NCBI GenBank assembly: GCA_902789925.1
Contig: CADAPX010000001.1
Location: forward strand, 1 to 60,507
Origin: Oscillospiraceae bacterium
GTDB lineage: Bacteria; Bacillota; Clostridia; Oscillospirales; Ruminococcaceae
Length of the DNA stretch: 60,507 nucleotides
Direction of reading: 5' to 3'
Under the pieces are notes generated by a model. It was given only the letters and a program-made list of their open reading frames with translations, made no database searches and was not told where the DNA came from. Shown piece after piece: positions 1 through 60,507 of the stretch (within the stretch, counting starts at the first letter, position 1; the number at the start of each line of letters is the position of its first letter). The translations under genes were made by a program, and so were the position numbers.

Positions 1-459
1 GGATATGATGTTCACAGGCTGGTTGAAAAAAGGAAGTTGATACTTTGCGGCCAAAACATAAAATATGACAAAGGATTGCTTGGCCATTCGGATGCTGATG
101 TTGCGACGCATGCTTTGATAGACGCAATTTGTGGGGCTGCTTCGTTTGGTGATATAGGTCGCTTATTTCCAGACACAGATGAGAAGTATCGCGGAATTAG
201 CAGTTTAAAACTTCTTGAAGTTGTTGCAAAAAAACTAGAAAATTCAAAATATAAAATATCAAACATAGATTTAACAATTATTGCTCAATCTCCAAAACTT
301 TCAAAATATATTGACTGTATGAAAAATAATATATCCGGAGTCTTAAAAATAGAAAATAATCAAATAAATATCAAAGCAACGACGGAGGAAGGTTTGGGTT
401 ATACAGGGAGTAATAAAGGAATAGCTGCGCACTGTGTTGTTTTAATATACAATTCGTAA
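1..459 (+). CDS. ispF: 2-C-methyl-D-erythritol 2,4-cyclodiphosphate synthase, 5' partial
   Basis: Frame 1 is open from base 1 (GYDVHRLVEKRKLILCG...). IspF motifs are present: GYDVHRL, GHSDADVATHA and FGDIGRLFPDTD. TAA stop at 457-459; the N-terminus lies outside the window. Confidence 0.9.
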   Translation, partial: GYDVHRLVEKRKLILCGQNIKYDKGLLGHSDADVATHALIDAICGAASFGDIGRLFPDTDEKYRGISSLKLLEVVAKKLENSKYKISNIDLTIIAQSPKLSKYIDCMKNNISGVLKIENNQINIKATTEEGLGYTGSNKGIAAHCVVLIYNS

Positions 460-614
460 TATGTTTTCACGAATTTTGTGGATTGTGGCATATTATAAAT
501 TAATGAGGCATTCAAAAATTGTCTCAATTCATGTTATTTTTAAAGCATGTTAGTAAAAAAATGTGTGCTGTGATATATAATGCAGGCAGATGAAGAAAAG
601 AGGCGTTAGTTAAT

Positions 615-854
615 TTGAATAAAAATTTAAACTCAGATTGCATATTAATCGAAATATCTTCAATCACCCTGGCTGAAAAAGCAAAAAGAATTTTAAAGTC
701 TAATGGAATACGTTCGGAAATTCGTCGTTCAGGAAAAGGGCTGGACGGTTGTGGATATCAGTTAAAGATAGTTGGCGACATAAAAAGAGCTCAAGCTTTG
801 ATTTCAAGCGCCAGAATACCGACTCACGGATCGTCTAGTTGCTGGAAACAATGA
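615..854 (+). CDS. DUF3343-like small protein (putative S/Se carrier-like)
   Basis: 79-aa ORF with a TTG start. Its size and pattern (ILIEISSITLAEKAKRILKSNGI...) resemble DUF3343 proteins, which usually sit next to class V aminotransferases. Its stop overlaps the next gene's start (ATGA). Confidence 0.5.
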   Translation: MNKNLNSDCILIEISSITLAEKAKRILKSNGIRSEIRRSGKGLDGCGYQLKIVGDIKRAQALISSARIPTHGSSSCWKQ

Positions 855-1987
855 TTTATTTTGACAATGCTGCGACAACATACCCAAAGCCAGAAACGGT
901 TTCAAAGTCGATTGCAACGGCAAATGTGCGGTATGGAGGAAATCCTGGCAGGAGCGGCCATAAGCTTTCACTGAAAACCGCAGAACGTGTATATTCAGTT
1001 CGAGAAGCGGCCGCTTTATTTTTTGGCGCAGAACCTGAAAATGTTGTTTTCACAAGCAATTGCACCGGCGCTTTAAACACTGTTATCTATGGTTTGTTTG
1101 AAAGAGGAAAAACCATTATAACCTCAAATTTGGAACACAACTCGGTCAGCCGCCCAGTATATAATATATTAAAAAGTGGGGACATTCGGTGGATACAGGT
1201 CGATGTTCACAAAAAGAATGATTTTGAAATAGTTGAAAGTTTTGATAAAAATATATCATCAGATTGCTGCTTGGTTGTTTGCGCCCACGCTTCAAACGTC
1301 ACAGGCCAGCTGCTTCCAGTTGAGAGAATATATCAAATTTGCAGATCAAAAGGGATCCCATTTGCGATTGATGTTGCGCAAACTGCGGGAGTTTTTCCGA
1401 CAAAAGTTGGCGTTCACGCAGACATTTTGTGCGCTTCAGGTCATAAAGGACTATATGGGCCTATGGGAACGGGGCTTTTAGTTTTAAATGGGGATTTTTT
1501 GCCAAAACCTCTAACTCAAGGGGGAACAGGGAGCTCTTCAATTTCGCTTGAGCCTTTAAAAATTCCGCCAGACTACTATGAATCCGGAACCATAAATGTC
1601 CCTGGGATTATTGGGCTTGGAGAGGGGCTGAACTTTGTTAAATGCAATGGCATTTCAAACATTCGAAATCATGAGCTTGGGCTTTGCAAATTGGCTTTAA
1701 ACCAGCTTCGTCGCGCAAATGTTTTGATATATACGGATGACTACTTTAAATGCGCTCCAATATTTTTGTTTAATTTTAAAAACATTTCGTGTATGGACGG
1801 GACAAAAATGCTGAGTGATATGGGATTTGCGGTTCGTGGAGGAATTCACTGCGCCCCTAGCGCACACAAAATGCTTGGAACTTTGCCAGAAGGAGCCATT
1901 CGTTTTTCACCATCTATTTTCAATAATAAAAGCCAGGTTTTGAGTTTTTGTCGAGCTATTAAGAAAATTTCAAACAAAGTGAAATAA
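851..1987 (+). CDS. class V aminotransferase / cysteine desulfurase-family PLP enzyme
   Basis: N-terminus MIYFDNAATTYPKP and PLP-lysine motif SGHKGLYGPMGTG. I chose the ATG at 851 over the TTG at 839 because of the ATGA overlap with the upstream stop and the canonical N-terminus. Confidence 0.85.
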   Translation: MIYFDNAATTYPKPETVSKSIATANVRYGGNPGRSGHKLSLKTAERVYSVREAAALFFGAEPENVVFTSNCTGALNTVIYGLFERGKTIITSNLEHNSVSRPVYNILKSGDIRWIQVDVHKKNDFEIVESFDKNISSDCCLVVCAHASNVTGQLLPVERIYQICRSKGIPFAIDVAQTAGVFPTKVGVHADILCASGHKGLYGPMGTGLLVLNGDFLPKPLTQGGTGSSSISLEPLKIPPDYYESGTINVPGIIGLGEGLNFVKCNGISNIRNHELGLCKLALNQLRRANVLIYTDDYFKCAPIFLFNFKNISCMDGTKMLSDMGFAVRGGIHCAPSAHKMLGTLPEGAIRFSPSIFNNKSQVLSFCRAIKKISNKVK

Positions 1988-1999
1988 TGAACGTATTTA

Positions 2000-2050
2000 A
2001 AAAGTCACATGATATGGAATTTTAGTCGTATTTTTGTGACTTTTTTGTTT
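2000..2050 (+). terminator. putative intrinsic terminator
   Basis: aaaagtcaca (2000-2009) pairs with tgtgactttt (2035-2044) and is followed by a T-run. The loop is long (about 25 nt), so confidence is moderate. Confidence 0.45.
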
Positions 2051-2055
2051 TGATT

Positions 2056-2252
2056 TTTGCATTGCTTTTGGGAACGAATTTGAGGGTGGGTTGAATTACA
2101 TATAGTAATATCATTAATAAGCCATCTTGTTTTAGTAGAGGCTCTCAAGGAACCCCTCGAGGACATTAGCCTACCAGTTGTTAAGTGTGAATGGAAAAAG
2201 CCGGGCATTTTACATTAGTTCAACCTACACAGTTGATGGTCTCATGGCGGCG
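2056..2252. repeat. mosaic intergenic repeat, copy 1 (modules A1-C1-B1)
   Basis: A1 (2056-2100, tttgcattgcttttgggaacgaatttgagggtgggttgaattaca) recurs at 2265. B1 (2195-2252) is about 75% identical to 38601-38661. C1 (2155-2177) matches 38523-38546 in reverse complement. Confidence 0.7.
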
Positions 2253-2264
2253 CTTGAAGAAGCT

Positions 2265-2400
2265 TTTGCATGGATTTTTGGGGACGAATTCGAGGACGGT
2301 TTGATTTACAAATAGTACTATCATTGGAAAGCCAGCTTTTTAAACAGAGGAAGTTGAGGGGACAAATATAACCCAAACCTAAAAAGCCAACTGATTTTTT
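2265..2400. repeat. mosaic intergenic repeat, copy 2 (module A2 plus degenerate B)
   Basis: tttgcatggatttttggggacgaattcgaggacggtttgatttaca aligns with 2056-2100 at a 209-nt offset (about 75% identity over about 85 nt). The tail aaaaagccaactgatttttt echoes aaaaagccgggcatttt of copy 1. Confidence 0.65.
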
Positions 2401-2412
2401 ATAATTTTTGAC

Positions 2413-2441
2413 TTGTTTCTTTTCAAACAAATTGGTATAAT
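2413..2441 (+). promoter_or_regulatory. sigma-A type promoter (extended -10) for the peptide-binding protein gene
   Basis: ttgttt (2413-2418), 17-nt spacer, then TGgTATAAT (2433-2441). Confidence 0.5.
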
Positions 2442-2499
2442 TTATATTATGTGGTTTTGCTTTAGAATATTTTTCTGGATTTGAGCGGAGTGGATTATT

Positions 2500-4161
2500 A
2501 TGAATTTGATTTTTAAAAGAATTGGTTTGAGATTTTTGAGTTTTTGCGTGATATTTTGCGTTTTATTTTTGACGTCTGGATGCGGCGGCGGGGGAGCTGG
2601 AAAGGTTTTGGGTTTCAGTTTGGCGACCGCTCCCGAAAACCTAGACCCCCAAACAGCCTCTAATTCAAGCGCCATAACAATAGTCAATAACATATTCGAA
2701 GGCCTATACAGGCGGACTCTGGATAATAAATTTGAGCTTGGAGCAGCCAAAAATGTTGACATCAGCCCAGACGGAAAAACATATACATACACGATAAAAG
2801 ATGACTTGAGCTGGAAATATTATAATTCTGAAAGCAAGATGGAGGATGGAACGGTTGTTGATTTTAAAGTGACGGCGGATGATTTTTTATTTGCTTTTCA
2901 AAGGCTGATGGATCCCGATGTCCAGACGCCATATTCTTCAAACTATTATTTTATTAAAAATGCAAAAAGCGTTAAAGAGGGAAGAAAGCCGCCAAGCAGC
3001 CTGGGAGTTCGAGTTAATCAAGAGGGGCAGCTTGTGATTGAAATAGAGCGAAAAACTCCGCTTATGGAAGAGCTTTTGGCTTCTGCTCCCGCAATGCCTT
3101 GCAACAGGGAATTTTTTAGATTGACAAGGGGAAGGTATGGCGTCAAAGGGGCAATGCTTTTGTCTAATGGGCCGTATTACGTTCACATGTGGCAAAACAC
3201 GGATGATGCTAGGAAAGTTCGGCTAAAGGCGAATGAAAAATACTATGATCGTGATAAAATTTCGATTTTGGGAATTAATCTAACAGTCCGCGGAAAAACA
3301 GAAGCGTTTGAACTATATCGCAAAAACGACATAGACACGGCAATAATCAGCTATGACCAGCTTAAATCGGCAAAAATTCCGCAAAATTTAACTAAACCTT
3401 TTCAAAACAGCGTGGTTGGAATTGGCCTGAATCAGTCCAGCAAATATTTTGAAAATGAAAAAATTCGAAAAGCTCTGGCCATGGCGATTGATCGAGAGCA
3501 GCTGCAAAATTTGCTTAGGGAGGATCAATCGATTGCATGGGCGCTTGTCCCGAATTCTGTGACGATCGGAAGCGAAAACTATAGGGAAGCTTCGGGGGAC
3601 TTTGCTGTCCCGGCCTATAACCCAGAAAAAGCCAAGGATCTTTTAAAGCAGGGGATTTCGGAGCTTAAATCAGGTTATATTGGAGCAAGCCTGAATTCAG
3701 TTTCCATTTTGGTTGACGAGGAAAAATATTCTGCGCTTGATCAAATACTTCAAACATGGCAAAAGCAGCTGGGAATTTTTATGCAAATTGACGCCCAGCC
3801 CAAGGAAAATTATTTAAAAAAGCTGAAAAATGGCGAATTTGACTGTGTATTAATGACAATAAGCAGCGATTCAGACACTCCGTCGTCTGTTTTAAACAAA
3901 TTCTCAAAAGAGTCTTCTTTTAATCATATAAACGCAAATCTTTCAGGATATCAAGAAATTTTAAACAGCGCATCTTTACAGGAAGATTTTGAAGCTATGT
4001 CGAATAAATATCTGGAGGCTGAAAAATTTATTTGCTATTCTGGAAATTTTATGCCTATTTATTACCAAACTGAATATTTTGTCTGGCAAAACAATTTAAA
4101 AGATCTCATATTCGACCCAGGAAGCAAGCAACTATACTATATGTATGCTCGCAAAGAATAA
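2500..4161 (+). CDS. ABC transporter substrate-binding lipoprotein, family 5 (oligopeptide/nickel type)
   Basis: Lipoprotein signal with lipobox LTSGC followed by a GGGGAG linker. Sequence is family-5 SBP-like throughout (ENLDPQTA, NIFEGLY). No permease or ATPase genes are adjacent. Confidence 0.85.
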   Translation: MNLIFKRIGLRFLSFCVIFCVLFLTSGCGGGGAGKVLGFSLATAPENLDPQTASNSSAITIVNNIFEGLYRRTLDNKFELGAAKNVDISPDGKTYTYTIKDDLSWKYYNSESKMEDGTVVDFKVTADDFLFAFQRLMDPDVQTPYSSNYYFIKNAKSVKEGRKPPSSLGVRVNQEGQLVIEIERKTPLMEELLASAPAMPCNREFFRLTRGRYGVKGAMLLSNGPYYVHMWQNTDDARKVRLKANEKYYDRDKISILGINLTVRGKTEAFELYRKNDIDTAIISYDQLKSAKIPQNLTKPFQNSVVGIGLNQSSKYFENEKIRKALAMAIDREQLQNLLREDQSIAWALVPNSVTIGSENYREASGDFAVPAYNPEKAKDLLKQGISELKSGYIGASLNSVSILVDEEKYSALDQILQTWQKQLGIFMQIDAQPKENYLKKLKNGEFDCVLMTISSDSDTPSSVLNKFSKESSFNHINANLSGYQEILNSASLQEDFEAMSNKYLEAEKFICYSGNFMPIYYQTEYFVWQNNLKDLIFDPGSKQLYYMYARKE

Positions 4162-4186
4162 AATGACCATTTGTTTTAAAATCTAA

Positions 4187-6007
4187 TCATTCAACTGTTA
4201 CAGATTTTGCCAGGTTTCTTGGCCGATCAACATCACAGCCTCGCAAAACTGCGGTGTGGTATGCAAAAAGCTGCAAAGGGACAATTGAACATAGAGGTGT
4301 GAAAATATCCATATTGCTTGGAATTTTAACAACTAGGTCGGTTAAAGATTTGTCTATTGGAGAATTTTCGTTGCATATCAAAACAACTTTGGCGCCGCGG
4401 GCTTTGACTTCTTTTAGGTTGCTGATGGTTTTTGCGTATAGATCATCCTGGGTTGCGATCGCGATAACCGGTGTGTTTTCTTCGATCAGGGAGATTGTTC
4501 CATGTTTGAGCTCGCCAGCAGCATAGGCTTCGCTGTGGATATATGACAGTTCTTTAAGCTTGAGCGAGGCTTCGAGGGATATGCAGTAGTCAACGCCTCT
4601 TCCTATGAAAAAAACATCTTTTGAATTTTGAAAAATATTCGAAAGTTTTAGGATTTGATCGTCAGTTTCAAGGGTTTTTTCAATTTTGTTGGGAATATCC
4701 CGCAATTTTTCACACAATTTGTAGCATTCATTATCAGAAATTTTTTCAAAAACATTTGCAAGCTTAATTGCAAGCAGATATAGCGCAACCATTTGAACAG
4801 TGAATGCTTTGGTTGACGCAACGGAAATTTCAGGGCCTGCGTGGGTGTATAGGACGCTGTCGGCCTCCCGCGCAATTGACGAGCCGACGACGTTGACAAC
4901 AGCCAGCGTTAAAATGTTTTTTTCTCGAGCGAGCCTCAAAGCTGCCAGGCTGTCGGCGGTTTCTCCGGATTGTGAAATTATTACTATTAAATCCTCTTTG
5001 GAAATTATTGGGTTTTTATATCGAAATTCGGATGCTATTTCAACTTCAACCGGGATTTTGGCAAGCTTTTCTATGATATATTTTCCAACCATGCCCGCGT
5101 GCATCGCCGTTCCGCAAGCAACTATGTGAATTTTTTTAAGGCTTTTGAGTTTTTTATCAGATAAGTTTTTTATTTTCAACTCCAACCTGTCGCCGTCAAA
5201 ATGAAGCCCCATACACCTTTTTGCAGCTTTGGGCTGTTCAAAAATTTCTTTGAGCATAAAGTGGCTAAAGCCATTTTTTTCAGCAGATTCAACGTCCCAA
5301 TCGACTGTTTGGATCTTTTTTTGAATTTTATTTTTTTGCAAATCAACAACTTTGACGGAATCTTTAGTCAAAATTGCGATTTCGCCCTGATCTAGAAGCA
5401 TATATTTTTTAGTGTGTTTGATGATTGCGGGAACATCCGACGCAATAAAATTTTCAGATTTTCCAACTCCAATGATTAAGGGGCTGTTTTTGCGGATGGC
5501 GTAGATTTTATCGGGTTGATCTTCAAAAAGAATTCCCAAAGAATATGAACCTTCAAGCTTTTTTGAGGCCTCGATGATGGCTTGAACTGGGTCTTTGTCA
5601 TATAAAAAGTCCAAAAGCGCCGCAACAATTTCCGAATCAGTTTCGGTTTTGAAAATATAATTTTTTTCGGCCAGAAATTGCTTAATTTGCAGGTAGTTTT
5701 CGATTATTCCGTTGTGGACAATAGTGACTCTTCCCTGGGAATGGGGATGTGAATTTAAGTCTGAGGGCTTTCCATGGGTTGCCCAGCGGGTATGCCCAAT
5801 GCCGCATGTTCCGTTAAGTGGTGAGTTTTTTTCAATATATTCTTTTAAATTATTTAATTTTCCGCATTTTTTCATTATAGATATATTATTTTCGTTAAAT
5901 ATGGCAATCCCAGCAGAATCATATCCGCGATATTCCAGGCGACTTAAGCCGTCTAAAATGCATTCCACACAATTAGATTTACCAACATATCCGACAATTC
6001 CACACAT
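4187..6007 (-). CDS. glmS: glutamine--fructose-6-phosphate aminotransferase (isomerising)
   Basis: MCGIVGYVG N-terminus; the catalytic Cys must directly follow the initiator Met, so the second ATG at 6007 is used. Two SIS domains are present, with C-terminus NLAKSVTVE and a TGA stop. Confidence 0.95.
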   Translation of the reverse strand: MCGIVGYVGKSNCVECILDGLSRLEYRGYDSAGIAIFNENNISIMKKCGKLNNLKEYIEKNSPLNGTCGIGHTRWATHGKPSDLNSHPHSQGRVTIVHNGIIENYLQIKQFLAEKNYIFKTETDSEIVAALLDFLYDKDPVQAIIEASKKLEGSYSLGILFEDQPDKIYAIRKNSPLIIGVGKSENFIASDVPAIIKHTKKYMLLDQGEIAILTKDSVKVVDLQKNKIQKKIQTVDWDVESAEKNGFSHFMLKEIFEQPKAAKRCMGLHFDGDRLELKIKNLSDKKLKSLKKIHIVACGTAMHAGMVGKYIIEKLAKIPVEVEIASEFRYKNPIISKEDLIVIISQSGETADSLAALRLAREKNILTLAVVNVVGSSIAREADSVLYTHAGPEISVASTKAFTVQMVALYLLAIKLANVFEKISDNECYKLCEKLRDIPNKIEKTLETDDQILKLSNIFQNSKDVFFIGRGVDYCISLEASLKLKELSYIHSEAYAAGELKHGTISLIEENTPVIAIATQDDLYAKTISNLKEVKARGAKVVLICNENSPIDKSLTDLVVKIPSNMDIFTPLCSIVPLQLFAYHTAVLRGCDVDRPRNLAKSVTVE

Positions 6008-6039
6008 TATACTTTTCATTTCCTTTCTAAAACTAATGG

Positions 6040-6207
6040 GATGACGAAATCAACAGCCACTTTACAACGCAAATTTGCGCATTGCTTTTTTTGACTGTCT
6101 ATCGACCAATCGTCAAAGCCGGGAGGGCAGCCGCTTAAAAATTTGATTAAACCTTTGTCTTAAAAATTGGAAAAAGTCCAAAATCGATCCAGCGAGCCCA
6201 GCGCTAT
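6040..6207 (-). ncRNA. glmS: glmS ribozyme/riboswitch leader
   Basis: The minus-strand RNA reads AUA/GCGCUGGGCUCGCUGG...UUAAGACAAAGG...AAGCGGCUGCCCUCCCGGCU...GACGAUUGGUCGAUAGACAGUC. These match the A/GCGCC cleavage-site start, the AAGACGAGG core and the CGGCGGAUGCCUCCCGGCU core strand of Firmicute glmS ribozymes. It lies directly 5' of glmS. Confidence 0.8.
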
Positions 6208-6260
6208 TTTTTATGTTTTGCCGCTAAATTTTTTTAGCTCAAAAAGCAATCACATTCTAC

Positions 6261-6290
6261 ATTTTACACGTTAATTTGTCATATGTCAAA
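6261..6290 (-). promoter_or_regulatory. promoter of the glmS leader
   Basis: On the minus strand: TTGACA (6290-6285), 17-nt spacer, TAAAAT (6266-6261), about 50 nt upstream of the ribozyme start. Confidence 0.6.
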
Positions 6291-6689
6291 CCAATATTTT
6301 TCACGTTTGGTTTAATTTTTTGATGCAAATCAAGTGATACTAGGTGTATGATCGGTTTTTCGAAAATATGCGAATCTTTCGATTAATTTCTTGCAAATTA
6401 GTCAAGTTTGTATCCTTTAGATAAAAAAACACATTCGTATTTGGCATTATTTTTAAAGTTTGAATTTAAGCTTGAAGTTGCTTAGTGAAACTGGGTTTTA
6501 AAAATAAAAATAAAATATTTTTTTTGAAAAATAATTTTTAATTTATCTTTCAAGCCAAGCTCAAAAAAACCGATGAAACAGGGGAATATTGCGAATTGGT
6601 ATGCCTTATTTTTTTGTTACATTTGGTATGCTAATCGTTTGATTATACATTTTGTTTTTTGAGTTTAAATTTTTCGAGCTTTTTTGCTA

Positions 6690-6718
6690 TTGATTTTTTT
6701 ATTTGCTTGGGTTATAAT
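6690..6718 (+). promoter_or_regulatory. dcw cluster (mraZ) promoter
   Basis: ttgatt (6690-6695), 17-nt spacer, tataat (6713-6718). Confidence 0.55.
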
Positions 6719-6724
6719 TGGTTT

Positions 6725-6751
6725 GCGTTGGTTTGAAGTGGGTTAGGGTGG
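6725..6751 (+). promoter_or_regulatory. candidate MraZ operator (10-bp phased direct repeats)
   Basis: GCGTTGG-ttt-GAAGTGG-gtt-AGGGTGG lies immediately downstream of the -10. It resembles the phased GTGG-containing MraZ boxes described in E. coli (TGGGN repeats) and Mollicutes (AAAGTG[T/G]). Confidence 0.4.
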
Positions 6752-6797
6752 TTGGATTGATTCTCGCTCTTCTTGTTTTAAAAGGAGGTCTTTTGCG

Positions 6798-7217
6798 GTG
6801 TTGATTGGGGAACATAGTCATTTAATTGACGCCAAAGGACGACTTAACTTTCCGTCTAAAATGAGGGAAGTTTTTGGAGACCGGTTTATCGTCACTCGTG
6901 GATTTGATCGCTGTTTGAATGTATACTCGTTGCAAGAATGGTTTAGATTAGAAAATAGCATTAAAGACCTCCCTCGAAACAAAAGGCGCGATATTGAGCG
7001 GTTTTTCTTTTCTGGAGCGATTGAAGTTGTTCCAGATAAACAAGGAAGAATTGTCATATCCCCCACTTTGAGAGAGTATGCCCAGCTTGAAAGAAACATT
7101 GTTGTTGTTGGAGCTTCAGACCACGCTGAGATCTGGGATGAGGCGGCTTGGAAAAAGGAATTTGACAAGTTGTCTCCAGAATCTATAACGAAAATTATGG
7201 ACGATCTTGATTTTTAA
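6798..7217 (+). CDS. mraZ: transcriptional regulator MraZ
   Basis: GEHSHLIDAKGRLNFP and the second-half DKQGRIVISPTLREYA give the duplicated SpoVT/AbrB-like MraZ repeats. GTG start after aaaggagg; first gene of the dcw cluster. Confidence 0.9.
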   Translation: MLIGEHSHLIDAKGRLNFPSKMREVFGDRFIVTRGFDRCLNVYSLQEWFRLENSIKDLPRNKRRDIERFFFSGAIEVVPDKQGRIVISPTLREYAQLERNIVVVGASDHAEIWDEAAWKKEFDKLSPESITKIMDDLDF

Positions 7218-7244
7218 CCAACTTCTTCGTTTTTTTGAAAGGGG

Positions 7245-8177
7245 ATGAAAAAAATTGAGATTTTTTCTCACAATCCTGTTTTGCTAAAAGAGTGTGTTGA
7301 AGGCCTGGAAATCAAGCCTGAAGGGACATATGTTGACGCAACGGTTGGAGGAGCTGGCCATTCGATTGAGATCGCAAGAAAGCTCGAAAGCGGGAAATTG
7401 TTTGCGTTTGACAGGGATCCCGATGCTGTTTTGGTTTCAAAAAAAAGGCTCTCTTCATATCCGGCTTTTGTTATAAATTCGAATTTTTGCGAGATGAAAA
7501 AGCGCCTTGAATCCAGGGGAATTCGCGAGGTTGACGGAATTTTAATAGACTTGGGAGTTTCTTCATATCAGCTTGATAATCCAAAAAGAGGCTTTTCATA
7601 TAGACATGACGGCGCTTTAGACATGCGCATGAGCAAACAGGGGGTGACGGCAGCTGAAATTGTCAATAAATTTTCCGAAGAAGAATTAATTGAGATTTTG
7701 AAAAAATATGGCCAGGAGAGGTTTGCAAGGTCTATAGCTGCAAACATTGTTAAAAGAAGGTCTCAAAAATTAATCCAAACAACCCTGGATTTGGCAAACA
7801 TAATAAAATTTTCTATTCCTGCAAAATTTCGAAGAAACAAGAATCCGTGTAAAAAAAGTTTTCAAGCAATTCGAATAGCTGTTAATGGCGAGCTAGAAAG
7901 CCTGGAAATCGGGCTTGAGGCCTCGTTTGATCTGCTAAAAGCCGGAGGGAGGCTTCTGGTGATAACCTTTCATTCGCTTGAGGATCGGCTGGTTAAACAA
8001 AAATATAAAATTTGGAGCAGGGGGTGTGTGTGTCCTCCGAAATCCCCGATATGTGTGTGTGGGAATGTTCCTTTGGCAAAACTAGTAAATAAAAAAGCAA
8101 TCAGGCCCAGCGACTTGGAAATTGCAACTAATCCAAGAAGCAAGAGCGCGAAATTGAGAATTTTAGAAAAGCTTTAA
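7245..8177 (+). CDS. rsmH: 16S rRNA (cytosine1402-N4)-methyltransferase
   Basis: HNPVLLKE, DATVGGAGHS, DLGVSSYQLD and ITFHSLEDR motifs, in the position after mraZ. Confidence 0.95.
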   Translation: MKKIEIFSHNPVLLKECVEGLEIKPEGTYVDATVGGAGHSIEIARKLESGKLFAFDRDPDAVLVSKKRLSSYPAFVINSNFCEMKKRLESRGIREVDGILIDLGVSSYQLDNPKRGFSYRHDGALDMRMSKQGVTAAEIVNKFSEEELIEILKKYGQERFARSIAANIVKRRSQKLIQTTLDLANIIKFSIPAKFRRNKNPCKKSFQAIRIAVNGELESLEIGLEASFDLLKAGGRLLVITFHSLEDRLVKQKYKIWSRGCVCPPKSPICVCGNVPLAKLVNKKAIRPSDLEIATNPRSKSAKLRILEKL

Positions 8178-8211
8178 TTTTTATTCAAAAAGGGGAGGCG
8201 TGTTTTTTTAA

Positions 8212-8658
8212 ATGACGTTCAAAACAAATTTGGCCTATAGCAGGGATGCGTTGCCGCGCGAGCAAAAAAGCCCTGCCAGAATCAAAAGAGTTAGAAGTTT
8301 CCGAAAGTTTAATCCGATCCGTTCAATATTTGCTGTTTTGATTGTTTCGGGATTGCTTGTTTTTTTGATTTTCAGCATGGTTAGGATGAACGAAATGGTT
8401 TTTGAGGTGAATTCGCTTGAAAAAGAATATAGAGTCCAGCAAAGTGAATATATTAGACTAAACTGTGAGCTTGAGCGGAAGATGGGCTATTTAAATCTAG
8501 AGGAATATGCGAAGGCAAAATGGGGAATGAAAAAGCAATCTAGCAATCAAATAATTTATGTTAACAGTTCTTTGGGAAACTCGATTGAAATTGATGAGGA
8601 AAATTCAAAAAACATTTTGGATAGCTTTATTGACGCCATAAACAATCTTTTTTCATAA
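8212..8658 (+). CDS. ftsL: cell division protein FtsL-like (single-pass, coiled coil)
   Basis: One TM segment (IFAVLIVSGLLVFLIFSMV) followed by a coiled-coil region. Canonical position between rsmH and the division PBP. Confidence 0.7.
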   Translation: MTFKTNLAYSRDALPREQKSPARIKRVRSFRKFNPIRSIFAVLIVSGLLVFLIFSMVRMNEMVFEVNSLEKEYRVQQSEYIRLNCELERKMGYLNLEEYAKAKWGMKKQSSNQIIYVNSSLGNSIEIDEENSKNILDSFIDAINNLFS

Positions 8659-8784
8659 ATATAGCTTGTGTGAATATGATAATATATAGGCATGTTTTGA
8701 TATTTTGAATTATATCGCATTTTTTAGTTTGTTTTGGATATTTTCGCGAGTTTTTGACGCATATTCGATTATGGAGGATTTTTT

Positions 8785-10989
8785 ATGGCGATGGTTCCCA
8801 GCAGGAAGATGAAATTTAAGCTAAACGTTGTTGTTTTAGGGCTGATTGTTTGCGGATTTTTGGTTTTAATCGGAAGAATAGTGTATATTTCTTGTTTTGC
8901 TGAGATTGATGGCGTAAAATATGGAGCTAAGGCATATAACCAGCAGCTTTCTGTCGACAATATTGCGGCTAATCGAGGGGCGATTTACGATCGAAATATG
9001 ATTCCCTTGGCTCAAAGCGCAACTGTTTGGACTGTTTCTTTGGCGCCAAACCAGATCAAAAAAGGCGATGAAGAAAAGATTTCAAGATTCCTCGCTGAGA
9101 CGTTGGGCGTTGAATATGAAAAAATTTTGAAAAAATGTGAATCTAAAACAAAATACGAGATAGTTAAGAAAAAAGTTGAAAAGCCAGATGTTGACAAAAT
9201 TTTAGATTTTATACATAGCAACCATATTTTGGGGATACACATGGTTGAGGACACTAAAAGATATTATCCTATGAGTAATATGGCGGCTCAGACAATTGGC
9301 TTTGTTGGCGGAGATAATCAAGGGCTTCTTGGGATTGAACTTTCATATAACAAAGAGCTTTCTGGAGTTGCGGGAAAGGTCACTGGGGTTCAAAATGCTA
9401 AAGGGGGCCCAATGCCATATGACTATGAGTCATATTATCCTTCTCAGGACGGAAATTCATTGGTTTTGTCGCTAGACAGCACTTTGCAGCACTACTGTGA
9501 TAAGGCTCTTGATGAGGTCATGAAGGTGCGAAAACCTGCAAACAGATGCATGGCGATCATGACCAACGTCAACACGGGTGAAATACTGGCTCTTTCAATC
9601 AAACCTGATTTTGACTTAAACGATCCGTTTGTTCTCCCGCCAATTGACCAGTTTCCCGCGATTGAGGGCAAGTCTGAGGCCGACGCCAGAACAGCTGTTT
9701 GGACCAACAAAGCGGTTTCAGAAACATATGAACCAGGTTCAGTTTTTAAGGTTGTGACGGGGTCTGCGGCTTTGGAGGAAGGAACAATGACGCTGGACAG
9801 CAAATTCCACTGCAACGGATCGTGTGTTGTTGGTGACAGGAAGTTTGGCTGTTGGAGAACATCCGGGCATGGATCCGAAAATTTCACACAGGCCTTTATA
9901 AATTCTTGCAACCCGGCTTTCATAAAAATCGGAGCGTCGCTTGGGCCAAATCTCTTTTTCAGGTATTTTTCTATGTATGGAATGACGGAGAAGACCAAAA
10001 TCGACCTGCCGGGGGAAACCGATTCAATATATGTTAAAGAAAAGGATTTCACTCCCGTCTCGCTTGCTTCGGAATCATTTGGCCAGACCGAGGCGATAAC
10101 TGCTGTTCAGATGATTTCGGCGTTTAATGCTGTTGTCAATGGAGGATATCTCCACACCCCGCATGTCGTCAATCAAGTTCTAGACAGCAATGGAAACGTT
10201 TTGCAAACAATTGGCCCCCAAACAAAGCGCCAAGTCATATCTGAAACAACTTCAAACACTATGAGAGGCGTTTTAGAGGGGGTTGTTAAAGGAATAGACG
10301 GCAAGGGAACAAATGCAAGCATTCCTGGCTATCGAATTATTGGAAAATCCGGAACTGCTCAAAAGCTAAAACATATGCAACAAACCGGCCAAAAAACATA
10401 TGTTAGCTCGTTTGTTGGAGCAATTCCTGCCGAAAAACCACAGTATTCATTAATGGTTTTGATAGACACTCCAACCGACGGAACATATTACGGCGGAACC
10501 ATTGCAAGCCCAGTTTTTGCTAAAATCATGCGAGAAGCTGCTCCATATCTCGGAATAGCTCCGGAATATACACAAGATGAATTGGAACATATTTCGGCTA
10601 TTGTCCCCGCTTGCGAGGGAATGTCTGTTGATGAAGCGCGGGGAAAGCTTCAAAGGTCTGGGTTTAGAAATGTTGAAGTTGTCGGCTCTGGGGGAAATGT
10701 TTTAAACCAAACCCCAAAAACCGGAAACAACGTCAGTCGATCAAACAAAGTGATTTTATACACCGAAAATTTTGAAAATAAGATGATTAGCGTTCCAAAT
10801 CTTTTGGGGCTGAGTCAGGCCGAGGCGAACAACGTTTTGGCGGGATGTGGGCTCAATTTGTCGGTTGAAAATTCCGGAGTTCAAAGCCAAAAAGCAAAGG
10901 CAGTTTCCCAGTCGCCTTCTCCTGGAGAGAGCGTTTTGCGAGGAGCAGTTGTTTCTGTTGAATTTTTAACGGATGATGAGACGGGATGA
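8785..10989 (+). CDS. class B penicillin-binding protein (FtsI/PBP2B/SpoVD type) with C-terminal PASTA domains
   Basis: N-terminal TM segment. Transpeptidase motifs SVFK (SxxK), SCN and KSGTA, plus two PASTA-like repeats near the C-terminus (VPACEGMSVDEARGKL..., VPNLLGLSQAEANNVL...). Confidence 0.9.
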   Translation: MAMVPSRKMKFKLNVVVLGLIVCGFLVLIGRIVYISCFAEIDGVKYGAKAYNQQLSVDNIAANRGAIYDRNMIPLAQSATVWTVSLAPNQIKKGDEEKISRFLAETLGVEYEKILKKCESKTKYEIVKKKVEKPDVDKILDFIHSNHILGIHMVEDTKRYYPMSNMAAQTIGFVGGDNQGLLGIELSYNKELSGVAGKVTGVQNAKGGPMPYDYESYYPSQDGNSLVLSLDSTLQHYCDKALDEVMKVRKPANRCMAIMTNVNTGEILALSIKPDFDLNDPFVLPPIDQFPAIEGKSEADARTAVWTNKAVSETYEPGSVFKVVTGSAALEEGTMTLDSKFHCNGSCVVGDRKFGCWRTSGHGSENFTQAFINSCNPAFIKIGASLGPNLFFRYFSMYGMTEKTKIDLPGETDSIYVKEKDFTPVSLASESFGQTEAITAVQMISAFNAVVNGGYLHTPHVVNQVLDSNGNVLQTIGPQTKRQVISETTSNTMRGVLEGVVKGIDGKGTNASIPGYRIIGKSGTAQKLKHMQQTGQKTYVSSFVGAIPAEKPQYSLMVLIDTPTDGTYYGGTIASPVFAKIMREAAPYLGIAPEYTQDELEHISAIVPACEGMSVDEARGKLQRSGFRNVEVVGSGGNVLNQTPKTGNNVSRSNKVILYTENFENKMISVPNLLGLSQAEANNVLAGCGLNLSVENSGVQSQKAKAVSQSPSPGESVLRGAVVSVEFLTDDETG

Positions 10990-11049
10990 GCGCTTTTTAA
11001 TACATTTAGTCATATTAAATATATTTTGCAGGCAAGAGAGGTTTAGGAT

Positions 11050-12483
11050 TTGAGACTGATTAAACTTTTAGAGGGAATAAACTATAAAGGAGTTGTTGTT
11101 GATTCGGAGGTTTGCTTTTTAACCTGTGATTCAAGGGAGGTTAAAGAGGGATGTGTTTTTGCGTGCCTTGCGGGCGTTAACTTTGATGGCCATGATTATG
11201 CATTTGAGGCCAGTCGCATGGGCGCAGCAGCAATTTTGGTTGAAAAGGATTTGGGAGTTTCAAACCAGATTATCGTTTCAAACACTCACTACGCATATGC
11301 GAAAATGTGTGCTAATTTTTATGGCAACCCTTCAAAAAATTTGAAATTCATCGGAGTCACGGGAACTAACGGCAAGACCACTGTCACCAAAATCATAAAG
11401 AATGTTTTGTCTATGGAAAATAAAAAGGTTGGCTTAATTGGAACAATCCAAAACGAAATTTGCGATATCGCCATAAAAACTGATAAAACAACCCCAGACC
11501 ATTTGCAGTATCAAAGTCTTCTTCGAGAAATGGTTGACAGGGGATGTGAATATGTTGTTATGGAGGTTTCTTCCCATGCTCTTGATCAGGCAAGAATTGC
11601 AGACACAAAATTTGAAATTAGCGTTTTCACAAACCTCTCCCAGGATCACCTTGACTATCACGAAACCATGGAGAAATACTATCAAGCCAAAAAGAAATTG
11701 TTTGATGTTTCGAAAAAAGCTGTTATTTGCCTGGACGATGAGTATGGCAGGAGGCTTGCCAGCGAAATTAAAGGGAAAATAGTCACATTTTCTGCAAAAA
11801 ATAAATCATCCGACTACTGCGCAAGCGATGTTCATATAAGCGCAAATGGTGTTGAATATGAATTAATAGCCGGAAAAGACAAGGGCAAAGTTTGGTTTAA
11901 AACGCCAGGGATGTTTTCCGTATATAATTCTATGGCGGCCGCGATTGCTTGCGTTTTGTTGGGTTGCTCGTTTGATCGCGTTTTAGACGACATATCAAGA
12001 TGCGATCCGGTTAAAGGAAGAAGTGAAAACATTCCAACAGGGAGAGATTTTAACATTATATGCGACTATGCGCACTCGCCTGACGGCCTCAAAAACATTC
12101 TAGATTCCATACACAGCTATTGTCAAGGCAGGGTTGTTGCGCTGTTTGGCTGCGGGGGCGATCGCGACAAGAAAAAGCGGCCAATTATGGGGGAGGTTGC
12201 TGCGAAAAATTCAGATTTTTTGATTGTGACGTCGGATAACCCGCGAACAGAAGACCCGGATGAGATAATAAGTGATATAATGCTTGGGGTTTTAAAAACA
12301 AAAACGCCATATGTTAAAATCACAGATCGCAAGGAGGCAATTAAATATGCGATTGAAAATGCAAAAAAAGACGACGTGATTTTGCTGGCTGGAAAAGGCC
12401 ATGAGGACTATCAAATTGTTGGAAAAAAGAAGTTGTCGCTTGACGAAAGGAGCGTTGTTAAAAAAATTCTTGCTGATCTTTGA
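11050..12483 (+). CDS. murE: UDP-N-acetylmuramoyl-L-alanyl-D-glutamate--2,6-diaminopimelate ligase
   Basis: GVTGTNGKTT P-loop and the DNPR motif (TSDNPRTEDP) typical of meso-DAP-adding MurE. TTG start. Confidence 0.9.
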   Translation: MRLIKLLEGINYKGVVVDSEVCFLTCDSREVKEGCVFACLAGVNFDGHDYAFEASRMGAAAILVEKDLGVSNQIIVSNTHYAYAKMCANFYGNPSKNLKFIGVTGTNGKTTVTKIIKNVLSMENKKVGLIGTIQNEICDIAIKTDKTTPDHLQYQSLLREMVDRGCEYVVMEVSSHALDQARIADTKFEISVFTNLSQDHLDYHETMEKYYQAKKKLFDVSKKAVICLDDEYGRRLASEIKGKIVTFSAKNKSSDYCASDVHISANGVEYELIAGKDKGKVWFKTPGMFSVYNSMAAAIACVLLGCSFDRVLDDISRCDPVKGRSENIPTGRDFNIICDYAHSPDGLKNILDSIHSYCQGRVVALFGCGGDRDKKKRPIMGEVAAKNSDFLIVTSDNPRTEDPDEIISDIMLGVLKTKTPYVKITDRKEAIKYAIENAKKDDVILLAGKGHEDYQIVGKKKLSLDERSVVKKILADL

Positions 12484-12537
12484 TATGTATATGTGGAATC
12501 GCTTGTTTTTTGAATTTTAGTTATTTTTGGGAGGAAA

Positions 12538-13914
12538 ATGGATATGGATCCAATAAAAATTGATGATGTTTTAAAAGCAGTTGGTGGAGTTGCTAAAAAC
12601 GTTTCGTGTAAAGAAATAACCAGTGTTGTGACGGATGATCGAGCGGTTAAAAGGGGATGCGCTTTTGTTGCTCTTAAGGGAGAGCGTTTTGATGGCCATG
12701 ATTTCATACAATCCGCAGTTGAAAAAGGAGCGTCTTTGGTGATAACTGAAAAAGAACAGCTTCTGATTCCTCAAATAATTGTTGAAGACACTCAACGCGC
12801 TCTTTTGGATCTTGCTTATTTAAACAGGTCGCGCTTTTTGGGAATGGTTATTGGGGTTACGGGAAGCGACGGCAAAACAACAACCAAAGAGATGGTTTCA
12901 AGAGTTTTAGGCAGCAAAATGAAAGTTTTAAAAACAGACGGAAATTTAAACAATGAAGTTGGCGTTTCAAAAACTTTGTTTGGACTTGATTCTTCCTATG
13001 GTGCTGCTGTTGTTGAAATGGGCATGTGTAACACTGGGGACATTTTAGTTTTGAGTCAGGCAGCAAAACCAACTCTTGGAATAATAACAAATGTTGGCGT
13101 TTCGCATATGGAAAATTTTGAATCACGTGATGGAATTTTAAAGACTAAACTGGAAATATTGGAATATATGCCAAAAGGATCAACTTTAATTGTTGGCGGC
13201 GATAATGATAAGCTCAAAGATTTAATTCTGCCAAACCACAAAATTGTCAAATGCGGAATTCAAAACAAAAATTGTGAATACTATGCATATAACATAAAAA
13301 CTGATGGCTCAAAAACGGAATTTGATATAAGATATGGCAAAAATGTTGAGCATGTTTTGATTCCGATTCTTGGAAACCACAATGTCATTAATGCGCTTTT
13401 TGCCTTTGCTGTTGGGATTATTGCAAAAATTGAGCCAAAAAATATTGCCCAGGCTTTGAGCGAATATAGGGGAATTGGCATGAGGCAAAAGGTTTTTGAA
13501 GTTGGCGGCGCAACAGTCATCGCTGATTGCTATAACGCAAGCCCAGAATCCATGAAAGCAGCAATAACTTCCCTGATGACGATTTCTTGCTCGGGTCGAA
13601 GGATTGCTGTTTTGGGTGATATGCTGGAGCTGGGAGCGATATCAAAATCGGCTCATCGAGAATTGGGAGAGATTGCTTTTAAATTTGGCGTTGATTTAAT
13701 ATATTGCTATGGAGACCAAGCAAGGGAGATATATGAAGGGGCTTTGAGCTGCTGTGAGCAAAATTCGGCGCAAAAAATTTGGCATTTTAAAACCAAGGGG
13801 GATTTGATTGAAAAGCTTGAATCCGAGGTCAAATCGGGGGATGTTGTTTTATTTAAGGCCAGTCGGCGCATGCGATTTGAAGACATAATTGAAGCTGTTT
13901 TTAATCGGATATGA
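12538..13914 (+). CDS. murF: UDP-N-acetylmuramoyl-tripeptide--D-alanyl-D-alanine ligase
   Basis: GVTGSDGKTTTKEM P-loop and Mur ligase middle and C-terminal domains. The start could be the second ATG at 12544, which is better spaced from gggagg. Confidence 0.9.
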   Translation: MDMDPIKIDDVLKAVGGVAKNVSCKEITSVVTDDRAVKRGCAFVALKGERFDGHDFIQSAVEKGASLVITEKEQLLIPQIIVEDTQRALLDLAYLNRSRFLGMVIGVTGSDGKTTTKEMVSRVLGSKMKVLKTDGNLNNEVGVSKTLFGLDSSYGAAVVEMGMCNTGDILVLSQAAKPTLGIITNVGVSHMENFESRDGILKTKLEILEYMPKGSTLIVGGDNDKLKDLILPNHKIVKCGIQNKNCEYYAYNIKTDGSKTEFDIRYGKNVEHVLIPILGNHNVINALFAFAVGIIAKIEPKNIAQALSEYRGIGMRQKVFEVGGATVIADCYNASPESMKAAITSLMTISCSGRRIAVLGDMLELGAISKSAHRELGEIAFKFGVDLIYCYGDQAREIYEGALSCCEQNSAQKIWHFKTKGDLIEKLESEVKSGDVVLFKASRRMRFEDIIEAVFNRI

Positions 13915-13935
13915 CCCTGAAAGGACGAAAATTTT

Positions 13936-14934
13936 ATGATTTTTATGGCGGTTTTTATAGCAATACTGACCTCTTTTTTAGCGACGTCTTTGCTGGGAAT
14001 AGTTATATTGCCGGTTTTAAAGCGGCTCAAAGTTGGGCAATCAATCAAGGAGATCGGGCCGAAGTGGCATCTTAGCAAAAACGGAACGCCAACCATGGGA
14101 GGCATTTTGTTCATCATCGGGATTATCCTTGGGATACTTTTTGCGTATTATTTCGCTCAAATATCAAAGGACAGTTTGGATGATTTTGAAAGCTGCGATT
14201 TAATAAGACTTTGGGCAGGGGTTTTTTGTTCGCTTGGGCTTGCTGCTGTTGGCTTTGTTGACGACTATATTAAAGTTGTTCGGCGCCAAAATCAAGGGCT
14301 TTTCGCAATTCAAAAGACTTTATTTCAGTTTGTCATAATCATATCCTATTTTTTAACGCTCATGATGAACGGCTGTTTGAGCACGATTGTTGCCATACCC
14401 CTGGTTGGATCGGTCAATTTTGGAATATTTTACTACATAATTTCTATTTTGGGAATATATGGCGTTGTTAATGCGGTTAATTTGACGGATGGGGTTGATG
14501 GCCTGGCAAGCTCCGTGACGGCTGTATATGCAATAGTTTTTATGCTGATTTCGAACTACCTATCTTTTTACACAATGAACATTTTGGCAGCTGCGCTTTG
14601 TGGGGGATGTTTGGGATTTTTAGTTTGGAATTTCCATCCTGCCAAAGTTTTTATGGGCGACACAGGCTCTATGTTTTTGGGGGGGATGGTTGTTTCTCTG
14701 GGATTTGGCCTGAATCAACCAATTCTCATCATAGTTGTTGGGATAATATATATCGTCGAGGCAATGTCTGTTGTTATACAGGTTGCAAGCTTTAAATTAA
14801 CCGGGAAAAGGGTCTTTAAAATGAGCCCGATCCACCATCACTTCGAAATGTGCGGGTGGGGAGAAGTCAAAATTGTTATGGTTTTTTCGATTGTTACGGC
14901 GATTTTTGGTTGTTTGGCAAAATTTTTCATATAG
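13936..14934 (+). CDS. mraY: phospho-N-acetylmuramoyl-pentapeptide transferase
   Basis: Polytopic membrane protein with [19 protein letters not shown] and HHHFE motifs. Confidence 0.95.
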
Positions 14935-14987
14935 TTTTAAATATGCTAAATTATACGTATAGAAATTTCTTTGTGGGGGGGCAGATC

Positions 14988-16220
14988 ATGAGAAAAAGCA
15001 TTAGGACCAAACCTTTAAAGCCTTCTTTTAATTTTAAATCTGTTGGGAAAAAATCCACAGGTTTTAGCAGCGGCTCTCGGGCTATGGATCCTGTCTTTTT
15101 GATCTTGGTTTTTATATTGCTGGCGTTTGGTCTTGTCATGCTTTTTTCTGCAAGTTTTGCCAGAGCATATTACTATAAACAAGGAAACAGCTTTCATTTT
15201 ATTTTCAAGCAATCAATCCACGCAGCTTTGGGGCTTTTGGCGATGTTTTTTTTGTCTAAAATAGACTATAATAAGCTTAAAAAGTTCGCGATGCCGCTTT
15301 TTTTGATTTCGCTTTGTCTTTTGGTTGTTGTTTTGTTCATGAAAGGAGACTCAAATGGAATAAAGAGATGGATTCAATTCGGGCCTTTTTTTCAGTTTCA
15401 GCCGTCGGAATTGATGAAATTTTCGCTGATTTTGCTCTTTTCGTCGATGATTTCCGCAAACCAAAGCAAAATGAAAACTTTTGGGTTTGGCGTTTTATTG
15501 TTTTCAACCCTGCTTGGAATAGTTGTTTCTTTGATGTATCTTGAGCCGCATCTTTCAGGGATAATTTTGATGTGTTCAATAGCGGGAGTTATGATGTTTG
15601 TCGGGGGGACCAGGCCGCGGTGGTTCATAATTTTGTTTTTGATTGCGGGAGCTGCTCTTGTCTATATATTGTTTTTCAAAGGAAACTATATGGGAGGGCG
15701 TGTATATTATTGGCTTCATCCCTTTTCCGACCCGATAAAAAACACCATGCAGACAGATCAAAGTTTGCTTGCAATTGGGTCTGGAGGCGTTTTTGGATTG
15801 GGCCTTGGGCGATCTCGGCAAAAGTTTATGTATCTCCCGGAGGTTCACAATGACTTCATATTTGCGGTTATTTGCGAGGAGCTGGGAATTGTTGGAGCGG
15901 TTGTTGTTATTGTCTTGTTTTTGCTTTTTTGCTATAAAGGCTTTGAGATTGCGTCTAAATCAAAAGACAAATTTGGAACCTTGCTTTGCGCGGGAATTGT
16001 TGCTCAATTTGGAATTCAAGCCATGTTTAATATCGCGGTTGTCACTGCAACAGTTCCAAACACTGGGATCAGCCTGCCGTTTTTCAGCTATGGAGGAACG
16101 GCGCTTGCGATGCAGCTTGCTGAGATGGGGGTTGTCCTTTCAGTTTCAAGGCATGCGCTGACGCCTAAATTATCCGGCATTTCGAGGCCTTTAGGAAAGC
16201 TTCGAAAAATCAGAGGATAG
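14988..16220 (+). CDS. ftsW: SEDS-family peptidoglycan glycosyltransferase FtsW/SpoVE
   Basis: SEDS motifs FQPSELMK, PEVHNDFIF and LPFFSYGGT. The ATG at 14988 follows a G-rich SD; the longer ORF from 14850 would overlap mraY by 85 nt. Confidence 0.9.
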   Translation: MRKSIRTKPLKPSFNFKSVGKKSTGFSSGSRAMDPVFLILVFILLAFGLVMLFSASFARAYYYKQGNSFHFIFKQSIHAALGLLAMFFLSKIDYNKLKKFAMPLFLISLCLLVVVLFMKGDSNGIKRWIQFGPFFQFQPSELMKFSLILLFSSMISANQSKMKTFGFGVLLFSTLLGIVVSLMYLEPHLSGIILMCSIAGVMMFVGGTRPRWFIILFLIAGAALVYILFFKGNYMGGRVYYWLHPFSDPIKNTMQTDQSLLAIGSGGVFGLGLGRSRQKFMYLPEVHNDFIFAVICEELGIVGAVVVIVLFLLFCYKGFEIASKSKDKFGTLLCAGIVAQFGIQAMFNIAVVTATVPNTGISLPFFSYGGTALAMQLAEMGVVLSVSRHALTPKLSGISRPLGKLRKIRG

Positions 16221-16266
16221 GAAAAAGTGGTATATTTTTTAAACCTTGATAAACGGAGGCGAGAAT

Positions 16267-17379
16267 ATGAACATACTTTTTGCTGCTGGGGGAACAGCGG
16301 GGCATATTAATCCTGCCATTGCGATTGCGGACTATTTTAGGGATAACCTTAAAGGTGTTAACATATGTTTTGCGGGAACTCCGAAGGGAATGGAGTCGAC
16401 TTTGGTCCCCCAGGCAGGGTATGACTTTGTTTCAATGAGGGTTCGTGGATTTCAAAGAAAACCGTCTTTAAAGAATTTTTTCAGGAATGTGGATGCGCTT
16501 TATTTGCTTGCTCTGTCGCGATTTAGCGCAAAAAGCATCATACGTAAGTTTGGGCCGGATATTGTTATTGGAACGGGGGGATATGTTTCTGGGCCAATCC
16601 TTCTCGAAGCAAACAAAATGGGAATAAAAACTGCGATCCATGAGCAAAATGCCTATCCCGGAGTCACGAACAAAGTCCTTGCCAAAAGAGCAGACATCGT
16701 CTTTTTGGCGGTTGAGGAAGCTAAAAAAAGGCTGCCTGAATGTCGATCTGTCGTTGTTGGAAATCCTGTCAGGAAAAACGTTTTAGAAAAAAATAAATCC
16801 CAGGCAAGAAAAATTTTAAAAATGGATGATAATTTTTGCATATTGTCATTTGGAGGAAGTTTAGGCGCGGTTAAAGTCAATGAAATCGCAGCAGATTTGA
16901 TGGCGTGGCACAGTGCTTTCAGAAAAATAAACCACATCCACGCTATGGGACGGCTTGGGAGAGGATGTTTTCCGAAAATGCTTGAAGAGCGCGGGGTTGA
17001 TTTGAAAAAAAATCCAAGAATTGACGTTCGAGACTATATACACGATATGGATATATGTCTGGCGGCTGCAGATTTGGTTATTTGCAGGGCGGGCGCTTTG
17101 ACTCTTGCTGAACTTGAAGCAACAGCAAAGCCTTCAATTTTGATTCCTTCTCCAAACGTCGCTGAAAACCATCAGTATTATAATGCCATTGTTTTGCAAA
17201 ATAGGGGGGCTGCGGTTGTTGTTGAAGAAAAGTCATATGACAAAAATTTTTTAATACAAACTGTCAAATCCTTTTATGAAGACAAAAATAAATTGCGAGA
17301 GTATAGCAAAAATGCAGCTAAAATTGCCATATTCGACACCCCTAAAAGAGTTTTTGAGCATGTTATGAATTTGTTTTGA
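16267..17379 (+). CDS. murG: undecaprenyldiphospho-muramoylpentapeptide beta-N-acetylglucosaminyltransferase
   Basis: MNILFAAGGTAGHINPA N-terminus and a GT28 C-terminal domain (RAGALTLAELE). SD ggagg lies upstream of the ATG at 16267. Confidence 0.95.
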   Translation: MNILFAAGGTAGHINPAIAIADYFRDNLKGVNICFAGTPKGMESTLVPQAGYDFVSMRVRGFQRKPSLKNFFRNVDALYLLALSRFSAKSIIRKFGPDIVIGTGGYVSGPILLEANKMGIKTAIHEQNAYPGVTNKVLAKRADIVFLAVEEAKKRLPECRSVVVGNPVRKNVLEKNKSQARKILKMDDNFCILSFGGSLGAVKVNEIAADLMAWHSAFRKINHIHAMGRLGRGCFPKMLEERGVDLKKNPRIDVRDYIHDMDICLAAADLVICRAGALTLAELEATAKPSILIPSPNVAENHQYYNAIVLQNRGAAVVVEEKSYDKNFLIQTVKSFYEDKNKLREYSKNAAKIAIFDTPKRVFEHVMNLF

Positions 17380-17505
17380 TATTATGAAATATGGCTTTAA
17401 ATTGAAAATATGTGATTTAAGTTATATATTTTAAAAAGACTCACCCAAATTTTGCAATATGCATAAAATAAGCTGTATAGTTACTGTGCAGCGGGGTGGT
17501 TATGA

Positions 17506-18762
17506 ATGGAAAAAATAGTTGTAGATGGAGGAAGAAAGCTTGAGGGGGAGGCTCATGTTCAAGGGTCAAAAAACGCAAGTTTGCCGATAATTGGCGCAAC
17601 AATACTCACTGGCGGTGAAAATGTCCTACATATGTGCCCGATTTTGAAAGACACAATCACCGCGTGCGAAATTTTAAATTTGCTTGGATGCAAAACTGTT
17701 TGGCAGGGAAAAACCTTGATAATCGATTCTGGCGGAGTTTGTCGGAATGAAATTTCCAAATGCTTGATGAACAAAATGAGATCATCAATAATATTTTTGG
17801 GAGCAATATTGGCAAGATGCGGGGAAGCGACGGTCTATTTTCCGGGGGGATGTGATATAGGCAGCAGGCCAATCGATCTCCACATAGCGTCTTTAAAAAA
17901 GATGGGAGTTGAAATTTCTGAAAGCTGTGGAGAATTGCGGTGTAGGGTTTCGGGCTCAAGGATCCATGGCGCTGAGATATTTTTGTCATTTCCAAGCGTT
18001 GGAGCAACCGAAAACATTTTGCTGGCTGCGGCGACAGCTCGCGGAGAAACCGTGATAAATAATGCTGCAATTGAGCCTGAAATAAAGGATCTTTGCGACT
18101 ATTTAAATAAATGTGGCGCAAAAATATTTGGAGGCGGAACGCAGGTTATTCGAATTAAAGGGGTTGAAAAATTAACGCCATGCGAGTATAATATTATGCC
18201 AGACAGGATTGTTGCTGCAACGCTTCTTTGTGGAGTTGCTGTCACGGGGGGCGAAGTTTTGCTAAATTCGGTTCGTCCGAGTCATTTAAGCTCTGTTTTG
18301 CCCGTTTTAGCTGACATGGGATGTGTGGTGCGCGCATGTGAAAACACTATTTTTCTTAAGGCTAAAAATTTTTTGATTTCTTCTTCGCCGATTCGAACCA
18401 TGCCATATCCCGGCTTTCCAACCGATCTTCAACCGATAATGATGGCGCTTGCGTGTGTTTCCAGAGGGACAACAATCTTTGTTGAAACAATTTTTGAAAA
18501 TCGCTTCAGGCATGTTCCCGAGCTCAGGCGTTTGGGCGCTTCAATCAAAATTGAGGGAAGGGTTGCTGTTGTTGAAGGTGTTAAAATGCTTCGAGGAGCT
18601 TCTGTATATGCAACTGATTTGAGGGGAGGGGCTTCTTTGCTGGTTGCAGCTTTAGCGGCGGCTGGGAAAACTGAAATTTTTAAGGTTTGTTATATAGACA
18701 GAGGCTATGAAAAAATCGAACAGCAATTTTCGAAATTGGGTGCGAGTGTTTTTCGGGTATAG
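17506..18762 (+). CDS. murA: UDP-N-acetylglucosamine 1-carboxyvinyltransferase
   Basis: VQGSKNASLP and GGCDIGSRPIDLH (catalytic Cys loop), with an EPSP-synthase-like fold pattern. Confidence 0.95.
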   Translation: MEKIVVDGGRKLEGEAHVQGSKNASLPIIGATILTGGENVLHMCPILKDTITACEILNLLGCKTVWQGKTLIIDSGGVCRNEISKCLMNKMRSSIIFLGAILARCGEATVYFPGGCDIGSRPIDLHIASLKKMGVEISESCGELRCRVSGSRIHGAEIFLSFPSVGATENILLAAATARGETVINNAAIEPEIKDLCDYLNKCGAKIFGGGTQVIRIKGVEKLTPCEYNIMPDRIVAATLLCGVAVTGGEVLLNSVRPSHLSSVLPVLADMGCVVRACENTIFLKAKNFLISSSPIRTMPYPGFPTDLQPIMMALACVSRGTTIFVETIFENRFRHVPELRRLGASIKIEGRVAVVEGVKMLRGASVYATDLRGGASLLVAALAAAGKTEIFKVCYIDRGYEKIEQQFSKLGASVFRV

Positions 18763-18808
18763 GTTTAATTTTTAAATATATAACAGCTTAAATAAATAAG
18801 GGGAAGAG

Positions 18809-19618
18809 ATGAAAAAAACAAAGAGAGCCAAGATAAATTCCAGGGAGATTGCAAAGCTCAAAAGTTGTGGGATGAGGAAAAGGCGCAAAAAAAGAGCATA
18901 TGTTTTATATTATATTCTAATTTTTATTATTTTTTTGACAATAAGCATATCTTTATCACTAACTGTTTTTTTTAATATTGATGCGATTGAAATTAGACAT
19001 ACTGGAAAATATTCGACTGACGACATTTTGGCTGCCAGCGAAGTTAAAGTTGGAGACAATTTGTTGAGAGTGAATCTCGAAAAGACGGGGGAACGCATAT
19101 TAAATTCCTGTTTAGAGTTGGAAAAAGTTAACGTTAAGCGATCATTTCCGAATAAATTGATTATTGACTGCGAACCATGTGAATTAAAGTTTTGCTATCA
19201 AAAAAATGACGGCCGATATATATATATATCCAGGTATGGACGAATTGTTGAACCAGATCAGCCTTGCTTTAAAAGTGGCTTGATGATTTTGAAAATAGAT
19301 GGTGAAGATCCACAAAATTATCAAAAAGGCGAATATTTTCAAATATCGAAAGAAAATAAAACAAAGATTGACAATTTAATTAGTATTATTGATAATGTTG
19401 GACTTAAAGATGTCAGTGAAATTGAACTTTATGGAAATGGAGCGCATGTTACATATCAAAATCGTGTTATTATCGACATTTTTGACATGTCAAACGCCCA
19501 ATATATGATCAAGATGGCTGCTAATATATTAGACGAATATATAGGAATAAACGAAAATGGAAGAATATTTTTAGATTTTTCGACTCAATCTGTTCATTTT
19601 TTACCAGAAAAATGCTAA
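18809..19618 (+). CDS. ftsQ: cell division protein FtsQ/DivIB (POTRA domain)
   Basis: Basic N-terminus, one TM segment (VLYYILIFIIFLTISISLSLTVFF), then a POTRA-like segment (IEIRHTGKYSTDDILAASEVKVGDNLL). Located in the dcw cluster. Confidence 0.75.
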   Translation: MKKTKRAKINSREIAKLKSCGMRKRRKKRAYVLYYILIFIIFLTISISLSLTVFFNIDAIEIRHTGKYSTDDILAASEVKVGDNLLRVNLEKTGERILNSCLELEKVNVKRSFPNKLIIDCEPCELKFCYQKNDGRYIYISRYGRIVEPDQPCFKSGLMILKIDGEDPQNYQKGEYFQISKENKTKIDNLISIIDNVGLKDVSEIELYGNGAHVTYQNRVIIDIFDMSNAQYMIKMAANILDEYIGINENGRIFLDFSTQSVHFLPEKC

Positions 19619-19954
19619 GTAAAACTTGTGATTGAGGAAATTAAAAAAAAGACACACGGTTTAAACGGAATAATATATTACAAATCGTTGTTAGATTTTG
19701 TTTTGGCAAATTAATTTTAGAACATTGAATTTGTGAATCCAAAAAAAATTTAATTAAATTGACAAAAAACTGTTGAAATTGACTTTTTTGTGTGTTATCA
19801 TAAGTGTTGTGCGGTATGGTTATGTGAAATTTTGTTATTTTAGTTCGCTTAATTTGTGGCGATGAAATATATATTAACAAAATACTAGGTTTTATTCTAC
19901 CTAACTCTAAAATATGAGACATTGCAAAAGTTTGGCGTATAGGAGGAAGCGGTT

Positions 19955-21061
19955 TTGGGCAGCATAAAAATTATGCATGATGATGACTATGCAGTAAATA
20001 TTAAGGTTATTGGTGTTGGCGGCGGGGGCGGAAACGCTGTTAATCGAATGGTTGATTCCGACATGAAATATGTCGATTTTATCGCTATAAACACTGACAA
20101 TCAAATCCTTTTGTCTTCAAGGGCCAGTCACAAAGTTTCAATTGGAGCTAAAACAACAAAGGGTGATGGCGCTGGGGGAAATCCAGAGGTTGGAGAAAGC
20201 GCTGCGGAAGAAAGCAGGGAGGAAATAGCGGCGTCTTTAAAAGGGGCTCAGATGTTGTTTATAACAGCGGGAATGGGCGGAGGAACTGGAACTGGCGCGG
20301 CTCCTGTTGTTGCTCAAATTGCCCGTGAGATGGGGATTTTGACAATTGGAGTCGTGACTAAGCCTTTTAATTTTGAGGGAGCTTTAAGAATGCGTCAAGC
20401 GGAGCAGGGGATTGCGCGTCTTAGGGCGTGTGTTGACTCTTTAGTTGTTGTTCCAAACGAGCGTTTAAAAATGCTTGATGACCGAAAGATAACTTTTGCT
20501 AATGCGTTCCAGGCCGCGGATGATGTTTTAAAACAGGGAGTAAAAAGCATTTCCGAGCTTATCAACACTTCAGGTTTTATCAATTTGGACTTTGCGGATG
20601 TTAGCGCCATAATGAAAGACGCCGGATATGCTCATATGGGAGTTTCGAGCGCTCAAGGGAAGGACAAGGCGATAATTGCTGCGGAAAGCGCCATATCAAG
20701 CCCGCTTCTTGAAACTTCGATTGATGGAGCTAAAGGCCTGATAATCAACATAACGGCGCCGCCAACCATTGAATTTGATGAAATAGATGCTGCAACCAGT
20801 CACATCAGCCAAAGCGTTGACCCTGAAGCAAACATTATATTTGGCGTTGCTTTTGATGAAAATTTAGAGGACGAGCTGAAAATCACGGTTATTGCAACAG
20901 GATTTGACACTGAATTTAAAGAAAAAATCAGAAAGACGACGGTTTCTGATGTTAATCCTGAAGAGCCTGATGAGACGGAGTCTGCTGGAGGATTTGATGA
21001 CGTGATTGATATGGACGATGATTTCACCAAAATATTGGATATTTTTAAGAATAAAGGCTAG
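19955..21061 (+). CDS. ftsZ: cell division GTPase FtsZ
   Basis: GVGGGGGNAVNRM and GMGGGTGTGAAPVVA tubulin-signature motifs, with an acidic C-terminal tail ending DILDIFKNKG. TTG start 7 nt after aggagga. Confidence 0.97.
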   Translation: MGSIKIMHDDDYAVNIKVIGVGGGGGNAVNRMVDSDMKYVDFIAINTDNQILLSSRASHKVSIGAKTTKGDGAGGNPEVGESAAEESREEIAASLKGAQMLFITAGMGGGTGTGAAPVVAQIAREMGILTIGVVTKPFNFEGALRMRQAEQGIARLRACVDSLVVVPNERLKMLDDRKITFANAFQAADDVLKQGVKSISELINTSGFINLDFADVSAIMKDAGYAHMGVSSAQGKDKAIIAAESAISSPLLETSIDGAKGLIINITAPPTIEFDEIDAATSHISQSVDPEANIIFGVAFDENLEDELKITVIATGFDTEFKEKIRKTTVSDVNPEEPDETESAGGFDDVIDMDDDFTKILDIFKNKG

Positions 21062-21197
21062 TCGCTTTAACATGCTGTATATATCTTAAAGATTAGAGTT
21101 TTAAAAAATGTTTTAGAGTATTTGTGATTATCTATAAAATTTTATTAACGCTTATTAAAAATATAGTCGGTATTGTTTGAAAGCGGGATGTTAATAT

Positions 21198-22022
21198 ATG
21201 TTAGAGAGTCAAAAATTTAAGACAGTTGTTTTTGGTGGATTTGATAGAGGGCATGTCGTTTCGTATATAACAAATATGGTTAGCAGATTTAATTCTGATG
21301 TTGATTTGCTAAAGAAAGACTATGAATCTCAAATTCAGCAGAAAGATTCAGAAATTTTAGAGTATGAAGCTAAATGCAAAATATTTTACAGTGAAGTTAA
21401 AAATTTAAGAGATGAAATGCTTCAAAGCAACAGGGAATATGAAGAAGAGATTTTAAAAAAAACTGAGTTAATTGATTTTAAAGACCAGGTTATATGCCAA
21501 ATGAACAAAAAGATTCAGGATTTAGAGCGCCAGCTGGATATCTTTAGAGAGGAAAATAAAAAAATCGAAAATAAGATTAAATATGCTGAAATGGTTGCAA
21601 AACAGCGGGTCAAAAAGATCATTCAAAAGGCAAAGTTAAAAGTTCAGCAGGAATATCGAGAAAATCTTGTTTTGGCCGAAAAGGAAGGCGTTTGTTTGCG
21701 TAAAAAAGCGAGAGAAGAGGCTTCTAAAATTTTGCAAAACGCGGCAAATCGCGCATATGAATTCACTGCTGGCTCAAAAAAAGAGGCAAAAAAAATGGTT
21801 GAAATTTCTCAAAAAAAGGTTGATGAAATCGTTTGCGCGGCGAGACTTGCTGTTGAAAACATGTTAAAAAATGGCGCTCGAGCGGTTGTTGATGATGCTG
21901 GTGTGGGCGATTTGGAAAAGATTAGTGTTGACTTTGACGTTGATTTTTTGAAAAATAAGATAAATGAAGAGGTTGAGGCTGCGCTGAGACAGCTAAACAA
22001 AGAGTGCGCGGAGAAATGTTAA
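21198..22022 (+). CDS. DivIVA-domain-like coiled-coil protein (putative division/septum protein)
   Basis: The N-terminal FKTVVFGGFDRGHVVSYITNM resembles the DivIVA F..x.RGY..eV..fl motif. The rest is heptad-rich Lys/Glu coiled coil. Sits directly after ftsZ. Confidence 0.45.
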   Translation: MLESQKFKTVVFGGFDRGHVVSYITNMVSRFNSDVDLLKKDYESQIQQKDSEILEYEAKCKIFYSEVKNLRDEMLQSNREYEEEILKKTELIDFKDQVICQMNKKIQDLERQLDIFREENKKIENKIKYAEMVAKQRVKKIIQKAKLKVQQEYRENLVLAEKEGVCLRKKAREEASKILQNAANRAYEFTAGSKKEAKKMVEISQKKVDEIVCAARLAVENMLKNGARAVVDDAGVGDLEKISVDFDVDFLKNKINEEVEAALRQLNKECAEKC

Positions 22023-22193
22023 GCTTCCTCATAGATGGTTTGATTTTTTGAAAGGATATAATAATTTTAAATATAGTCTAAAATTAAATGTGTATATCAA
22101 ATATATTTTCAGAGCGTGGTGGTGTGTTTTTGCTTGATTGGGCGAGATTATTTAGATGGAAGAGTTTTTGAGTCGGATTTTTTGGAAAGTTTG

Positions 22194-23045
22194 ATGGAAA
22201 AAGCGCCTAAATTATCAAAGAGCCAGAAGAAAATATTTGACTTTTTGATAAATAACTATGATAAATCTGCTTTTATGACAGCGGCCAGGCTTGGAGAAGC
22301 AGCTGGGGTCAGCGAGTCAACTGTTGTTAGATTTGCGGTTGAAATCGGATTTAGTGGATATCCAGCTTTTCAAAAAGCGCTTAAAAAGATAATTCAAAAT
22401 AAGTTAACAACTGTTGAAAGAGTCCGTGTTGCAGATGATCAAATTGGCGCCCAGGAGGACGTTTTGTCTAGAGTTTTGAATCTAGATATGGAGAAAATCA
22501 AGACAACGCTTGATCGGGTTTCGCGCAAAGATTTTGAAAATGCCGTCAGATTTATAGTTGATGCGAGAAAGATATATATCATCGGAACGGGAAGCGCCTC
22601 GGTTTTGGCAAGTTTTGTTAATTTTTATTTTTCGTTTATATTTGAAGATGTTAGAGTTATATATACTAAAAGCAAAAGCGAAACGTTTGAAAAAATATTA
22701 AACATTAAAGAAGGGGACGTCTTAATTGGGATCAGTTTTCCTCGTTATTCCAGCAACACAGTTCAGGCGTTTCATTACGCGCACAGCAACTATGCTAAAA
22801 CCATTGCAATTACGGATAGCGTCGGCTCACCGCTTGCAGTCAAAGCGGATTCGGTTCTTCTGGCTCAGAGCGACATGGTTTCTTTTGTTGATGGCTTGGT
22901 TGCGCCTTTGTCGCTTCTTAACGCGCTGGTTGTTGCGGTTGGACTTTGCAAAAAATCTGAAATATCTAAAACCTTTCAAAAATTAGAGAATATATGGAAA
23001 AAATATGAGGTTTTTGAAAAATCGAAAACAAAAAGGGAAAATTGA
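22194..23045 (+). CDS. MurR/RpiR-family transcriptional regulator (HTH_6 + SIS)
   Basis: N-terminal HTH (AARLGEAAGVSESTVVRFA) and a SIS domain (IYIIGTGSASVLA). Start is placed at the Met of MEKAPKLSKSQ; the upstream ORF extension has no homology pattern. Confidence 0.8.
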   Translation: MEKAPKLSKSQKKIFDFLINNYDKSAFMTAARLGEAAGVSESTVVRFAVEIGFSGYPAFQKALKKIIQNKLTTVERVRVADDQIGAQEDVLSRVLNLDMEKIKTTLDRVSRKDFENAVRFIVDARKIYIIGTGSASVLASFVNFYFSFIFEDVRVIYTKSKSETFEKILNIKEGDVLIGISFPRYSSNTVQAFHYAHSNYAKTIAITDSVGSPLAVKADSVLLAQSDMVSFVDGLVAPLSLLNALVVAVGLCKKSEISKTFQKLENIWKKYEVFEKSKTKREN

Positions 23046-24287
23046 ATGACAGATGTTGTTGTTATTGGCGGCGGAGCTTCAGGGCTTTTGGCTGCTGGTT
23101 TGCTTGCAAATTTTGGGCTTGAGGTTGTTTTGCTTGAAAAAAACAAAGAGCTTGGTAAAAAGCTTTCAATAACGGGAAAGGGCAGGTGTAATTTAACTAA
23201 CAAATGCGGGATTGGCGAAGTTGTTAAAAATTTGATTGTTAATGGAAATTTTTTGTATGGGGCGCTGGCTCGGTTTGGTCCGGATGATGTTTTCTCATTT
23301 TTTGAAAATTTGGGCGTTAAATTAAAGGTTGAGCGCGGGATGAGGGTTTTTCCTGCTTCGGATCGGGCGTCGGAAATTGTTGAAGCGCTTGTTGGCTTTT
23401 GCAAAAAATATGGCGTTAAAATTTTGAACAAGTCCGCTTTTGATGTTATATATAATGAAGAAAGGGCTTTGGGAGTTGAGCTTAGTGATGGAAAAATTTT
23501 TTGCGAAAACGTTGTTGTTGCAACGGGCGGTTTGTCATATCCACAGACTGGATCAACTGGTGATGGATATGTTTGGGCTAAAAAAGCAGGCCATAAAATA
23601 TCCAAAATATCACCTTCCCTTGTTCCGATAGTGACCCGTCAAAAATGGCCAACCAGGGCGCAGGGGCTGTCTTTAAAAAACGTTAGGTTGACTGTTTTTG
23701 AGGAGGACATTCCGATTTTTTCTGACCAAGGCGAGCTTTTATTTACGCATTTTGGAGTTTCAGGGCCGCTTGTTTTGAGCGCTTCGTCCCATATGCGAAA
23801 GATTGAGGCCAAAAAATATAAACTGGTTTTAGATTTAAAGCCTGCGCTTGATTTTGATAAGCTTGATCGAAGAATTGTTAGGGAAATTTCTGACTTTCCC
23901 AATTGTGATGTGATAAATATATTGAAAAAACTCCTTCCAGGCAAACTGGTTTGGATAATTTTTGACATGATGGGATTAAAGCGCGGTTTTAAGGCTAATC
24001 AGTTTAGCAAAAATCACAGGCAAAAATTAGTGATTCTTTTGAAAAAATTGGAAATTGACGTTAAATCCTTTAGGTCAATAGAGTATGCTATAATAACTTC
24101 GGGCGGAGTTGATGTTAGCCAAATAAATCCGAAAACCATGGAAAGCAAATTGAAAAAAGGGCTGTATTTTATTGGGGAAGTTTTGGATGTTGATGGATAT
24201 ACCGGTGGGTTTAATTTGCAGGTTGCTTGGTCAACTGCCGCGGCTGCTGCGGCTGCGATTTCGATGAAAAGGGGATTTTTAACATGA
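23046..24287 (+). CDS. NAD(P)/FAD-dependent oxidoreductase, HI0933/BaiN-like flavoprotein
   Basis: VVVIGGGASGLLAA dinucleotide fold, TGKGRCNLTN, and C-terminal GEVLDVDGYTGGFNLQVAWSTA. Confidence 0.85.
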   Translation: MTDVVVIGGGASGLLAAGLLANFGLEVVLLEKNKELGKKLSITGKGRCNLTNKCGIGEVVKNLIVNGNFLYGALARFGPDDVFSFFENLGVKLKVERGMRVFPASDRASEIVEALVGFCKKYGVKILNKSAFDVIYNEERALGVELSDGKIFCENVVVATGGLSYPQTGSTGDGYVWAKKAGHKISKISPSLVPIVTRQKWPTRAQGLSLKNVRLTVFEEDIPIFSDQGELLFTHFGVSGPLVLSASSHMRKIEAKKYKLVLDLKPALDFDKLDRRIVREISDFPNCDVINILKKLLPGKLVWIIFDMMGLKRGFKANQFSKNHRQKLVILLKKLEIDVKSFRSIEYAIITSGGVDVSQINPKTMESKLKKGLYFIGEVLDVDGYTGGFNLQVAWSTAAAAAAAISMKRGFLT

Positions 24288-24961
24288 ACAACATAGCTAT
24301 AGACGGGCCCGCAGGCGCTGGAAAAAGCTCAATTGCTCGAGAAATTTCCAGGAGGCTTGGCATAATATATTTAGATACAGGCGCATTATATCGAGCTGTC
24401 GGGCTTTATATGATAAAAAACGATATTGATTTAAAAAAAATCGACAGGGTTGTTTTAGCGCTTAAAAATTGTGAAATATCCATTCGATATGTCGAAAAAA
24501 GCCAAAAAGTTTTTCTTTGCGGGGAAGATATAAGCGATTTTATAAGGAGCGATCAGGTTTCTATGGCGGCTTCTGATGTTTCTGCGATATGTCAAGTCAG
24601 AGAATATCTGCTGGATTTGCAAAGGGATATCGCCAGAAATCACGATGTTGTTATGGATGGAAGAGACATCGGAACGGTGGTTTTGCCAGACGCAAATGTG
24701 AAAATATTTTTGACAGCTTCAATAAATTCCAGGGCCAAGCGCAGGTTTAATGAATTGCTTGAAATGGGGCAGGATGCTAAATTTGAAGACGTTTTGAAAT
24801 ATATAAAACAGCGTGATTTACAAGACACAAACAGAAAATTTGCGCCGCTAAAGATGGCTGATGACGCCATTTTAGTTGACACAACCAATCTGTCTTTGGA
24901 AGAATCTGTCGAAAATGTTTTGAAAATTATAAAAAAAAATGGAGTTGAAAAAAATAAATGA
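24284..24961 (+). CDS. cmk: cytidylate kinase
   Basis: IAIDGPAGAGKSS P-loop and MDGRDIGTVV. The ATG at 24284 overlaps the upstream stop (ATGA). Confidence 0.95.
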   Translation: MNNIAIDGPAGAGKSSIAREISRRLGIIYLDTGALYRAVGLYMIKNDIDLKKIDRVVLALKNCEISIRYVEKSQKVFLCGEDISDFIRSDQVSMAASDVSAICQVREYLLDLQRDIARNHDVVMDGRDIGTVVLPDANVKIFLTASINSRAKRRFNELLEMGQDAKFEDVLKYIKQRDLQDTNRKFAPLKMADDAILVDTTNLSLEESVENVLKIIKKNGVEKNK

Positions 24962-25578
24962 GTTTTTATGGCTTTGCGCAAAAAGTCTGTATATTTTTCT
25001 TTAAATTATATTTTAAAATAAATGTTAAAGGGATTGAAAATATTCCGTCTGGCGGAGGAAAATTCATATTAATCTCAAATCATCAATCAAATTTAGATCC
25101 TGTTATGCTGGGGTTATATCTTAAAAATAGACGATTATTTTTTATGGCAAAACAAGAATTGTTTAAAATACCTATTTTATCCTTTATTATAAAAAAATTA
25201 GGCGCATTTCCTGTTAAAAGAGGCAGCAGGGATTCAAGCGCGATCAAGATGGCTAAAGATCTTGTGAATTGTGGCAAAATGCTGGCAATGTTTCCGGAAG
25301 GGACCAGGTCTAAAGATGGAAAACTTTCAAAGCCTAAAGTTGGATTTGCAAAGATCGCATTGGAAACTGGCGCAAAAATCATTCCCTGCTCAATTTTTTA
25401 CTGTGGCAAACGTCCAAGAAGCAGGGTTTTTGTTGAATATGGCCCTCCCATCGGCGTTTCGGAGGATGAAATTTCCAGTAAAATTGATTTGCGATCAAAA
25501 TCTCTAAAAACAGTTCTTGAAAAGGCTTGGGGAGAGGTTGCTAGAATCAACGATCTGCAGCGAGGAAGAGAAAAATGA
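24958..25578 (+). CDS. plsC: 1-acyl-sn-glycerol-3-phosphate acyltransferase
   Basis: NHQSNLDP (HX4D) and FPEGTRS acyltransferase motifs. ATGA overlap with cmk. Confidence 0.9.
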   Translation: MSFYGFAQKVCIFFFKLYFKINVKGIENIPSGGGKFILISNHQSNLDPVMLGLYLKNRRLFFMAKQELFKIPILSFIIKKLGAFPVKRGSRDSSAIKMAKDLVNCGKMLAMFPEGTRSKDGKLSKPKVGFAKIALETGAKIIPCSIFYCGKRPRSRVFVEYGPPIGVSEDEISSKIDLRSKSLKTVLEKAWGEVARINDLQRGREK

Positions 25579-27614
25579 TTGAAATTGCTAAAACGGCGGG
25601 GTTTTGCTTTGGCGTTGATCGAGGGGTTAAGATGGTTTATGCTCTTTTAAACAAAGGCCAAAAGGTCTGCACATTGGGCCCTATCATACACAATCCGCAG
25701 GTTGTTGAAGATTTAGCGCAAAGAGGGGTGAGAACAGTCAAATCTGCGTCGGAAGTTGGGAAGGATGAAACTCTAGTCATAAGATCACACGGAGTGAAGC
25801 GTGATATATATGAATATATTGATAAAAACAAGATTAAATTCGAAGATGCGACCTGTCCGTTTGTTAAAAGAATTCATAAAATTGTAAAAAAAGAGTCTGA
25901 AAATGGAAAAATAATTTTAATAGCAGGCGACTCTTCCCACCCCGAAGTTGTTGGAATCAGAGGCCATTGTTTTGGAAGATCATATGTTTTTTCAACGCCA
26001 TCCGATTTAAGGAAATTATTAGAAATTTATGGGAATTTTGTGGATAATGCACTAATTTTAGTCTCTCAAACCACGTTTAATTTGGCATTATGGAGAAAAT
26101 GTATAGAAATTGTTAAAAAGCTATGTACAAATGTTAAAATATTTGATACAATATGTAATGCGACGAGTATCAGACAAAGGGAAGCGATGTCTTTGGCTGA
26201 TAGAGTTGATTTGTTGGTTGTGGTCGGCGGTAAGTGTAGTTCAAATACAAAAAAATTGTTTAATTTGTGCAAAACTCGCTGCAAAACTTTTTGGGTTGAA
26301 ACGGCAGATGAGCTTCGCGGGTTTGATTTGGATCCTTTGCCGCCAAAAATAGGTATAACGGCTGGTGCGTCAACTCCAGCTCAAATAATAAAGGAGGTTC
26401 ATGAAGTCATGAGCGAGAAATTAAACGAGGAATTAAAGAATGTGGAGTGTCCTGATAATTCAAGCGAAGAAAATTTTGCTGAAATGTTGGAGCAATCCGG
26501 TCAGCAAGCCGTTTATGGCGTTGGCAAAAAGGTCCGAGGCGTTGTGACTGCGGTTTTAAAAAATGAAGTTCAGGTTGACATTGGCGGCAAACAGGCCGGA
26601 GTTATTCCAGCATCTGAACTTTCTGTTGACAGCTCGTTAAAAGCTGAAGATGTTTTGCAAAAAGATGACGAAGTCGATTTAATAGTCACAAAAAACAGCG
26701 ATCAAGACGGGATAGTGACGCTGTCTAAAAAACGCTATGATGCTTCAAAAGGTTATGAAATGCTTTTGGAAGCTATGGAGCAGGACAAGACCTTAAACGG
26801 AGTGATAACCGATGTTGTCAGGGGCGGGGTTTTGGCGATAACTTGTGGAGTTAAGATTTTTATACCTATTTCCCAGCTGTCAGACAGAAGAGTTGAAAAT
26901 GCAAACGATTTTATAGGAAAAGCTGTCGACTTTAAAGTGCTTGACGTTAATGTGAGCAAATGTCGAGCTGTTGGATCTGTTCGCAAACTTATATATGAAT
27001 TGAGGCAAGTTGAGGCTGAAAAGCTTTGGAAAGAGATCAGCGTTGGAGATGTTCGAACTGGGGTTGTTAAATCCATGACGGGCTATGGAGTTTTTGTTGA
27101 TTTGGGCGGAGTTGACGGAATGGTCCACATCAGCGAGCTCGCTTGGAACAGGATTAAACATCCTTCTGAAGTTGTTAGCGTTGGGGACAAAATTGAAGTT
27201 GTTGTTAAATCTTTGGACAAAGACAGCGGCAAGATCTCTCTTTCATATCGCAAAGAAGCCGATAATCCTTGGAACGTTTTTGTCAAAAATTATTCAGTTG
27301 GCCAGGTTGTTGAAGCCAAGATATATTCAATTAAGTCGTTTGGTGTTTTTGTTGAGATAATCCCTGGTATTGACGGGTTGATTCATATATCCCAACTTTC
27401 CAACAGACACATAGGATCGATATCGGATTCTTTCTCTGTTGGCCAGGTTGTTAGGGCGAAGATATGGGAAATAGACTATGATTCAAAGCGCGTTAGTTTG
27501 TCCGTCAGGGCTTTGATGGAAACTGAGGCGAGAAAAGAAGAAGATGAAAACCTGAGAGCTGTCGAAAAAATTGAGGGCGTTGAAGTGAGTAATGGTGGCG
27601 TAGTTGTCAGGTAG
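25575..27614 (+). CDS. ispH: bifunctional 4-hydroxy-3-methylbut-2-enyl diphosphate reductase / ribosomal protein S1-like
   Basis: The N-terminal about 280 aa are IspH/LytB (AKTAGFCFGVDRGV, ITAGASTPAQ). They are followed by four S1 OB-fold repeats (for example GVVKSMTGYGVFVDLGGVDGMVHISEL). Confidence 0.9.
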   Translation: MIEIAKTAGFCFGVDRGVKMVYALLNKGQKVCTLGPIIHNPQVVEDLAQRGVRTVKSASEVGKDETLVIRSHGVKRDIYEYIDKNKIKFEDATCPFVKRIHKIVKKESENGKIILIAGDSSHPEVVGIRGHCFGRSYVFSTPSDLRKLLEIYGNFVDNALILVSQTTFNLALWRKCIEIVKKLCTNVKIFDTICNATSIRQREAMSLADRVDLLVVVGGKCSSNTKKLFNLCKTRCKTFWVETADELRGFDLDPLPPKIGITAGASTPAQIIKEVHEVMSEKLNEELKNVECPDNSSEENFAEMLEQSGQQAVYGVGKKVRGVVTAVLKNEVQVDIGGKQAGVIPASELSVDSSLKAEDVLQKDDEVDLIVTKNSDQDGIVTLSKKRYDASKGYEMLLEAMEQDKTLNGVITDVVRGGVLAITCGVKIFIPISQLSDRRVENANDFIGKAVDFKVLDVNVSKCRAVGSVRKLIYELRQVEAEKLWKEISVGDVRTGVVKSMTGYGVFVDLGGVDGMVHISELAWNRIKHPSEVVSVGDKIEVVVKSLDKDSGKISLSYRKEADNPWNVFVKNYSVGQVVEAKIYSIKSFGVFVEIIPGIDGLIHISQLSNRHIGSISDSFSVGQVVRAKIWEIDYDSKRVSLSVRALMETEARKEEDENLRAVEKIEGVEVSNGGVVVR

Positions 27615-27644
27615 AGGGATTTTGTGCGTTCGATTTATGTTTTT

Positions 27645-27689
27645 GCCATTTTGCTCATTAAATTTTTGGGCAAAATGGTGATTTGTTTT
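27645..27689 (+). terminator. intrinsic terminator after ispH-S1
   Basis: gccattttgc (27645-27654) pairs with gcaaaatggt (27670-27679) and is followed by a T-rich tract. Confidence 0.6.
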
Positions 27690-27706
27690 AAAGAAAAAGG
27701 GAGTTT

Positions 27707-28258
27707 TTGATTTTGAGGATTGCTAAATTATTTCGAGATTCTGCTTGCGAGCTAAAGAGTGTTAAAAATTTGTGTGTTATTTCTTTGCTCTTGGCTTTAA
27801 GGGTTTGTTTGGATTTTTTAACCCTTCCTTTGTCGGTCTTGTGTTATATTTCGTTTGTTTTTATTGTTGCGGGAATAACGGGAGGGATGTTTGGCCCGTT
27901 TGTTGCGGCTTTGTTTGGAGCAATTGGCGACATTTTGTCATATATTGTCCACCCGATGGGCTGTTTCTTTTTAGGTTTCACACTCAGTGCTATGGTTGCT
28001 GGGCTGCTTTATGGCTTAATTTTATATAAAAATAGATTTAGCGTTTTAAGAATAGTTTTGGCAGAAGTTATTGTTGACATAGTTGTCAATGTTTTTATGA
28101 ACACATTTTGGATCAGCATTCTTCATGGAATTGGCTTTTTTGAGCTTTTGATTTCTGTGCGCATACCTAAAAATTTGATAACAATTCCAATAAATGTTGG
28201 CATTTTTATCATGTTTTCTCCGCTTTTAAACAAGCTTTTAAAGCAAATGGCTGTGTGA
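27707..28258 (+). CDS. ECF transporter S component (folate-family-like)
   Basis: Membrane protein of 183 aa. ITGGMFGPFVAALFGAIGDILSY and FFLGFTLSAMVAGLLYG resemble FolT-family S components. Confidence 0.55.
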   Translation: MILRIAKLFRDSACELKSVKNLCVISLLLALRVCLDFLTLPLSVLCYISFVFIVAGITGGMFGPFVAALFGAIGDILSYIVHPMGCFFLGFTLSAMVAGLLYGLILYKNRFSVLRIVLAEVIVDIVVNVFMNTFWISILHGIGFFELLISVRIPKNLITIPINVGIFIMFSPLLNKLLKQMAV

Positions 28259-28385
28259 TCCTGGCTTTTTTAAGAGTTCTTGGTTTGTTGGGCTATTTTT
28301 TCATAACATCATCTGGAATTTCATATAGATTTAATATTATTATCCATGAGTTGATATTTTAGCCCTAAACAATGGAGGAATTGCT

Positions 28386-31139
28386 GTGAAATTGCCGTCA
28401 ATATTTCGCTTGTTTGTCGACGAACCAAAAATAGATAAAAGTTTAAAGCCAAAAACCAGGCCTGAAAAATCAGATTCTGGCTTTAAACCAAAAAAGAAAA
28501 AAATTCGGGGCTTGAGTTCAAAAAAGGCTTTGGATATTTTGAAAAAAGAGGGCGAAAACAAGCTTTCTTTGCAAAAAAAAGTTTCTGCAGCTAGGATTTT
28601 TGCGGGGCAGTTTAAAGATTTTTTAGTTTTAATCTTGCTTGTTGCGATGCTGATCTCGGCTTTTATGGGCGAAATTTTGGAGGCAATTTCAATTTCAATT
28701 ATTTTATTTTTGAGCGCGGTTATGGGATTTGTTCAGGAATATAAAACTGAAAAGACTCTTGAGGCGCTTGAAAACATGGTTTCTCCTTTGGCGAAGGTTT
28801 TTCGAGATGGGAAGCTGTGTAAAATTCCAGCAAATTTTTTGGTTCGAGGGGATGAAATTCTTGTTGAAGCAGGGGACAACGTTCCTGCTGATGCTGTTTT
28901 GCTGGAATCCAGAAGACTTGAAGCGGATGAATCCATTTTAACTGGCGAATCGGATTTGGTTTTTAAAGAGGCTGAAAAAAACAATCTTTTATATATGGGG
29001 ACTTCGATTTTAAAAGGATATGGGAGAGCAAGAGTTGTTAAAACCGGGATGAAAACTCAAATGGGGAAAATTGCTGGAATGCTCGGAAATTCGGAAAATA
29101 TCCAGACTCCCTTGCAAAAAAGATTAGATCAAATGGGAAAATTCATAATCATTGGTTGTTTGGTTGTTTCGATTGTTGTTATGCTGGCGGGAATTTTGCG
29201 CGGGGAAGATCCTTTCAACATGATAATAACCGGCTTGTCTGTTGCTGTTGCTTCTGTCCCTGAGGGCCTGCCCGCCATAGTCACCATAGCTTTGGCGTTG
29301 GCTGTTAAGCGCATGGTTCGGCGAAAGGCCTTGATCCGAAAGCTTCACGCTGTTGAGACTTTGGGATGCGCAAACGTCATATGCACTGATAAAACCGGAA
29401 CAATAACACAAAATAAAATGACAGTCAAAAAAATAATAACTGCGGATTGTGAATTTAAAATTGAAGGAGAAGGATCCAGCCTGGATGGCTTTTTTGTTCG
29501 CTTCGGGGAGCGGGTTAAAATTTCGGCCATTCCTCCTTTGCAGCGCCTTTTGGAAATCTGTGTTTTTTGCAATGATTCTCGAATTATCTTTAAAAATGGG
29601 GCAGAAAGTTCTGAAAAAGCTCGAAGTTTTAGGGCTTTGGGCGACCCAACTGAAACTTCGCTTTTGGTCGCAGCAGCAAAAGGGGGGCTATATCGAGAGG
29701 ATTTGAAGGAAAAATACATTGTATATGACCAAATTCCGTTTGATTCGTCGAGCAAGTGTATGACAGTTTTTGTTCAGGACCGATCGGGGAGAAAATTTGC
29801 TTTTTTAAAGGGCGCGTATGACGTGATTCTGGGACGTTGTGGGTCATATGAAGGCGAGCATGGCGTGGAGCCGTTTTTAAAAGTTAGGCCGATTTTTGAT
29901 CGAAAAAACGAAGAGCTTGCAGGGAGCGGAATGAGAGTTTTAGCTTTTGCATATAAAGAAATTTTAGACTATCAAAGCGACGAAAATTTAACCTTTCTCG
30001 GCCTTGTCGCCATGCAGGACCCTCCAAGAAAGGAAGCAAAATCTGCGGTTATGACTTGTAAATATGCTGGAATAAAAACAGTTCTTATCACTGGAGATCA
30101 CAAATTAACTGCGATTTCAATTGCAAAACAGGTTGGGATATTTCAAAGAGGCGATATGTGTGTTGAAGGCAAGGAGCTCGACCAAATGAGCGATTCTGCG
30201 CTGAAGGAGATCATTAAAAAGACAACCGTTTTTGCAAGGGTTTCGCCGAAACACAAACTGAGAATTGTTAAAATATTTAAAAATTTAGGAAATGTTGTTG
30301 CTATGACAGGGGATGGCGTTAATGATGCGCCAGCGATTAAAGAAGCCGACATTGGCGTTTCTATGGGAAAAGGCGGAAGCGACGTTTCAAAACAGGCCGC
30401 GGATTTAATATTGCTTGATGATAATTTTGCAACCCTTGTTGCGGCGGTTGAAGAAGGACGAATAATATATGGCAACATTAGGAAATTTATGAGATATTTG
30501 CTTTCTTGTAATATGGGTGAAGTTTTAACAACTCTTTTTGCAATGCTAATTGGAATGCCAGTTCCGCTTTTGCCGATGCAGATTTTGCTGATTAATCTGG
30601 TCACGGATGGGCTGCCGGCGATTGCATTGGGCCTTGAGCCTGGTGATGATGACATAATGAAAAGGCCTCCAAGAGATCCAAATGAGAGCATATTTTCAGG
30701 CGGCTTGATGTTAACAATCATTGTCCGAGGGCTTTTAATTGCGTTCACAACGCTAACAGTTTTCACAATTATTTGGAAGATGACATATTCTCTCGAAACA
30801 GCTCGAACATCCATCTTTTTAACGCTTGTCTTTTTGCAGCTTATCCACGTTTTTGAATGCAAAAGCGAAACAAAATCCATTTTTCAAATCAACCATTTAA
30901 AAAACAAGAAATTGATTCTTGCAAGTTTAGTTTCAATTTCATTCGCAATTTGCGCGGTTTGGACAGAGCCGCTGAATTTGATTGCGAGAAACTGTCAGCT
31001 GAATTCAGGGCAAACCATCATCGTTTTAATTTTAACGCTTTCCGTTCCTCTAATAAATGCGCTAGTTGTTGGATATAAAAATAAAAGTGAATATGTAAAA
31101 GAGCTAAAAATGAATCAAAAGGTTAAAAAAATGTCTTGA
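28386..31139 (+). CDS. cation-translocating P-type ATPase (Ca2+/PMCA-SERCA-like, type IIA)
   Basis: CTDKTGTITQN phosphorylation site, TGES, TGDGVNDAPAIKEADIG and PEGLP. GTG start after ggagga, with a Lys-rich N-terminal extension of about 40 aa. Confidence 0.9.
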   Translation: MKLPSIFRLFVDEPKIDKSLKPKTRPEKSDSGFKPKKKKIRGLSSKKALDILKKEGENKLSLQKKVSAARIFAGQFKDFLVLILLVAMLISAFMGEILEAISISIILFLSAVMGFVQEYKTEKTLEALENMVSPLAKVFRDGKLCKIPANFLVRGDEILVEAGDNVPADAVLLESRRLEADESILTGESDLVFKEAEKNNLLYMGTSILKGYGRARVVKTGMKTQMGKIAGMLGNSENIQTPLQKRLDQMGKFIIIGCLVVSIVVMLAGILRGEDPFNMIITGLSVAVASVPEGLPAIVTIALALAVKRMVRRKALIRKLHAVETLGCANVICTDKTGTITQNKMTVKKIITADCEFKIEGEGSSLDGFFVRFGERVKISAIPPLQRLLEICVFCNDSRIIFKNGAESSEKARSFRALGDPTETSLLVAAAKGGLYREDLKEKYIVYDQIPFDSSSKCMTVFVQDRSGRKFAFLKGAYDVILGRCGSYEGEHGVEPFLKVRPIFDRKNEELAGSGMRVLAFAYKEILDYQSDENLTFLGLVAMQDPPRKEAKSAVMTCKYAGIKTVLITGDHKLTAISIAKQVGIFQRGDMCVEGKELDQMSDSALKEIIKKTTVFARVSPKHKLRIVKIFKNLGNVVAMTGDGVNDAPAIKEADIGVSMGKGGSDVSKQAADLILLDDNFATLVAAVEEGRIIYGNIRKFMRYLLSCNMGEVLTTLFAMLIGMPVPLLPMQILLINLVTDGLPAIALGLEPGDDDIMKRPPRDPNESIFSGGLMLTIIVRGLLIAFTTLTVFTIIWKMTYSLETARTSIFLTLVFLQLIHVFECKSETKSIFQINHLKNKKLILASLVSISFAICAVWTEPLNLIARNCQLNSGQTIIVLILTLSVPLINALVVGYKNKSEYVKELKMNQKVKKMS

Positions 31140-31281
31140 CTAAAAACTAAAACAGGACAAATTTTATAAAAAACTTGATTTTATTATTTATAGATATATA
31201 ATAATAAGTAGGAGTTATTTTTGTAGTGTTGATTTTTTGGTTAGTGAGATTATATTCTGATTAGACGGAGGAGTGTTGAAA

Positions 31282-34017
31282 ATGAGTTTGGTTGATAAAG
31301 TTTTTGGGTCATACAGTAAAAAAGAAATAAAAAGAATAAAGCCAACTTTGAAAAAAATTTTGGGCATGGAAGAAAAATATAAAAAATTTTCTGAATCTGA
31401 GCTTAAAGGCCAGACCAAATTGTTTAAAAAGCGTTTGGCCGATGGGGAGTCGCTTGATGACATATTACCTGAAGTTTTTGCTGTTTGTCGCGAGGCAGCA
31501 TCCAGAGTTTTGAGCATGCGCCATTTTGAGGTTCAACTTATGGCTGGAATCATTTTGCATCAGGGGCGCATTGCTGAAATGAAGACGGGCCAAGGAAAAA
31601 CATTGGTTGCGACTTTGCCGGTGTATCTTAATGCGTTAACTGGAAAAGGGGCTCATGTAATAACTGTTAATGACTATTTGGCTAAGCGTGACTCCGACCT
31701 CATGGGCAAGGTATATAGATATTTGGGCCTGAGCGTTGGCGTTATACTCAATGGAATGGACAACGACGAGCGCCGCAAAGCATATTCTTGCGACGTGACA
31801 TATGCAACAAATAATGAGGTCGGATTTGACTATCTTCGCGACAATATGTGTATATATAAAGAACAAAAAGTTCAAAGGCCTTTCAATTTTTGCATCGTCG
31901 ACGAGGTTGACTCAGTTTTGATTGACGAGGCCAGGACGCCGCTTATTATTTCAGGCCCGGGTGAAAAATCAACGGATATGTATGTTCATGCTGACAATTT
32001 TGTTAAAACTTTGAAAATGTATAAAGTCAGGGAGCTTGATGATAAAGAAGAACACGACGATGTTGACGGCGACTATATCGTTGATGAAAAGGGAAAAACT
32101 GCGACTTTGAATCCTTCCGGAGTTAAAAAAGCTGAAGAATATTTTAACGTTAAAAACTTGATGGATGCTGAAAATATCACACTTTTACACCATATTAATC
32201 AAGCAATTAAAGCGCATGGCGTTATGCAAAAAGACACAGATTATGTCGTTAAAGACGGCGAGGTTTTGATTGTTGACGAATTCACAGGAAGAATAATGTT
32301 TGGGCGCAGGTATAACGAAGGGCTCCACCAAGCTCTCGAAGCCAAAGAGGGCGTTGACATCGCAAGCGAATCCAAAACTCTTGCCAGCATAACCTTCCAG
32401 AATTTGTTTAGGATATATAAAAAGCTGTCTGGAATGACGGGAACTGCCCTGACTGAGGAGGGAGAATTCAGGGAAATATATAAACTGGACGTTGTTGAAA
32501 TTCCGCCAAACAAGCCTGTCATTCGAAAAGACCATGACTATGTTATTTATAGGACAGAGCAAGCAAAATTTCGCGCTGTCATCGACCAAATAGTTGAATC
32601 CCATAAAAAAGGACAACCTGTTTTGGTTGGAACGGTTTCCATAGACAAATCTGAGCGTCTCAGCGCTCTTTTAAAAGAAAAGGGCATTGAGCACACTGTC
32701 CTTAACGCTAAACACCACGAACGAGAGGCTCATATCATTGCTCAGGCGGGCAAAAAAGGCGCAGTCACAATAGCAACTAATATGGCTGGGCGCGGAACCG
32801 ACATCATTCTTGGCGGTAATGCGGAATATATGGCAAAAGAAGAGATGAGAAAAAGGGGATACTATGAAGACCTTATAAACGAAGCAACCGCATATGGAGA
32901 CACTGATGATCGAGAAATTTTGGAAGCCAGGGAAACTTTTAAAAGCCTAAACTCAGAATATAAAAAGGTAATTTCTGAAAAAGCAAAAGAGGTTAAAGCG
33001 GCTGGAGGCTTGTTTATTATTGGAACTGAGCGCCATGAATCCCGAAGAATAGACAATCAGCTGCGGGGGCGTTCAGGTCGTCAAGGAGACCCTGGAGAAA
33101 GTCGGTTCTATCTGTCTTTAGAAGACAATCTGATGAGGCTGTATGGCGGGGCGAGAATTGACAAAATGATGAAATTTTTAAAAGTTGATGAAGATATGCC
33201 GATAAAAAGCAGGATGCTGACTAATGTTATAGATAATGCTCAGGCTAAGGTTGAGGCGCAAAATTTTGCGATACGTAAAAGCGTTTTAAAATTTGACGAC
33301 GTCATGAACTCCCAGCGTGAGATAATATATAAAGAACGTGGACAAGTTCTTGAAGGAAAAGATATGAGAAACAGCACTGTCCACATGATGACTGAAGCCA
33401 TTGCGGAGGTTGTTGACATATATATTCCAGACCATGTTTCCTATGAACATTGGAACCTTGAAGGCTTGCGGGACTATTTTAGTTATATTTTGGACGAAAA
33501 TGACTTAAAGTATAGCAAAGGCGATCTTGCGGGCGTTAAGAAGGAAGAATTGATTGAGGCGATTCGCAAAAAGGCCATGAGCATATATGAACAAAAGGAG
33601 AAGATGGTTGGCCAGGAGCGCATGCGTGAGCTGGAAAGGGTTGTTATTTTGCGGACGGTTGATTCTAAATGGACCAACCACATCGACAACATGGAGGAAC
33701 TTCGCCGGGGAATCTATTTGCGGTCGTATGCTCAAAAAGACCCTGTCATTGAATATCGAATCGAAGGCTTTGCCATGTTTGATGCGATGGTTTCAAGCAT
33801 TAAAGAAGAAGTCACAAGGCTCATCTTGACGATTCACATCAGAACTGAGCAGGAAATCAAAAGAGAGGAAGTCAATAAAATTCCGGTTCCTGTCAAATAT
33901 AAAGAGAGCGCGGCGGGTCAGGAAAGGCGTCCGATTCGAAATCTTCACAACGTTGGACGAAACGATCCTTGTCCATGTGGCAGCGGTAAAAAATATAAGC
34001 ATTGCTGTGGTAAATAA
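31282..34017 (+). CDS. secA: preprotein translocase ATPase SecA
   Basis: [14 protein letters not shown] Walker [20 protein letters not shown], and the C-terminal zinc motif [14 protein letters not shown]. The ATG at 31282 is 9 nt after ggagga. Confidence 0.97.
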
Positions 34018-34053
34018 CCAACCATAATTAAAATTATAAACACCTGTTGATAA

Positions 34054-34094
34054 AAAAGATGTCAGTGAAAATAGATTTGTTGGCATCTTTTTTT
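34054..34094 (+). terminator. intrinsic terminator after secA
   Basis: aaaagatgtca (34054-34064) pairs with tggcatctttt (34081-34091), followed by a T-run. Confidence 0.6.
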
Positions 34095-34147
34095 ATTTAG
34101 ACACATATTTTTATTGAATGCGTGATTTATCTTAAGGAGAAATAAAT

Positions 34148-35467
34148 ATGAATAAATTCTATGGGAAAATCGAATTATTAGGTAAAGAATATAGTTATGT
34201 TGTTATAGGATATGAGATGATAATAATTGACTCTAAAGAAGATATATTAAAAACGCATAAAATTGCTCAAATAACCAACAGATGGCTCAAAACCAAAATA
34301 AATGAAGGAAAAAGATTAATAGTTAAATTATCCTATAAACACGCGGGAGAAAATGCGCTTATTATGAATATTATCGCTTTTTTTAGCATTTTTGATATGT
34401 CAAAATTTTTTATTGAGTTTAAACAATATGAAATTCCAAAAAGAAAAGATGAGATCCACAAAATAACATATGTCAGCGACGTTTTGGACTATTTTTTCAG
34501 GCCGAAGGGATATAAGGATTTTGTTTCAAATTTGATTGAATCATTCCACGATGATGTGAAACTGAAAAAAGGAAATTTCAAACATTATTCGTTTAATTAT
34601 AATAATAAGAATTTTGTCATGTATTTTGGAATTTTGAATGAATATAAAAGGGATAATAGATTTGTTTTTGACATACATAGTCTGTTAATTATTGAATGTG
34701 ACGAAAATATTGAACTTGACGAGGTGTATAAAATTTCTGTGTATGTTAAAACTTTTTTGGCGCTTGTCTCAAACAAACGAAAAGTCTACTTTGATGAGAT
34801 AAAAATAAACCGACCCTATGGAGGAAATGAATATAAACCCGGCTATTTTTATTTAAATCAAGGCAAAAAAGAAAACATTAATTACTGTCATACATTAGAA
34901 TATAATGATGTTGAAGACAATATTCAAAAAATTATGGATAAAATAATTGAAAATGATGTTTTATTTATTCTTTTATTTCAGTATGACACCAACTATATTA
35001 AAACTATTGATATAATAAATATATGCGCCGCATTTGAATGTCAATTTAAAGAAACATATTCTGAATTTAAGTGTCAATATCGAAAGATTTATCCTGAATT
35101 TAAATGTCGATTTTTTAAAACTTGCGCCAGATTAAACAAAAATAAAGTCTCATTGCGGCAAAAAATAGAATATGCTCTGGCAGATTTTGAAAAATTTTAT
35201 CAGCAAACCTCAACCCAGCATGTTAAGATAGAATATGATTTTAAGGAGGATTATAAAGAAATGCCCAGCAGGATTGTTTACGCAAGGAACATGCTGGCCC
35301 ACGGGGACAAAAAGACTGATAATAAAAATTTTCAAATAAACGATGATGTTTTAACAGACACCATTTTATTGCGTGCCATTATATATTTTATGATTTTTAA
35401 ATCTATTGACATGAATCCAACTAATATTATGAAATGCATTAGAAAATTTACTAGATTTCATTTCTGA
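34148..35467 (+). CDS. HEPN-motif protein with a large uncharacterised N-terminal domain (ApeA-like abortive-infection candidate)
   Basis: 439-aa ORF with a good SD (aaggaga, 7 nt, ATG). C-terminal YARNMLAHGD fits the HEPN R-N-x3-H active-site motif. I recognise no housekeeping motif. The gene is visibly AT-richer than secA and corC. Confidence 0.55.
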   Translation: MNKFYGKIELLGKEYSYVVIGYEMIIIDSKEDILKTHKIAQITNRWLKTKINEGKRLIVKLSYKHAGENALIMNIIAFFSIFDMSKFFIEFKQYEIPKRKDEIHKITYVSDVLDYFFRPKGYKDFVSNLIESFHDDVKLKKGNFKHYSFNYNNKNFVMYFGILNEYKRDNRFVFDIHSLLIIECDENIELDEVYKISVYVKTFLALVSNKRKVYFDEIKINRPYGGNEYKPGYFYLNQGKKENINYCHTLEYNDVEDNIQKIMDKIIENDVLFILLFQYDTNYIKTIDIINICAAFECQFKETYSEFKCQYRKIYPEFKCRFFKTCARLNKNKVSLRQKIEYALADFEKFYQQTSTQHVKIEYDFKEDYKEMPSRIVYARNMLAHGDKKTDNKNFQINDDVLTDTILLRAIIYFMIFKSIDMNPTNIMKCIRKFTRFHF

Positions 35468-35554
35468 TAAAAATCAAAAACAGGAGCCTATTTTTATCAT
35501 GCGTTTTGTGTATTTTGCACTAAATTTGACTTTAAATATTGTGCATAATTCACC

Positions 35555-35583
35555 TTGACATTAGAAATTTTATGAGTTATCAT
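35555..35583 (+). promoter_or_regulatory. promoter of the corC-like gene
   Basis: ttgaca (35555-35560), 17-nt spacer, tatcat (35578-35583). Confidence 0.55.
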
Positions 35584-35622
35584 ATATATATGGGTATGAA
35601 TTTCTAGGAGGAGAATTTTAAC

Positions 35623-36477
35623 ATGGACACGGATGGCACTAGTAGGGGCGGCTCGCCTGGTCGAATTTCTAGGCTTTTTGGCTCAAAGCCGCCGGATAAA
35701 ATAACAGAAGACGACATAATGTTTTTGGTTGAAACTGGCGAAGATGAAGGCATTTTGCTTAGCAGCCAGTCTAAAATGATAGAAAATGTTTTGAAATTTC
35801 GAAAAATAGCGGTTTATGAAATTATGACCCATAGAGTTGACATAGAAGCTGTTGAGGAACATGCTAAAATTGCTGATGTTTTGAAAATTGGCGTTGAAAA
35901 TGGTTTTTCTAGGATACCCGTTTATAAAGAAGACATAGACAACATAATTGGAGCTGTCTATGTTAAAGATTTGTTGGGGCTGATTGGCAAGGAAAATGTT
36001 GAAGACAAGCCGATCGGTTCATTCATTCGCGAATTGCCATATATTCCTGAAACTATAAAGTGTTTTGACCTGTTTAGGCAGTTCACAGAAAATCACCAGC
36101 ACTTTGCCGTCGTTGTTGATAAATACGGCGGAACATCTGGCATTGTGACTATGGAAGACATATTAGAAGCGATCGTTGGGAAAATCCAGGATGAATATGA
36201 CGATGAACATGACGATATAACAAAAGTAAACCAAACAACCTTCATTATTCAGGGGCACGCGGCTTTGGATCGCGTTTCCGAGGCGTTGGATGTTCGGCTT
36301 GAAAGCGACTCGGATTTTGACACTATTGGAGGCTTTTTGATCAATGCTTTAGGAAGAATCCCAGACGAAAATGAACACCCCGTTTTAAAATATGGCGGGA
36401 TTGAGTTCACGGTTTTGGTTGTCCAGAAGCGTCACATCGCAAAGGTTAGGGCTGTTAAATTAGTTAATCAATGCTAG
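35623..36477 (+). CDS. CBS-pair + CorC/HlyC C-terminal domain protein (CorC/YbeX-like, no DUF21 membrane domain)
   Basis: [32 protein letters not shown] is the linker plus first CBS pattern of the TlyC/CorC family. The C-terminal transporter-associated domain is also present. The length matches soluble CorC. Confidence 0.8.
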
Positions 36478-36513
36478 ATATTTATTAATATTATTAAGAA
36501 AGTTGTGGTTAAT

Positions 36514-36930
36514 ATGATAAAAGAGAAGTCTTGTGGCGCAATTGTCTACGCCTTTATTGATGAAAAATTGAAATTTCTGCTGATAAAAAATGTTAACGGG
36601 AGGCATTGGTCTTTCCCAAAAGGGCATGTTGAAAGCGGAGAAACTGAAATTGAAACTGCTTTGCGAGAAACAAAAGAAGAGACGGGGCTTTATGTTGATT
36701 TGGATTCTCGTTTTCGCGAGACAGTTTCATATAACGTCGGCGACTATGTGAAAAAAGACGTTGTTTATTTTATTGCAAAAGCCAATTTAGACAATAATGA
36801 AGTTGTTTTGCAAAAAGAGGAGGTTTCAAAATATGGTTGGTTTGAATTTGAGGGCGCGATGGACGTTTTAACTTTTGATAATGACAGGAGAATTTTAAAA
36901 AGCGCAAAAGAATATCTGAAAAATGTTTAA
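36514..36930 (+). CDS. NUDIX hydrolase (Ap4A-hydrolase-like)
   Basis: Nudix box GHVESGETEIETALRETKEETG. Confidence 0.85.
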   Translation: MIKEKSCGAIVYAFIDEKLKFLLIKNVNGRHWSFPKGHVESGETEIETALRETKEETGLYVDLDSRFRETVSYNVGDYVKKDVVYFIAKANLDNNEVVLQKEEVSKYGWFEFEGAMDVLTFDNDRRILKSAKEYLKNV

Positions 36931-36954
36931 TATTTTTGTTGTTCATTGAATAAG

Positions 36955-36995
36955 TTCGAGTTTTTGATGTTTTAAAGCTCGAATTCTAATTTTTT
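36955..36995. terminator. weak bidirectional hairpin between convergent genes
   Basis: ttcgag (36955-36960) pairs with ctcgaa (36978-36983), with T-rich tracts on both sides. Confidence 0.35.
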
Positions 36996-37478
36996 CTAAA
37001 GAGTTAAAGATATCATCTTGTTGCTTGATTTATATTTAATATATTCCACTCCCGACAAATCAAACATGCGCTTTGCAGCAATGACGCTGTCGGTTGAGAA
37101 ATATTTGTCTAGTTTATATATAACCGACTTTATGCCCGATTGTATTATCGCTTTGGCGCATTCATTGCAAGGGAAAAGCGTTGTGTATATTCTGGATCCA
37201 TGGAGGATATTTCCATTACTATTTAATATAGCATTTAATTCTGCGTGGCAAACAAAGGGATATTTGGTTTTTAAAGCGTCTCCCTCCCTGCTCCAGGGCA
37301 TATCATTGTCATCACATCCTGTCGGCATCCCATTATATCCGAGAGAGAGAATGTGGTTGTTTGGGGCGACAATGCACGCGCCAACTTGGGTTGCTGGATC
37401 TTTGCTTCGCTTTGAGGAAAGTTCTGCAACTCCCATAAAATATTCGTCCCATGATATATAATCATTGCGTTTTGACAT
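36996..37478 (-). CDS. deoxycytidylate (dCMP) deaminase, ComEB-like
   Basis: Zinc-binding motifs HAELNAI and PCNECAK; 160 aa. Confidence 0.9.
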   Translation of the reverse strand: MSKRNDYISWDEYFMGVAELSSKRSKDPATQVGACIVAPNNHILSLGYNGMPTGCDDNDMPWSREGDALKTKYPFVCHAELNAILNSNGNILHGSRIYTTLFPCNECAKAIIQSGIKSVIYKLDKYFSTDSVIAAKRMFDLSGVEYIKYKSSNKMISLTL

Positions 37479-37493
37479 ATTTTAAAATCCCCT

Positions 37494-38204
37494 TTAATTT
37501 TGCCATGAATTTTTAGTTTTATTGATAAAATCCTGACGAGATTTAAGATATTTCAATTTATTTATCATATCCGTGAAGAAGCGCGGGCCAAAAAACAGCA
37601 AAAAGTTTGCAACTGCCATAGTTGCAGCAACTGCGTTAGACCATCTTAACGCAAAAAGCGAAGATATGATGCTAAAAAGCAAAATTAAAGAGCTAAAATA
37701 TCCAAGCCATTTAACTTTAACTGGAATTATGAAAAATATCATCACCGAGAGGTCAGGATATAGCGCTGCAAACGCAAGAAACAGCGACAAATTCAAAAAA
37801 GTTGGGTTTGAATGGCCAACCAGCAAGCCGCCTAAAATGGCAAAAATCAGGCCTGTTGTGTAGTATACTGTTAGCTTAAACTCGCCCCAAACCGATTCCA
37901 GCCCAGTTCCAATAAAATAGAGAAAATATAGGCTAAGCAGAATAAATATAATATTGCTGCCTAGAGGCGAAAATACTGAACTTGGAGGAATAAATATGAA
38001 TGTTACAAGGCGCCATATTTGGCCGCCAAAGATTAAATCGCGGTTGAAATAAATCAGAGAGGACAGGGTGAAATTGTTGTTTTGGGCCATTGAAACCAGG
38101 TCAAAAAAGTAAACAAGGCCTGATATTATAGCGATCCACAGCGTTAAATTTGGGATTTTAAACCAAGGAATTTTTCGTTCCAATTTATAGATCCACATGA
38201 GCAA
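37494..38204 (-). CDS. rhomboid-like polytopic membrane protein (catalytic dyad not evident)
   Basis: Six or seven hydrophobic segments. GQIWRLVTFIFIP resembles the rhomboid WRL motif, but I see no clear GxSG serine motif. Confidence 0.4.
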   Translation of the reverse strand: MLMWIYKLERKIPWFKIPNLTLWIAIISGLVYFFDLVSMAQNNNFTLSSLIYFNRDLIFGGQIWRLVTFIFIPPSSVFSPLGSNIIFILLSLYFLYFIGTGLESVWGEFKLTVYYTTGLIFAILGGLLVGHSNPTFLNLSLFLAFAALYPDLSVMIFFIIPVKVKWLGYFSSLILLFSIISSLFALRWSNAVAATMAVANFLLFFGPRFFTDMINKLKYLKSRQDFINKTKNSWQN

Positions 38205-38238
38205 TTCTTCCTTTGCAAATTTAATTAAAGTAGCTCTA

Positions 38239-38267
38239 ATTATATCACATAAAACTCAATCAATCAA
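38239..38267 (-). promoter_or_regulatory. promoter of the rhomboid-like/dCMP deaminase unit
   Basis: On the minus strand: TTGATT (38267-38262), 17-nt spacer, TATAAT (38244-38239), with TG at -14/-15. Confidence 0.5.
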
Positions 38268-38442
38268 CAATTAATTTCATAAATTTAGAGCGTTTAGAGT
38301 TTAAAAAGTAACAAATCCTAGTGTTTGATTAGGTTATATTTGTTGCAAAAAAATCTCCTCCTTAAAACATCCTGCATTTTTCTTAAAAATCCCTAACATA
38401 TTCGAATATCATTGACTGCGCTTAAAAAACCAATGCAAAAAT

Positions 38443-38725
38443 TTAAAGCGCCGCCAGCTCACAACGGACTTGATTATTAAACCTTCCTAAACCGCGAGGC
38501 TCTTTCCAACCGCCAATAACAAGCGGTAGGTTAATGTCCGCGAAGGCGGGTTGGCTTCAAGTTTTCACGCTTTTTGACCTTGGCTTGTCATTGGCAAATT
38601 AAAAAAACTTGGGCATTTTAAATTAGATTTAACCCGCATGGCTGATGGTTTGCGGGCGGCGTTTTAATCGGTTTTATCGTTGGTTTATTTAGAATGCTCT
38701 TGAGGGTAGTTTAATTTGAGGGGGA
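38443..38725. repeat. mosaic intergenic repeat, copy 3 (modules C2 inverted, B2, A3); GC-rich and helix-rich
   Basis: 38601-38661 is about 75% identical to 2195-2252. 38523-38546 equals the reverse complement of 2155-2177. 38691-38725 resembles module A. aaagcgccgcc (38446-38456) can pair with ggcggcgtttt (38655-38665), and ccaaccgcc (38505-38513) with ggcgggttgg (38546-38555). Confidence 0.6.
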
Positions 38726-38803
38726 GTTTTTTTAATTGAATGCTGATATTTTTAGAAAAAGTTGTTAAGGAGACAAATGTAACCTAAATCAGACTTTTTG
38801 ACC

Positions 38804-38832
38804 TTGACTCGCTATTTAAAGCATTATATAAT
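38804..38832 (+). promoter_or_regulatory. consensus promoter of transglutaminase-like paralog 1
   Basis: ttgact (38804-38809), 17-nt spacer, tataat (38827-38832). Confidence 0.65.
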
Positions 38833-38910
38833 AAATTTGGGAGGTTTTTAATGTTAACTTGAGATTTACATAAATTAACCATGATTTTTTTAAGGAAGAG
38901 GGGGTTTTTT

Positions 38911-41013
38911 ATGAACAAAATTTTAAACGATTTTATTGAAAAACTTAGAACCAACCAAAAGCTCCAATATGAATTCAAAAAATGCAAAACCCTTAAACAA
39001 AGCTATGACAGGTTTATGAAAGGCAAATGCAGCTATGAGGAATATGAGGATTTTTTTGAGGATTTAATTAAAAGGAAGGCCCAGCTCTCAGATCAAGACC
39101 TTGAGCAGGTTTGCGGCGGAATTTCCTTAAAGAAAATGCTCGCTCCAATAACTATTGTTACTATGCTGACTGGGTCTGGCGCGATTTTGGCGAATAATGT
39201 TATGTCTTCTGGACAAAATTCCATTTTTTCTTCATTTAGCCAAAGCGTCGAAAAAAACAATGTCGAAACCATTTGCGATGGGCAAATTCAATTTTCGGCT
39301 GGTAATGATTCAATCGTTTTAAAAGGGGTTGACGAGCAAAATCCAGCCAAACTTGACATATCAAACGACCTCTCAAGCAAATTAAAATTTCACAAAAACA
39401 AAACATTAAAAATTGGCGCAGGAATTGAATCCATAAAACTTGAGGACCAGGACATCGACATCTCATGCGCTTTGGATTTAAAATCTGTCGACCTGGGCGA
39501 AAACAATTCGAAATATAAAATAGTTGACTCTAGCCTCTGGGCGATTGATGAAGACGGAAATTTATCAAAAAATCTGGGATTTATAAATAAATCAATAATA
39601 TATGACTTTTGCTTTGACAGGATTGATGAACTTCCAAAACTTGAAGGAAATCAAGAGTTTGAAAATCTGGGGCAGGAAGAAGATTTTAGGGCGTTTCTGG
39701 CTCTTCCAAACCGCGATCAGCTCAAAGAAAAGAGAGAATATGTGATATATAAACCAAATCAGAAAAAAACTGATAAAGATGATTCGTTAACAAATAAAAC
39801 AACAATAAACGAAAAGAAGGTTTATGATGATATACAAAATGTTGTTTGGGAACTTACGGAAAAGGTTGAAAAGCGAACTCCTCCAGACGGAATGAGTGAA
39901 AATGATATACAATCCGGAATAAAAGAAAATAAATATAGCAAAAATTACAAAATGAATAAATATTGGCGAATTGCAAAGGCTATATATCGCTGGGTTGCAA
40001 AAAATATTTCATATGACGACGACAGCCTTGTTGAATCCTGTCGAAAGCCCCAGGATCCGCTTTTTGTTTTTCAAAGCAAAACTGGGGTATGCGCCGGATT
40101 TTCGAATTTGACGAATTTGATGATGCGCATGGCGGGAATTCCAAGCCTTAAAGTTTCAACGCTTAAAAACCAAAACTCCGACAAAACAGTTCATGGATAC
40201 ACCGCTATATATTTGCCAAGCAACCAAAATTCAAATGACGCTTTGGGCGACTCTGTTTTTAAAAGCAAAGAAGCTGGATGGGCGCTGCTTGACTCAACTT
40301 GGGGGGCAACTGGCGATTCAACAAAAAAAGAAGTCGAAAGTAAATCAAACATCAACAAAAAAGATAGGCTAAAAGAAAATTTTCCTGGGTTTTACAGTCA
40401 AAATTCAAGCCTCAAAGATGACAACAAAAAAATCCTAGACTTTAAGTCGCATAAAATATCTCATTTTAGCTCTGGTTTGAGCAATGTTCAAGATAGTCCA
40501 TTATATAATAAAGATTTCACAAATTTTTCAAGAGGAAATTTGGAGTTCACCTTGGGAGGAAGCGTTCAAGAGCCGACGATATGCATAAAAGCTAGAAAGG
40601 GCCAGCAAATTAAAAACCTCAAAATTTCAGACATTCCTCAAAGTCTTTTAAAATATGGCTATTCAATCGAAATCACAAACGGCATTGAATCTTTGACAAT
40701 TGACAAAGATGATGATATTAAATTGAAAATTTCTGATTCATGTCAACTAAAAACTGCTAACGCCAGCCCCGAAAATAAAAAATATTTTGCAGATGAGATT
40801 GCTATTTGGGAAAAAAATTCCAACAATGAACCCGAAAAGCTTGTTAAAGTTTTCAGGCAAAATGGAGTTTGCGGAAAAAATCAAAACCAAGTCAAATATT
40901 CAATTGAAGAAGACAAAATTTCCCTGGAAGGAAAAAATATTAACACTCAAAAGTTGCCGCATTCATTAAAATTGATCAGCCAAAAATTCAATAAGCCCTT
41001 CCAAACAAACTAA
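38911..41013 (+). CDS. transglutaminase-like cysteine protease-fold surface protein with N-terminal Nif11-like double-glycine leader domain and LRR (BspA-like) segments
   Basis: The first 70 aa (MNKILNDFIEKLRTNQKLQYEF...LSDQDLEQVCGG) have a Nif11-type leader pattern ending in GG, followed by a hydrophobic segment. Transglutaminase-core Cys/His/Asp are in KTGVCAGFSNL, VHGYTAIYL and ALLDSTWG. The ATG at 38911 follows gaagaggggg. Confidence 0.75.
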   Translation: MNKILNDFIEKLRTNQKLQYEFKKCKTLKQSYDRFMKGKCSYEEYEDFFEDLIKRKAQLSDQDLEQVCGGISLKKMLAPITIVTMLTGSGAILANNVMSSGQNSIFSSFSQSVEKNNVETICDGQIQFSAGNDSIVLKGVDEQNPAKLDISNDLSSKLKFHKNKTLKIGAGIESIKLEDQDIDISCALDLKSVDLGENNSKYKIVDSSLWAIDEDGNLSKNLGFINKSIIYDFCFDRIDELPKLEGNQEFENLGQEEDFRAFLALPNRDQLKEKREYVIYKPNQKKTDKDDSLTNKTTINEKKVYDDIQNVVWELTEKVEKRTPPDGMSENDIQSGIKENKYSKNYKMNKYWRIAKAIYRWVAKNISYDDDSLVESCRKPQDPLFVFQSKTGVCAGFSNLTNLMMRMAGIPSLKVSTLKNQNSDKTVHGYTAIYLPSNQNSNDALGDSVFKSKEAGWALLDSTWGATGDSTKKEVESKSNINKKDRLKENFPGFYSQNSSLKDDNKKILDFKSHKISHFSSGLSNVQDSPLYNKDFTNFSRGNLEFTLGGSVQEPTICIKARKGQQIKNLKISDIPQSLLKYGYSIEITNGIESLTIDKDDDIKLKISDSCQLKTANASPENKKYFADEIAIWEKNSNNEPEKLVKVFRQNGVCGKNQNQVKYSIEEDKISLEGKNINTQKLPHSLKLISQKFNKPFQTN

Positions 41014-41072
41014 ATCGACGCATTTTTAAATAGAGCCGATTTGCTTTGTTTGGTAAAATATTTAGTCAGATA

Positions 41073-41102
41073 TTGACAAAACGTAATCTTTGGTGCTATA
41101 AT
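41073..41102 (+). promoter_or_regulatory. orphan consensus promoter
   Basis: ttgaca (41073-41078), 18-nt spacer, TGcTATAAT (41094-41102). It sits about 115 nt upstream of a second consensus promoter, with no ORF in between. Confidence 0.45.
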
Positions 41103-41216
41103 ATTTATAGCGAATAGATTCTTTTTTGTTGCTTTCATTAAATTAGCTGTAACGCGGGTTTTTCCTATTTGCTTGCAACACATCAATTGTAAATCAAAAA
41201 AATTTCAAAAATGCGC

Positions 41217-41245
41217 TTGACAGGTTAAAAATTTTTCGGTATAAT
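41217..41245 (+). promoter_or_regulatory. promoter of the SDR-yhhQ unit
   Basis: ttgaca (41217-41222), 17-nt spacer, tataat (41240-41245). Confidence 0.65.
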
Positions 41246-41275
41246 AGCAATGTAGTTTATCTGTGGAGCAAGGTC

Positions 41276-41914
41276 ATGAATGTTTTAGTCACTGGAAGCA
41301 GCCGTGGGATCGGGAAGGCTGTTGCGCTCAAGTTTTTGGATGAGGGTTTTAATGTTATAGGTTTTGATATAAAAAAATCTCAAATAGAAAATGCAAATTA
41401 TGTTCATATTATACAAAATATATGCGATGATTTGCCAAGTTTAGACAATATTGATATAATTATTAATAACGCTGGGATTCAAGAAGGAAACGTGATAGAT
41501 GTCAATTTAAAGGGAACAATTAATGTAACCGAAAAATATCTCAGCCCAAACATCAAAAGCGTTGTTTTCATTGCTTCCAGCAGCGCGCAAACCGGCTCTG
41601 AATTTCCTCAATATGCTGCGTCTAAAGGGGGCGTCGTTTCATATATGAAAAATGTCGCCTTAAGGATTGCAAAATATGGAGCGACTTCTAACTCTGTGTC
41701 CCCTGGCGGGGTTATAACCCCTCTGAATCGCCATATACTCGAAAGCAAGGATCTATATCGCAAGGTTTTAGACGAAACTCTTTTAAACAAGTGGGCAACC
41801 GCTGGGGAAATTGCTGATTTTGTATATTTTGTTGGAGTTGTCAATAAAAGCATGACAGGGGAAGATGTTTTTATTGATAATGGAGAAAAATTAAAGTCTA
41901 ATTTTATTTGGTAG
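41276..41914 (+). CDS. short-chain dehydrogenase/reductase (SDR) family oxidoreductase
   Basis: TGSSRGIGKA cofactor motif, NNAG, and a catalytic S...YAASK pattern. Short for the family at 212 aa. Confidence 0.85.
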   Translation: MNVLVTGSSRGIGKAVALKFLDEGFNVIGFDIKKSQIENANYVHIIQNICDDLPSLDNIDIIINNAGIQEGNVIDVNLKGTINVTEKYLSPNIKSVVFIASSSAQTGSEFPQYAASKGGVVSYMKNVALRIAKYGATSNSVSPGGVITPLNRHILESKDLYRKVLDETLLNKWATAGEIADFVYFVGVVNKSMTGEDVFIDNGEKLKSNFIW

Positions 41915-41975
41915 ATTTGATTTAAAACTAGTTTTTCTACGCCGCCTAGTATAAAAAAGGAAAGAGGAAGTTTTG

Positions 41976-42704
41976 ATGAATGTTCTTTTGGGAACGTTTA
42001 GTTTTTTGCTAACATTTAGTTTAATGACTTTTGTTGAGCGATTTTTTAAAAAAGAAGGGCTATATGTTTGGATATGCGTTGCAACAGTTGCTTCAAATGT
42101 TTTAGTCCTAAAAAGCGTTGATCTGTTTGGCTTAACAACCAACCTCGGAAACATCATGTTTATTTCGGTTTTCTCGGCCTCAGACATTATGAATGAAAAA
42201 TATGGCTCTGGCCACAGCAAAAAAGCCGCAGTTTTGGGCGTTGTTTCCCAGATTGTTTTCTCTTTGGCTTGTTTTTTTTCTCTTCTTTACGCTCCAAGTT
42301 CTGTTGATTTAAATCACGTCAGCATGAAAAATCTGTTCTCGATGAATTTGCGGGTTAGCTTTTCGAGCGTTGCGATGTATATTGCAGGCAGTTTTTTGGA
42401 TATATATCTGTTTTGCAGAATAAAACAAAAATATCCTAATTTTTTATGGCTGAGGAATAATATTTCAACAATAATTTCAAGCTGTCTTCAAAACTATATT
42501 TTCGCATTTTTAGCCTTTTTTGGAACATATGACCTCGTGACTTTGCTGTCAATAGCAAGCGTTGCGTGTGTTTTGGAGGCTATAATTTCTTTAGCAGCAA
42601 CGCCGTTTGTGTATTTGGCCAAAAATTCTCCCCAAAAGCTTATAAAAAACCCCCGAAAGCTTATAAAAAACCCCCGAAAGCTTCCTGCCTCGGGAGATTG
42701 TTGA
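41976..42704 (+). CDS. yhhQ: VUT/YhhQ (DUF165) family queuosine-precursor transporter
   Basis: Polytopic protein. GNIMFISVFSASDIMNEKYG and the overall pattern are typical of YhhQ. The C-terminal tail contains the tandem KLIKNPR repeat. Confidence 0.7.
   Translation: MNVLLGTFSFLLTFSLMTFVERFFKKEGLYVWICVATVASNVLVLKSVDLFGLTTNLGNIMFISVFSASDIMNEKYGSGHSKKAAVLGVVSQIVFSLACFFSLLYAPSSVDLNHVSMKNLFSMNLRVSFSSVAMYIAGSFLDIYLFCRIKQKYPNFLWLRNNISTIISSCLQNYIFAFLAFFGTYDLVTLLSIASVACVLEAIISLAATPFVYLAKNSPQKLIKNPRKLIKNPRKLPASGDC
42634..42682 (+). repeat. 21-nt perfect tandem duplication at the 3' end of yhhQ
   Basis: The unit agcttataaaaaacccccgaa occurs twice, followed by a partial third copy (period 21 nt from 42637, 42658 and 42679). 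It encodes KLIKNPR-KLIKNPR-KL. Confidence 0.85.
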
Positions 42705-42709
42705 ATTTT

Positions 42710-43879
42710 TTATAAACATGCCTGATATATTTTAACTATGTCATCTTTATCTAACTCTTTAAATCCTTTGAGCGGGCCATTTTTTGTTATCCGTCCTGCC
42801 ATGATTTCAAAATATTTATCATCAATGTTTAATTTTGTGAGTGTGTCGGTTAAATTTAAATCTTTATATAAAAATTCCTCTAATTTATATATTGCCTTTT
42901 TTGCAACCTCCATTTTGCTTAAATTTTTGTCTATATCGAAAACATTAACCCCAAATTTATAAAACCTGTCAACGTTTTCTTCATCCAAAACATACCGCAT
43001 CCACCTTGGAGTCAGAATTGCAAGGCCAAGTCCATGAGTTATATCATAAAAAGCAGACAATTCGTGTTCAATCGGATGGCAGCTCCACTCGTGGGTTTTA
43101 TCTTGTTTAATAAAGCCATTGATTGCCCACGACGATGTCCACATCAAATTCGCTCGCGCTTGATAGTTTTCGGGCTCTTTAAGAGCTATGGGGGTGTTCT
43201 TTATGACTGTTTTCATGAGCCCTTCCATAAATTTATCCAACATATACATAGCGTCATATGAATAAAAATATGTTTCTATTATATGTGACAATATGTCAGC
43301 GCTGCCGCAAGCTGTTTGATATTTGGAGACGCTGTATGTCAGCGTTGGGTCCAAAAAAGAGACTTTGGGGCGAAGGAATGGGCTTGCTTTTCCAAGTTTT
43401 TCCCTGGTTTTTTCATTTGTTATGACGCCGCATGCGTCCATTTCAGAGCCTGTTGCAGCTAGGGTTAAAATGCTAAAAACAGGAAGTGCTCTTTCAATTT
43501 CTGCCTTTCCCGTCATGAAGTCCCATGGATCCCCGTCATAGTATCTTCCAGCGGCGATGAATTTTGATGCGTCAATGACAGATCCGCCCCCAACCGCCAA
43601 AACGACGTCTATGTTTTCTCGTTTGCATATCTTGGCGCCCTCTAAAACGGATGTGCTCCTGGGGTTTGGCTTGATGTTTGAAAGCTCAAAGACTTCAATT
43701 CCCGAGTTTTTGAGTTCGCACATTATCTTGTCATATAGGCCCAACTTTTTGATCGTCCCTTGTCCATACACAATCAAAACTTTGCTGCCGAATTTTTTGA
43801 TTTCGCTCGAGAGGTTTCCTTTGATTTGATCTGGCCCAAAATAAACCTTGGTGCTTACGTCATAAATAAAATTTTGCAT
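42710..43879 (-). CDS. iron-containing alcohol dehydrogenase (butanol dehydrogenase/YqhD-like)
   Basis: AVGGGSVIDASKFIA and family III ADH His-rich metal motifs (HPIEHELS, THGLGLA). Confidence 0.9.
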   Translation of the reverse strand: MQNFIYDVSTKVYFGPDQIKGNLSSEIKKFGSKVLIVYGQGTIKKLGLYDKIMCELKNSGIEVFELSNIKPNPRSTSVLEGAKICKRENIDVVLAVGGGSVIDASKFIAAGRYYDGDPWDFMTGKAEIERALPVFSILTLAATGSEMDACGVITNEKTREKLGKASPFLRPKVSFLDPTLTYSVSKYQTACGSADILSHIIETYFYSYDAMYMLDKFMEGLMKTVIKNTPIALKEPENYQARANLMWTSSWAINGFIKQDKTHEWSCHPIEHELSAFYDITHGLGLAILTPRWMRYVLDEENVDRFYKFGVNVFDIDKNLSKMEVAKKAIYKLEEFLYKDLNLTDTLTKLNIDDKYFEIMAGRITKNGPLKGFKELDKDDIVKIYQACL

Positions 43880-44189
43880 TTAAAGATCCCCCTAAACATT
43901 ACATTTATTAGTTTATACTGTTTGGAATATATATTATCAGTTTTTAATCTGCGTTGTCAAGTCAGATTGTTTAAAAATTCTAAATATTTTGCTAACTTGT
44001 GCGTAAATATACTCATTGTAATAAATCTATTTTTTTAAATATTAACATTTTATGTAATTTATTTTCGCTTTTGTCATAGATTTTATACTGGATTGTTAAC
44101 ATTTTGTTGGTTTTCAACAGCAAAAAATTGTGGTATACTTATTTACAGATCGAAATTTTATGTTTGTTTTTTTAACTCAAAAGTACTTG

Positions 44190-45641
44190 ATGGAGGTGAA
44201 TGAAGCTTTGAAAAATTTAATTAAAAACAAAATGTTTGTTGCGATTTTTTTAGGCTCAGTTGTGGCTTTATCTGCAATAATTGTTGCGGTTGTTGTCATA
44301 ATTCAAAATCATAACTCAACTTTGCCAAAGGAAGCCAGCTTTTTGGGAGTGAGTCTTGCTGGAATGAAGGTTGAGGAGGTTGAGAAGGTTGTTGACGAAA
44401 AAATCAATCCTTTGTATGAAAATTTTGACATAAATTTGGCCTTTAAAGATAAATCTTTGAATATAAATGCGGGCGAATGTTGTTTTTGCTATGTTGGCAG
44501 GGAGGTTTTTGAGGCTGCTAGGGAAACCGACTTTAAAAATGGCGAATCTGCAAATCCCGCTGTCCACTATGACGAGTCTAAACTAAATGAAAAAGTTTCT
44601 CAATTTGCTCAAAATTCTTTGGTTGCGCCAGTAAAGTCTTCATATAAAAGAGTTGGAGACAGTCTCTTGGTTTCGGCAGGATGTTTGGGTGAAAAAATAA
44701 ATGAACAGCTGGCAGAAAACGAAATTGTTAATCTGGCAAAAGAAATGTCACCTCAAGCCGTTAATCCTCAAAGCGAGCCCGTTTCGGGAGATGACATTGA
44801 AATTGACATTGAAAAAATCAAAAAAGAGGTTGCTTGCGCGCCAAAAGACGCCAAATTTTCAATTTCGGATTCAGGAAAAGCAAAATATGAAAATGAATCA
44901 GACGGCATTGATTTCGATCTTGAAGAGGCAAAAAAAATAATAACAGATCCAAAAAGCGGAACATATAAAATTCCTCTAAAAATAACCAAACCTCAAGTCA
45001 CCGTTGCTTTACTCAAAGCCCAGCACAGTAATGCGGACTGTCCTGATGTTATTGGAACATATACCTCAAACTTTTCAGCAGCAGAAGTCAACCGAACCCA
45101 CAATTTGCGTCTTGCGTGCGCGGCAATAAATGACAAAACCCTGGCTCCGGGAGAGGTTTTTTCTGCGCTTGAAACAATCGGCCCTGGAAACAGGTCTCAA
45201 GGCTATAAAGACGCCATTGTTTTCACTCCAAACGGTCAAACTCAAGGGACTGGCGGAGGAATTTGTCAGGTGACTTCAACGCTGTATATCGCTGCGGTTT
45301 ACGCCAATATGGACATTGTTGAAAGACACAATCACAGCTATACTGTGATTTACGCGCCGGTTGGTCAAGACGCTGCGTTTGATTCAAGCGGAGTTGATTT
45401 GAAGTTTAAAAATACGCGCCAAACGCCAGTTCGAATAAAAGCCTCAATGACAAATAACGCCTTAACAGTCACAATTATGGGCAAAAAGAATCCGTCAGAG
45501 GACTGTGATGTTCAAATGACGTCATATGTCGAATCCAGGATAGGCAATAATGGATGTGTTGCTGTTGCAAACATTGTTGTTAGAAAAAACGGCGCAGTTA
45601 TTAGCGAGCGGACTGTTCGAAGCAGATATAAATCCAAATGA
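44190..45641 (+). CDS. VanW-family protein
   Basis: N-terminal TM anchor and the VanW core GGGICQVTSTLYIAAVYANMDIVERHNHS. The start is uncertain (ATG at 44190 versus the upstream GTG at 44130). Confidence 0.8.
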   Translation: MEVNEALKNLIKNKMFVAIFLGSVVALSAIIVAVVVIIQNHNSTLPKEASFLGVSLAGMKVEEVEKVVDEKINPLYENFDINLAFKDKSLNINAGECCFCYVGREVFEAARETDFKNGESANPAVHYDESKLNEKVSQFAQNSLVAPVKSSYKRVGDSLLVSAGCLGEKINEQLAENEIVNLAKEMSPQAVNPQSEPVSGDDIEIDIEKIKKEVACAPKDAKFSISDSGKAKYENESDGIDFDLEEAKKIITDPKSGTYKIPLKITKPQVTVALLKAQHSNADCPDVIGTYTSNFSAAEVNRTHNLRLACAAINDKTLAPGEVFSALETIGPGNRSQGYKDAIVFTPNGQTQGTGGGICQVTSTLYIAAVYANMDIVERHNHSYTVIYAPVGQDAAFDSSGVDLKFKNTRQTPVRIKASMTNNALTVTIMGKKNPSEDCDVQMTSYVESRIGNNGCVAVANIVVRKNGAVISERTVRSRYKSK

Positions 45642-45890
45642 GTTAAAATTTTGATTTTAAAAAGTTGTAATAATATTTACAAAATTGTCACTTTTTGTTG
45701 ATATAAATTTAAAAATATTCCTGAATTTTTGAGATTTAGGGATATTTTTATTTTTAAAATCTAAAAAAAACCATACGAAAAGTAACATTTTATTGTTAAA
45801 TAAAAAAACAATTATTAGAAAAAAATTAATAGATATTATTATACCGGTAAAAATTAAACCAAAAAAATTTACAATTTGTTAACAACTTTT

Positions 45891-45935
45891 TGTAACTAAT
45901 ATGTTATAATTAAAAACATGTTATAAATTTGTAAC
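45891..45935 (+). promoter_or_regulatory. two WalR-type direct-repeat boxes overlapping an extended -10 promoter
   Basis: TGTAAC-taata-TGTTAT (45891-45907) and TGTTAT-aaatt-TGTAAC (45919-45935) both fit TGTWAH-N5-TGTWAH exactly. TGtTATAAT is at 45902-45910. Confidence 0.5.
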
Positions 45936-45979
45936 AATTAATTGTGAATTTTTTAACACATTGTGGGAGGTTGGTTTAA

Positions 45980-46903
45980 TTGAAAAAGTTTAATTTAAAA
46001 TGTGCGCCAGCAATTATTTCCATATCAATCGTTTTAAGCAGTTTTGCAGGGCTTGGAGTTGCTGCGTTTTCTGCGGATGGGGTGGATTTGCTGTCTGCTG
46101 AGGAGATTATTTTGCCAGAGGAACTTGCTTCTGGTAAAGGAAAAACTTTGAGTGAGCAATTGTTTGATGGAAGCGGGGCTGCTTTGCAAAGTCACGCTGA
46201 AAAGCCGGCTGAGGGAAATTCTGTTGAGTTAAGGGATTTGCCTTCGAAATTTGTTCATTCTTCCCCGCTTGTCACTAAACTTGACCGAAGCGTTGGAATT
46301 GAGATTCAAGAAAAACGCGAAGAAGAAGCAAGGAAGGCTGAAGAAGCGAGAAAAGCTGAACAAGAGGCCCAAAAAGCCGCTGAAGCAGCAAGAAAAGCTG
46401 AAGAAGCAAGAAAAGCAGCTGAGCAAGAGGCCAAAAAAGCTGCTGAAGCCTCAAAAAAAGCTGAAAAATCCAAAAAAGCTGCTAACAAACCGGCTGAAAA
46501 CAAATCCTACTCAGCTCCCTCAAATTCTGCGCCCGCTTCAAACTCTTCGACCGGACAAGCTGCTTTCAACGCAGCAAAAGCCTGCATCGGACTTCAGTAT
46601 GGAACCTCAAAAGATGGGATTAGTTTGGATTGCTCCGGCCTTGTAGCATATGCATATAAAAAAGCCGGAATAAACCTGCCCCACAGCGCTCGAGCTCAAT
46701 ATGGAGCATGCAAAAAAATTTCCGCCAATTCGCTTCAAGTTGGTGACCTGATTTTTTGGGCCTCAGGAAAAAATGTCAATCATGTTGGGATATACGCCGG
46801 AAACGGACAAGTTCTGGAATCATCTGTTTCAGGAAAGCCTATAGCAATTCGCAAAATATGGAGCAGTTCTGGGCAGTCTGTCATTGGTTATGGAAGGCCG
46901 TGA
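45980..46903 (+). CDS. secreted NlpC/P60-family peptidoglycan hydrolase with Ala/Lys/Glu-rich linker
   Basis: Signal peptide (ISIVLSSFAGLGVAAFSA). Low-complexity EEARKAEEARKAEQEAQKAAEAARKAEE... linker (DNA about 46309-46500). NlpC/P60 core LDCSGLVAYAYKKAG...HVGIYAGNG. TTG start 9 nt after gggagg. Confidence 0.85.
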   Translation: MKKFNLKCAPAIISISIVLSSFAGLGVAAFSADGVDLLSAEEIILPEELASGKGKTLSEQLFDGSGAALQSHAEKPAEGNSVELRDLPSKFVHSSPLVTKLDRSVGIEIQEKREEEARKAEEARKAEQEAQKAAEAARKAEEARKAAEQEAKKAAEASKKAEKSKKAANKPAENKSYSAPSNSAPASNSSTGQAAFNAAKACIGLQYGTSKDGISLDCSGLVAYAYKKAGINLPHSARAQYGACKKISANSLQVGDLIFWASGKNVNHVGIYAGNGQVLESSVSGKPIAIRKIWSSSGQSVIGYGRP

Positions 46904-47062
46904 ATACTGCTACATATTCCGGCTTGGCAGCTGACTTTAAAAGTTGGCTGCTTGTTTTATTTTGTTTAAAGCTCTTTTTAAAATTTCGTCAAAAAGCTAT
47001 TGAAAAATGCAATGAATTTTGTTAGGCTGGTTTTACATAGAAAAAATTTGGAGGAGACATTA

Positions 47063-47500
47063 ATGAAATGTGTGGATATATACACTGACGGAGCGTGCAG
47101 CGGCAATCCTGGCCCAGGAGGATGGGGTGCTATTTTAAGATATGGAAAATATGAACGAGAAATGAGCGGAGGAGAAGCCAAAACAACAAACAACAGGATG
47201 GAGCTTTTGGCGATAATCTCAGCGCTTGAGGCCTTAAATGAGCCGTGTAAAGCGCATATTCATAGCGACTCAAAATATGTTATAGATTCAATAACTCAAG
47301 GCTGGGCGAAAAGATGGCAAGCTAATGGCTGGATGCGAAACAAAAAGGAAAGAGCCTTAAACGTTGATTTGTGGGGGCGTCTTTTGGACTTGCTTGAGAA
47401 ACATTCGGTTGAATTTGACTGGATCAAAGGCCATTCTGGCCACCCTGAAAACGAGCGGTGTGATCAAATGGCGGTTGAAGAATCAAAAAAATTTTTGTGA
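47063..47500 (+). CDS. rnhA: ribonuclease HI
   Basis: [28 protein letters not shown] and [13 protein letters not shown] motifs. The ATG at 47063 follows ggagga. Confidence 0.95.
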
Positions 47501-47587
47501 TATTTTGTATATTGGTAAACATTTTGCAAAAAAATAAAAACTGTCATTTAATTTGAAAATAAAAAGCCAGTTTGAGATATCTTATGC

Positions 47588-47616
47588 TTGAAAAAGAAAG
47601 GAAAATGTTATATAAT
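47588..47616 (+). promoter_or_regulatory. promoter of nifS-nifU-trmL
   Basis: ttgaaa (47588-47593), 17-nt spacer, tataat (47611-47616). Confidence 0.6.
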
Positions 47617-47674
47617 TTTAATTGTTAGAGATAATTATTTTATAAAGTTATAGATTTTGGAGATGAGTTTTTTT

Positions 47675-48844
47675 ATGGAAAAACCTTTCATTTACATGGA
47701 TAACGCAGCAACAACCAAAACGTCCGACTCATGTTTTAACGCAATGCTTCCATATATTCAGCAAAATTACGGCAATCCCAGCAGCATATATTCAATCGCG
47801 CATGTCGCAAAGGCTGCTGTTGAAGGCGCAAGAAAAAAGGCTTCGGCTGCAATTGGCGCTTTGCCTGAAGAAATTTTTTTCACCTCCTGCGCAACCGAGT
47901 CAGACAATTGGGCAATCAAATGCGGCGCAAAACTCGGCCTTGATCAAGGAAAAAATCAAATAATAACAACAAATTTTGAACATCACGCTGTTTTAAATGC
48001 CTGCAAAAATCTCGAATCAAACGGCTTTGAAGTGATATATTTGCCTGTTGACAAAGATGGCCTAATCTCCCCGAAACAGGTTGAAGAAGCAATAACCGAA
48101 AAAACTGCTTTGGTGACGGTGATGTATGCAAATAATGAAATAGGAACTGTTTTGCCCATACCAGAAATTGGGGCGATTTGCCGCCAAAAAGGCGTTTTAT
48201 TCCACACCGACGCAGTTCAGGCGATTGGGCATGTTGAAATTGATGTCCATAAACAAAACATAGATATGCTCTCAATTTCTGGCCACAAAATCCACGCTCC
48301 CAAAGGAGTTGGTCTTTTATATGTTAATAAAAAAATTAACCTGCCAAATTTGCTTGACGGAGGGGCTCAAGAGCGCGGAAGAAGGGGCGGAACCGAGAAT
48401 GTTGCCTATATCGTCGCGCTTGGGCAGGCTTTGGAAGATTGCGCTAAAAATATTGAGGTTCGTGAGAAAAAAATTGAAATACTCAGAAATAAAATAGTCG
48501 AATCTGTTTTAAATGAGGTTCCAAAAGTTAGGGTTAATGGCTCAATGAAGCATCGTTTGAGCGGGAACGTTAACTTTTCATTTGAAGGAGTTGAGGGCGA
48601 ATCCATATTGCTGCTTTTGGATTCGTTTGGGATTTGCGCCTCCAGCGGGTCTGCATGCACTTCGGGCTCACTGGATCCATCACACGTTTTGCTTGCAATT
48701 GGCCTGCCCCACGAAACAGCGCATGGATCGCTTCGAATAAGCCTTTGTGCTGAAAACACAGAAAAAGAAGTTGACTATGTCATAGAAACAATTCCGAAAG
48801 TCATTTCAAGGCTTCGGGAAATGTCGCCTGTTTGGAACGGCTAA
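47675..48844 (+). CDS. nifS: cysteine desulfurase NifS/IscS type
   Basis: [12 protein letters not shown]-lysine [12 protein letters not shown], and the catalytic loop [10 protein letters not shown]. Confidence 0.95.
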
Positions 48845-48878
48845 AAAAATTTAAAGAATAAGGGAGAGTGAATTGAAA

Positions 48879-49316
48879 ATGGCTATGGAGTATTCAAAGA
48901 AGGTTATGGACCATTTTATGAATCCGAGAAATGTTGGAGAAATTGAGGATGCAGACGGCGTTGGCGAGGTTGGAAACGCAAAATGTGGAGACATAATGAA
49001 GATGTTTTTAAAAATCGAAAATGGAATCATCAAAGACATCAAATTCAAAACTTTTGGCTGTGGATCCGCGATTGCAACCAGCTCTATGGCAACTGAGATG
49101 GTTAAAGGAAAGCCGATAAGCGAAGCTATAAAATTAACAAATGCGGCTGTTGTTGAGGCGCTGGACGGATTGCCAAAAGTTAAGGTCCATTGTTCGGTTT
49201 TAGCAGAACAAGCGATTAAAGCGGCGCTTTGCGACTATTATCGACGCCAGGGAGTTGATCCTGAGCCAATTTTAGGCAAAATTCCTCCTGTTGAATCCTG
49301 TCATATTCATGACTAA
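48879..49316 (+). CDS. nifU: Fe-S cluster scaffold NifU/IscU N-terminal type
   Basis: Three conserved Cys in GNAKCGD, FKTFGCGSAIA and VHCSVLAE. Confidence 0.95.
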   Translation: MAMEYSKKVMDHFMNPRNVGEIEDADGVGEVGNAKCGDIMKMFLKIENGIIKDIKFKTFGCGSAIATSSMATEMVKGKPISEAIKLTNAAVVEALDGLPKVKVHCSVLAEQAIKAALCDYYRRQGVDPEPILGKIPPVESCHIHD

Positions 49317-49347
49317 TTGGATTTTTTATCAAAGTGGGAGCTAAAAT

Positions 49348-49851
49348 ATGTCTATTTTGAATATTGTTTTGGTTGAGCCTCAAATACCTCAAAACACCGG
49401 AAACATTGCAAGAACCTGCGCCGCAACGGGCTGTCGGCTGCATTTGGTTGAGCCTTTAGGGTTTGAGATTGATGATAAAAAATTAAAAAGAGCCGGCCTT
49501 GATTACTGGCAGTATTTAGATGTTGTTATATACACGGGGTTGGATGAGTTTTTAAAGTCAAATAATAATGGTAATATGTATTTTTTCACGACTAAAGCGC
49601 AAAATATCTACTCAAATATAAAATATTGCGATAATAGCTGGTTGATTTTTGGTCGTGAAGACGCCGGTTTGCCGGAAGAGCTTTTGAAAAAAAATCCTAA
49701 AAATTGCGTAAGAATCCCTATGGGAGAGGGAATTCGCAGCTTAAATTTGTCTAATGCTGTTGCGATCGGAGCATATGAAGTTTTAAGGCAGTGGAATTTT
49801 CCAAATCTGACAAATAAAGGAAAATTAACAAAATATTGTTGGGATGAATGA
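49348..49851 (+). CDS. trmL: tRNA (cytidine/uridine34-2'-O)-methyltransferase TrmL (SpoU/TrmH family)
   Basis: NIVLVEPQIPQNTGNIARTCAATG, LIFGREDAGLP and SLNLSNAVAI knot motifs. Confidence 0.9.
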   Translation: MSILNIVLVEPQIPQNTGNIARTCAATGCRLHLVEPLGFEIDDKKLKRAGLDYWQYLDVVIYTGLDEFLKSNNNGNMYFFTTKAQNIYSNIKYCDNSWLIFGREDAGLPEELLKKNPKNCVRIPMGEGIRSLNLSNAVAIGAYEVLRQWNFPNLTNKGKLTKYCWDE

Positions 49852-49952
49852 TATTTAAATTAACTATTCAATATTTTTTGATATAATATACAGCAAAGAT
49901 CTTTTTATATAATTTTAAATTTAATTGAAAATTTTAAGGAGCTAGCTATATT

Positions 49953-51848
49953 ATGGACAATTTTAGAATAAAAACCATAAAAAAATGTATAGAATGGCTT
50001 GCTGTGGTTGCTTTGATTCTTGGATCATTTAATGACTTTGGCCTGAAAGCTTTTGCAAATTTAGAGCAGGAAGAAAATTTTTGCATGGATAAAATGAACA
50101 ATTTGCCAATAGACGAGGATTTTTTAACTGAAGCGACAAAATTGCCAAATGTTGATGAGTTAGATGAATCCAGGATTGAACCGATTGTGCACATGAACGA
50201 TACAGTCGAGCAAGTCGTTCTAAACGAAAAAAGTTGTTATGATAAAATATTTCAAGAAGTTGAAAAATTAAAGCAAACAGCGAAAAATTCTCAATCCTAT
50301 TTAAAAAAAGAAGATGCGTGTTTACCAGAAAAAATGCGCCTAGCCAATGAAATATATCGTTGGGTTGCAACAAATATTCGAGCTGATCATGAATCTTTTG
50401 AATCTGTCAAAAATGATGAACAAGTTTATGTCAAGCCCCAGGATGAATATTTTGTTTATGATCAACGGCTTGGCTTTTGTGAGGGATATGCACGGCTTGT
50501 GAACTTGATGATGCGAATGGCCGATATACCCTGCATCTATGTTGCGTCGATTAACGGGCCAGCTGAAAATTATGGCCATGCATTCAACGCTGTGTATATT
50601 GAAGACACTTGCGCAGATCGAAAGGGATGGACTTTGCTGGACGCGGCGAATGCTTGGCCCGGAGGCTTTGACAGATACAAATCACTCACTAAATTTTTGT
50701 TTGGGGAAGCTTTTTTTAATCTAGACTTTTTTAATATTATAATGCCGAAAAATGATGATTATGTTAAAAATATCTATTATTTACTGGAAATTTCTTGTGA
50801 ACAATGTCATAATCCATCTTCAGAATTTATTGAGGAAAAAAACAAAAAAATTGAAAATGTTTTGAAAATTTTAAATAGTGACGAAAAATATGAAAATTGT
50901 TCACATTTTAAAGAAATTAAATTTTTCAATCATTCTGGATATTTATATTTTAATTATAAAACCGACGTCACCATGATAAAAGCCAAAGAGATTCGAAATG
51001 AAGAAGAGGAAGGTTTTTTAAAAAACGATTTTAGTTGCTTCGAAACTAAATTAAGAGAATATAATGAAAATTTCATGCTAAATTCAGATATTATATATAA
51101 CCTTTTATTATTAACTGGGTTGGAAAAACTCGATTTAAACCAGGAAAATATGGCAGAATTGAAAAATATCAAATTTGGATTTGAAGAATCTTTAAGGGAT
51201 GGACATGAATTTTTATATGCATATTGTGGGAAAAAACCAAATGCTGTGGCTAATAATATAAACGAAACTGATCAAAAAAATCAAAATAGTTATTATTTTA
51301 AAGAAAAGTTTGAAGAATTTTTCCCTGCGTTTTATAATTCCAAACAATCTTTTAAAGATGCTAATATGAGAATTATTAAAAAAAGTTTTCATAAAATATC
51401 CACTTTTGAAATTGATATAGGGAATATAAACACGCCAATTTTGCTTGGAGAATCCCACGAAGGGAATGCTCGGTTGGACCTCAATTGTCAGGTTGACATG
51501 GACATATCGTGCTTTTCGTCTTTGTCGCCAGATGAGCAAAAAAAGCAGATAGACGAGATCAAACAGACGCTTAAAATGTTAAATGTTTTTGATGATCGCA
51601 TAGAGTGTGGTGGTTTATTTCAAATAAATAATAAATATGGAATAACAGTGAATATTCCCGGATGTATTGAAAAATTAAAGCTTCACGGCAATATATCTAT
51701 CGATATAGGAGCTTCTGATGAATTGATTGAAATAGACACGACTGATTCGGAAATATATGACTTTGAGGATGGAATTTTATATGAAAAATTTGATGGCAAA
51801 CGGGGAAAGGAGATCGCAAGAACAAAGAAAAATCCGGTGAAAATTTAA
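49953..51848 (+). CDS. secreted transglutaminase-like cysteine protease-fold protein, paralog 2
   Basis: Signal peptide ending KAFA. The triad is in LGFCEGYARL, YGHAFNAVYI and TLLDAANAW. It shares the NFCMDKMNNLP, LPEKMRLANEIYRWVA, FFPAFY and SHEGNA blocks with paralog 3. Confidence 0.8.
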   Translation: MDNFRIKTIKKCIEWLAVVALILGSFNDFGLKAFANLEQEENFCMDKMNNLPIDEDFLTEATKLPNVDELDESRIEPIVHMNDTVEQVVLNEKSCYDKIFQEVEKLKQTAKNSQSYLKKEDACLPEKMRLANEIYRWVATNIRADHESFESVKNDEQVYVKPQDEYFVYDQRLGFCEGYARLVNLMMRMADIPCIYVASINGPAENYGHAFNAVYIEDTCADRKGWTLLDAANAWPGGFDRYKSLTKFLFGEAFFNLDFFNIIMPKNDDYVKNIYYLLEISCEQCHNPSSEFIEEKNKKIENVLKILNSDEKYENCSHFKEIKFFNHSGYLYFNYKTDVTMIKAKEIRNEEEEGFLKNDFSCFETKLREYNENFMLNSDIIYNLLLLTGLEKLDLNQENMAELKNIKFGFEESLRDGHEFLYAYCGKKPNAVANNINETDQKNQNSYYFKEKFEEFFPAFYNSKQSFKDANMRIIKKSFHKISTFEIDIGNINTPILLGESHEGNARLDLNCQVDMDISCFSSLSPDEQKKQIDEIKQTLKMLNVFDDRIECGGLFQINNKYGITVNIPGCIEKLKLHGNISIDIGASDELIEIDTTDSEIYDFEDGILYEKFDGKRGKEIARTKKNPVKI

Positions 51849-51877
51849 AAATATTTAATTTAATAAATAAATATATT

Positions 51878-51910
51878 ACAAGCTGTATTTGAAATGCGGC
51901 TTGTTTTTTT
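51878..51910 (+). terminator. intrinsic terminator after paralog 2
   Basis: acaagctg (51878-51885) pairs with cggcttgt (51897-51904), followed by T7. Confidence 0.7.
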
Positions 51911-52009
51911 ATATATTTTTAACAACATACAAAAATTTATAATGAAAAATAGACAAAAATTTTAAACAAACTTTGTTAATTTTGCATATAGATTAATTTT
52001 AATAAACCA

Positions 52010-52038
52010 TTGACAAGTTTTACCACATAATGTATAAT
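52010..52038 (+). promoter_or_regulatory. consensus promoter of paralog 3
   Basis: ttgaca (52010-52015), 17-nt spacer, tataat (52033-52038). Confidence 0.65.
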
Positions 52039-52123
52039 ATAAATGATGATACTTTTAAATAGTATTATCTAAGCGAAATTTTATATTGTTCATCAAATAT
52101 TAACTGCAAAGGATGTGATTATC

Positions 52124-54550
52124 ATGAGTAATTCGATGACAAAATTAAAAAAAGGCGTTTTAAAAAAATCTCTAGCCTTATTTTTGGCGGTTTTAATGTG
52201 CATAACTTGCTTAACCGTTTCGGTTTTTGCCGGTGCGGAGGGGGAAGAAATGTTTTGCAATGACAAAATGAACAGTTTGCCAACTAGAAGCAGAGCGTTT
52301 TTTTCAGAAACCACCAAATTGCCCGACGTGAATCGGCTGAATCCAACGCGCCTTGAAACTGTTGTCCACTCTAACGGTTCAAGAGAATATATTTTCGTGG
52401 ATGAGCAGGCTTGCTACAAAAAAATGGTTGAAGTTGTCAAAAATCTGCAACAAAGCGTTAGAAACGGCAATGATTTAAAAGCTTGGGGGGAGGATTATTA
52501 TAAATATGTTGGTTTACCGGAAAAAATGCGTTTGGCAGATGCTATTTACCGATGGGTTGCCGAAAATATACTTTATGACTTTGAAACATATGATATTGTC
52601 GACAAAGACGCAAACGGCAGCCAGGCAACATGGAAACCACAAGATGCATATTTTGTTTTTAAAACGAAAAAAGGCGTTTGTGAGGGATACGCAAGGCTTG
52701 CAAATTTAATGATGCGTATCGCCGGCATACCGTGTATGTATGTTTCCAGTATTTGTGGAAAAGATGATTACTGCGCCCACGCATTTAATGCTGTTTATAT
52801 TAAGGATGATGTGAATGGAAGGCAAGGCTGGACGCTTGTTGACCCAACATGGGCTTCTCCAAACGGATCAGATGGAAACAATCCAAACGCCAGGAAAACC
52901 ATTTCTGGAGTGACAAAATTTGCAAAAGGTTGCTTTAATGTTTTTAAAAGAAATGATAATTATTTAAAAGAACTTTATAATAATTTCGCAATTTATGCTA
53001 ATCAAATGGCGGATATGGGCTGTGATAGAATGGCTGTTCAACTAAACAGAGTTTCGTCAACAATTTTGAATAATTTAAATCAACAATACCCAGACGGTTC
53101 ACACTTTCAAAAAATCCAGTTCTATAACGCAAATGGATCTTTACGCGTTCAATATCAAGCGAATATAAAAGCTCAGGATATGAAAAAATATGACGCTAAT
53201 ATGTTAAAATCTTGCGCGGATGAATTGATGGGAAAATCCGAAAAGAGTTTTTGTGTGTGGCCAACAGGACAAGCAAATTTAGTTTTAAGGGACGTAAATT
53301 TTCATGGACTCTGGTTCACAAATTCTTGTTTTGAAAGAATAAACAACCCTGACCCTTTTCAAAAAGATAAAGCTAAACAGTATCTGGCAACGCTTAAAAT
53401 TATATGTCATAATATTGTTCAGAAACATTTAAAAAATATTGCAAATGCTTGGACACCTCAAAATGCTTTAAAACAATTGAATGATGAAATAAATTCAAGA
53501 CTAAATGCTTTAAACAATGCGTATGGTGACATCACCGGATTTAAACATTTAACCTTCAATTTAAAACGTGAAACAAACCCGGTTTATGGGCAAAACAGGC
53601 GTTATAATGTTTTAACGTTAAAATGTGAAACTGCGTTAGATGAAAGCGAAATCAGGAATCGATTGGATGAAAGTTTTTCAAATGATACTGAGTTTTTGAA
53701 AGAGCAAAAAGCAAAGGAAGATCAAAAGTTCTATAAAGAATTTTTCCCAGCATTCTATCAACCAGATAAATCAATTGAGCATGCTAATAAAAAGGTTATT
53801 AAACATCTATATCACAAACTGTTTGCATTTGAATTTTCACACGAATTTTGGGATCAAAAAATAAACTTTCCGCGCCTTAAAGAAACTTCTCATGAAGGAA
53901 ATGCTCAAATAGAGCCCGCTGCTCCTAAAGATGAGAATAAACCATATTATGTTCCGCAAGAACTTAAAAAATATGGTTTGGAAGTTGTCATTCCGTGTAA
54001 TGTTAAAATTCTGATCCTCACGGGAGATGAGCGTGTGAATTTTGATGATGCGTTGGGCTTGCAGGAAGTTGGCGGAGTATCCACATACTATATTTTAAAG
54101 GATGGCAATGTGTATGACCAAAACGGAACGCTGATTTTTGGAAGAGTCAAAGATGATAATTATGGAGGTTACTATAACTATAATAATTATACATATGACA
54201 ATAATACTTACAATTATACATATGATAATAATACTTACAATTATACAAATGACAATAACAACAACAATTATACATATGATAATAACACCTATAATAATTA
54301 TAATACATATGACAGCAATACATATAGCTGTGGCATTAAAGCCAAAAAGAAAAAACAACAAAAGCGCTATATTTGCGCTAAAAGCAAAAATTCACAAAAA
54401 CAAAGTGTTTGCGCTAAAAGCAAAAATTCACAAAAACAAAGTGTCTGCGCTAAAAGCAAAAATTTACAAAAACAAAGTGTCTGCGCTAAAAGCAAAAATT
54501 CACAAAAAGCTAAAAGTAAAAATTCACAAAAACAAAGTGTTTGCAGATAA
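52124..54550 (+). CDS. secreted transglutaminase-like cysteine protease-fold protein, paralog 3, with Asn/Tyr-rich and Cys/Lys-rich C-terminal repeats
   Basis: Signal peptide ending SVFA. The triad is in KGVCEGYARL, CAHAFNAVYI and TLVDPTWAS. The C-terminus is YNYNNYTYDNNTYNYTYDNNTYNY... followed by (CAKSKNSQKQSV)n. Confidence 0.8.
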   Translation: MSNSMTKLKKGVLKKSLALFLAVLMCITCLTVSVFAGAEGEEMFCNDKMNSLPTRSRAFFSETTKLPDVNRLNPTRLETVVHSNGSREYIFVDEQACYKKMVEVVKNLQQSVRNGNDLKAWGEDYYKYVGLPEKMRLADAIYRWVAENILYDFETYDIVDKDANGSQATWKPQDAYFVFKTKKGVCEGYARLANLMMRIAGIPCMYVSSICGKDDYCAHAFNAVYIKDDVNGRQGWTLVDPTWASPNGSDGNNPNARKTISGVTKFAKGCFNVFKRNDNYLKELYNNFAIYANQMADMGCDRMAVQLNRVSSTILNNLNQQYPDGSHFQKIQFYNANGSLRVQYQANIKAQDMKKYDANMLKSCADELMGKSEKSFCVWPTGQANLVLRDVNFHGLWFTNSCFERINNPDPFQKDKAKQYLATLKIICHNIVQKHLKNIANAWTPQNALKQLNDEINSRLNALNNAYGDITGFKHLTFNLKRETNPVYGQNRRYNVLTLKCETALDESEIRNRLDESFSNDTEFLKEQKAKEDQKFYKEFFPAFYQPDKSIEHANKKVIKHLYHKLFAFEFSHEFWDQKINFPRLKETSHEGNAQIEPAAPKDENKPYYVPQELKKYGLEVVIPCNVKILILTGDERVNFDDALGLQEVGGVSTYYILKDGNVYDQNGTLIFGRVKDDNYGGYYNYNNYTYDNNTYNYTYDNNTYNYTNDNNNNNYTYDNNTYNNYNTYDSNTYSCGIKAKKKKQQKRYICAKSKNSQKQSVCAKSKNSQKQSVCAKSKNLQKQSVCAKSKNSQKAKSKNSQKQSVCR
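54169..54326 (+). repeat. imperfect 27-nt coding repeats (YNYTYDNNT units)
   Basis: The acaattatacatatgataataatactt unit is reiterated with variation. All other frames are open because of the low complexity. Confidence 0.8.
54374..54547 (+). repeat. 36-nt coding tandem repeat, about 4.8 copies (CAKSKNSQKQSV)
   Basis: tgcgctaaaagcaaaaattcacaaaaacaaagtgt(t/c) starts at 54374, 54410, 54446 and 54482. The last unit is rearranged. Confidence 0.9.
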
Positions 54551-54592
54551 AGAAAGGATATATTAAAAGATTGAAAATAAATCAACATAGAC

Positions 54593-54638
54593 AAAGGAAG
54601 TTGACTTAATTGATTTTTAGTTTGCTTCCTTTTTGTTT
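54593..54638 (+). terminator. intrinsic terminator after paralog 3
   Basis: aaaggaag (54593-54600) pairs with cttccttt (54625-54632), followed by tttgttt. Confidence 0.55.
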
Positions 54639-54669
54639 ATTCAACTTCTAACCTAGCTCAAAAATTAGG

Positions 54670-54698
54670 TTGACAAAATTTTATTTTTTGTATATAAT
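54670..54698 (+). promoter_or_regulatory. consensus promoter of the DUF218 gene
   Basis: ttgaca (54670-54675), 17-nt spacer, tataat (54693-54698). Confidence 0.65.
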
Positions 54699-54740
54699 TG
54701 GCCTGTGATGTGGAAGTGTTTTAAATGGAGGAAGAAATTT

Positions 54741-55496
54741 TTGGGAAATTCTGGTGCTAAAAAAACTCTTTTGCTTTTTATATACACTTGCCTGGCAGCC
54801 GTTTGTTTTGCATATGGTTTTATTATATACAGCACTGGCTCCGGGACAAGCTTTTTTATCACTTGGTTTGCAATTGGAACGCTGTTTTTGGGGTGTGATA
54901 TTGTTGTTGGGTTTAATATATATGGCAAGATTCCAAAAATTTTCAAAAAAGTTCTTCTGCTTTTTGCTGCCATAGTTTTATCAAGTTTTGTCACTGTTGA
55001 AAGCTTTATTATTAGCGGATTTTTTTCTGATTATGCTGGCAATTTAGATTATATTATCGTTTTAGGCGCTCAAGTTTATTCTGAAGGGCCAAGTGCTATT
55101 TTAAAATATAGGCTTGACGAGGCCGCAAAATATCTCAAGCAAAATTTAAACACAATATGTATAGTTTCTGGTGGGCAGGGCCATAATGAACCTTTTGCCG
55201 AGGCGATTGGCATGAAAAAATACCTTGAAGAGGCGGGAATTGAGGAAAAAAGGATTCTTCTGGAATCTGACTCCAAAAACACTAATCAAAATATTACAAA
55301 CAGTATGAAATATATAGAACCGGGCAAGTCAGTTGGAATTGTGACTAATAATTTTCACATGTTTCGGGCGCTTCAAACAGCAAAAAAACAAGGATTGAGA
55401 GAGCCCCATGCAATTGTTGCTGGGATGGACAATCTATATCTTCCGAACAACATGTTGCGAGAATATTTTGGCGAGCTCAGTTTCCTAATTTCTTAA
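54741..55496 (+). CDS. DUF218/YdcF (ElyC/SanA-like) membrane protein
   Basis: N-terminal TM segments followed by a DUF218 pattern (YIIVLGAQVY, IVSGGQGHNEPFAEA, NTNQNI). The TTG at 54741 is 9 nt after ggagga. The ORF is open from the GTG at 54705, which would be near-leaderless. Confidence 0.75.
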   Translation: MGNSGAKKTLLLFIYTCLAAVCFAYGFIIYSTGSGTSFFITWFAIGTLFLGCDIVVGFNIYGKIPKIFKKVLLLFAAIVLSSFVTVESFIISGFFSDYAGNLDYIIVLGAQVYSEGPSAILKYRLDEAAKYLKQNLNTICIVSGGQGHNEPFAEAIGMKKYLEEAGIEEKRILLESDSKNTNQNITNSMKYIEPGKSVGIVTNNFHMFRALQTAKKQGLREPHAIVAGMDNLYLPNNMLREYFGELSFLIS

Positions 55497-55510
55497 AGCG
55501 GAGGGCGAGA

Positions 55511-56593
55511 ATGATTGGCAAAAAAGCTATTGTTGCAATGAGCGGCGGGGTTGATTCGAGCGTTGCGGCTTTGATTCTAAAACAACAAGGTTTTGACCTA
55601 ATTGGAGCAACAATGAAGCTGTTTGATAATGAAGACGTCGGCGTTTGCGAAAAAAACACATGCTGTTCTCTCAAAGACATTGATGACGCAAGAAATATTG
55701 CATATGAGCTGAATATTCCATACTATGTCTTTAATTTTTCACACAAATTTAAATCGGCTGTTATCGACAAATTCATACATGCATATGAAAACGGCCTAAC
55801 TCCAAACCCGTGCATTGACTGCAACCGGTATTTAAAATTTGACAAACTGCTTCAACGAGCCAAGGAGCTCAACTTTGACTTTATCGCAACAGGCCACTAT
55901 GCACAAGTTGAATATAATCAAAAAAGTGGGCGTTGGATTTTGAAAAAAGCGACTGATCCACATAAAGATCAAAGCTATGTTTTATATTCGCTGACTCAAG
56001 AGCAACTGTCGCGCACTTTGTTTCCACTCGGCAAAATGAACAAAAACGAGGTTCGAGAAATCGCAAAAAGCAACAATTTCAACAATGCAAAAAAACACGA
56101 CAGTCAGGACATTTGTTTTATTAAAAACGGCAAATATTCGGATTTCATCAAATCACACACAAATAAAAACTATCCGCCTGGGAATTTTGTTGATATTGAC
56201 GGCAAATTCCTTGGGCCCCACAAAGGCATTATACACTATACAATTGGCCAGAGGAAGGGGCTTGGCTTGTCTTTTTCTGAGCCGATGTATGTTTTAAAAA
56301 TCGATCCTCAAAGCAATCAAATAACCCTTGCGCCAAACGAAAAAACATACACAAAAACGCTGGTTGCCAAAGATATAAACTTGATTTCAAAAGAAAATTT
56401 ATATGTAAAAACAAAAATTAAGGCTAAAGTCAGATATAACCAACAAGAGCAATGGGCAGTTGCTGTTCAGCTCAACTCAAACCAAATCAAGGTTGAATTT
56501 GAAAAGCCCCAACGCGCGATAACCAAAGGGCAGGCGGTTGTTTTATATGACGAAGATGTTGTTGTTGGCGGGGGGACAATTTGCCAGACGTGA
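55511..56593 (+). CDS. mnmA: tRNA 2-thiouridine(34) synthase
   Basis: PP-loop AMSGGVDSSVAA, CNRYLKF, and DQSYVL. Confidence 0.95.
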   Translation: MIGKKAIVAMSGGVDSSVAALILKQQGFDLIGATMKLFDNEDVGVCEKNTCCSLKDIDDARNIAYELNIPYYVFNFSHKFKSAVIDKFIHAYENGLTPNPCIDCNRYLKFDKLLQRAKELNFDFIATGHYAQVEYNQKSGRWILKKATDPHKDQSYVLYSLTQEQLSRTLFPLGKMNKNEVREIAKSNNFNNAKKHDSQDICFIKNGKYSDFIKSHTNKNYPPGNFVDIDGKFLGPHKGIIHYTIGQRKGLGLSFSEPMYVLKIDPQSNQITLAPNEKTYTKTLVAKDINLISKENLYVKTKIKAKVRYNQQEQWAVAVQLNSNQIKVEFEKPQRAITKGQAVVLYDEDVVVGGGTICQT

Positions 56594-56675
56594 TTAAATA
56601 TAACCCCAATTTAAAAATACTATTTTTTTACCTTTAATACTTTTAGTGTTAATTAAAACTTTTTTTAAAAATCGC

Positions 56676-56704
56676 TTGACAATATTTAAATAATGTGATA
56701 TAAT
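56676..56704 (+). promoter_or_regulatory. perfect consensus promoter of the trp leader
   Basis: ttgaca (56676-56681), 17-nt spacer, tataat (56699-56704). Confidence 0.75.
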
Positions 56705-56736
56705 GAAAGAGATATAGTTGAAAGGAGCGAAGAGCA

Positions 56737-56829
56737 ATGAGTGCTGCATTTTGTTTTGAAGTTAACAATTTGTGGCGAGTATGGGAAGATGTTTTTGCCC
56801 ATACAGGTTTTGCGCGCTTTAAACTATAG
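56737..56829 (+). CDS. candidate trp leader peptide (30 aa, two Trp codons)
   Basis: aaggag SD, 8 nt, then ATG. It encodes MSAAFCFEVNNLWRVWEDVFAHTGFARFKL with TGG at 56773 and 56782. The second Trp codon lies inside segment 1 of an alternative-hairpin attenuator. Confidence 0.6.
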   Translation: MSAAFCFEVNNLWRVWEDVFAHTGFARFKL

Positions 56830-56853
56830 TTGAAACTGTGTTTTTAGATTATG

Positions 56854-56909
56854 ATCGCGTGTGTGTGGAGCAAAGTTTTTAGAGCTTCCATACGCGCGAT
56901 TTTTTCTTT
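56854..56909 (+). terminator. attenuator terminator (segments 3:4) upstream of trpB
   Basis: atcgcgtgtgtgtggagc (56854-56871) pairs with gcttccatacgcgcgat (56884-56900): about 17 bp with 3 G-U pairs and 1 bulge. It is followed by TTTTTCTTT. Confidence 0.7.
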
Positions 56910-56991
56910 GAGAAAGGAGTTGATTTTGCTGTGGAAACAGATTGGGACTGGAAAAGAAACAAACATATATTTATGAAAGAGAGAGATTTTT

Positions 56992-58206
56992 ATGAATTAT
57001 TTAGAATTTGGTGGACAATATGTTCCACAACAACTCAAAATAAAGCTTAATAAATTAAAAGAAGAATTTGACCGATTGGTTGGAAGCGAAGAATTTTCCG
57101 GAGAATATAGACGCTGTTTGAAACAATTTGTTGGCAGGCCATCGCCGCTGTTTTTTGCGAGCAATTTAACCAAATATGCGGGTGGGGCCAAAATATATTT
57201 GAAGAGGGAGGATCTGAACCACACCGGCGCGCATAAGATAAATAACGCAATCGGCCAAGCTTTGCTCGCGAGAAAAATGAACAAAACGCACATTATTGCT
57301 GAAACAGGGGCGGGACAGCATGGAGTCGCAACAGCAACCGCAGCAGCGCTTTTTGGCCTAAAATGCAAGATATTTATGGGCAAAGAGGACGTCAAAAGGC
57401 AAAAAATCAATGTTAATAAAATGAAACTTTTGGGAGCTGATGTTTTCGAAGTCACAACTGGCAATCAAACTTTGAAGGAAGCTGTTGATGTTGCGTTTGA
57501 TTATTTTCTTAATCATCAAGATGTTTTTTATTTAATTGGCTCTGCGGTTGGCCCGAGTCCATATCCCGAGATGGTTAAATATTTTCAAAAAGTTATCGGC
57601 GAGGAAGCAAAGCGACAGATAGTTGAGCAGGAAGGAAAGTTGCCAAAAGCGATTGTCGCGTGCGTTGGGGGCGGAAGCAACAGCATAGGGCTGTTTGCAG
57701 ATTTTATCGATGAAAAGCAAGTTGATATATATGGGGTTGAGGGCGCAGGCAAGGGCTTGGAGTCTGGAAAGCATGCGTGCGCAATATATCAAAACAAAAT
57801 AGGCGTTATACACGGAATGAAGACATATGTTATGCAGGATGAAAATGGGAAAATCAAAGACGCATATTCCATTTCAGCCGGGCTAGACTATCCCGGAATC
57901 GGCCCAGAACACGCATATCTATATAAAACAGGCAGGGTTAAATATGACAGTATCACGGATAGCGAAGCCACTGGTGCATTCACCTTGCTTTGCCGTTTGG
58001 AGGGGATTGTTCCTGCGCTGGAGAGCAGTCACGCAGTGGCATATGCGCTAAAAATTGCTAAGCAGTATGATAAAAATGACGCTATAGTTGTTAATTTGTC
58101 GGGCAGGGGAGATAAAGATTTAAACACGATGATTAAAATAATGGAGCAAAAAAGGGAGAAAAATTTAGTTAAAACTGACAAAAACACGGACATTAGATCA
58201 ATGTGA
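56992..58206 (+). CDS. trpB: tryptophan synthase beta chain (stand-alone)
   Basis: FGGQYVPQ, the PLP-lysine motif [19 protein letters not shown], and GGGSNSIG. No trpA or other trp genes in the window. Confidence 0.95.
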
Positions 58207-58238
58207 ATTGTTGAAAAAGTAGATTATATAAAAAATGC

Positions 58239-58294
58239 TTGACAAAAGCTGACTACAGATGTAAACTATATACACGCAGATTACATTTGTAGTC
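58239..58294 (+). promoter_or_regulatory. promoter with two BlaI/MecI-type TACAnnTGTA operators
   Basis: ttgaca (58239-58244), 17-nt spacer, taaact. gacTACAgaTGTAa (58251-58264) and tTACAttTGTAgtc (58281-58294) are near-perfect inverted copies of each other. Confidence 0.65.
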
Positions 58295-58325
58295 AATATA
58301 TTTTTTAAGAGGGTTTTTCAAAGTG

Positions 58326-58646
58326 ATGAATAAAGTAACAGATGCTGAGTATGAGGTTATGAAAGCGGTTTGAAAAAAGCCGTGGAGCAAAACGACCGTT
58401 AAAACTTTGATTTCGCGGCTTGCTTCCAAAGGGGCCTTAAAGATCGATAAAGCCGCGAGCAGTGTATATAAATATAAAGCCAACATTTCAGAGGACGAAT
58501 ATAAAAATCAAGAGAGCGAAAATTTAATTGGAAAATTGTTTAACGGCTCAATAAATGAAATGCTGTTAAATTTCACAAAATCCAAGAAACTTTCAAAGCA
58601 AGAATTGGAAGAATTGATAAAATTAGTGGGTGAAGAGGAAAAATGA
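58326..58646 (+). pseudogene. blaI: BlaI/MecI/CopY-family repressor, disrupted (in-frame TGA plus wHTH deletion)
   Basis: It reads MNKVTDAEYEVMKAV-TGA-KKPWSKTTVKTLISRLASKGALK...LLNFTKSKKLSKQELEELIKL. The TGA at 58371-58373 sits where the family has its conserved Trp (EVMxxxW). About 17 residues between that Trp and the W-S-x-K-T-V-K-T-L helix are missing. Confidence 0.65.
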
Positions 58647-59767
58647 TGGGGTGTTTTGTTGTAAAAATTGCTTGGATGTCCTTGGTTTCGTCCATGTTGG
58701 GCTTGATGATTTTGGGGATAAGAAAGATTAATAAAAAAATGCCTATACAATTAATTTCAATGTTTTGGCTAATATTTTTAGCATTTTTGATAATACCGTT
58801 TCAATTTGAAAATATTCATAATAATCTGAAAATAACTCAACCAATTGGCAAAATCAGAGAAAACGTTTTGACAAGAATTGAGATTCAAAGCCAAAGCCCG
58901 GAGTCAATAAACCTTTGGAATATAGCGTTTTTTGCTCATTTGATTGTTTTTTCAATCCTGTGTTTAAAAGATAGCTGCGCCTATATCATTCTAAAATATA
59001 AGATTAAAAATAAAAAAATTGAGCTGGGCCCAGAAAATTTGAAATTATTCGACATAGCAAAAGAAAAATTAAATTTTAAAAGAAAAGTCGACCTAATATG
59101 TCAAGACAGCATTCTAACGCCGTCAACTGTTGGGATATTCAGGCCCAAGATTTTGATTTCTAAAAAATTTTTGGCCCTGTCTGAAAAAGAGCAGGAATTC
59201 ATCTTCCTCCACGAGCTCATGCATATAAAAAAATCTGACAATATTAAATATTTTTTGATAAATATACTAAAAAATTTTTACTGGTTTAACCCGATGATAA
59301 ATTTTTTGACAAGGAGGCTTAAAGAAGACATTGAAATATTAACGGATAAATTGGTAATAAAATATGTTGAAATTAAAAAATATTTGATATTAATATTAAA
59401 AATTTCACAGTTCGAAGCGTCAAATGGCGGGGCATTTCCATCGTTTGCCGCTGACAAAAAAATTTTAGAAAGAAGGATTAAAATCGTGAAAAAAGAAAGA
59501 AAATTAAGCCTAAAAGTTATATCTTTATTTGCAGCATCTATATGTACAACTTTATTAAGTGTTAAATTAAAAGGTAAATCTTTCGATTCCAATAATTTTT
59601 TTGTTTCTTCAGAAATATTAATTCTTCCTGGACTTCCAGAACTTTCCATTTTATTAGCAATTAGAACGTCACTCCCAAAAATATCATATCTAACAACAGA
59701 ACTTCCGATAATTCCCGCAATAACAGTACCTGTATGGATTCCAATTCTCATATCTAATAATTCATAA
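58643..59767 (+). pseudogene. blaR1: BlaR1/MecR1-like M56 peptidase-domain membrane protein, probably truncated near 59.5 kb
   Basis: TM segments, then the HExxH motif in FIFLHELMHIKKSDN. ATGA overlap with blaI. Recognisable family sequence ends about ...ILERRIKIVKKE. The remaining open frame is antisense to the cyclase gene. Confidence 0.6.
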
Positions 59768-60507
59768 TTAACTCTTTTTCTTACATCTCTAATTATATTT
59801 ATCATTTCTTCTCCCATTTTACATACATTTTTAGCTTCTTCATAATAATTTCTTTCATTCATTGAAACTTTTCCATTAAATCCCATAACAACATAACAAT
59901 CTCCTATAGTATGAACTTTATAAACATGACATGCCTTTGTTGCATGATCAAAATTTTTAAATAGTTCCATAAGCATTTTTACGACTTCTACTGGTTCATG
60001 ACAATTACCAAAATCGGTATATCTAACTATATCTGCGAATAACATTGTAACACTTTCTAGAACATCTGCAACTGGGATATCATCTTTCATATTTTGTACG
60101 ACATGTAATGGCATTAAATTAAATAGCATTTTTTCTGTGTCAACTAATGTTTTACTCTCTTTTTGATTTGCCAGAAAAATTGTTGTCATATCAAAATATA
60201 GTATTAAAATATATATTAGTTTAATGACTGATATTGTTATTAAAAATATATTATATTTTTTAATCAACCATTCATCCCTGTTTGTAACTATATCAACTAT
60301 ATATACAACAATATGTAAAGCAATATTTATTGTGATTTGAAGATAATTTAATATACCACAGGCTTCAATTCCTGTCAAAATAACTATTTCTTCCACTGCC
60401 ATATTTAATAAATTATATTCATCTATATGACTATTAAAAATAACATTATTTATTGTTATACCTAAATATAAAATTGTAAAATAAATAAACATAAATAATG
60501 GATAATA
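59278..60507 (-). CDS. membrane-anchored class III adenylate/guanylate cyclase, 5' partial (open to the window edge); true 3' end uncertain (about 59.5-59.6 kb)
   Basis: Catalytic-core motifs VTMLFADIVRYTDF, VHTIGDCYVVMG, MRIGIHTGTVIAGIIG and YDIFGSDVLIANKMESSG are preceded by hydrophobic segments. The last about 77 codons of the ORF (59278-59511) are antisense to blaR1 and probably not genuine. Confidence 0.7.
   Translation of the reverse strand, partial: YYPLFMFIYFTILYLGITINNVIFNSHIDEYNLLNMAVEEIVILTGIEACGILNYLQITINIALHIVVYIVDIVTNRDEWLIKKYNIFLITISVIKLIYILILYFDMTTIFLANQKESKTLVDTEKMLFNLMPLHVVQNMKDDIPVADVLESVTMLFADIVRYTDFGNCHEPVEVVKMLMELFKNFDHATKACHVYKVHTIGDCYVVMGFNGKVSMNERNYYEEAKNVCKMGEEMINIIRDVRKRVNYELLDMRIGIHTGTVIAGIIGSSVVRYDIFGSDVLIANKMESSGSPGRINISEETKKLLESKDLPFNLTLNKVVHIDAANKDITFRLNFLSFFTILILLSKIFLSAANDGNAPPFDASNCEIFNINIKYFLISTYFITNLSVNISMSSLSLLVKKFIIGLNQ

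Follow-up and report, generated by a model that had tools for sequence, protein, structure and literature searches.

A HEPN_Apea protein encoded behind secA in a rumen Oscillospiraceae bacterium, a candidate single-gene immune effector of probable integrative-module origin

The window analysed in this study is a 60,507-nucleotide stretch of the genome of an Oscillospiraceae bacterium. Between its secA and corC genes lies an open reading frame (ORF) for a 439-residue protein, the C-terminal domain of which is, as judged by sequence, a HEPN domain of the HEPN_Apea family. We consider it fairly probable that the ORF encodes a domesticated single-gene HEPN ribonuclease of the ApeA type, which serves as an immune effector with a new sensor domain and which originated from an integrative module of the secA 3' end. 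The evidence comes from profile searches, predicted structures, the genomic contexts of homologs and the conservation of the gene among related species.

The gene and its flanks

The ORF stands alone between secA and corC, and its start, end and length were reproduced exactly as given in an earlier note on this DNA. The non-coding flanks measure about 130 bp on the secA side and 155 bp on the corC side, and contain the following features.

34148..35467, forward strand: ORF of the ApeA-like HEPN protein, stop codon included (ATG start, 439 aa)
34134..34139, forward strand: Shine-Dalgarno sequence AAGGAG, 8 nt 5' of the ATG, as read from the sequence
34052..34098, forward strand: secA terminator-like hairpin followed by a T-run (RNA fold dG -14.6 kcal/mol, z = -2.85 against shuffles)
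35555..35583, forward strand: corC promoter-like site TTGACA-17-TATCAT (11/12 consensus positions), the right-hand boundary of the islet

The secA terminator, previously placed at 34054-34094, was found as a hairpin with an 18-bp stem at 34052-34093 plus a U-run. It sets the islet gene apart from secA and is kept in the related loci L011, L013 and L014; a terminator consensus scanner missed it only because its loop or its stem is beyond the limits of the scanner. The corC promoter was recovered where it had been proposed, inside a 55-nt stretch that is identical across all four carriers of the gene. The strong Shine-Dalgarno sequence ascribed to the ORF is present and is also kept in the sister species. 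A search for a dedicated promoter of the ORF gave no convincing one, the sole candidate being 34080-34109 with a 9/12 match.

The C-terminal domain and its Rx4H motif

The features of the C-terminal half of the protein are as follows.

34883..35464, forward strand: residues 246-439, the all-helical C-terminal domain in which the HEPN_Apea match falls
35285..35302, forward strand: predicted catalytic Rx4H motif, R380-N-M-L-A-H385, followed by G386 (from invariance in relatives)
35027..35047, forward strand: helix-H1 motif AAFECQF, residues 294-300 (from the family alignment)
35057..35122, forward strand: insert between HEPN helices H1 and H2, shortened in the window clade and holding two 33-nt units

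Profile searches with HEPN-clan models, which the earlier note had called for, gave a match above the curated threshold to Pfam HEPN_Apea (PF18739), with 31.9 bits against a gathering threshold of 24.4 (E = 2.1e-7). The match aligns residues 313-423 to positions 34-133 of the 136 in the profile. HEPN_Apea also matches 25 of the 32 family members at E <= 0.01 (best E = 8e-10), and two members match other HEPN-clan families as well. The R-[NHD]-x3-H signature reported near the C-terminus lies in SRIVYARNMLAHGDKK (residues 374-389), which includes R380, N381 and H385. That this signature has a functional role is suggested by the alignments, in which R380, H385 and G386 are invariant both in the 32 relatives and in a set of 43, down to 17% identity. 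A motif of this form is not rare by chance in 439 residues (estimated at a few per cent), and the RNxxxH motif is meaningful because it is invariant across the family, not by the motif match alone.

In the AlphaFold2 models, helices span residues 252-268, 287-303, 336-354, 369-385, 399-419 and 424-435, and the Rx4H motif forms the C-terminal end of helix 369-385. The models agree with the helix-prone surroundings noted earlier, the domain being predicted as all-helical. When the domain was compared with the PDB by Foldseek, the best match had E 1.6 and TM 0.28/0.38 and was not significant. HEPN proteins made up most of the top 17 fold matches among 350,000 PDB chains, none of them significant, and the top fold neighbours were AF_0298, HepT, TTHA0048, Csm6', AbiV and YutE (E >= 1.6).

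The non-significant structural matches, the span of the Pfam match over profile positions 34-133 only, and a family profile that found nothing among PDB sequences would also fit a helical bundle with a coincidental RNxxxH motif and a borderline false-positive Pfam match. We regard this reading as very improbable, for 25 of the 32 members pass or approach HEPN_Apea, the two matches to other HEPN-clan families point the same way, the R, H and G are invariant, and HEPN proteins dominate the fold matches. The earlier note had also named three findings as speaking against its own interpretation, namely no HEPN fold in the predicted structure, an R and H not conserved among homologs, and the gene at this position in all relatives with a housekeeping-type phylogeny; we observed none of them, the resemblance to the HEPN fold being a qualitative one.

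In helix H1, F296 is invariant and E297 nearly invariant in the family, and AAFECQF resembles WIALE[CS] at the start of the HEPN domain of canonical ApeA, the sequences of which were taken from the supplement of bioRxiv 10.64898/2026.01.26.701840. An internal near-duplication had been described in the protein; it is real at the DNA level and is common to the whole window clade. Its two units (YSEFKCQYRKI and YPEFKCRFFKT) start at 35057 and 35090, 33 nt apart, and are identical at 24/33 nt, or at 19/22 over the first 22 nt. They belong to the insert between H1 and H2, which lacks 17 aa relative to other family members and coincides with the low-confidence stretch of both models (pLDDT < 50 at residues 311-333). 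In RNxL[D]HG, moreover, the Asp of most relatives is replaced by Ala in the window clade. The shorter insert and the Asp to Ala change could alter the activity of the protein.

Taken to the extreme, these changes would make the protein an inactive or decaying remnant, harmless to its host, that lost HEPN activity through the 17-aa deletion, the small duplication and the D-to-A substitution by the catalytic His. It is in keeping with such decay that the rearrangement peculiar to this clade falls where both models have their lowest confidence and that disrupted copies of the gene are found elsewhere. However, the deletion falls in a variable insert and not in a core helix, R380, H385, G386, F296 and E297 are all kept, and the ORF is intact in every carrier with dN/dS well below 1. 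We therefore think loss of activity improbable, and prefer to view the domain as a working HEPN ribonuclease.

The N-terminal domain and comparison with ApeA

34148..34882, forward strand: beta-rich N-terminal domain, residues 1-245, putative sensor or regulatory domain (from AlphaFold2)

In the AlphaFold2 model (pTM 0.79), residues 1-245 are mostly beta strands, with one helix at 190-208. The N-terminal part had earlier been described as matching nothing recognisable, and our searches by sequence and by structure bear this out. The first ~245 residues have no Pfam, NCBIfam, PHROG, PADLOC or PDB sequence match; Pfam N-terminal families match neither the window protein nor its 32 relatives, even at E <= 10; and neither the protein itself nor the family profile found anything among PDB sequences. 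Because whole-chain Foldseek against the PDB and BFVD gave no meaningful match (TM about 0.1), the N-terminal fold is left without an assignment.

The anti-phage protein ApeA is represented by Ec1ApeA and Ec2ApeA (Gao et al. 2020, as cited in bioRxiv 10.64898/2026.01.26.701840). Where it has been characterised, ApeA acts by cutting tRNAs in the anticodon loop or the genomic RNA of phages, and canonical ApeA has an anti-phage activity that depends on the HEPN arginine and forms a doughnut-shaped oligomer (bioRxiv 10.64898/2026.01.26.701840; 10.64898/2026.03.20.713152). Its N-terminal and Mid domains are 'predominantly alpha-helical', and a ligand pocket is formed with the HEPN domain (bioRxiv 10.64898/2026.01.26.701840). 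Like ApeA, the window protein is the product of a single gene, combines a large N-terminal region with a C-terminal HEPN_Apea domain, has an Rx4H-type motif, here predicted to lie on the third core helix, together with an A-x-E in H1 (AAFE here, IALE in ApeA), and belongs to genes found in defence or mobile contexts. On the other hand, it is shorter by about 150 aa (439 aa against ~580-600 aa), its N-terminal half is beta-rich whereas the N-terminal and Mid domains of canonical ApeA are alpha-helical, and its HEPN domain is more compact, with 83 residues from E297 to R380 compared with about 130 in Ec1ApeA. Alignment of the family profile to residues 1-400 of six canonical ApeA proteins by hhalign gave a probability of 0.1%.

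The PADLOC run proposed in the earlier note went against a simple assignment to ApeA. The PADLOC ApeA model (PDLC02157) had no match at E <= 10 to the window protein and none to its 32 relatives, while the positive controls, truncated Ec1ApeA (2e-278) and Ec2ApeA (4e-11), were matched. Of the ApeA-like layout that had been suggested, the HEPN domain and the general arrangement stand; the PADLOC ApeA profile does not recognise the protein, and its N-terminal half is unrelated to that of ApeA.

Anantharaman et al. 2013 (PMC3710099) described ApeA-NTD1, a domain of ~300 aa that is mostly beta-strand, has conserved aromatics and is fused to an Apea-type HEPN domain. The window protein, compared by description only, may be similar to ApeA-NTD1 + HEPN(Apea), its model having a beta-rich N-terminal half joined to a HEPN_Apea domain; neither it nor its 32 relatives match a Pfam N-terminal model at E <= 10. 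The Rx4-6H motif is shared with the HEPN domains of HepT (of HepT-MntA), AF_0298, TTHA0048, AbiV and Csm6, the fold matches having E >= 1.6. The minimal HEPN toxins among these (HepT, AF_0298, TTHA0048) differ from the window protein, which has a large extra N-terminal domain. No MNT nucleotidyltransferase antitoxin gene was found beside the window gene or in any homolog context examined.

The family and its genomic contexts

The family comprises 41 clusters among 1.84 billion representative proteins, all of ~440-480 aa and with the same layout, and a profile search of a word-indexed protein collection added only two members. The only name given to its members by any source is "hypothetical protein". 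Whole-protein searches of NCBIfam, PHROGs and PADLOC gave no match, and no homolog was found by tblastn against annotated phages and plasmids or by a scan of IMG/VR. Disrupted copies also occur, as in L153. One protein, P0014, looked like a fusion to SecA, with an ApeA-like N-terminus and a SecA C-terminus joined at a common 'YDD'. We rejected it: the contig has 2.3x coverage, the two halves have different best matches, and it is probably a chimeric assembly.

Distant members have Cas9-Cas1-Cas2 and Fic (in one context), a MutH-like nuclease with a methylase, TIR and SIR2, or Abi_2, RE_ApaLI, an EC042_2821 HEPN protein and serine recombinases as neighbours. In none of the contexts examined is a partner gene conserved beside family members, apart from the integrase of a mobile module. 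That homologs lie in defence islands or on mobile modules agrees with the earlier proposal of a defence candidate, and it is from this gene context that we infer a defence function of the ORF.

Probable insertion at the 3' end of secA

33976..34017, forward strand: last 42 nt of secA (13 codons and stop), the second half of the SEC-C zinc motif

Based on L009, L012 and L154-L159, we define a secA-3'-end integrative module, in which a tyrosine integrase is followed by an ApeA-like gene and then by a displaced in-frame copy of the secA 3' end. All of these loci have displaced in-frame copies of the 42-nt secA block behind ApeA-like genes. The displaced ends lie 200-235 nt downstream of the ApeA-like gene and are preceded by ATAAATAC-type repeats; a background search for displaced secA ends gave 0 in 1.34 Mb. 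Integrases directly upstream of the ApeA-like gene are intact in L009, reduced to a stub in L012 and split in L155, and the three are orthologous (52-64% identical). The match of L154 to L155, the uninterrupted allele, is taken up again exactly 44 nt upstream of the stop codon of secA. Since the two module hosts are only 42% identical in SecA, the arrangement is not shared synteny. Units have also accreted in tandem at the same secA site, several of the array units being single-gene blocks without an integrase. NUDIX genes follow both the arrays and corC, and were considered as possible orthologs; they are only 34% identical and offer no orthology argument.

In the window, the secA end at 33976-34017 is genuine and corresponds to the site at which the modules of the closest relatives attach, and the ORF is placed directly downstream of this SEC-C coding end, as in the module, its start being 131 nt past the secA stop. 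As the closest subfamilies sit in a module that inserts at the secA end, the place of the window gene after secA would be explained. Searches for other parts of the module in the window were negative: tblastn of integrase fragments found no integrase or remnant below E = 0.2, no regex match to a displaced secA end occurs after 35467, and Smith-Waterman alignment of 35468-35622 to the att copies was no better than shuffles in the window, L013, L014 and L150. With neither an integrase nor a displaced end in the window, and no empty site in relatives, the integration route proposed for the window gene is drawn from its relatives only.

Integrative elements are known to target and restore the 3' ends of conserved genes, among them tRNA and tmRNA genes, guaA and rlmH. 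The secA module resembles such elements in carrying cargo between a tyrosine integrase and a displaced end of the target gene, with arm-like repeats, and differs from them in its target, the SEC-C coding end of secA; the window itself differs further, having neither integrase nor displaced end. A literature search for secA as an integration site returned nothing relevant.

The cargo slot raises the question of whether the gene serves the module more than the host. In the closest subfamilies it occupies the classic position between int and attR, and HEPN domains are common toxin modules (PMC3710099), so that the protein might be a selfish toxin for addiction or competition, by post-segregational killing or exclusion of rival elements, and the window copy a leftover. 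Yet an antitoxin-like conserved partner is absent from every context examined, distant members sit in defence islands without the secA module, and in at least four species the gene has persisted under purifying selection after its integrase was gone, which is unexpected for a pure addiction module. We hold a selfish toxin to be unlikely, and an immune effector carried as cargo to be the better account.

Base composition, conservation and selection

The ORF had been described as more AT-rich than both neighbours. This is evident from its GC content of 27.3% (GC3 26.6%), compared with 42.5% (41.4%) for secA and 41.1% (40.4%) for corC. It has the lowest GC among the 44 genes of the window (z = -3.4; window average 39%), while homologs elsewhere match the GC of their hosts (21-28%).

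Intact copies were found in three species, the loci with a whole ORF being L011, L013 and L014, and 3' fragments are present in L150 and L151. A CorC-based genome scan found two further carrier species and showed that in more distant relatives secA does not adjoin corC; a CorC homolog search with contig look-ups added two more carriers, L150 and L151. Every sampled relative whose CorC is >= 88% identical has the gene at this same site, and neither of these CorC-based surveys found an empty secA-corC site among close relatives. A metagenome scan for close relatives found none (best match 44%). Synteny with the next relatives breaks exactly at the position of the islet gene, and the ORF is absent beyond the window clade. 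The claim of an inserted islet thus holds for the foreign composition but not for a recent insertion, the gene being fixed in all sampled close relatives. In a neighbour-joining tree the window clade is on a long branch, its position being too unreliable to polarise the history.

The dN/dS of the ORF is 0.15-0.22, close to that of corC and the NUDIX gene, and its dS is like that of its neighbours. We infer that purifying selection has acted on the islet gene while at least four rumen Oscillospiraceae/Ruminococcaceae species diverged. Fixation at one site, neighbour-like dS and dN/dS, and a location behind secA with no evident promoter of its own could also be expected of a domesticated housekeeping ribonuclease with a role in RNA processing or stress unrelated to immunity. 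Against this role, which we find hard to credit, the family is extremely sparse and patchy and the gene is missing outside the clade, its composition is still foreign, and the protein diverges faster than SecA (amino-acid identity in L014 of 89.6% against 98.6%). An immune function remains our preferred explanation for its retention.

Discussion

Based on these results and on analogy with characterised systems, we propose how the protein could act. A C-terminal HEPN ribonuclease, with R380 and H385 as its putative active-site residues, would be fused to a ~245-residue beta-rich domain unrelated to those of characterised ApeA. The protein would be held inactive, probably as a HEPN-mediated dimer, until a cue of infection is sensed by its N-terminal domain, either by itself or jointly with the HEPN domain. 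RNA could then be cleaved at the composite HEPN site, and this cleavage may stop phage replication, with or without arrest of cell growth. As to its origin, the gene would have come from a donor of low GC, carried as cargo by a small module that has a tyrosine integrase and inserts into the final 42 nt of secA. Both the integrase and the displaced secA end may have been lost later, and purifying selection would have retained the cargo gene as at least four species of one rumen Oscillospiraceae/Ruminococcaceae genus diverged.

More tentatively, we suggest a broader interpretation, for which we would claim rather less than an even chance. The family may be a class of its own among single-protein HEPN immune effectors, one not recognised until now, in which an ApeA-type ribonuclease is joined to a beta-rich sensor of new fold and answers to a trigger unlike that of canonical ApeA. 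Miniature integrase cassettes would have spread its members, being directed to the SEC-C codons of secA, which are universally conserved, and building up integron-like arrays of single genes there, and the window copy would be an integrase-less cassette turned into a stable host gene.

The family keeps the ApeA-type ribonuclease, with the helical ligand-sensing region swapped for a beta-rich domain that is unrelated to it and for which no structural neighbour was found. If the protein is active, different sensors can drive an ApeA-type effector, and its 439 residues would offer a compact case of a new infection trigger. As PADLOC misses the family, the defence annotation of low-GC Firmicutes and rumen bacteria overlooks it. 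The last 42 nt of secA, for which we found no such description, may be a broadly conserved integration hotspot with tandem cassette arrays; if true, this hotspot would explain the variable cargo that follows secA in distant Firmicutes.

The lone gene between secA and corC

The earlier note had described a lone 439-aa ORF with its own Shine-Dalgarno sequence, set between the secA terminator and the corC promoter, and each of these elements was recovered with the boundaries of the gene unchanged.

31273..34017, secA (914 aa), the 5' neighbour, ending in a SEC-C motif
34052-34098, secA terminator, an 18-bp hairpin and U-run (dG -14.6 kcal/mol, z = -2.85)
34148..35467, + strand, the 439-aa window gene, with an ATG start and AAGGAG 8 nt 5' of it
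35555-35583, near-consensus corC promoter (11/12 positions matched), 3' of the window gene
35623..36477, corC, downstream of this promoter

As had also been noted, the gene is AT-richer than both neighbours: its GC and GC3 are 27.3% and 26.6%, against 42.5/41.4% for secA and 41.1/40.4% for corC, and its GC is the lowest among 44 window genes (z = -3.4). The internal near-duplication consists of two units spaced 33 nt, at 35057 and 35090, with 24/33 bases identical.

Elsewhere in the window, almost every gene between 6.8 and 36.9 kb is on the + strand, and neither tRNA genes nor Rfam families at the gathering threshold were found throughout the 60.5 kb. Within 16 kb are encoded three large proteins that are paralogous and share transglutaminase-like cores; in sister species L014 the first is truncated or variable. 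The lowest-GC patch (58643-60492), where GC is 26% over 1.3 kb at ~59150, is occupied by convergent ORFs with a 490-nt overlap of their tails.

38881-41013, 49953-51848 and 52115-54550, transglutaminase-like paralogs
58643-59767, + strand, BlaR1-type M56 peptidase
59278-60492, - strand, adenylate/guanylate cyclase

The C-terminal HEPN domain

That the window protein carries an ApeA-type HEPN domain, as the note had suggested for its C-terminus, is very probable. Residues 313-423 match Pfam PF18739 (Apea-like HEPN) at 31.9 bits, the curated cut-off being 24.4 bits, and the predicted catalytic pair R380/H385 lies in the peptide SRIVYARNMLAHGDKK (residues 374-389). When 1.84 billion representative proteins were scanned exhaustively with HMMER, only 41 clusters of relatives were returned, nearly all of 440-480 aa and aligning end to end; a 5.8-billion-protein collection held 16-18 related clusters. 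HEPN_Apea is matched by 25/32 family members, and two further HEPN-clan families are touched by single members each. In the alignment of 32 full-length members, with identity down to 17%, R380, H385 and G386 of the Rx4H motif are invariant, as is F296, and E297 is nearly so, the last two lying on a helix upstream of the motif. This conservation was unchanged in a 43-sequence alignment.

The AlphaFold2 model (pTM 0.79, pLDDT 76) shows an all-helical C-terminal half in which the motif ends helix 369-385, and a domain-only model from a deeper alignment gave the same arrangement. In a Foldseek search of this domain against the PDB the top matches were mostly HEPN proteins (AF_0298, HepT toxins, TTHA0048, Csm6', AbiV and YutE), none of them significant (best E = 1.6, TM 0.28/0.38), which lends qualitative support only to a predicted HEPN fold.

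The insert between HEPN helices H1 and H2 is 17 aa shorter in the window clade and in relative P0002 than in other members; it contains the near-duplication described above, and in both models confidence is lowest here. In addition, Ala replaces the usual Asp of RNxL[D]HG in the window clade. Since no invariant position is altered and the gene is under purifying selection (see below), inactivation by either change is considered unlikely.

The N-terminal half and comparison with ApeA

Residues 1-245 are modelled as beta-rich by AlphaFold2. The N-terminal region, which the note could not recognise, had no match in Pfam, NCBIfam, PHROGs, PADLOC or PDB sequences, and whole-chain Foldseek searches of the PDB and BFVD found nothing. 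Anantharaman et al. (PMC3710099) described an N-terminal domain (ApeA-NTD1) of ~300 aa, composed mainly of beta-strands and with conserved aromatic residues, fused to Apea-type HEPN. The N-terminal half could belong to this kind; none of the Pfam N-terminal models matches it.

Characterised ApeA proteins (~580-600 aa) are mostly alpha-helical and consist of an N-terminal, a Mid and a split HEPN_ApeA domain; they assemble into decamers or dodecamers shaped like a doughnut and cut tRNA anticodon loops once a ligand, a 5'-phosphorylated deoxydinucleotide for Ec2ApeA, occupies the N-terminal/HEPN pocket (bioRxiv 10.64898/2026.01.26.701840). According to a second preprint (10.64898/2026.03.20.713152), ApeA cleaves ssRNA phage genomes directly and non-abortively. 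What the window protein has in common with these proteins is a HEPN_Apea domain and its organisation as a single gene, but not the PADLOC ApeA profile or N-terminal homology. This profile matched neither the window protein nor any of 32 relatives; in a control it matched 399-residue truncations of Ec1ApeA (2e-278) and Ec2ApeA (4e-11). Profile-profile comparison of the family with residues 1-400 of six canonical ApeA proteins gave a probability of 0.1%, and local resemblance is confined to the opening of the HEPN domain, which reads ICAAFE[CS] in the window family and WIALE[CS] in canonical ApeA. The window protein is thus outside the ApeA family as current detection models define it.

Retention in sister species

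The host belongs to a rumen Ruminococcaceae/Oscillospiraceae lineage, its best CorC matches being MAGs RUG12519 and RUG14392, and the gene is at the same site in both GTDB species that these represent. Further carriers are a Logan contig (L011, 99%) and two ENA contigs (L150, CorC 88% identical; L151, CorC 99%), and the gene is intact in every carrier readable in full. Its dN/dS is 0.15-0.22 with dS comparable to flanking genes, so the gene was acquired a single time, before the species split, and purifying selection followed; SecA evolves more slowly (98.6% versus 89.6% amino-acid identity in L014).

The next relatives out (CorC 77-79%) retain the corC-NUDIX-deaminase block and have an MscS channel, glycogen phosphorylase and a GH77 enzyme 5' of corC instead of secA, so that synteny breaks exactly at the islet. 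Low GC and this break favour the inserted islet proposed earlier, but the gene is present here in all close relatives sampled, and a secA-corC interval lacking it was not found in the relatives examined or in genome, metagenome and CorC-homolog searches. Homologs elsewhere reside in 21-28% GC genomes and have the composition of their own surroundings, which points to a low-GC donor.

Modules at the secA end

The most populous cluster, P0099/P0004, has 75 members with 55% identity to the window protein. In three of its loci (L155, L158, L159) the order is secA, class-Ib tRNA synthetase, split tyrosine integrase, ApeA-like gene and ABC-F ATPase; since SecA of this host is only 42% identical to the window SecA, this is not inherited synteny. 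About 229 nt past the ApeA-like stop, within a 37-codon ORF, the final 42 nt of secA are repeated in frame (a displaced secA end), and additional copies close subsequent blocks. A different integrase/relaxase element is inserted in L154, L156 and L157, where identity to the uninterrupted allele returns exactly 44 nt 5' of the secA stop. In P0005 (L009/L010) an intact 318-aa integrase, and in P0003 (L012) an integrase stub, precedes the ApeA-like gene, with the displaced end 205-235 nt after it. Integrases of the three subfamilies are orthologous (52-64% identity), diverging about as much as the ApeA-like proteins. Repeats of the ATAAATAC type stand 5' of displaced ends. Family loci contain 11 such ends in 128 kb, against 0 in 1.34 Mb of sequence from unrelated loci. 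We infer that these modules are integrative: they would use the part of secA that encodes SEC-C for recombination, rebuild this end in the process and accumulate in tandem, with the ApeA-like gene as putative cargo in the interval from int to attR. A literature search gave no account of secA serving as an att site.

The arrays at the secA 3' end, in ~25% GC hosts, are a separate observation from related loci. Their blocks of 1.3-4.5 kb are each closed by a displaced end, and several have one cargo gene without an integrase, giving an integron-like look; such cargo includes an ABC-F ATPase, a 302-aa protein with a methyltransferase, an unknown 306-aa protein, YunG and a SUKH immunity protein.

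L154 5100-14098, L155 5182-12680, and L156-L159 likewise, secA-end arrays
L009 3333-4692 and L008 1560-2916, secA-end arrays
L155 9333-9420 and L012 1925-2005, conserved non-coding stretch

This last stretch, directly 3' of the ApeA-like stop in two subfamilies, reads TTTGCACATTTTATAAAAT ... GGTGAACGGATGTGGnCAAnGTCnAC ... GTCCACAGTAG and looks like an outward promoter with a small hairpin, or recombinase/excisionase binding sites; TGTCCAC is repeated near other att copies. One ORF (P0014, L008 178-1608) joins the first ~250 ApeA-like residues to the SecA C-terminus at a shared 'YDD'. Its ApeA-like part has 99% DNA identity to L155. A real fusion was rejected, as the SecA part has no DNA-level match to L155 secA and contig coverage is 2.3x; P0014 probably arose by chimeric assembly.

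The start of the window gene lies 131 nt past the 42-nt secA-end block. Since the window holds neither an integrase remnant nor a displaced secA end, not even a degenerate one, the case for a cassette origin comes from position and relatives, and on these a decayed secA-end cassette is a reasonably likely reading. From an intact integrase in L009, through the split gene of L155 and the stub of L012, to none in the window, the series fits progressive domestication.

Distant relatives and predicted function

Distant members (39-47% identity) are found in typical defence or mobile neighbourhoods.

L001/L002, element with two serine recombinases; neighbours Abi_2, RE_ApaLI and an EC042_2821-type HEPN gene
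L005, member flanked by a Fic gene and Cas9-Cas1-Cas2
L007, member adjoining a MutH-like nuclease and DNA methylase
L153 7421-8750, member disrupted into 137-aa and 249-aa pieces, among TIR, resolvase, MutH-like nuclease/methylase and SIR2

The L153 locus is a clear defence island and evidence that copies of the family do decay. No conserved partner gene exists across the contexts of relatives, searches of annotated phages and plasmids and of IMG/VR gave no relative, and 'hypothetical protein' is the only public name.

A DUF6508 gene lies 42 nt 5' of the P0012 copy on four contigs (L001 7621-7959, also L002-L004) and a Macro-DUF6508 fusion 6 kb 5' of the P0007 copy (L005 1166-1990); this may be chance, or DUF6508 may be a recurring neighbour. 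In the P0011/P0016 subfamily a 317-aa protein with no Pfam match, absent from the window, is encoded 40 nt 3' of the ApeA-like gene on the same strand (L007 3730-4683; L153 8790-9743) and could be a subfamily-specific partner.

By analogy only, the N-terminal domain would sense and RNA cleavage through R380/H385 would follow; tRNA is a doubtful candidate for the target. The window protein is best described as a compact protein in which an effector domain of known type is joined to a putative sensor domain unrelated to that of ApeA, and there is a fair likelihood that it acts, or once acted, as an immune effector.

Follow-up and report, generated by a model that had tools for sequence, protein, structure and literature searches.

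A Nif11-type double-glycine leader and a Sec-like segment at the N-terminus of a large transglutaminase-like protein from an Oscillospiraceae bacterium: a possible bipartite export signal

The 60,507-nucleotide (60.5-kb) stretch of DNA that was analysed, which comes from a rumen bacterium and is referred to here as the window, encodes a 700-aa protein (gene 38911-41013, forward strand) in which a Nif11-type double-glycine leader, a signal-peptide-like hydrophobic segment and a transglutaminase-like enzyme follow one another in a single reading frame. Hundreds of large proteins share this leader-plus-hydrophobic start, which may mark a sorting route that has not been recognised. The reading that we tentatively favour, with a probability of about 0.4, is that the first 94 residues form a bipartite export signal, the cargo being moved by Sec and the leader clipped off by a C39 peptidase whose gene lies elsewhere. 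Cleavage at the GG, the route of translocation and the final location of the protein are all inferred. The features of the gene and its paralogs are listed in Table 1.

Table 1. Features of the leader-bearing gene and of its two paralogs in the window.
Feature	Position	Strand	Basis
Promoter-like site TTGACT-17-TATAAT, 5' of gene	38804..38832	+	Consensus scan, 11/12 matches; consensus only
Ribosome-binding site AAGGAAGAGGGGG (38892-38904) and start codon ATG (38911-38913)	38892..38913	+	Sequence read; conservation in L003/L004
Nif11-type double-glycine leader (short variant), aa 1-70	38911..39120	+	TIGR03798, hhalign, AF2, conservation
C39-peptidase recognition signature LSDQDLEQVCGG	39085..39120	+	L59 (-12), L64 (-7), V67 (-4), G69-G70 (-2, -1)
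Signal-peptide-like segment, aa 71-94	39121..39192	+	Sequence read; family logo
Ser/Asn-rich low-confidence linker, aa 95-118	39193..39264	+	AF2
N-terminal beta-repeat (LRR-like) module, aa 119-224	39265..39582	+	AF2 beta strands, pLDDT about 80-87
Transglutaminase-like (papain-fold) catalytic core	39952..40293	+	Pfam match, aa 348-438
Catalytic triad Cys394, His428, Asp461	40090-40092, 40192-40194, 40291-40293	+	Invariant in 18 homologues
C-terminal beta-repeat domain, aa 516-700, and stop codon	40456..41013	+	AF2 beta strands, pLDDT about 80-95
Paralog 2, transglutaminase-like, plain Sec-type N-terminus MDNFRIKTIKKCIEWLAVVALILGSFNDFGLKAFA	49953..51848	+	BLASTP 32% core identity; PF01841
Paralog 3, transglutaminase-like, plain Sec-type N-terminus ...KKSLALFLAVLMCITCLTVSVFAGAEG	52115..54550	+	BLASTP 29% core identity; PF01841

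The open reading frame extends from 38881 to 41013 (+), and the true start codon is ATG 38911 rather than the in-frame ATG at 38881. The upstream ATG is not kept in the corresponding loci of two related rumen MAGs (L003 and L004), the motif GGGGGTTTTT(T)ATGAA is common to both of these MAGs, and in three homologues (P0002, P0003 and P0049) the start Met is equivalent to ATG 38911. The TTGACT...TATAAT arrangement further upstream is also present in L004.

A preliminary description of the gene had proposed that the N-terminal 70 or so residues follow the pattern of Nif11-like leaders. For residues 1-70 (MNKILNDFIEKLRTNQKLQYEFKKCKTLKQSYDRFMKGKCSYEEYEDFFEDLIKRKAQLSDQDLEQVCGG), a search with TIGR03798 (leader_Nif11) gave an alignment over essentially the full profile (positions 6-68 of 68) with an E-value of 1.6e-4, but the score of 21.8 bits lies below the curated cut-off of 32.3 bits. 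The window protein likewise scored below the cut-off with the Pfam Nif11 model (PF07862; 11.6 bits against 23.8). By curated score, membership in TIGR03798 or PF07862 is not met, whereas homology to bona fide Nif11 leaders that end in Gly-Gly is met. When five leaders of the window subfamily were compared by hhalign with seven leaders that all match TIGR03798, residues 3-70 aligned with 4-84 at a probability of 96.1% and an E-value of 3.6e-9, with GG placed on GG. When 1338 ORFs were searched with an HMM of related leaders that was built without the window's own subfamily, the window N-terminus scored 32.2 bits (E 6e-9), and the next unrelated ORF had an E-value of about 1. Sister proteins with longer leaders exceed the curated cut-offs, reaching 48.1 bits with TIGR03798 and 39.8 bits with Pfam Nif11.

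The window leader is short and atypical; the IxPxAKKxGFDF helix found in the centre of Nif11 leaders is missing from it. AF2 modelled it as five helices with pLDDT values of 76-88. Re-reading placed the GG (G69-G70) at the same coordinates as before, 39115-39120, and the GG is invariant across homologues whose leaders are only 16-30% identical; among 36 diverse family leaders, F8, G69 and G70 are invariant. The proposal of a Nif11-like leader has thus survived the two outcomes that would have refuted it, namely the absence of any significant Nif11-leader profile match and a GG that is not conserved. The score below the TIGR03798 threshold and the missing central helix do count against reading the first 94 residues as a bipartite signal.

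The end of the leader, L59-x4-L64-x2-V67-C-G69-G70, is the recognition pattern of C39 peptidase domains, and these residues meet the sequence criterion for a PCAT substrate (hydrophobic residues at -12, -7 and -4, with Gly-Gly at -2/-1). The same positions are those by which PCAT1 and LahT bind leaders (PMC6959990, PMC6363468). For LahT150, whose source is a Lachnospiraceae isolate termed human commensal microbiota in the paper, the last 13 leader residues suffice and any P' sequence is tolerated (PMC6959990, PMC6363468). In the logo of 69 non-redundant large family proteins, Leu occurs at -12 with a frequency of 0.87 and at -7 with 0.99, while V/I at -4 and the GG both reach 1.0. The regular expression used had already selected in part for positions -7, -4, -2 and -1, but not for position -12. 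The scissile bond is predicted to lie between G70 and Ile71, 3' of nucleotide 39120, with the cleavage itself being inferred.

The segment that follows the GG had been described simply as a hydrophobic stretch. That is correct as far as it goes but incomplete, as residues 71-94 (nt 39121-39192; ISLKKMLAPITIVTMLTGSGAILA) have the layout of an n-h-c module with an AxA-type site: an n-region ISLKK containing K74-K75, an uncharged h-region of 19 residues (MLAPITIVTMLTGSGAILA), and the end residues SGA/ILA. In the homologues, the GG is in every case succeeded by K/R, about 19 hydrophobic residues without charge and an AxA-type site. In the family logo, K/R is found at +4 with a frequency of 0.66, positions +6 to +23 are uncharged, and Gly recurs at +9/+10 and +19/+20. 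Sites of the form [AVS]xA were found at +17 to +34 in 71% of 82 sequences compared to 12-20% in later windows, with the peak for the -1 residue at +27 to +30; the stretch is also richer in Ala (0.16 vs 0.06), which accounts for part of this enrichment. Judged by the n-h-c layout only, with no trained predictor, residues 71-94 would in effect be a Sec signal peptide without an initiator Met.

A GG followed by a Gly-rich (GxxxG-like) hydrophobic helix is also found in class IIb bacteriocins of the lactobin A/cerein 7B type (TIGR03949). Those are complete peptides of 30-50 residues, whereas the present segment is the start of a large protein. The window protein has no TIGR03949 match, and the similarity of the family segment to that model may be compositional. 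A type IV pilin-like (class III) signal was considered and rejected. Class III pilin signals have a short basic leader, a Gly directly before the hydrophobic stretch and a Glu at +5, whereas the present leader is 70 residues long and acidic and is followed by Lys-Lys at +4/+5 (K/R at +4 in 66% of the family).

Beyond the hydrophobic segment, AF2 gave pLDDT values below 50 for residues 66-116, and other family members carry longer acidic or P/T/S/G-rich linkers at the same position. Long low-complexity linkers after the hydrophobic segment, which many members have, suit a retained anchor as well as a cleaved signal. The cargo after the GG measures 630 aa, not the 640 aa first given, and the assignment of the enzyme as transglutaminase-like was upheld: the match to PF01841 (E 4e-13, 50 bits) exceeds the cut-off of 23 bits, so that membership is met, and the Cys-His-Asp triad is intact. 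PF04473 scored 24.1 bits on the core. Foldseek matches, with probabilities of 0.98-1.0, included the putative cysteine protease 3isr, Streptococcus pyogenes TglA (9crn), TG2/TG3 and LapG. The protein shares its fold and intact triad with the PF01841 enzymes 3isr, TglA (9crn) and LapG, but identity to them is only 12-18%, and LRR-like beta domains lie on either side of the present core. The N-terminal module contains the repeat GIESIKLEDQDIDIS..LKSVDL, which is similar to BspA-type LRR_5 units in homologues and in other family cargos, and the C-terminal beta-repeat domain aligns with the C-terminal parts of paralogs 2 and 3. Both paralogs have n-h-c type N-termini and 29-32% core identity, in agreement with the ordinary Sec N-termini originally ascribed to them.

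An exhaustive search of cluster representatives with a profile of the N-terminus retrieved 632 protein clusters. In the best 150 of these 632, the leader, the GG and the hydrophobic segment are present in every one of the 111 proteins with 250 aa or more, the largest of which has 3031 aa. The universality of the GG and the hydrophobic segment is partly a matter of ascertainment because the search profile contained both. The small Cys-rich classical precursors that were retrieved by the same profile lack the hydrophobic segment. Family cargos include LRR proteins and transglutaminase-like enzymes, and the genes often lie in tandem arrays. The same continuous leader-cargo ORF was also found in independent assemblies and in homologues that are 38-52% identical.

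Other searches added little. Word-indexed homologue searches with two leader alignments returned fragments only (8 and 3 matches), and two typical leaders had no tblastn match among the PLSDB plasmids. The exact sequence of the window protein had no entry in the contig index. Scanning metagenomes for the back-translated motif [DE]-D-L/F-L/F-N-V-x-G-G yielded 120 loci that were unrelated or chance matches, none of which matched the leader HMM; these loci were dominated by a gut gene with CEDFFNVSGG. No description of the combination of leader, GG and hydrophobic segment on large proteins was found in curated models or in the literature on Nif11 leaders, PCATs/LahT, MAM, the Hungate1000 bacteriocin survey, the Ayu secretome and the Aravind-group polymorphic-toxin survey.

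In terms of gene neighbourhood, the absence of a C39-ABC transporter from the window was confirmed, as no ABC or C39 gene is present in the 60.5 kb. Nor was an ABC or C39 ORF found when twelve loci that encode large members were examined, some 278 kb in all (the window, and the DNA within 10 kb of eleven related loci). No LanM, cyclodehydratase or radical-SAM maturase gene lies near the gene in the 60.5-kb window. For one small classical member (P0090), a radical-SAM gene adjoins and a PCAT gene is 9 kb away. A stand-alone C39_2 peptidase in one locus (L001) was rejected as the processing enzyme because it has its own Sec signal peptide, which would make it extracellular. Rhomboid/rhombosortase processing was also considered and dropped; a GG followed by a transmembrane stretch recalls GlyGly-CTERM, and a polytopic membrane protein (37494-38204, reverse strand) adjoins the gene. 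That protein has no Pfam match at E<=1e-3, and its adjacency is missing in L001, which is syntenic.

Nif11 RiPP precursors (N11P, TIGR03798; ProcA and LahA1-9 of Lachnospiraceae C6A11) have a helical leader that is homologous to the present one, finishes in LSxxxLxxVxGG and shares its -12/-7/-4/GG determinants, and small members of the present profile family do adjoin a radical-SAM maturase and a PCAT. The window protein differs from them in its 70-aa leader, which has no central helix and scores below the curated cut-off, and in what comes after the leader. The criterion of a short hypervariable core with a maturase or PCAT nearby is not met by the window gene: the RiPP cores have about 20-60 residues, whereas here a Sec-like n-h-c segment follows the GG, the cargo is a multidomain enzyme of 630 residues, and no maturase or PCAT is close by.

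Since the segment that follows the GG has the full layout of an n-h-c module, the most economical route becomes one in which translocation by Sec is combined with clipping by C39. In such a bipartite signal, the last 12 residues of the helical Nif11-type leader would bind the C39 domain of a PCAT-type ABC protein, and the hydrophobic segment would engage SecA/SecYEG and insert in an N-in/C-out orientation, with the 600-residue cargo crossing the membrane behind it. The GG would then be positioned about 5 residues from the cytoplasmic face of the membrane, and a membrane-embedded C39 domain, postulated to be encoded elsewhere in the genome, would remove the leader there. The short anchor that is left over may retain the enzyme at the surface, may be removed by signal peptidase I, or may be extracted by the PCAT. 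In both window paralogs and in other family members, the same cargo follows a plain Sec signal peptide, which indicates that the cargo is compatible with Sec; a housekeeping SecA is encoded in the window as well. On the other hand, we know of no case in which a C39 peptidase trims a Sec substrate, nor of an evident benefit from such trimming, and this counts against the bipartite-signal reading.

The two alternatives raised in the preliminary description, a cytoplasmic N-terminal module of a type II membrane protein and export by a PCAT-type route, are still the main live hypotheses. In the former, the protein is not cleaved at all; the Nif11-like domain would stay in the cytoplasm, the hydrophobic segment would be a permanent signal-anchor, and the GG would serve as a hinge. 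This would suit the AF2 model, in which a folded five-helix domain is followed by a flexible stretch and a short helix, and it would suit the absence of a peptidase or transporter near the gene in the twelve loci. The long disordered linkers of many members resemble wall-spanning stalks, and stand-alone cytoplasmic Nif11 domain proteins exist (Pfam PF07862; Haft 2010, PMC2887384). We nevertheless consider a permanently uncleaved protein rather unlikely. A hinge does not need L at -12, L at -7, V/I at -4 and the GG to be conserved at 87-100% in leaders whose identity is otherwise about 20%, and these are the exact C39 contact positions; moreover, the same leader on small proteins sits in RiPP-type loci with a PCAT. 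The loss of the central Nif11 helix from the window subfamily, with the C-terminal motif left intact, fits a cleavage signal better than a folded functional domain. The role of an uncleaved leader may be structural or regulatory, or may lie in binding a partner, much as for the N-terminal cytoplasmic domains of single-pass anti-sigma/sensor proteins.

In the latter alternative, an unlinked PCAT would bind the leader, cut after G70 and thread the entire unfolded 630-residue protein out of the cell, after which the hydrophobic N-terminus of the cargo would partition from the transporter into the membrane as an anchor. The size of the cargo counts against this route, as we know of no Gram-positive PCAT that moves proteins of hundreds to thousands of residues. 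Gram-negative ABC exporters with C39-like domains (HlyB-type, type I) do move very large unfolded proteins, which lends this route some support, as do the conserved C39 motif and the homology of the leader. The GG plus Gly-rich part also scores on TIGR03949, with one sister protein reaching 26.7 bits against a cut-off of 21.5. PCATs have no sequence requirement for the cargo (PMC6959990). The characterised PCAT, however, works by alternating access, and the cavity of PCAT1 (about 15,000 A^3) accommodates one cargo of about 66 residues (PMC6959990), which is far too small for 630-3000 residues. The closest precedents are CtA/PCAT1 of Acetivibrio thermocellus and MAM of Faecalibacterium, which have in common with the present protein a GG leader of the type recognised by a C39 domain. 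MAM is a structural envelope protein behind a GG leader in a related Clostridium cluster IV bacterium (PMC12184118; PMC6959990), and its export by a PCAT has been proposed from bioinformatic, modelling and proteomic evidence (PMC12184118). Compared to CtA and MAM, whose cargos have 66 and about 114 residues and whose leaders have 21-24 aa, the present protein has a 5-45 times larger cargo and a Nif11-type leader, and a hydrophobic segment lies between the two. The proposed exporter of MAM is encoded next to it in most Faecalibacterium species, whereas a transporter gene is linked in none of the twelve loci of large members. Export of the whole cargo by a PCAT also leaves unexplained why the large members have an n-h-c module that is absent from the small ones, and it appears doubtful.

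Another explanation dispenses with C39 altogether: the leader would act as an extended n-region by which Sec export is routed or slowed down, and signal peptidase I would remove the whole 95-100 residues. The n-h-c geometry and the AxA peak are consistent with such an extended signal peptide. Signal peptides of roughly 90 residues with the KxYKxGKxW motif are known from accessory-Sec substrates, and ESPR extensions from autotransporters; routing by GspB-type signal peptides is glycine-dependent, which the Gly-rich h-region of the present family recalls. The resemblance to KxYKxGKxW/GspB and ESPR signals extends to the overall plan (about 90-110 residues before the mature protein, an extension plus an n-h-c core, a Gly-rich h-region). 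In sequence these extensions are unrelated to the present leader; they contain no GG/C39 motif and share no homology with RiPP leaders. Both the C39-type motif and the homology to cleavable RiPP leaders would remain unexplained. The only SecA seen in the window (31273-34017) is a housekeeping one of the standard type with a SEC-C motif, and accessory Sec genes were found in no locus examined. An extended signal peptide without C39 is accordingly very unlikely. Finally, an artefact (a Nif11-leader peptide gene fused by a sequencing or assembly error, a wrong start, or a pilin-like class III signal) might be suspected as the N-terminal 94-100 residues alone resemble a complete small bacteriocin precursor and a pilin Gly directly precedes the hydrophobic stretch, but it appears from the sequences at hand to be effectively refuted already by the same ORF in independent assemblies, by the 38-52% identical homologues and hundreds of other large proteins, and by the lack of any other start codon immediately 5' of the hydrophobic segment.

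The current understanding of double-glycine leaders and PCATs is that they serve small peptides, namely bacteriocins, pheromones and RiPPs. In the family described here, a leader with an intact peptidase motif heads hundreds of large multidomain proteins of anaerobic Firmicutes and is coupled to a Sec-like segment. RiPP and bacteriocin mining may mis-call such proteins because some of them exceed the TIGR03798 and TIGR03949 cut-offs, and they may go unnoticed by signal-peptide predictors in which the signal is assumed to start at residue 1. A broader idea, which we regard as possible though somewhat unlikely, is that the leader and the Gly-rich hydrophobic segment represent an undescribed and widely used pathway of rumen and gut Clostridia in which a PCAT-type machine handles large surface proteins, such as LRR adhesins, transglutaminase-like enzymes and proteins with as many as 3000 aa. 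It could possibly be a Gram-positive counterpart of type I secretion that exports whole proteins; alternatively, the PCAT could possibly clip the leader and extract the bacteriocin-sized signal-anchor left by Sec. The second version, if true, would provide controlled release of proteins from the membrane and perhaps a hydrophobic peptide as a by-product. If the leader is processed, then either the substrate range of PCATs would be much wider than is understood, or C39 and Sec would cooperate in a way that has not been described. In both cases the surface proteins that rumen and gut bacteria make, among them enzymes and LRR proteins resembling adhesins, would have an added sorting signal.

The first 70 residues of the 700-aa product end in QLSDQDLEQVCGG, and the sequence after the double glycine (GG) is ISLKKMLAPITIVTMLTGSGAILA, identical to the hydrophobic stretch read there in the preliminary description. 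The Nif11-like leader proposed in that description is supported, though directly only by a weak hit: a full-length match to TIGR03798 was obtained (profile positions 6-68 of 68, 21.8 bits, E 1.6e-4), but its score lies below the curated NCBI cut-off of 32.3 bits. The Pfam Nif11 model gave 11.6 bits only. An HMM trained on 149 related N-termini, none of them from the window's own subfamily, scored 32.2 bits (E 6e-9) against the N-terminus including the hydrophobic part and 15.6 bits (E 1e-3) against the leader alone; the next unrelated ORF among the 1338 searched had an E value of about 0.5-1. In hhalign, the subfamily leaders aligned end to end, GG on GG, with those of seven small classical precursors (probability 96.1%, E 3.6e-9), all seven of which are matched by TIGR03798, the first at 41.9 bits. 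The central IxPxAKKxGFDF helix is missing from the subfamily leaders, and the AF2 model places five helices in residues 1-67 (pLDDT 76-88), with residues 66-116 at low confidence. Among homologues of the whole protein, P0002 and P0003 have the same 70-aa leader, while P0004, P0008/9/11/13/14/16 and P0017 have alignable leaders of 81-86 aa. M1, F8, E21, L28, G69 and G70 are invariant across the aligned leaders, so the GG is conserved. The direct evidence thus supports a Nif11-type leader weakly and the indirect evidence convincingly. The protein stays under the curated TIGR03798 threshold, and the fitting label is that of a divergent relative functioning in the manner of an N11P leader, not that of a RiPP precursor.

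Counted back from the GG, the leader carries L59 (-12), L64 (-7), V67 (-4) and G69-G70. In 69 non-redundant large members of the family, the frequencies were L-12 0.87, S/T-11 0.81, L-7 0.99, N-5 0.61, V/I-4 1.0, S/A-3 0.9 and GG 1.0, with acidic residues at -10 to -8. The anchoring regular expression had pre-selected positions -7, -4, -2 and -1, and not -12, -11, -10 to -8 or -5. PCAT1 and LahT, whose peptidases are of the C39 type, bind leaders through these positions, L-7 and L-12 forming a hydrophobic knot and -4 conferring specificity; LahT150 cuts Nif11-type leaders, for which the final 13 residues suffice and no particular P' sequence is required (PMC6959990, PMC6363468). Its source is a Lachnospiraceae strain supplied by AgResearch and described there as human commensal microbiota (PMC6959990, PMC6363468).

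After the GG, family members have S/N at +2 and K/R at +4 (0.66), followed from +6 to +23 by an almost uncharged region (D/E 0.003, K/R 0.007) in which Gly stands at +9/+10 and +19/+20, then by an Ala/Ser-rich stretch and by acidic or P/T/S/G-rich low-complexity linkers. An [AVS]-x-A-(not P) site at +17 to +34 was found in 71% of 82 non-redundant sequences, compared with 12-20% in later windows, and its -1 residue peaks at +27 to +30. In the protein studied here, K74-K75 precede 19 uncharged residues and then SGA/ILA. Judged from sequence, this looks like a Gram-positive Sec signal peptide, in n-h-c order, that has no Met. The resemblance is only suggestive: Ala is more frequent in this stretch, which raises the number of AxA sites, and the layout is not backed by a trained predictor.

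The cargo has a Transglut_core domain (PF01841, aa 348-438, 50 bits), with Cys394, His428 and Asp461 invariant in 18 homologues. The AF2 model (mean pLDDT 78.8) comprises an LRR-like beta module (119-224), a papain-fold core and a C-terminal beta domain (516-700); Foldseek matched it to 3isr (putative cysteine protease), 9crn (S. pyogenes TglA), TG2/TG3 and LapG. Paralogs 2 and 3, to which ordinary Sec signals had been ascribed, do carry the same core behind a Sec-type N-terminus, as do database homologues P0010, P0019, P0020, P0022 and P0023; the cargo is therefore extracytoplasmic and Sec-compatible. The 3' end of paralog 3 contains two tandem-repeat arrays within the coding sequence, one of 27-nt period (x4.2) encoding Asn/Tyr/Thr/Asp-rich YNYTYDNNT and one of 36-nt period (x3.8, 96% identical) encoding CAKSKNSQKQSV repeats, which make up a basic, Cys-containing C-terminal tail.

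The preferred start codon is preceded by AAGGAAGAGGGGG and was chosen because the string GGGGGTTTTT(T)ATGAA is kept in L003 (Ruminococcaceae bacterium RUG12519, protein 96% identical) and L004 (RUG14392), both of them related MAGs from the rumen, and the equivalent Met is the start residue in homologues; sequence farther upstream diverges. The gene looks monocistronic, since strong promoter-like sites precede the next gene. The additional upstream stretch relative to L004 holds a second RBS-like GGGAGG with an in-frame ATG and a 3-codon mini-ORF, the TGA of which is read through in another strain to give a longer gene call (P0029). The L004 orthologue, at a contig end, retains the first ~30 leader residues (MNKILNNFIEEIKSDQKLQYEFKKCKTLKQ) joined in frame to the final ~200 residues, without GG, hydrophobic segment or transglutaminase core; either the gene is a deletion allele or a pseudogene, or the assembly is at fault. 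At 37% G+C, the window includes housekeeping genes such as SecA and a dcw cell-division cluster. The divergent neighbour, a polytopic membrane protein, has a WRLVT-type motif recalling rhomboids and no Pfam match at E<=1e-3, and in L001, which is syntenic, the two genes are not neighbours. Flanked by secA and a CorC/CBS gene lies the gene of a 439-aa protein that ends in an Apea-like HEPN domain (PF18739, 31.9 bits) and is possibly a defence or toxin-type RNase amid housekeeping genes.

Coordinates of the features discussed
Feature	Coordinates	Sequence	Remark
ORF of the gene of interest	38881-41013 (+)	window	preferred start ATG 38911
GG of the leader	39115-39120	window	
Promoter-like TTGACT-17-TATAAT	38804-38832	window	upstream of gene of interest; consensus match
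Promoter-like site to start codon	38838-38910	window	~58 bp more than L004; in-frame ATG at 38881
Mini-ORF ATG TTA ACT TGA	38852-38863	window	within the extra stretch
236-aa membrane protein	37494-38204 (-)	window	
439-aa HEPN protein	34148-35467 (+)	window	
Paralogs 2 and 3	49953-51848 and 52115-54550	window	same core, ordinary Sec-type N-terminus
Repeat arrays of paralog 3	54174-54532	window	
Truncated orthologue	6320-7024	L004	
77-aa GG-leader gene	9608-9841	L009	
Tandem family genes	10001-13288, 14130-16391, 16824-19967	L009	
P0090 cluster	8696-10414 and 17112-20414	L012	radical-SAM; PCAT and second ABC exporter ~9 kb off

An exhaustive HMMER search with a nine-sequence N-terminal profile against 1.84 billion cluster representatives matched 632 proteins at E<=1e-3, of which 86 reached E<=1e-10. 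With few exceptions, the top 150 matches lay in a long protein and spanned its first ~110 residues, and motif-positive proteins with a strongly hydrophobic segment had a median length of 622 aa (maximum 3031 aa). The curated cut-offs are exceeded by many family leaders, which score as high as 48.1 bits on TIGR03798 and 39.8 bits on Pfam Nif11; among the cargos are BspA-type LRR_5 arrays, and many cargo regions have no Pfam match. The hydrophobic segment followed the GG in 111/111 matches of >=250 aa in the top 150; matches lacking it were all small, and the majority of them were Cys-rich, classical RiPP-type precursors. No large protein without the segment occurred in the top 150, and such proteins could have been found, since segment-less small precursors did enter, although universality is partly ascertainment because the profile contained both GG and segment. 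Tandem family genes (three each in L005, L007 and L009, two in L006) indicate paralogous expansion. The G+C content of the family loci is 29-42%, and several of the loci are from assemblies of rumen or gut origin, the taxonomy of most members being undetermined.

Linkage to a transporter was examined over ~278 kb: the window, eleven loci of large members (L001-L010, L135) and one short locus (L011). As the preliminary description had stated for the window, a regular-expression scan found no ORF with an ABC signature there, nor in L001-L010 (256 kb in all), and Pfam calls gave no C39 or ABC gene in L001, L002, L005-L010 or L135. A Peptidase_C39_2 protein in L001, the sole such protein in the loci examined, was rejected as the processing enzyme because it carries its own signal peptide. 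As a positive control, P0090, a small Cys-rich Nif11-leader precursor (137 aa) directly after a radical-SAM enzyme, has a PCAT gene (Peptidase_C39 + ABC_membrane + ABC_tran) 9 kb away; its locus appears to be an uncharacterised cluster of ranthipeptide- or sactipeptide-like type that shares the leader family. In L009, three large family genes are closely preceded by a 77-aa gene for a short classical GG-leader peptide (...QLSDKSLESVNGG) with a soluble 56-aa Cys-containing cargo, which suggests a GG-processing system or transporter somewhere in that genome.

The reading we favour, tentatively and with a probability of about 0.4, is Sec translocation combined with C39 clipping; it rests on inference as to cleavage, route and final location. 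The segment would be inserted N-in/C-out, leaving the GG some five residues away from the cytoplasmic face of the membrane, where the peptidase domains of PCATs (C39-peptidase ABC exporters) dock. A C39 domain would then cut after G70, as argued from C39 contact residues kept even in shrunken leaders, and Sec, not the PCAT cavity, would move the bulk of the cargo. A Nif11-like tail that stays uncleaved in the cytoplasm on a type II membrane protein is possible, if unlikely. Export of the whole cargo through a PCAT is slightly more doubtful: the n-h-c segment is obligatory on large cargos, Sec-type paralogs exist, the PCAT1 cavity of 15,000 A^3 has room for one 66-residue cargo (PMC6959990), and no transporter is linked in the loci examined, and the same points support movement by Sec. 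An extended signal peptide independent of C39 appears improbable, and an artefact or pilin-type signals can practically be set aside.

Each part of this architecture is already known by itself: Nif11 leaders (Haft 2010, PMC2887384), recognition by PCATs, Sec signals and enzymes of transglutaminase-like type. Among non-bacteriocin proteins with a GG leader from related organisms, the nearest precedent is MAM of Faecalibacterium (Clostridium cluster IV), which has 135 aa and a 21-aa leader, with a PCAT gene adjacent in most species and export through it proposed, not demonstrated (PMC12184118). The combination seen here is a Nif11-type GG leader with a signal-peptide-like segment directly after it, on proteins of 250-3000 aa in hundreds of clusters, unlinked to any transporter in the loci examined. 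No description of this architecture was found in the papers and curated models consulted; NCBIfam (June 2026) and Pfam give only the generic Nif11 and TIGR03798 models, and TIGR03949. The last of these (class IIb bacteriocin, lactobin A/cerein 7B) scores on the GG and Gly-rich part of family members P0121, P0083 and P0017 (N-terminal 125 aa). Since P0121 passes its cut-off (26.7 vs 21.5 bits) and several leaders pass that of TIGR03798, annotation and RiPP-mining pipelines may mislabel large family proteins as bacteriocin or RiPP precursors.

Follow-up and report, generated by a model that had tools for sequence, protein, structure and literature searches.

Judging from its sequence and from that of its homologues, a monocistronic trpB gene in an Oscillospiraceae bacterium is very probably controlled by a transcription attenuator in which the ribosome that translates a leader peptide reads the charging of tRNA-Trp. 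The locus lies in the 60507-nt stretch of DNA that we analyzed (the window), and every feature described below is on its plus strand. A sequence-only reading of the window had proposed classical trpL logic for this leader, and all the computational checks it listed as able to refute the idea turned out in its favour. The proposal is supported by conservation of the leader ORF, by covariation of the RNA pairings, by linkage of the leader to trpB and trpS, and by the interchange of the leader with T-boxes at orthologous loci.

The leader is preceded by a sigma-70/SigA-type promoter (56676-56704) that consists of TTGACA at 56676-56681, a 17-nt spacer with an extended -10 TG at 56696-56697, and TATAAT at 56699-56704. 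This promoter was described as perfect in the sequence-only reading, and it does match the consensus at 12/12 positions, the sole perfect match in the 3.3 kb scanned. Transcription is predicted to start near 56711, and TTGACA and TATAAT are present in the majority of orthologous loci. Direct reading of the sequence likewise confirmed the 30-codon ORF with a good Shine-Dalgarno (SD) sequence that had been reported there. The SD, AAAGGAG at 56721-56727, lies 9 nt upstream of the ATG at 56737, and an AGGAG-type SD is found at equal distance from the start codon in orthologues. The ORF, which we call ORF1 (56737-56829), encodes MSAAFCFEVNNLWRVWEDVFAHTGFARFKL and contains the two TGG codons that had been noted three codons apart, at codon 13 (56773-56775) and codon 16 (56782-56784). 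Trp makes up 0.54% of the residues encoded by long ORFs of the window, and against this background the probability of finding at least two Trp in 30 codons is approximately 0.011. A promoter-proximal leader with its own SD and start codon, upstream of a structural gene, is the arrangement expected of an attenuator.

Folding of the alternative structures yielded three mutually exclusive pairings, in agreement with the four-segment scheme of the sequence-only reading. Segment 1, GUAUGGG at 56779-56785, includes Trp codon 16, and its pairing with segment 2 is the anti-antiterminator. This 1:2 pairing joins gtatggg at 56779-56785 to cccatac at 56798-56804, exactly where it had been placed, with a dG of -9.6 kcal/mol. 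Segment 2 spans 56795-56817, and its first part, UUGCCCAUACA (56795-56805), pairs with either segment 1 or segment 3. The 2:3 pairing between 56795-56805 and 56862-56873 has 11 bp, including one G-U, and one bulged A. The 11 bp and the bulge had been described before; an inner antiterminator helix, formed by GCGCGC at 56812-56817 and the base of the terminator 5' arm, had not been listed. Together, the outer and inner antiterminator helices amount to -23.6 kcal/mol. Segment 3 (56853-56871) is the terminator 5' arm and is common to antiterminator and terminator. Segment 4 (56884-56909) holds the terminator 3' arm at 56884-56901 and the U-run UUUUUUCUUU at 56900-56909. The terminator hairpin, previously estimated at about 17 bp, spans 56853-56901 with 18 bp and a dG of about -26 kcal/mol (-25.7 for 3:4) before running into UUUUUUCUUU. 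The leader as a whole folds at -66 kcal/mol (z = -4.75), and 0/200 shuffled sequences were equally stable. Thus, as in an attenuator, a GC-rich hairpin with a U-run separates ORF1 from the gene, the antiterminator and the terminator exclude each other, and the anti-antiterminator overlaps the regulatory codons.

TrpB relatives were drawn from 185,579 species genomes. The 35 closest, at 69-95% identity, come from uncultured, low-GC "Clostridia/Bacilli/Ruminococcaceae" MAGs of rumen and gut, with Clostridium sp. CAG:452 and Candidatus Scatovivens also among them. Thirty of these 35 loci had enough upstream sequence and make up our TrpB-anchored leader set. All 30 carry a promoter, an SD, a leader ORF of 17-30 codons, a 1:2 hairpin and a terminator, and the terminators range from -17.6 to -27.3 kcal/mol and end in a U tail in each case. 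The leader ORF lies approximately 230 nt upstream of trpB and encodes Trp at codons 13 and 16 in 30/30, within the peptide consensus M..L.N.KLNNWWxVW.KNhpYkFVVL. Codon 12 is Trp in 18/30 of these leaders and in 75/87 of a pattern-selected set (see below). Because the TrpB-anchored set was picked by TrpB similarity alone, its Trp-codon result is unbiased. Because codon 16 is part of segment 1, its conservation cannot be separated from that of the RNA structure, and only codons 12 and 13 are clean. These data indicate that the leader ORF is enriched in conserved cognate codons, as expected if it reads Trp-tRNA. At more distant Lachnospiraceae trpB loci, the leader is absent.

Two DNA-pattern scans with the conserved leader core added about 15 genomic and 74 metagenomic leaders with both ORF and terminator. 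Roughly one quarter of the pattern matches were discarded as chance matches inside unrelated ORFs; the discarded matches include one at the N-terminus of a Pseudalkalibacillus membrane protein and one immediately 5' of a P-type ATPase gene. The family thus comprises about 100 distinct homologous leaders from uncultured low-GC Clostridia/Bacilli genomes and from metagenomes (gut, rumen), and every ORF1 leader comes from the MAG of an uncultured organism or from a metagenome contig. When 100 distinct leader sequences were compared from the start codon to Trp13, the frame of ORF1 was free of stop codons in 81/81 distinct variants, compared with 5/81 and 0/81 for the other two frames. Codons 2-8 vary freely, yet they never gain a stop codon. 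Free codons in a frame that is always open point to a sequence that has to remain coding but whose amino acids are not constrained, as expected if the leader ORF merely needs to be translated. ORF1 is truncated in two leaders (L010 and L020), and an 18-codon subfamily exists. The expectation that the small ORF would be retained in homologous leaders together with its Trp codons therefore holds in 30/30 TrpB-anchored loci and 81/81 open frames, and it is this persistence across about 100 homologous leaders that decides the case against chance.

We examined covariation on an alignment of 30 leaders (A1), to which all of the following values refer. In the antiterminator, 90.4% of cells are paired, compared with 20-53% when the partners are slid by 1-3 columns. 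Eight antiterminator pairs, or 34 cells, have changed on both sides, for example from C-G to U-A at pair 85-174 and among C-G, U-A and A-U at pair 83-176. The 1:2 hairpin and the terminator together are 97.2% paired, with 9 pairs changed on both sides. Within these, the 1:2 helix is paired in 99.5% of cells and shows G-C to A-U covariation at pair 71-85, and 6/11 pairs of the main terminator helix have changed on both sides. Compensatory changes are therefore present in the terminator, the antiterminator and the anti-antiterminator alike.

Constrained folding was carried out with a ribosome footprint from -15 to +12 relative to the A site and with the nascent transcript ending before segment 4. 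With the ribosome on W13, 10-19 nt (mostly 12-15) of the terminator 5' arm were captured upstream in 29/30 leaders, and with the ribosome on W16 the arm was captured upstream in 24/30. With the ribosome at the stop codon, the arm was largely free in 25/30 leaders (0-8 nt captured). When the nascent fold was left unconstrained by a stalled ribosome, at least 10 nt of the arm were engaged upstream in about 10/30 leaders. The two leaders with a truncated ORF1 (L010 and L020) also deviate from the ideal folding pattern. In full-length folds the terminator is the equilibrium structure in every leader, as in classical attenuators. Since the terminator always wins at equilibrium, the decision must be kinetic, and the model depends on co-transcriptional folding and on a ribosome that keeps up with RNA polymerase. 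In B. subtilis, transcription-translation coupling was reportedly found by Johnson et al. in 2020 to be weak and not the rule.

The gene downstream of the leader, at 56992-58206, encodes the beta subunit of tryptophan synthase (TIGR00263, 583 bits against a cut-off of 392). In the window, mnmA lies upstream of the leader, and BlaI-like and BlaR1-like genes lie downstream of trpB. The neighbours of trpB are different in each of 10 loci examined, and in none of these 10 does a trpA partner follow, which argues that the leader travels with a stand-alone trpB. The only identifiable genes downstream of the leader are trpB (about 85 loci) and trpS (L120 and L225), so that its targets belong to the cognate pathway. 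The trpS of L120 scores 332 bits with TIGR00233 against a cut-off of 177, and the protein from L225 is 60% identical to it. At a further locus (L104), the leader and a second small ORF (ORF2, see below) are retained, trpB is mostly deleted and a trpS fragment comes next. The TrpB protein of the window contains no Trp residues; the same is true of 34/34 clade orthologues, compared with 1-2 Trp residues in 45/45 outgroup proteins. The stand-alone TrpB presumably makes tryptophan from scavenged indole and serine.

A search of the whole window with 4227 Rfam families at gathering score gave no match, and a search of 56550-57100 at E<=10 gave nothing relevant, neither a T-box nor Trp_leader. The window leader, which would function like trpL, thus has no model-level similarity to the Rfam Trp_leader family and is not a member of it. 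The window has no T-box (RF00230) Stem I, specifier loop, T-box sequence or covariance match, which upholds, even at E<=10, the remark of the sequence-only reading that no T-box sequence is to be seen. The TRAP protein binds a site of about 11 (G/U)AG repeats spaced 2-3 nt apart (PMC4027176, PMC3064811), and the longest such chain in any of the 30 leaders is 1-2 repeats.

At some orthologous loci a T-box takes the place of the ORF1 leader. A T-box with a GAA-UGG-A specifier occupies the same position upstream of trpB in L018, the cultured strain Breznakia sp. PF5-3 (L131) and Holdemania, and, to judge by sequence similarity, at two further trpB loci (L032 and L034). The L018 T-box scores 84 bits (E 9e-19), just under the gathering score of 93, and that of Holdemania (L140) scores 110.7 bits, above it. 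UGG-specifier T-boxes (RF00230) of trp genes and trpS share position, gene and presumably signal with the ORF1 leader; unlike the ORF1 leader, they recognize uncharged tRNA by direct binding, with no part played by translation. The interchange of two readers of tRNA-Trp charging at one locus is strong indirect evidence for the signal.

On this basis we propose the following sequence of events. Transcription would start near 56711 at the consensus promoter, and a ribosome would begin ORF1. When Trp-tRNA is scarce, the ribosome would stall with Trp codon 13 or 16 in the A site and cover segment 1. Segment 2 (56795-56817) would then pair with the emerging terminator 5' arm, and the antiterminator so formed would block the terminator and let RNA polymerase proceed into trpB. 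When Trp-tRNA is plentiful, the ribosome would reach the stop codon at 56827 and cover the inner antiterminator helix. Segments 1 and 2 could pair behind it, the 3:4 terminator would form, and transcription would end at the U-run near 56905.

A second layer of control likely acts on the read-through transcripts. The parts of the leader listed in the sequence-only reading are all in place; what that reading missed, within the interval it described, is a second Trp-codon ORF. ORF2 (56931-57050) has a GTG start, encodes METDWDWKRNKHIF... and carries Trp at codons 5 (56943-56945) and 7 (56949-56951). Its SD, AAAGGAG at 56913-56919 in the window and the near-perfect AAGGAGGUG in most orthologues, is spaced 11 nt from the start in the window. 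SD duplexes are stronger for ORF2 (-13 to -20 kcal/mol) than for trpB (-7 to -11 kcal/mol). Among orthologues, ORF2 starts 21-43 nt after the terminator and conserves the pattern M-E-x-D-W-x-W, in which the two TGG codons are fixed and codons 3 and 6 are free. In the window, ORF2 crosses the SD and ATG of trpB in another frame and stops 59 nt inside the gene. The same arrangement, with ORF2 crossing the trpB ribosome-binding site out of frame and stopping 53-80 nt inside trpB, is found at 25/33 loci. At five loci (L020, L021, L032, L034 and L135) ORF2 is in frame with trpB, at three (L024, L029 and L030) it terminates 35-45 nt short of the trpB start, and in L018 20 nt separate its end from the trpB ATG. 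An ORF in another frame at 56851-56976 (TTG start at 56926) was rejected because orthologues conserve the GTG frame at 56931.

A signature scan found the ORF2 module only upstream of trpB, where it follows the ORF1 attenuator at some loci and a T-box at others. A short Trp-codon ORF directly upstream of a gene and downstream of a tRNA-Trp-responsive attenuator is an arrangement of the rtpLP type. The read-through transcripts would carry ORF2 with its strong SD and its two Trp codons, and ribosomes translating ORF2 would run over the weaker trpB ribosome-binding site and block initiation there. Stalling at the ORF2 Trp codons would clear the site, so that TrpB would be made only when Trp-tRNA is truly limiting. 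By analogy with the anti-TRAP operon of B. subtilis, we infer this occlusion of the trpB site under plentiful Trp-tRNA, and its relief by stalling at codons 5 and 7, with a confidence that is about even. The in-frame and early-stop variants indicate that simple occlusion is not universal. An erm- or secM-type structural switch between ORF2 and the trpB ribosome-binding site was rejected: between ORF2 and trpB, RNAalifold predicted 0 conserved pairs, and the window sequence folds with z = +0.94 relative to shuffles.

Two alternatives would make translation of ORF1 irrelevant. The hairpin could be a constitutive or leaky terminator, or an mRNA-stabilizing 5' structure, next to an incidental ORF. 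Two Trp in 30 codons arise by chance at about 1%, so such an ORF is possible in one genome, and the thermodynamic dominance of the terminator in all full-length folds would suit a constitutive terminator. However, about 100 divergent leaders retain the ORF together with its SD and Trp codons, and its frame is open in 81/81 variants against 5/81 and 0/81 for the other two. A constitutive terminator would need no antiterminator, yet the antiterminator covaries, and the leader is linked solely to trpB and trpS. We therefore regard this explanation as extremely unlikely. Alternatively, the RNA of the leader could do the sensing directly, for example as a degenerate T-box, another tRNA-binding RNA, a small-molecule riboswitch or a TRAP-like target. 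Direct sensing is the usual control of trp genes in Firmicutes, sister loci do use T-boxes, and the z-score of -4.75 marks the leader as highly structured. Against this stand the lack of any Rfam family match even at E<=10, the absence of a T-box sequence or specifier stem, and (G/U)AG chains of at most 2 where TRAP requires about 11 (PMC4027176). Moreover, codons 2-8 that are free but never contain a stop are the mark of a coding constraint and are not aptamer-like, and a direct sensor is accordingly very unlikely.

The peptide itself deserves separate consideration. In the pattern-selected set, Asn10 is invariant (87/87, including synonymous AAT and AAC), Asn11 is kept in 83/87 and Leu9 in 78/87. 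The conservation of these three residues has no explanation in the attenuation model, neither in the pairings nor in codon sensing. It could reflect an active leader peptide, in which L-N-N-W-W-x-V-W arrests or tunes the ribosome from the exit tunnel in a TnaC-like way, or a peptide or terminated RNA of about 190 nt that acts in trans, either in addition to codon stalling or in its place. Trans functions of trpL products are documented for peTrpL and rnTrpL in Sinorhizobium (PMC6614838, PMC7968998). The scan pattern contained the two Asn codons, however, and this inflates their apparent invariance, although the TrpB-anchored leaders show the same trend. The C-terminal half of the peptide is dispensable, to judge from the 18-codon subfamily and the truncated variants, and TnaC-like sensing of free Trp would regulate a Trp-producing enzyme in the wrong direction. 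An active peptide is thus unlikely, and attenuation by stalling at the Trp codons of ORF1 remains our preferred reading. A bolder version of it, in which this lineage senses Trp by ribosomes alone, with the first uORF gating transcription, the second gating translation, and the L-N-N-W-W-x-V-W peptide tuning stalling inside the ribosome, appears doubtful to us. If it were true, this Firmicute lineage would require close coupling of transcription and translation, and help from the nascent peptide would be a novel component of amino-acid attenuators.

In textbook accounts, the trp genes of Firmicutes are controlled by T-boxes or by TRAP. The sequence-only reading had by implication treated an E. 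coli-style mechanism as surprising in a Firmicute-like genome. That stands in so far as our literature search turned up no description of Trp leader-peptide attenuation in Firmicutes; the coverage of this search is incomplete and an earlier description is possible. It does not stand for leader-peptide attenuation in general. Such attenuators are known in Firmicutes from yfmH-yfmG (PMC7491331) and bmrB-bmrCD (PMC4191407) of B. subtilis, and His-leader attenuators have been predicted in the B. cereus group, Peptostreptococcaceae and Erysipelotrichales (PMC9413887). These systems make the same ribosome-dependent choice between antiterminator and terminator, and the His cases also come from comparative genomics. 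They sense other amino acids or antibiotics, and we found none that is Trp-specific, has a tandem uORF or occurs in this lineage.

With trpL of E. coli and other Proteobacteria, the window leader shares a promoter-proximal ORF with 2-3 Trp codons, the 1:2, 2:3 and 3:4 logic, and an intrinsic terminator with a U-run. It differs in having no sequence or covariance-model similarity to trpL and in its low-GC Firmicute host. In classical trpL the Trp codons are strictly tandem, whereas the present family has W(W)xxW at codons 12, 13 and 16. Where ORF1 has 27-30 codons, its stop codon falls beyond segment 2. The window leader also precedes a stand-alone trpB instead of an operon and is followed by a second Trp-codon uORF. 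Attenuators have also been predicted in the trp operons and at trpS of Corynebacterium and Streptomyces (PMC1262725); the Streptomyces attenuators resemble the present family in having trpS among their targets besides Trp biosynthesis.

The closest parallel to the tandem arrangement is the anti-TRAP (rtpA/yczA) operon of B. subtilis, where a T-box is reportedly followed by translational control, exerted by tRNA-dependent stalling of ribosomes on the coding region of a leader peptide (Chen & Yanofsky 2003, 2004, as cited in PMC10327191 and PMC4027176). Both systems would sense tRNA-Trp charging twice, in transcription and in translation, and both place a short Trp-codon uORF directly upstream of the gene. 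The same order of T-box and then uORF is found upstream of trpB in L018, Breznakia and Holdemania. In the anti-TRAP operon the first sensor is a T-box; in the window it is a leader-peptide attenuator, which would make both layers ribosome-based. The anti-TRAP uORF is depicted as stopping at the SD, whereas ORF2 in most cases extends over the trpB start and terminates within the gene. The regulated gene also differs, being that of the anti-TRAP protein in B. subtilis and trpB here, where ORF2 would have its role by inference from the B. subtilis case. Taken together, these comparisons point to a family and a tandem arrangement that are new, built on a principle that is not.

These data define a family of about 100 leaders in which ribosome-stalling attenuation would control trpB or trpS in uncultured low-GC Firmicutes of gut and rumen. 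The T-box swaps at orthologous loci provide a natural experiment in regulatory replacement, and the family as a whole bears on whether coupling in Firmicutes suffices for such devices. The tandem Trp-codon uORFs would be an all-ribosome counterpart of the anti-TRAP control of B. subtilis. The leader is also a compact candidate for a Trp-responsive part that is missing from Rfam. Finally, it marks the stand-alone, Trp-free TrpB as a gene that is likely induced by starvation and likely serves indole salvage in reduced-genome gut bacteria, which would be relevant to indole and tryptophan cross-feeding.

The leader peptide ORF upstream of trpB (ORF1) shows conservation beyond its Trp codons. In an alignment of 30 ORF1 leaders (A1, columns 47-55), Leu9, Asn10 and Asn11, which lie shortly ahead of the Trp codons (codons 9-11; window 56761-56769), are nearly invariant, with the Asn codons varying synonymously between AAT and AAC. 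The pairing model offers no explanation for this near-invariance, and a role at the level of the peptide or in decoding speed is possible. The TTTG immediately 3' of segment 2, a pairing strand of the leader, is also almost invariant. A subfamily of ORF1 has 18 codons (e.g. MNYLNNNNLNNWWNVWKS), with its stop two codons past Trp16; it is carried by L154, L161, L168, L204, L223 and others among the metagenome loci, and by L010, L110 and L117. This form is closer to the layout of E. coli trpL than the 27-30-codon form.

The same leader-peptide attenuator directly precedes the tryptophanyl-tRNA synthetase genes (trpS) of two loci, L120 (leader 6572-6655; trpS 6774-7778) and L225. TrpB lacks Trp altogether in the window (56992-58206) and throughout its 34 clade orthologues (L001-L035), whereas each of 45 outgroup TrpBs (45/45) has 1-2. 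The leader-controlled TrpS of L120 likewise has none.

Elsewhere in the window, a BlaI-like ORF (58407-58646) matches BlaI only over its C-terminal two-thirds. A BlaR1-like ORF (58643-59767, + strand; 374 aa, against 439 aa for its counterpart in L002) overlaps by ~490 nt a 404-aa antisense ORF with nucleotide-cyclase-like sequence (59278-60492, - strand; …FADIVRYTDF…GDCYVVMG…). This overlap suggests a rearrangement or spurious ORF extension at ~59.3-59.8 kb. An 811-aa ORF (52115-54550) ends in low-complexity repeats, NNYTYDNNTY... followed by repeated copies of KSKNSQKQSVCA, and these repeats produce the long ORFs on the opposite strand.

A second conserved upstream ORF (ORF2; window 56931-57050), with the pattern M-E-x-D-W-x-W, lies between the terminator and trpB. 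It recurs in L003 (2937 onward) and in the other orthologues, and its Shine-Dalgarno sequence (window 56913-56919) is very strong. ORF2 is absent between the attenuator and trpS in L120 and L225. At L104 (2967-3460), the leader and ORF2 are complete, and only a C-terminal remnant of trpB is left, followed by a broken trpS-like gene; either the locus is decaying in this MAG, or the arrangement is an artefact of assembly.

Upstream of some orthologous trpB genes, a T-box with a UGG specifier replaces the leader ORF, and ORF2 is retained 3' of it: L018 (2587-2806), Holdemania (L140:2772-3002, - strand), Breznakia sp. PF5-3 (L131:~2340-2560), L032 and L034. In L018, L032 and L034, a partial second antiterminator/terminator unit (AGGTGGCATAGCAAGA...GGATAxGAGT and a T-run) follows the first at a distance of only ~45 nt.

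In the window and its orthologues, ORF2 usually extends over the start of trpB in a different reading frame. The two share a reading frame in L020, L021, L032, L034 and L135, in L020 and L021 because of a 1-nt difference immediately 5' of the trpB ATG; as read from these sequences, in-frame ORF2 would add a 20-residue N-terminal extension carrying both Trp residues to TrpB. By analogy with B. subtilis rtpLP, ORF2 is probably a translational Trp sensor.
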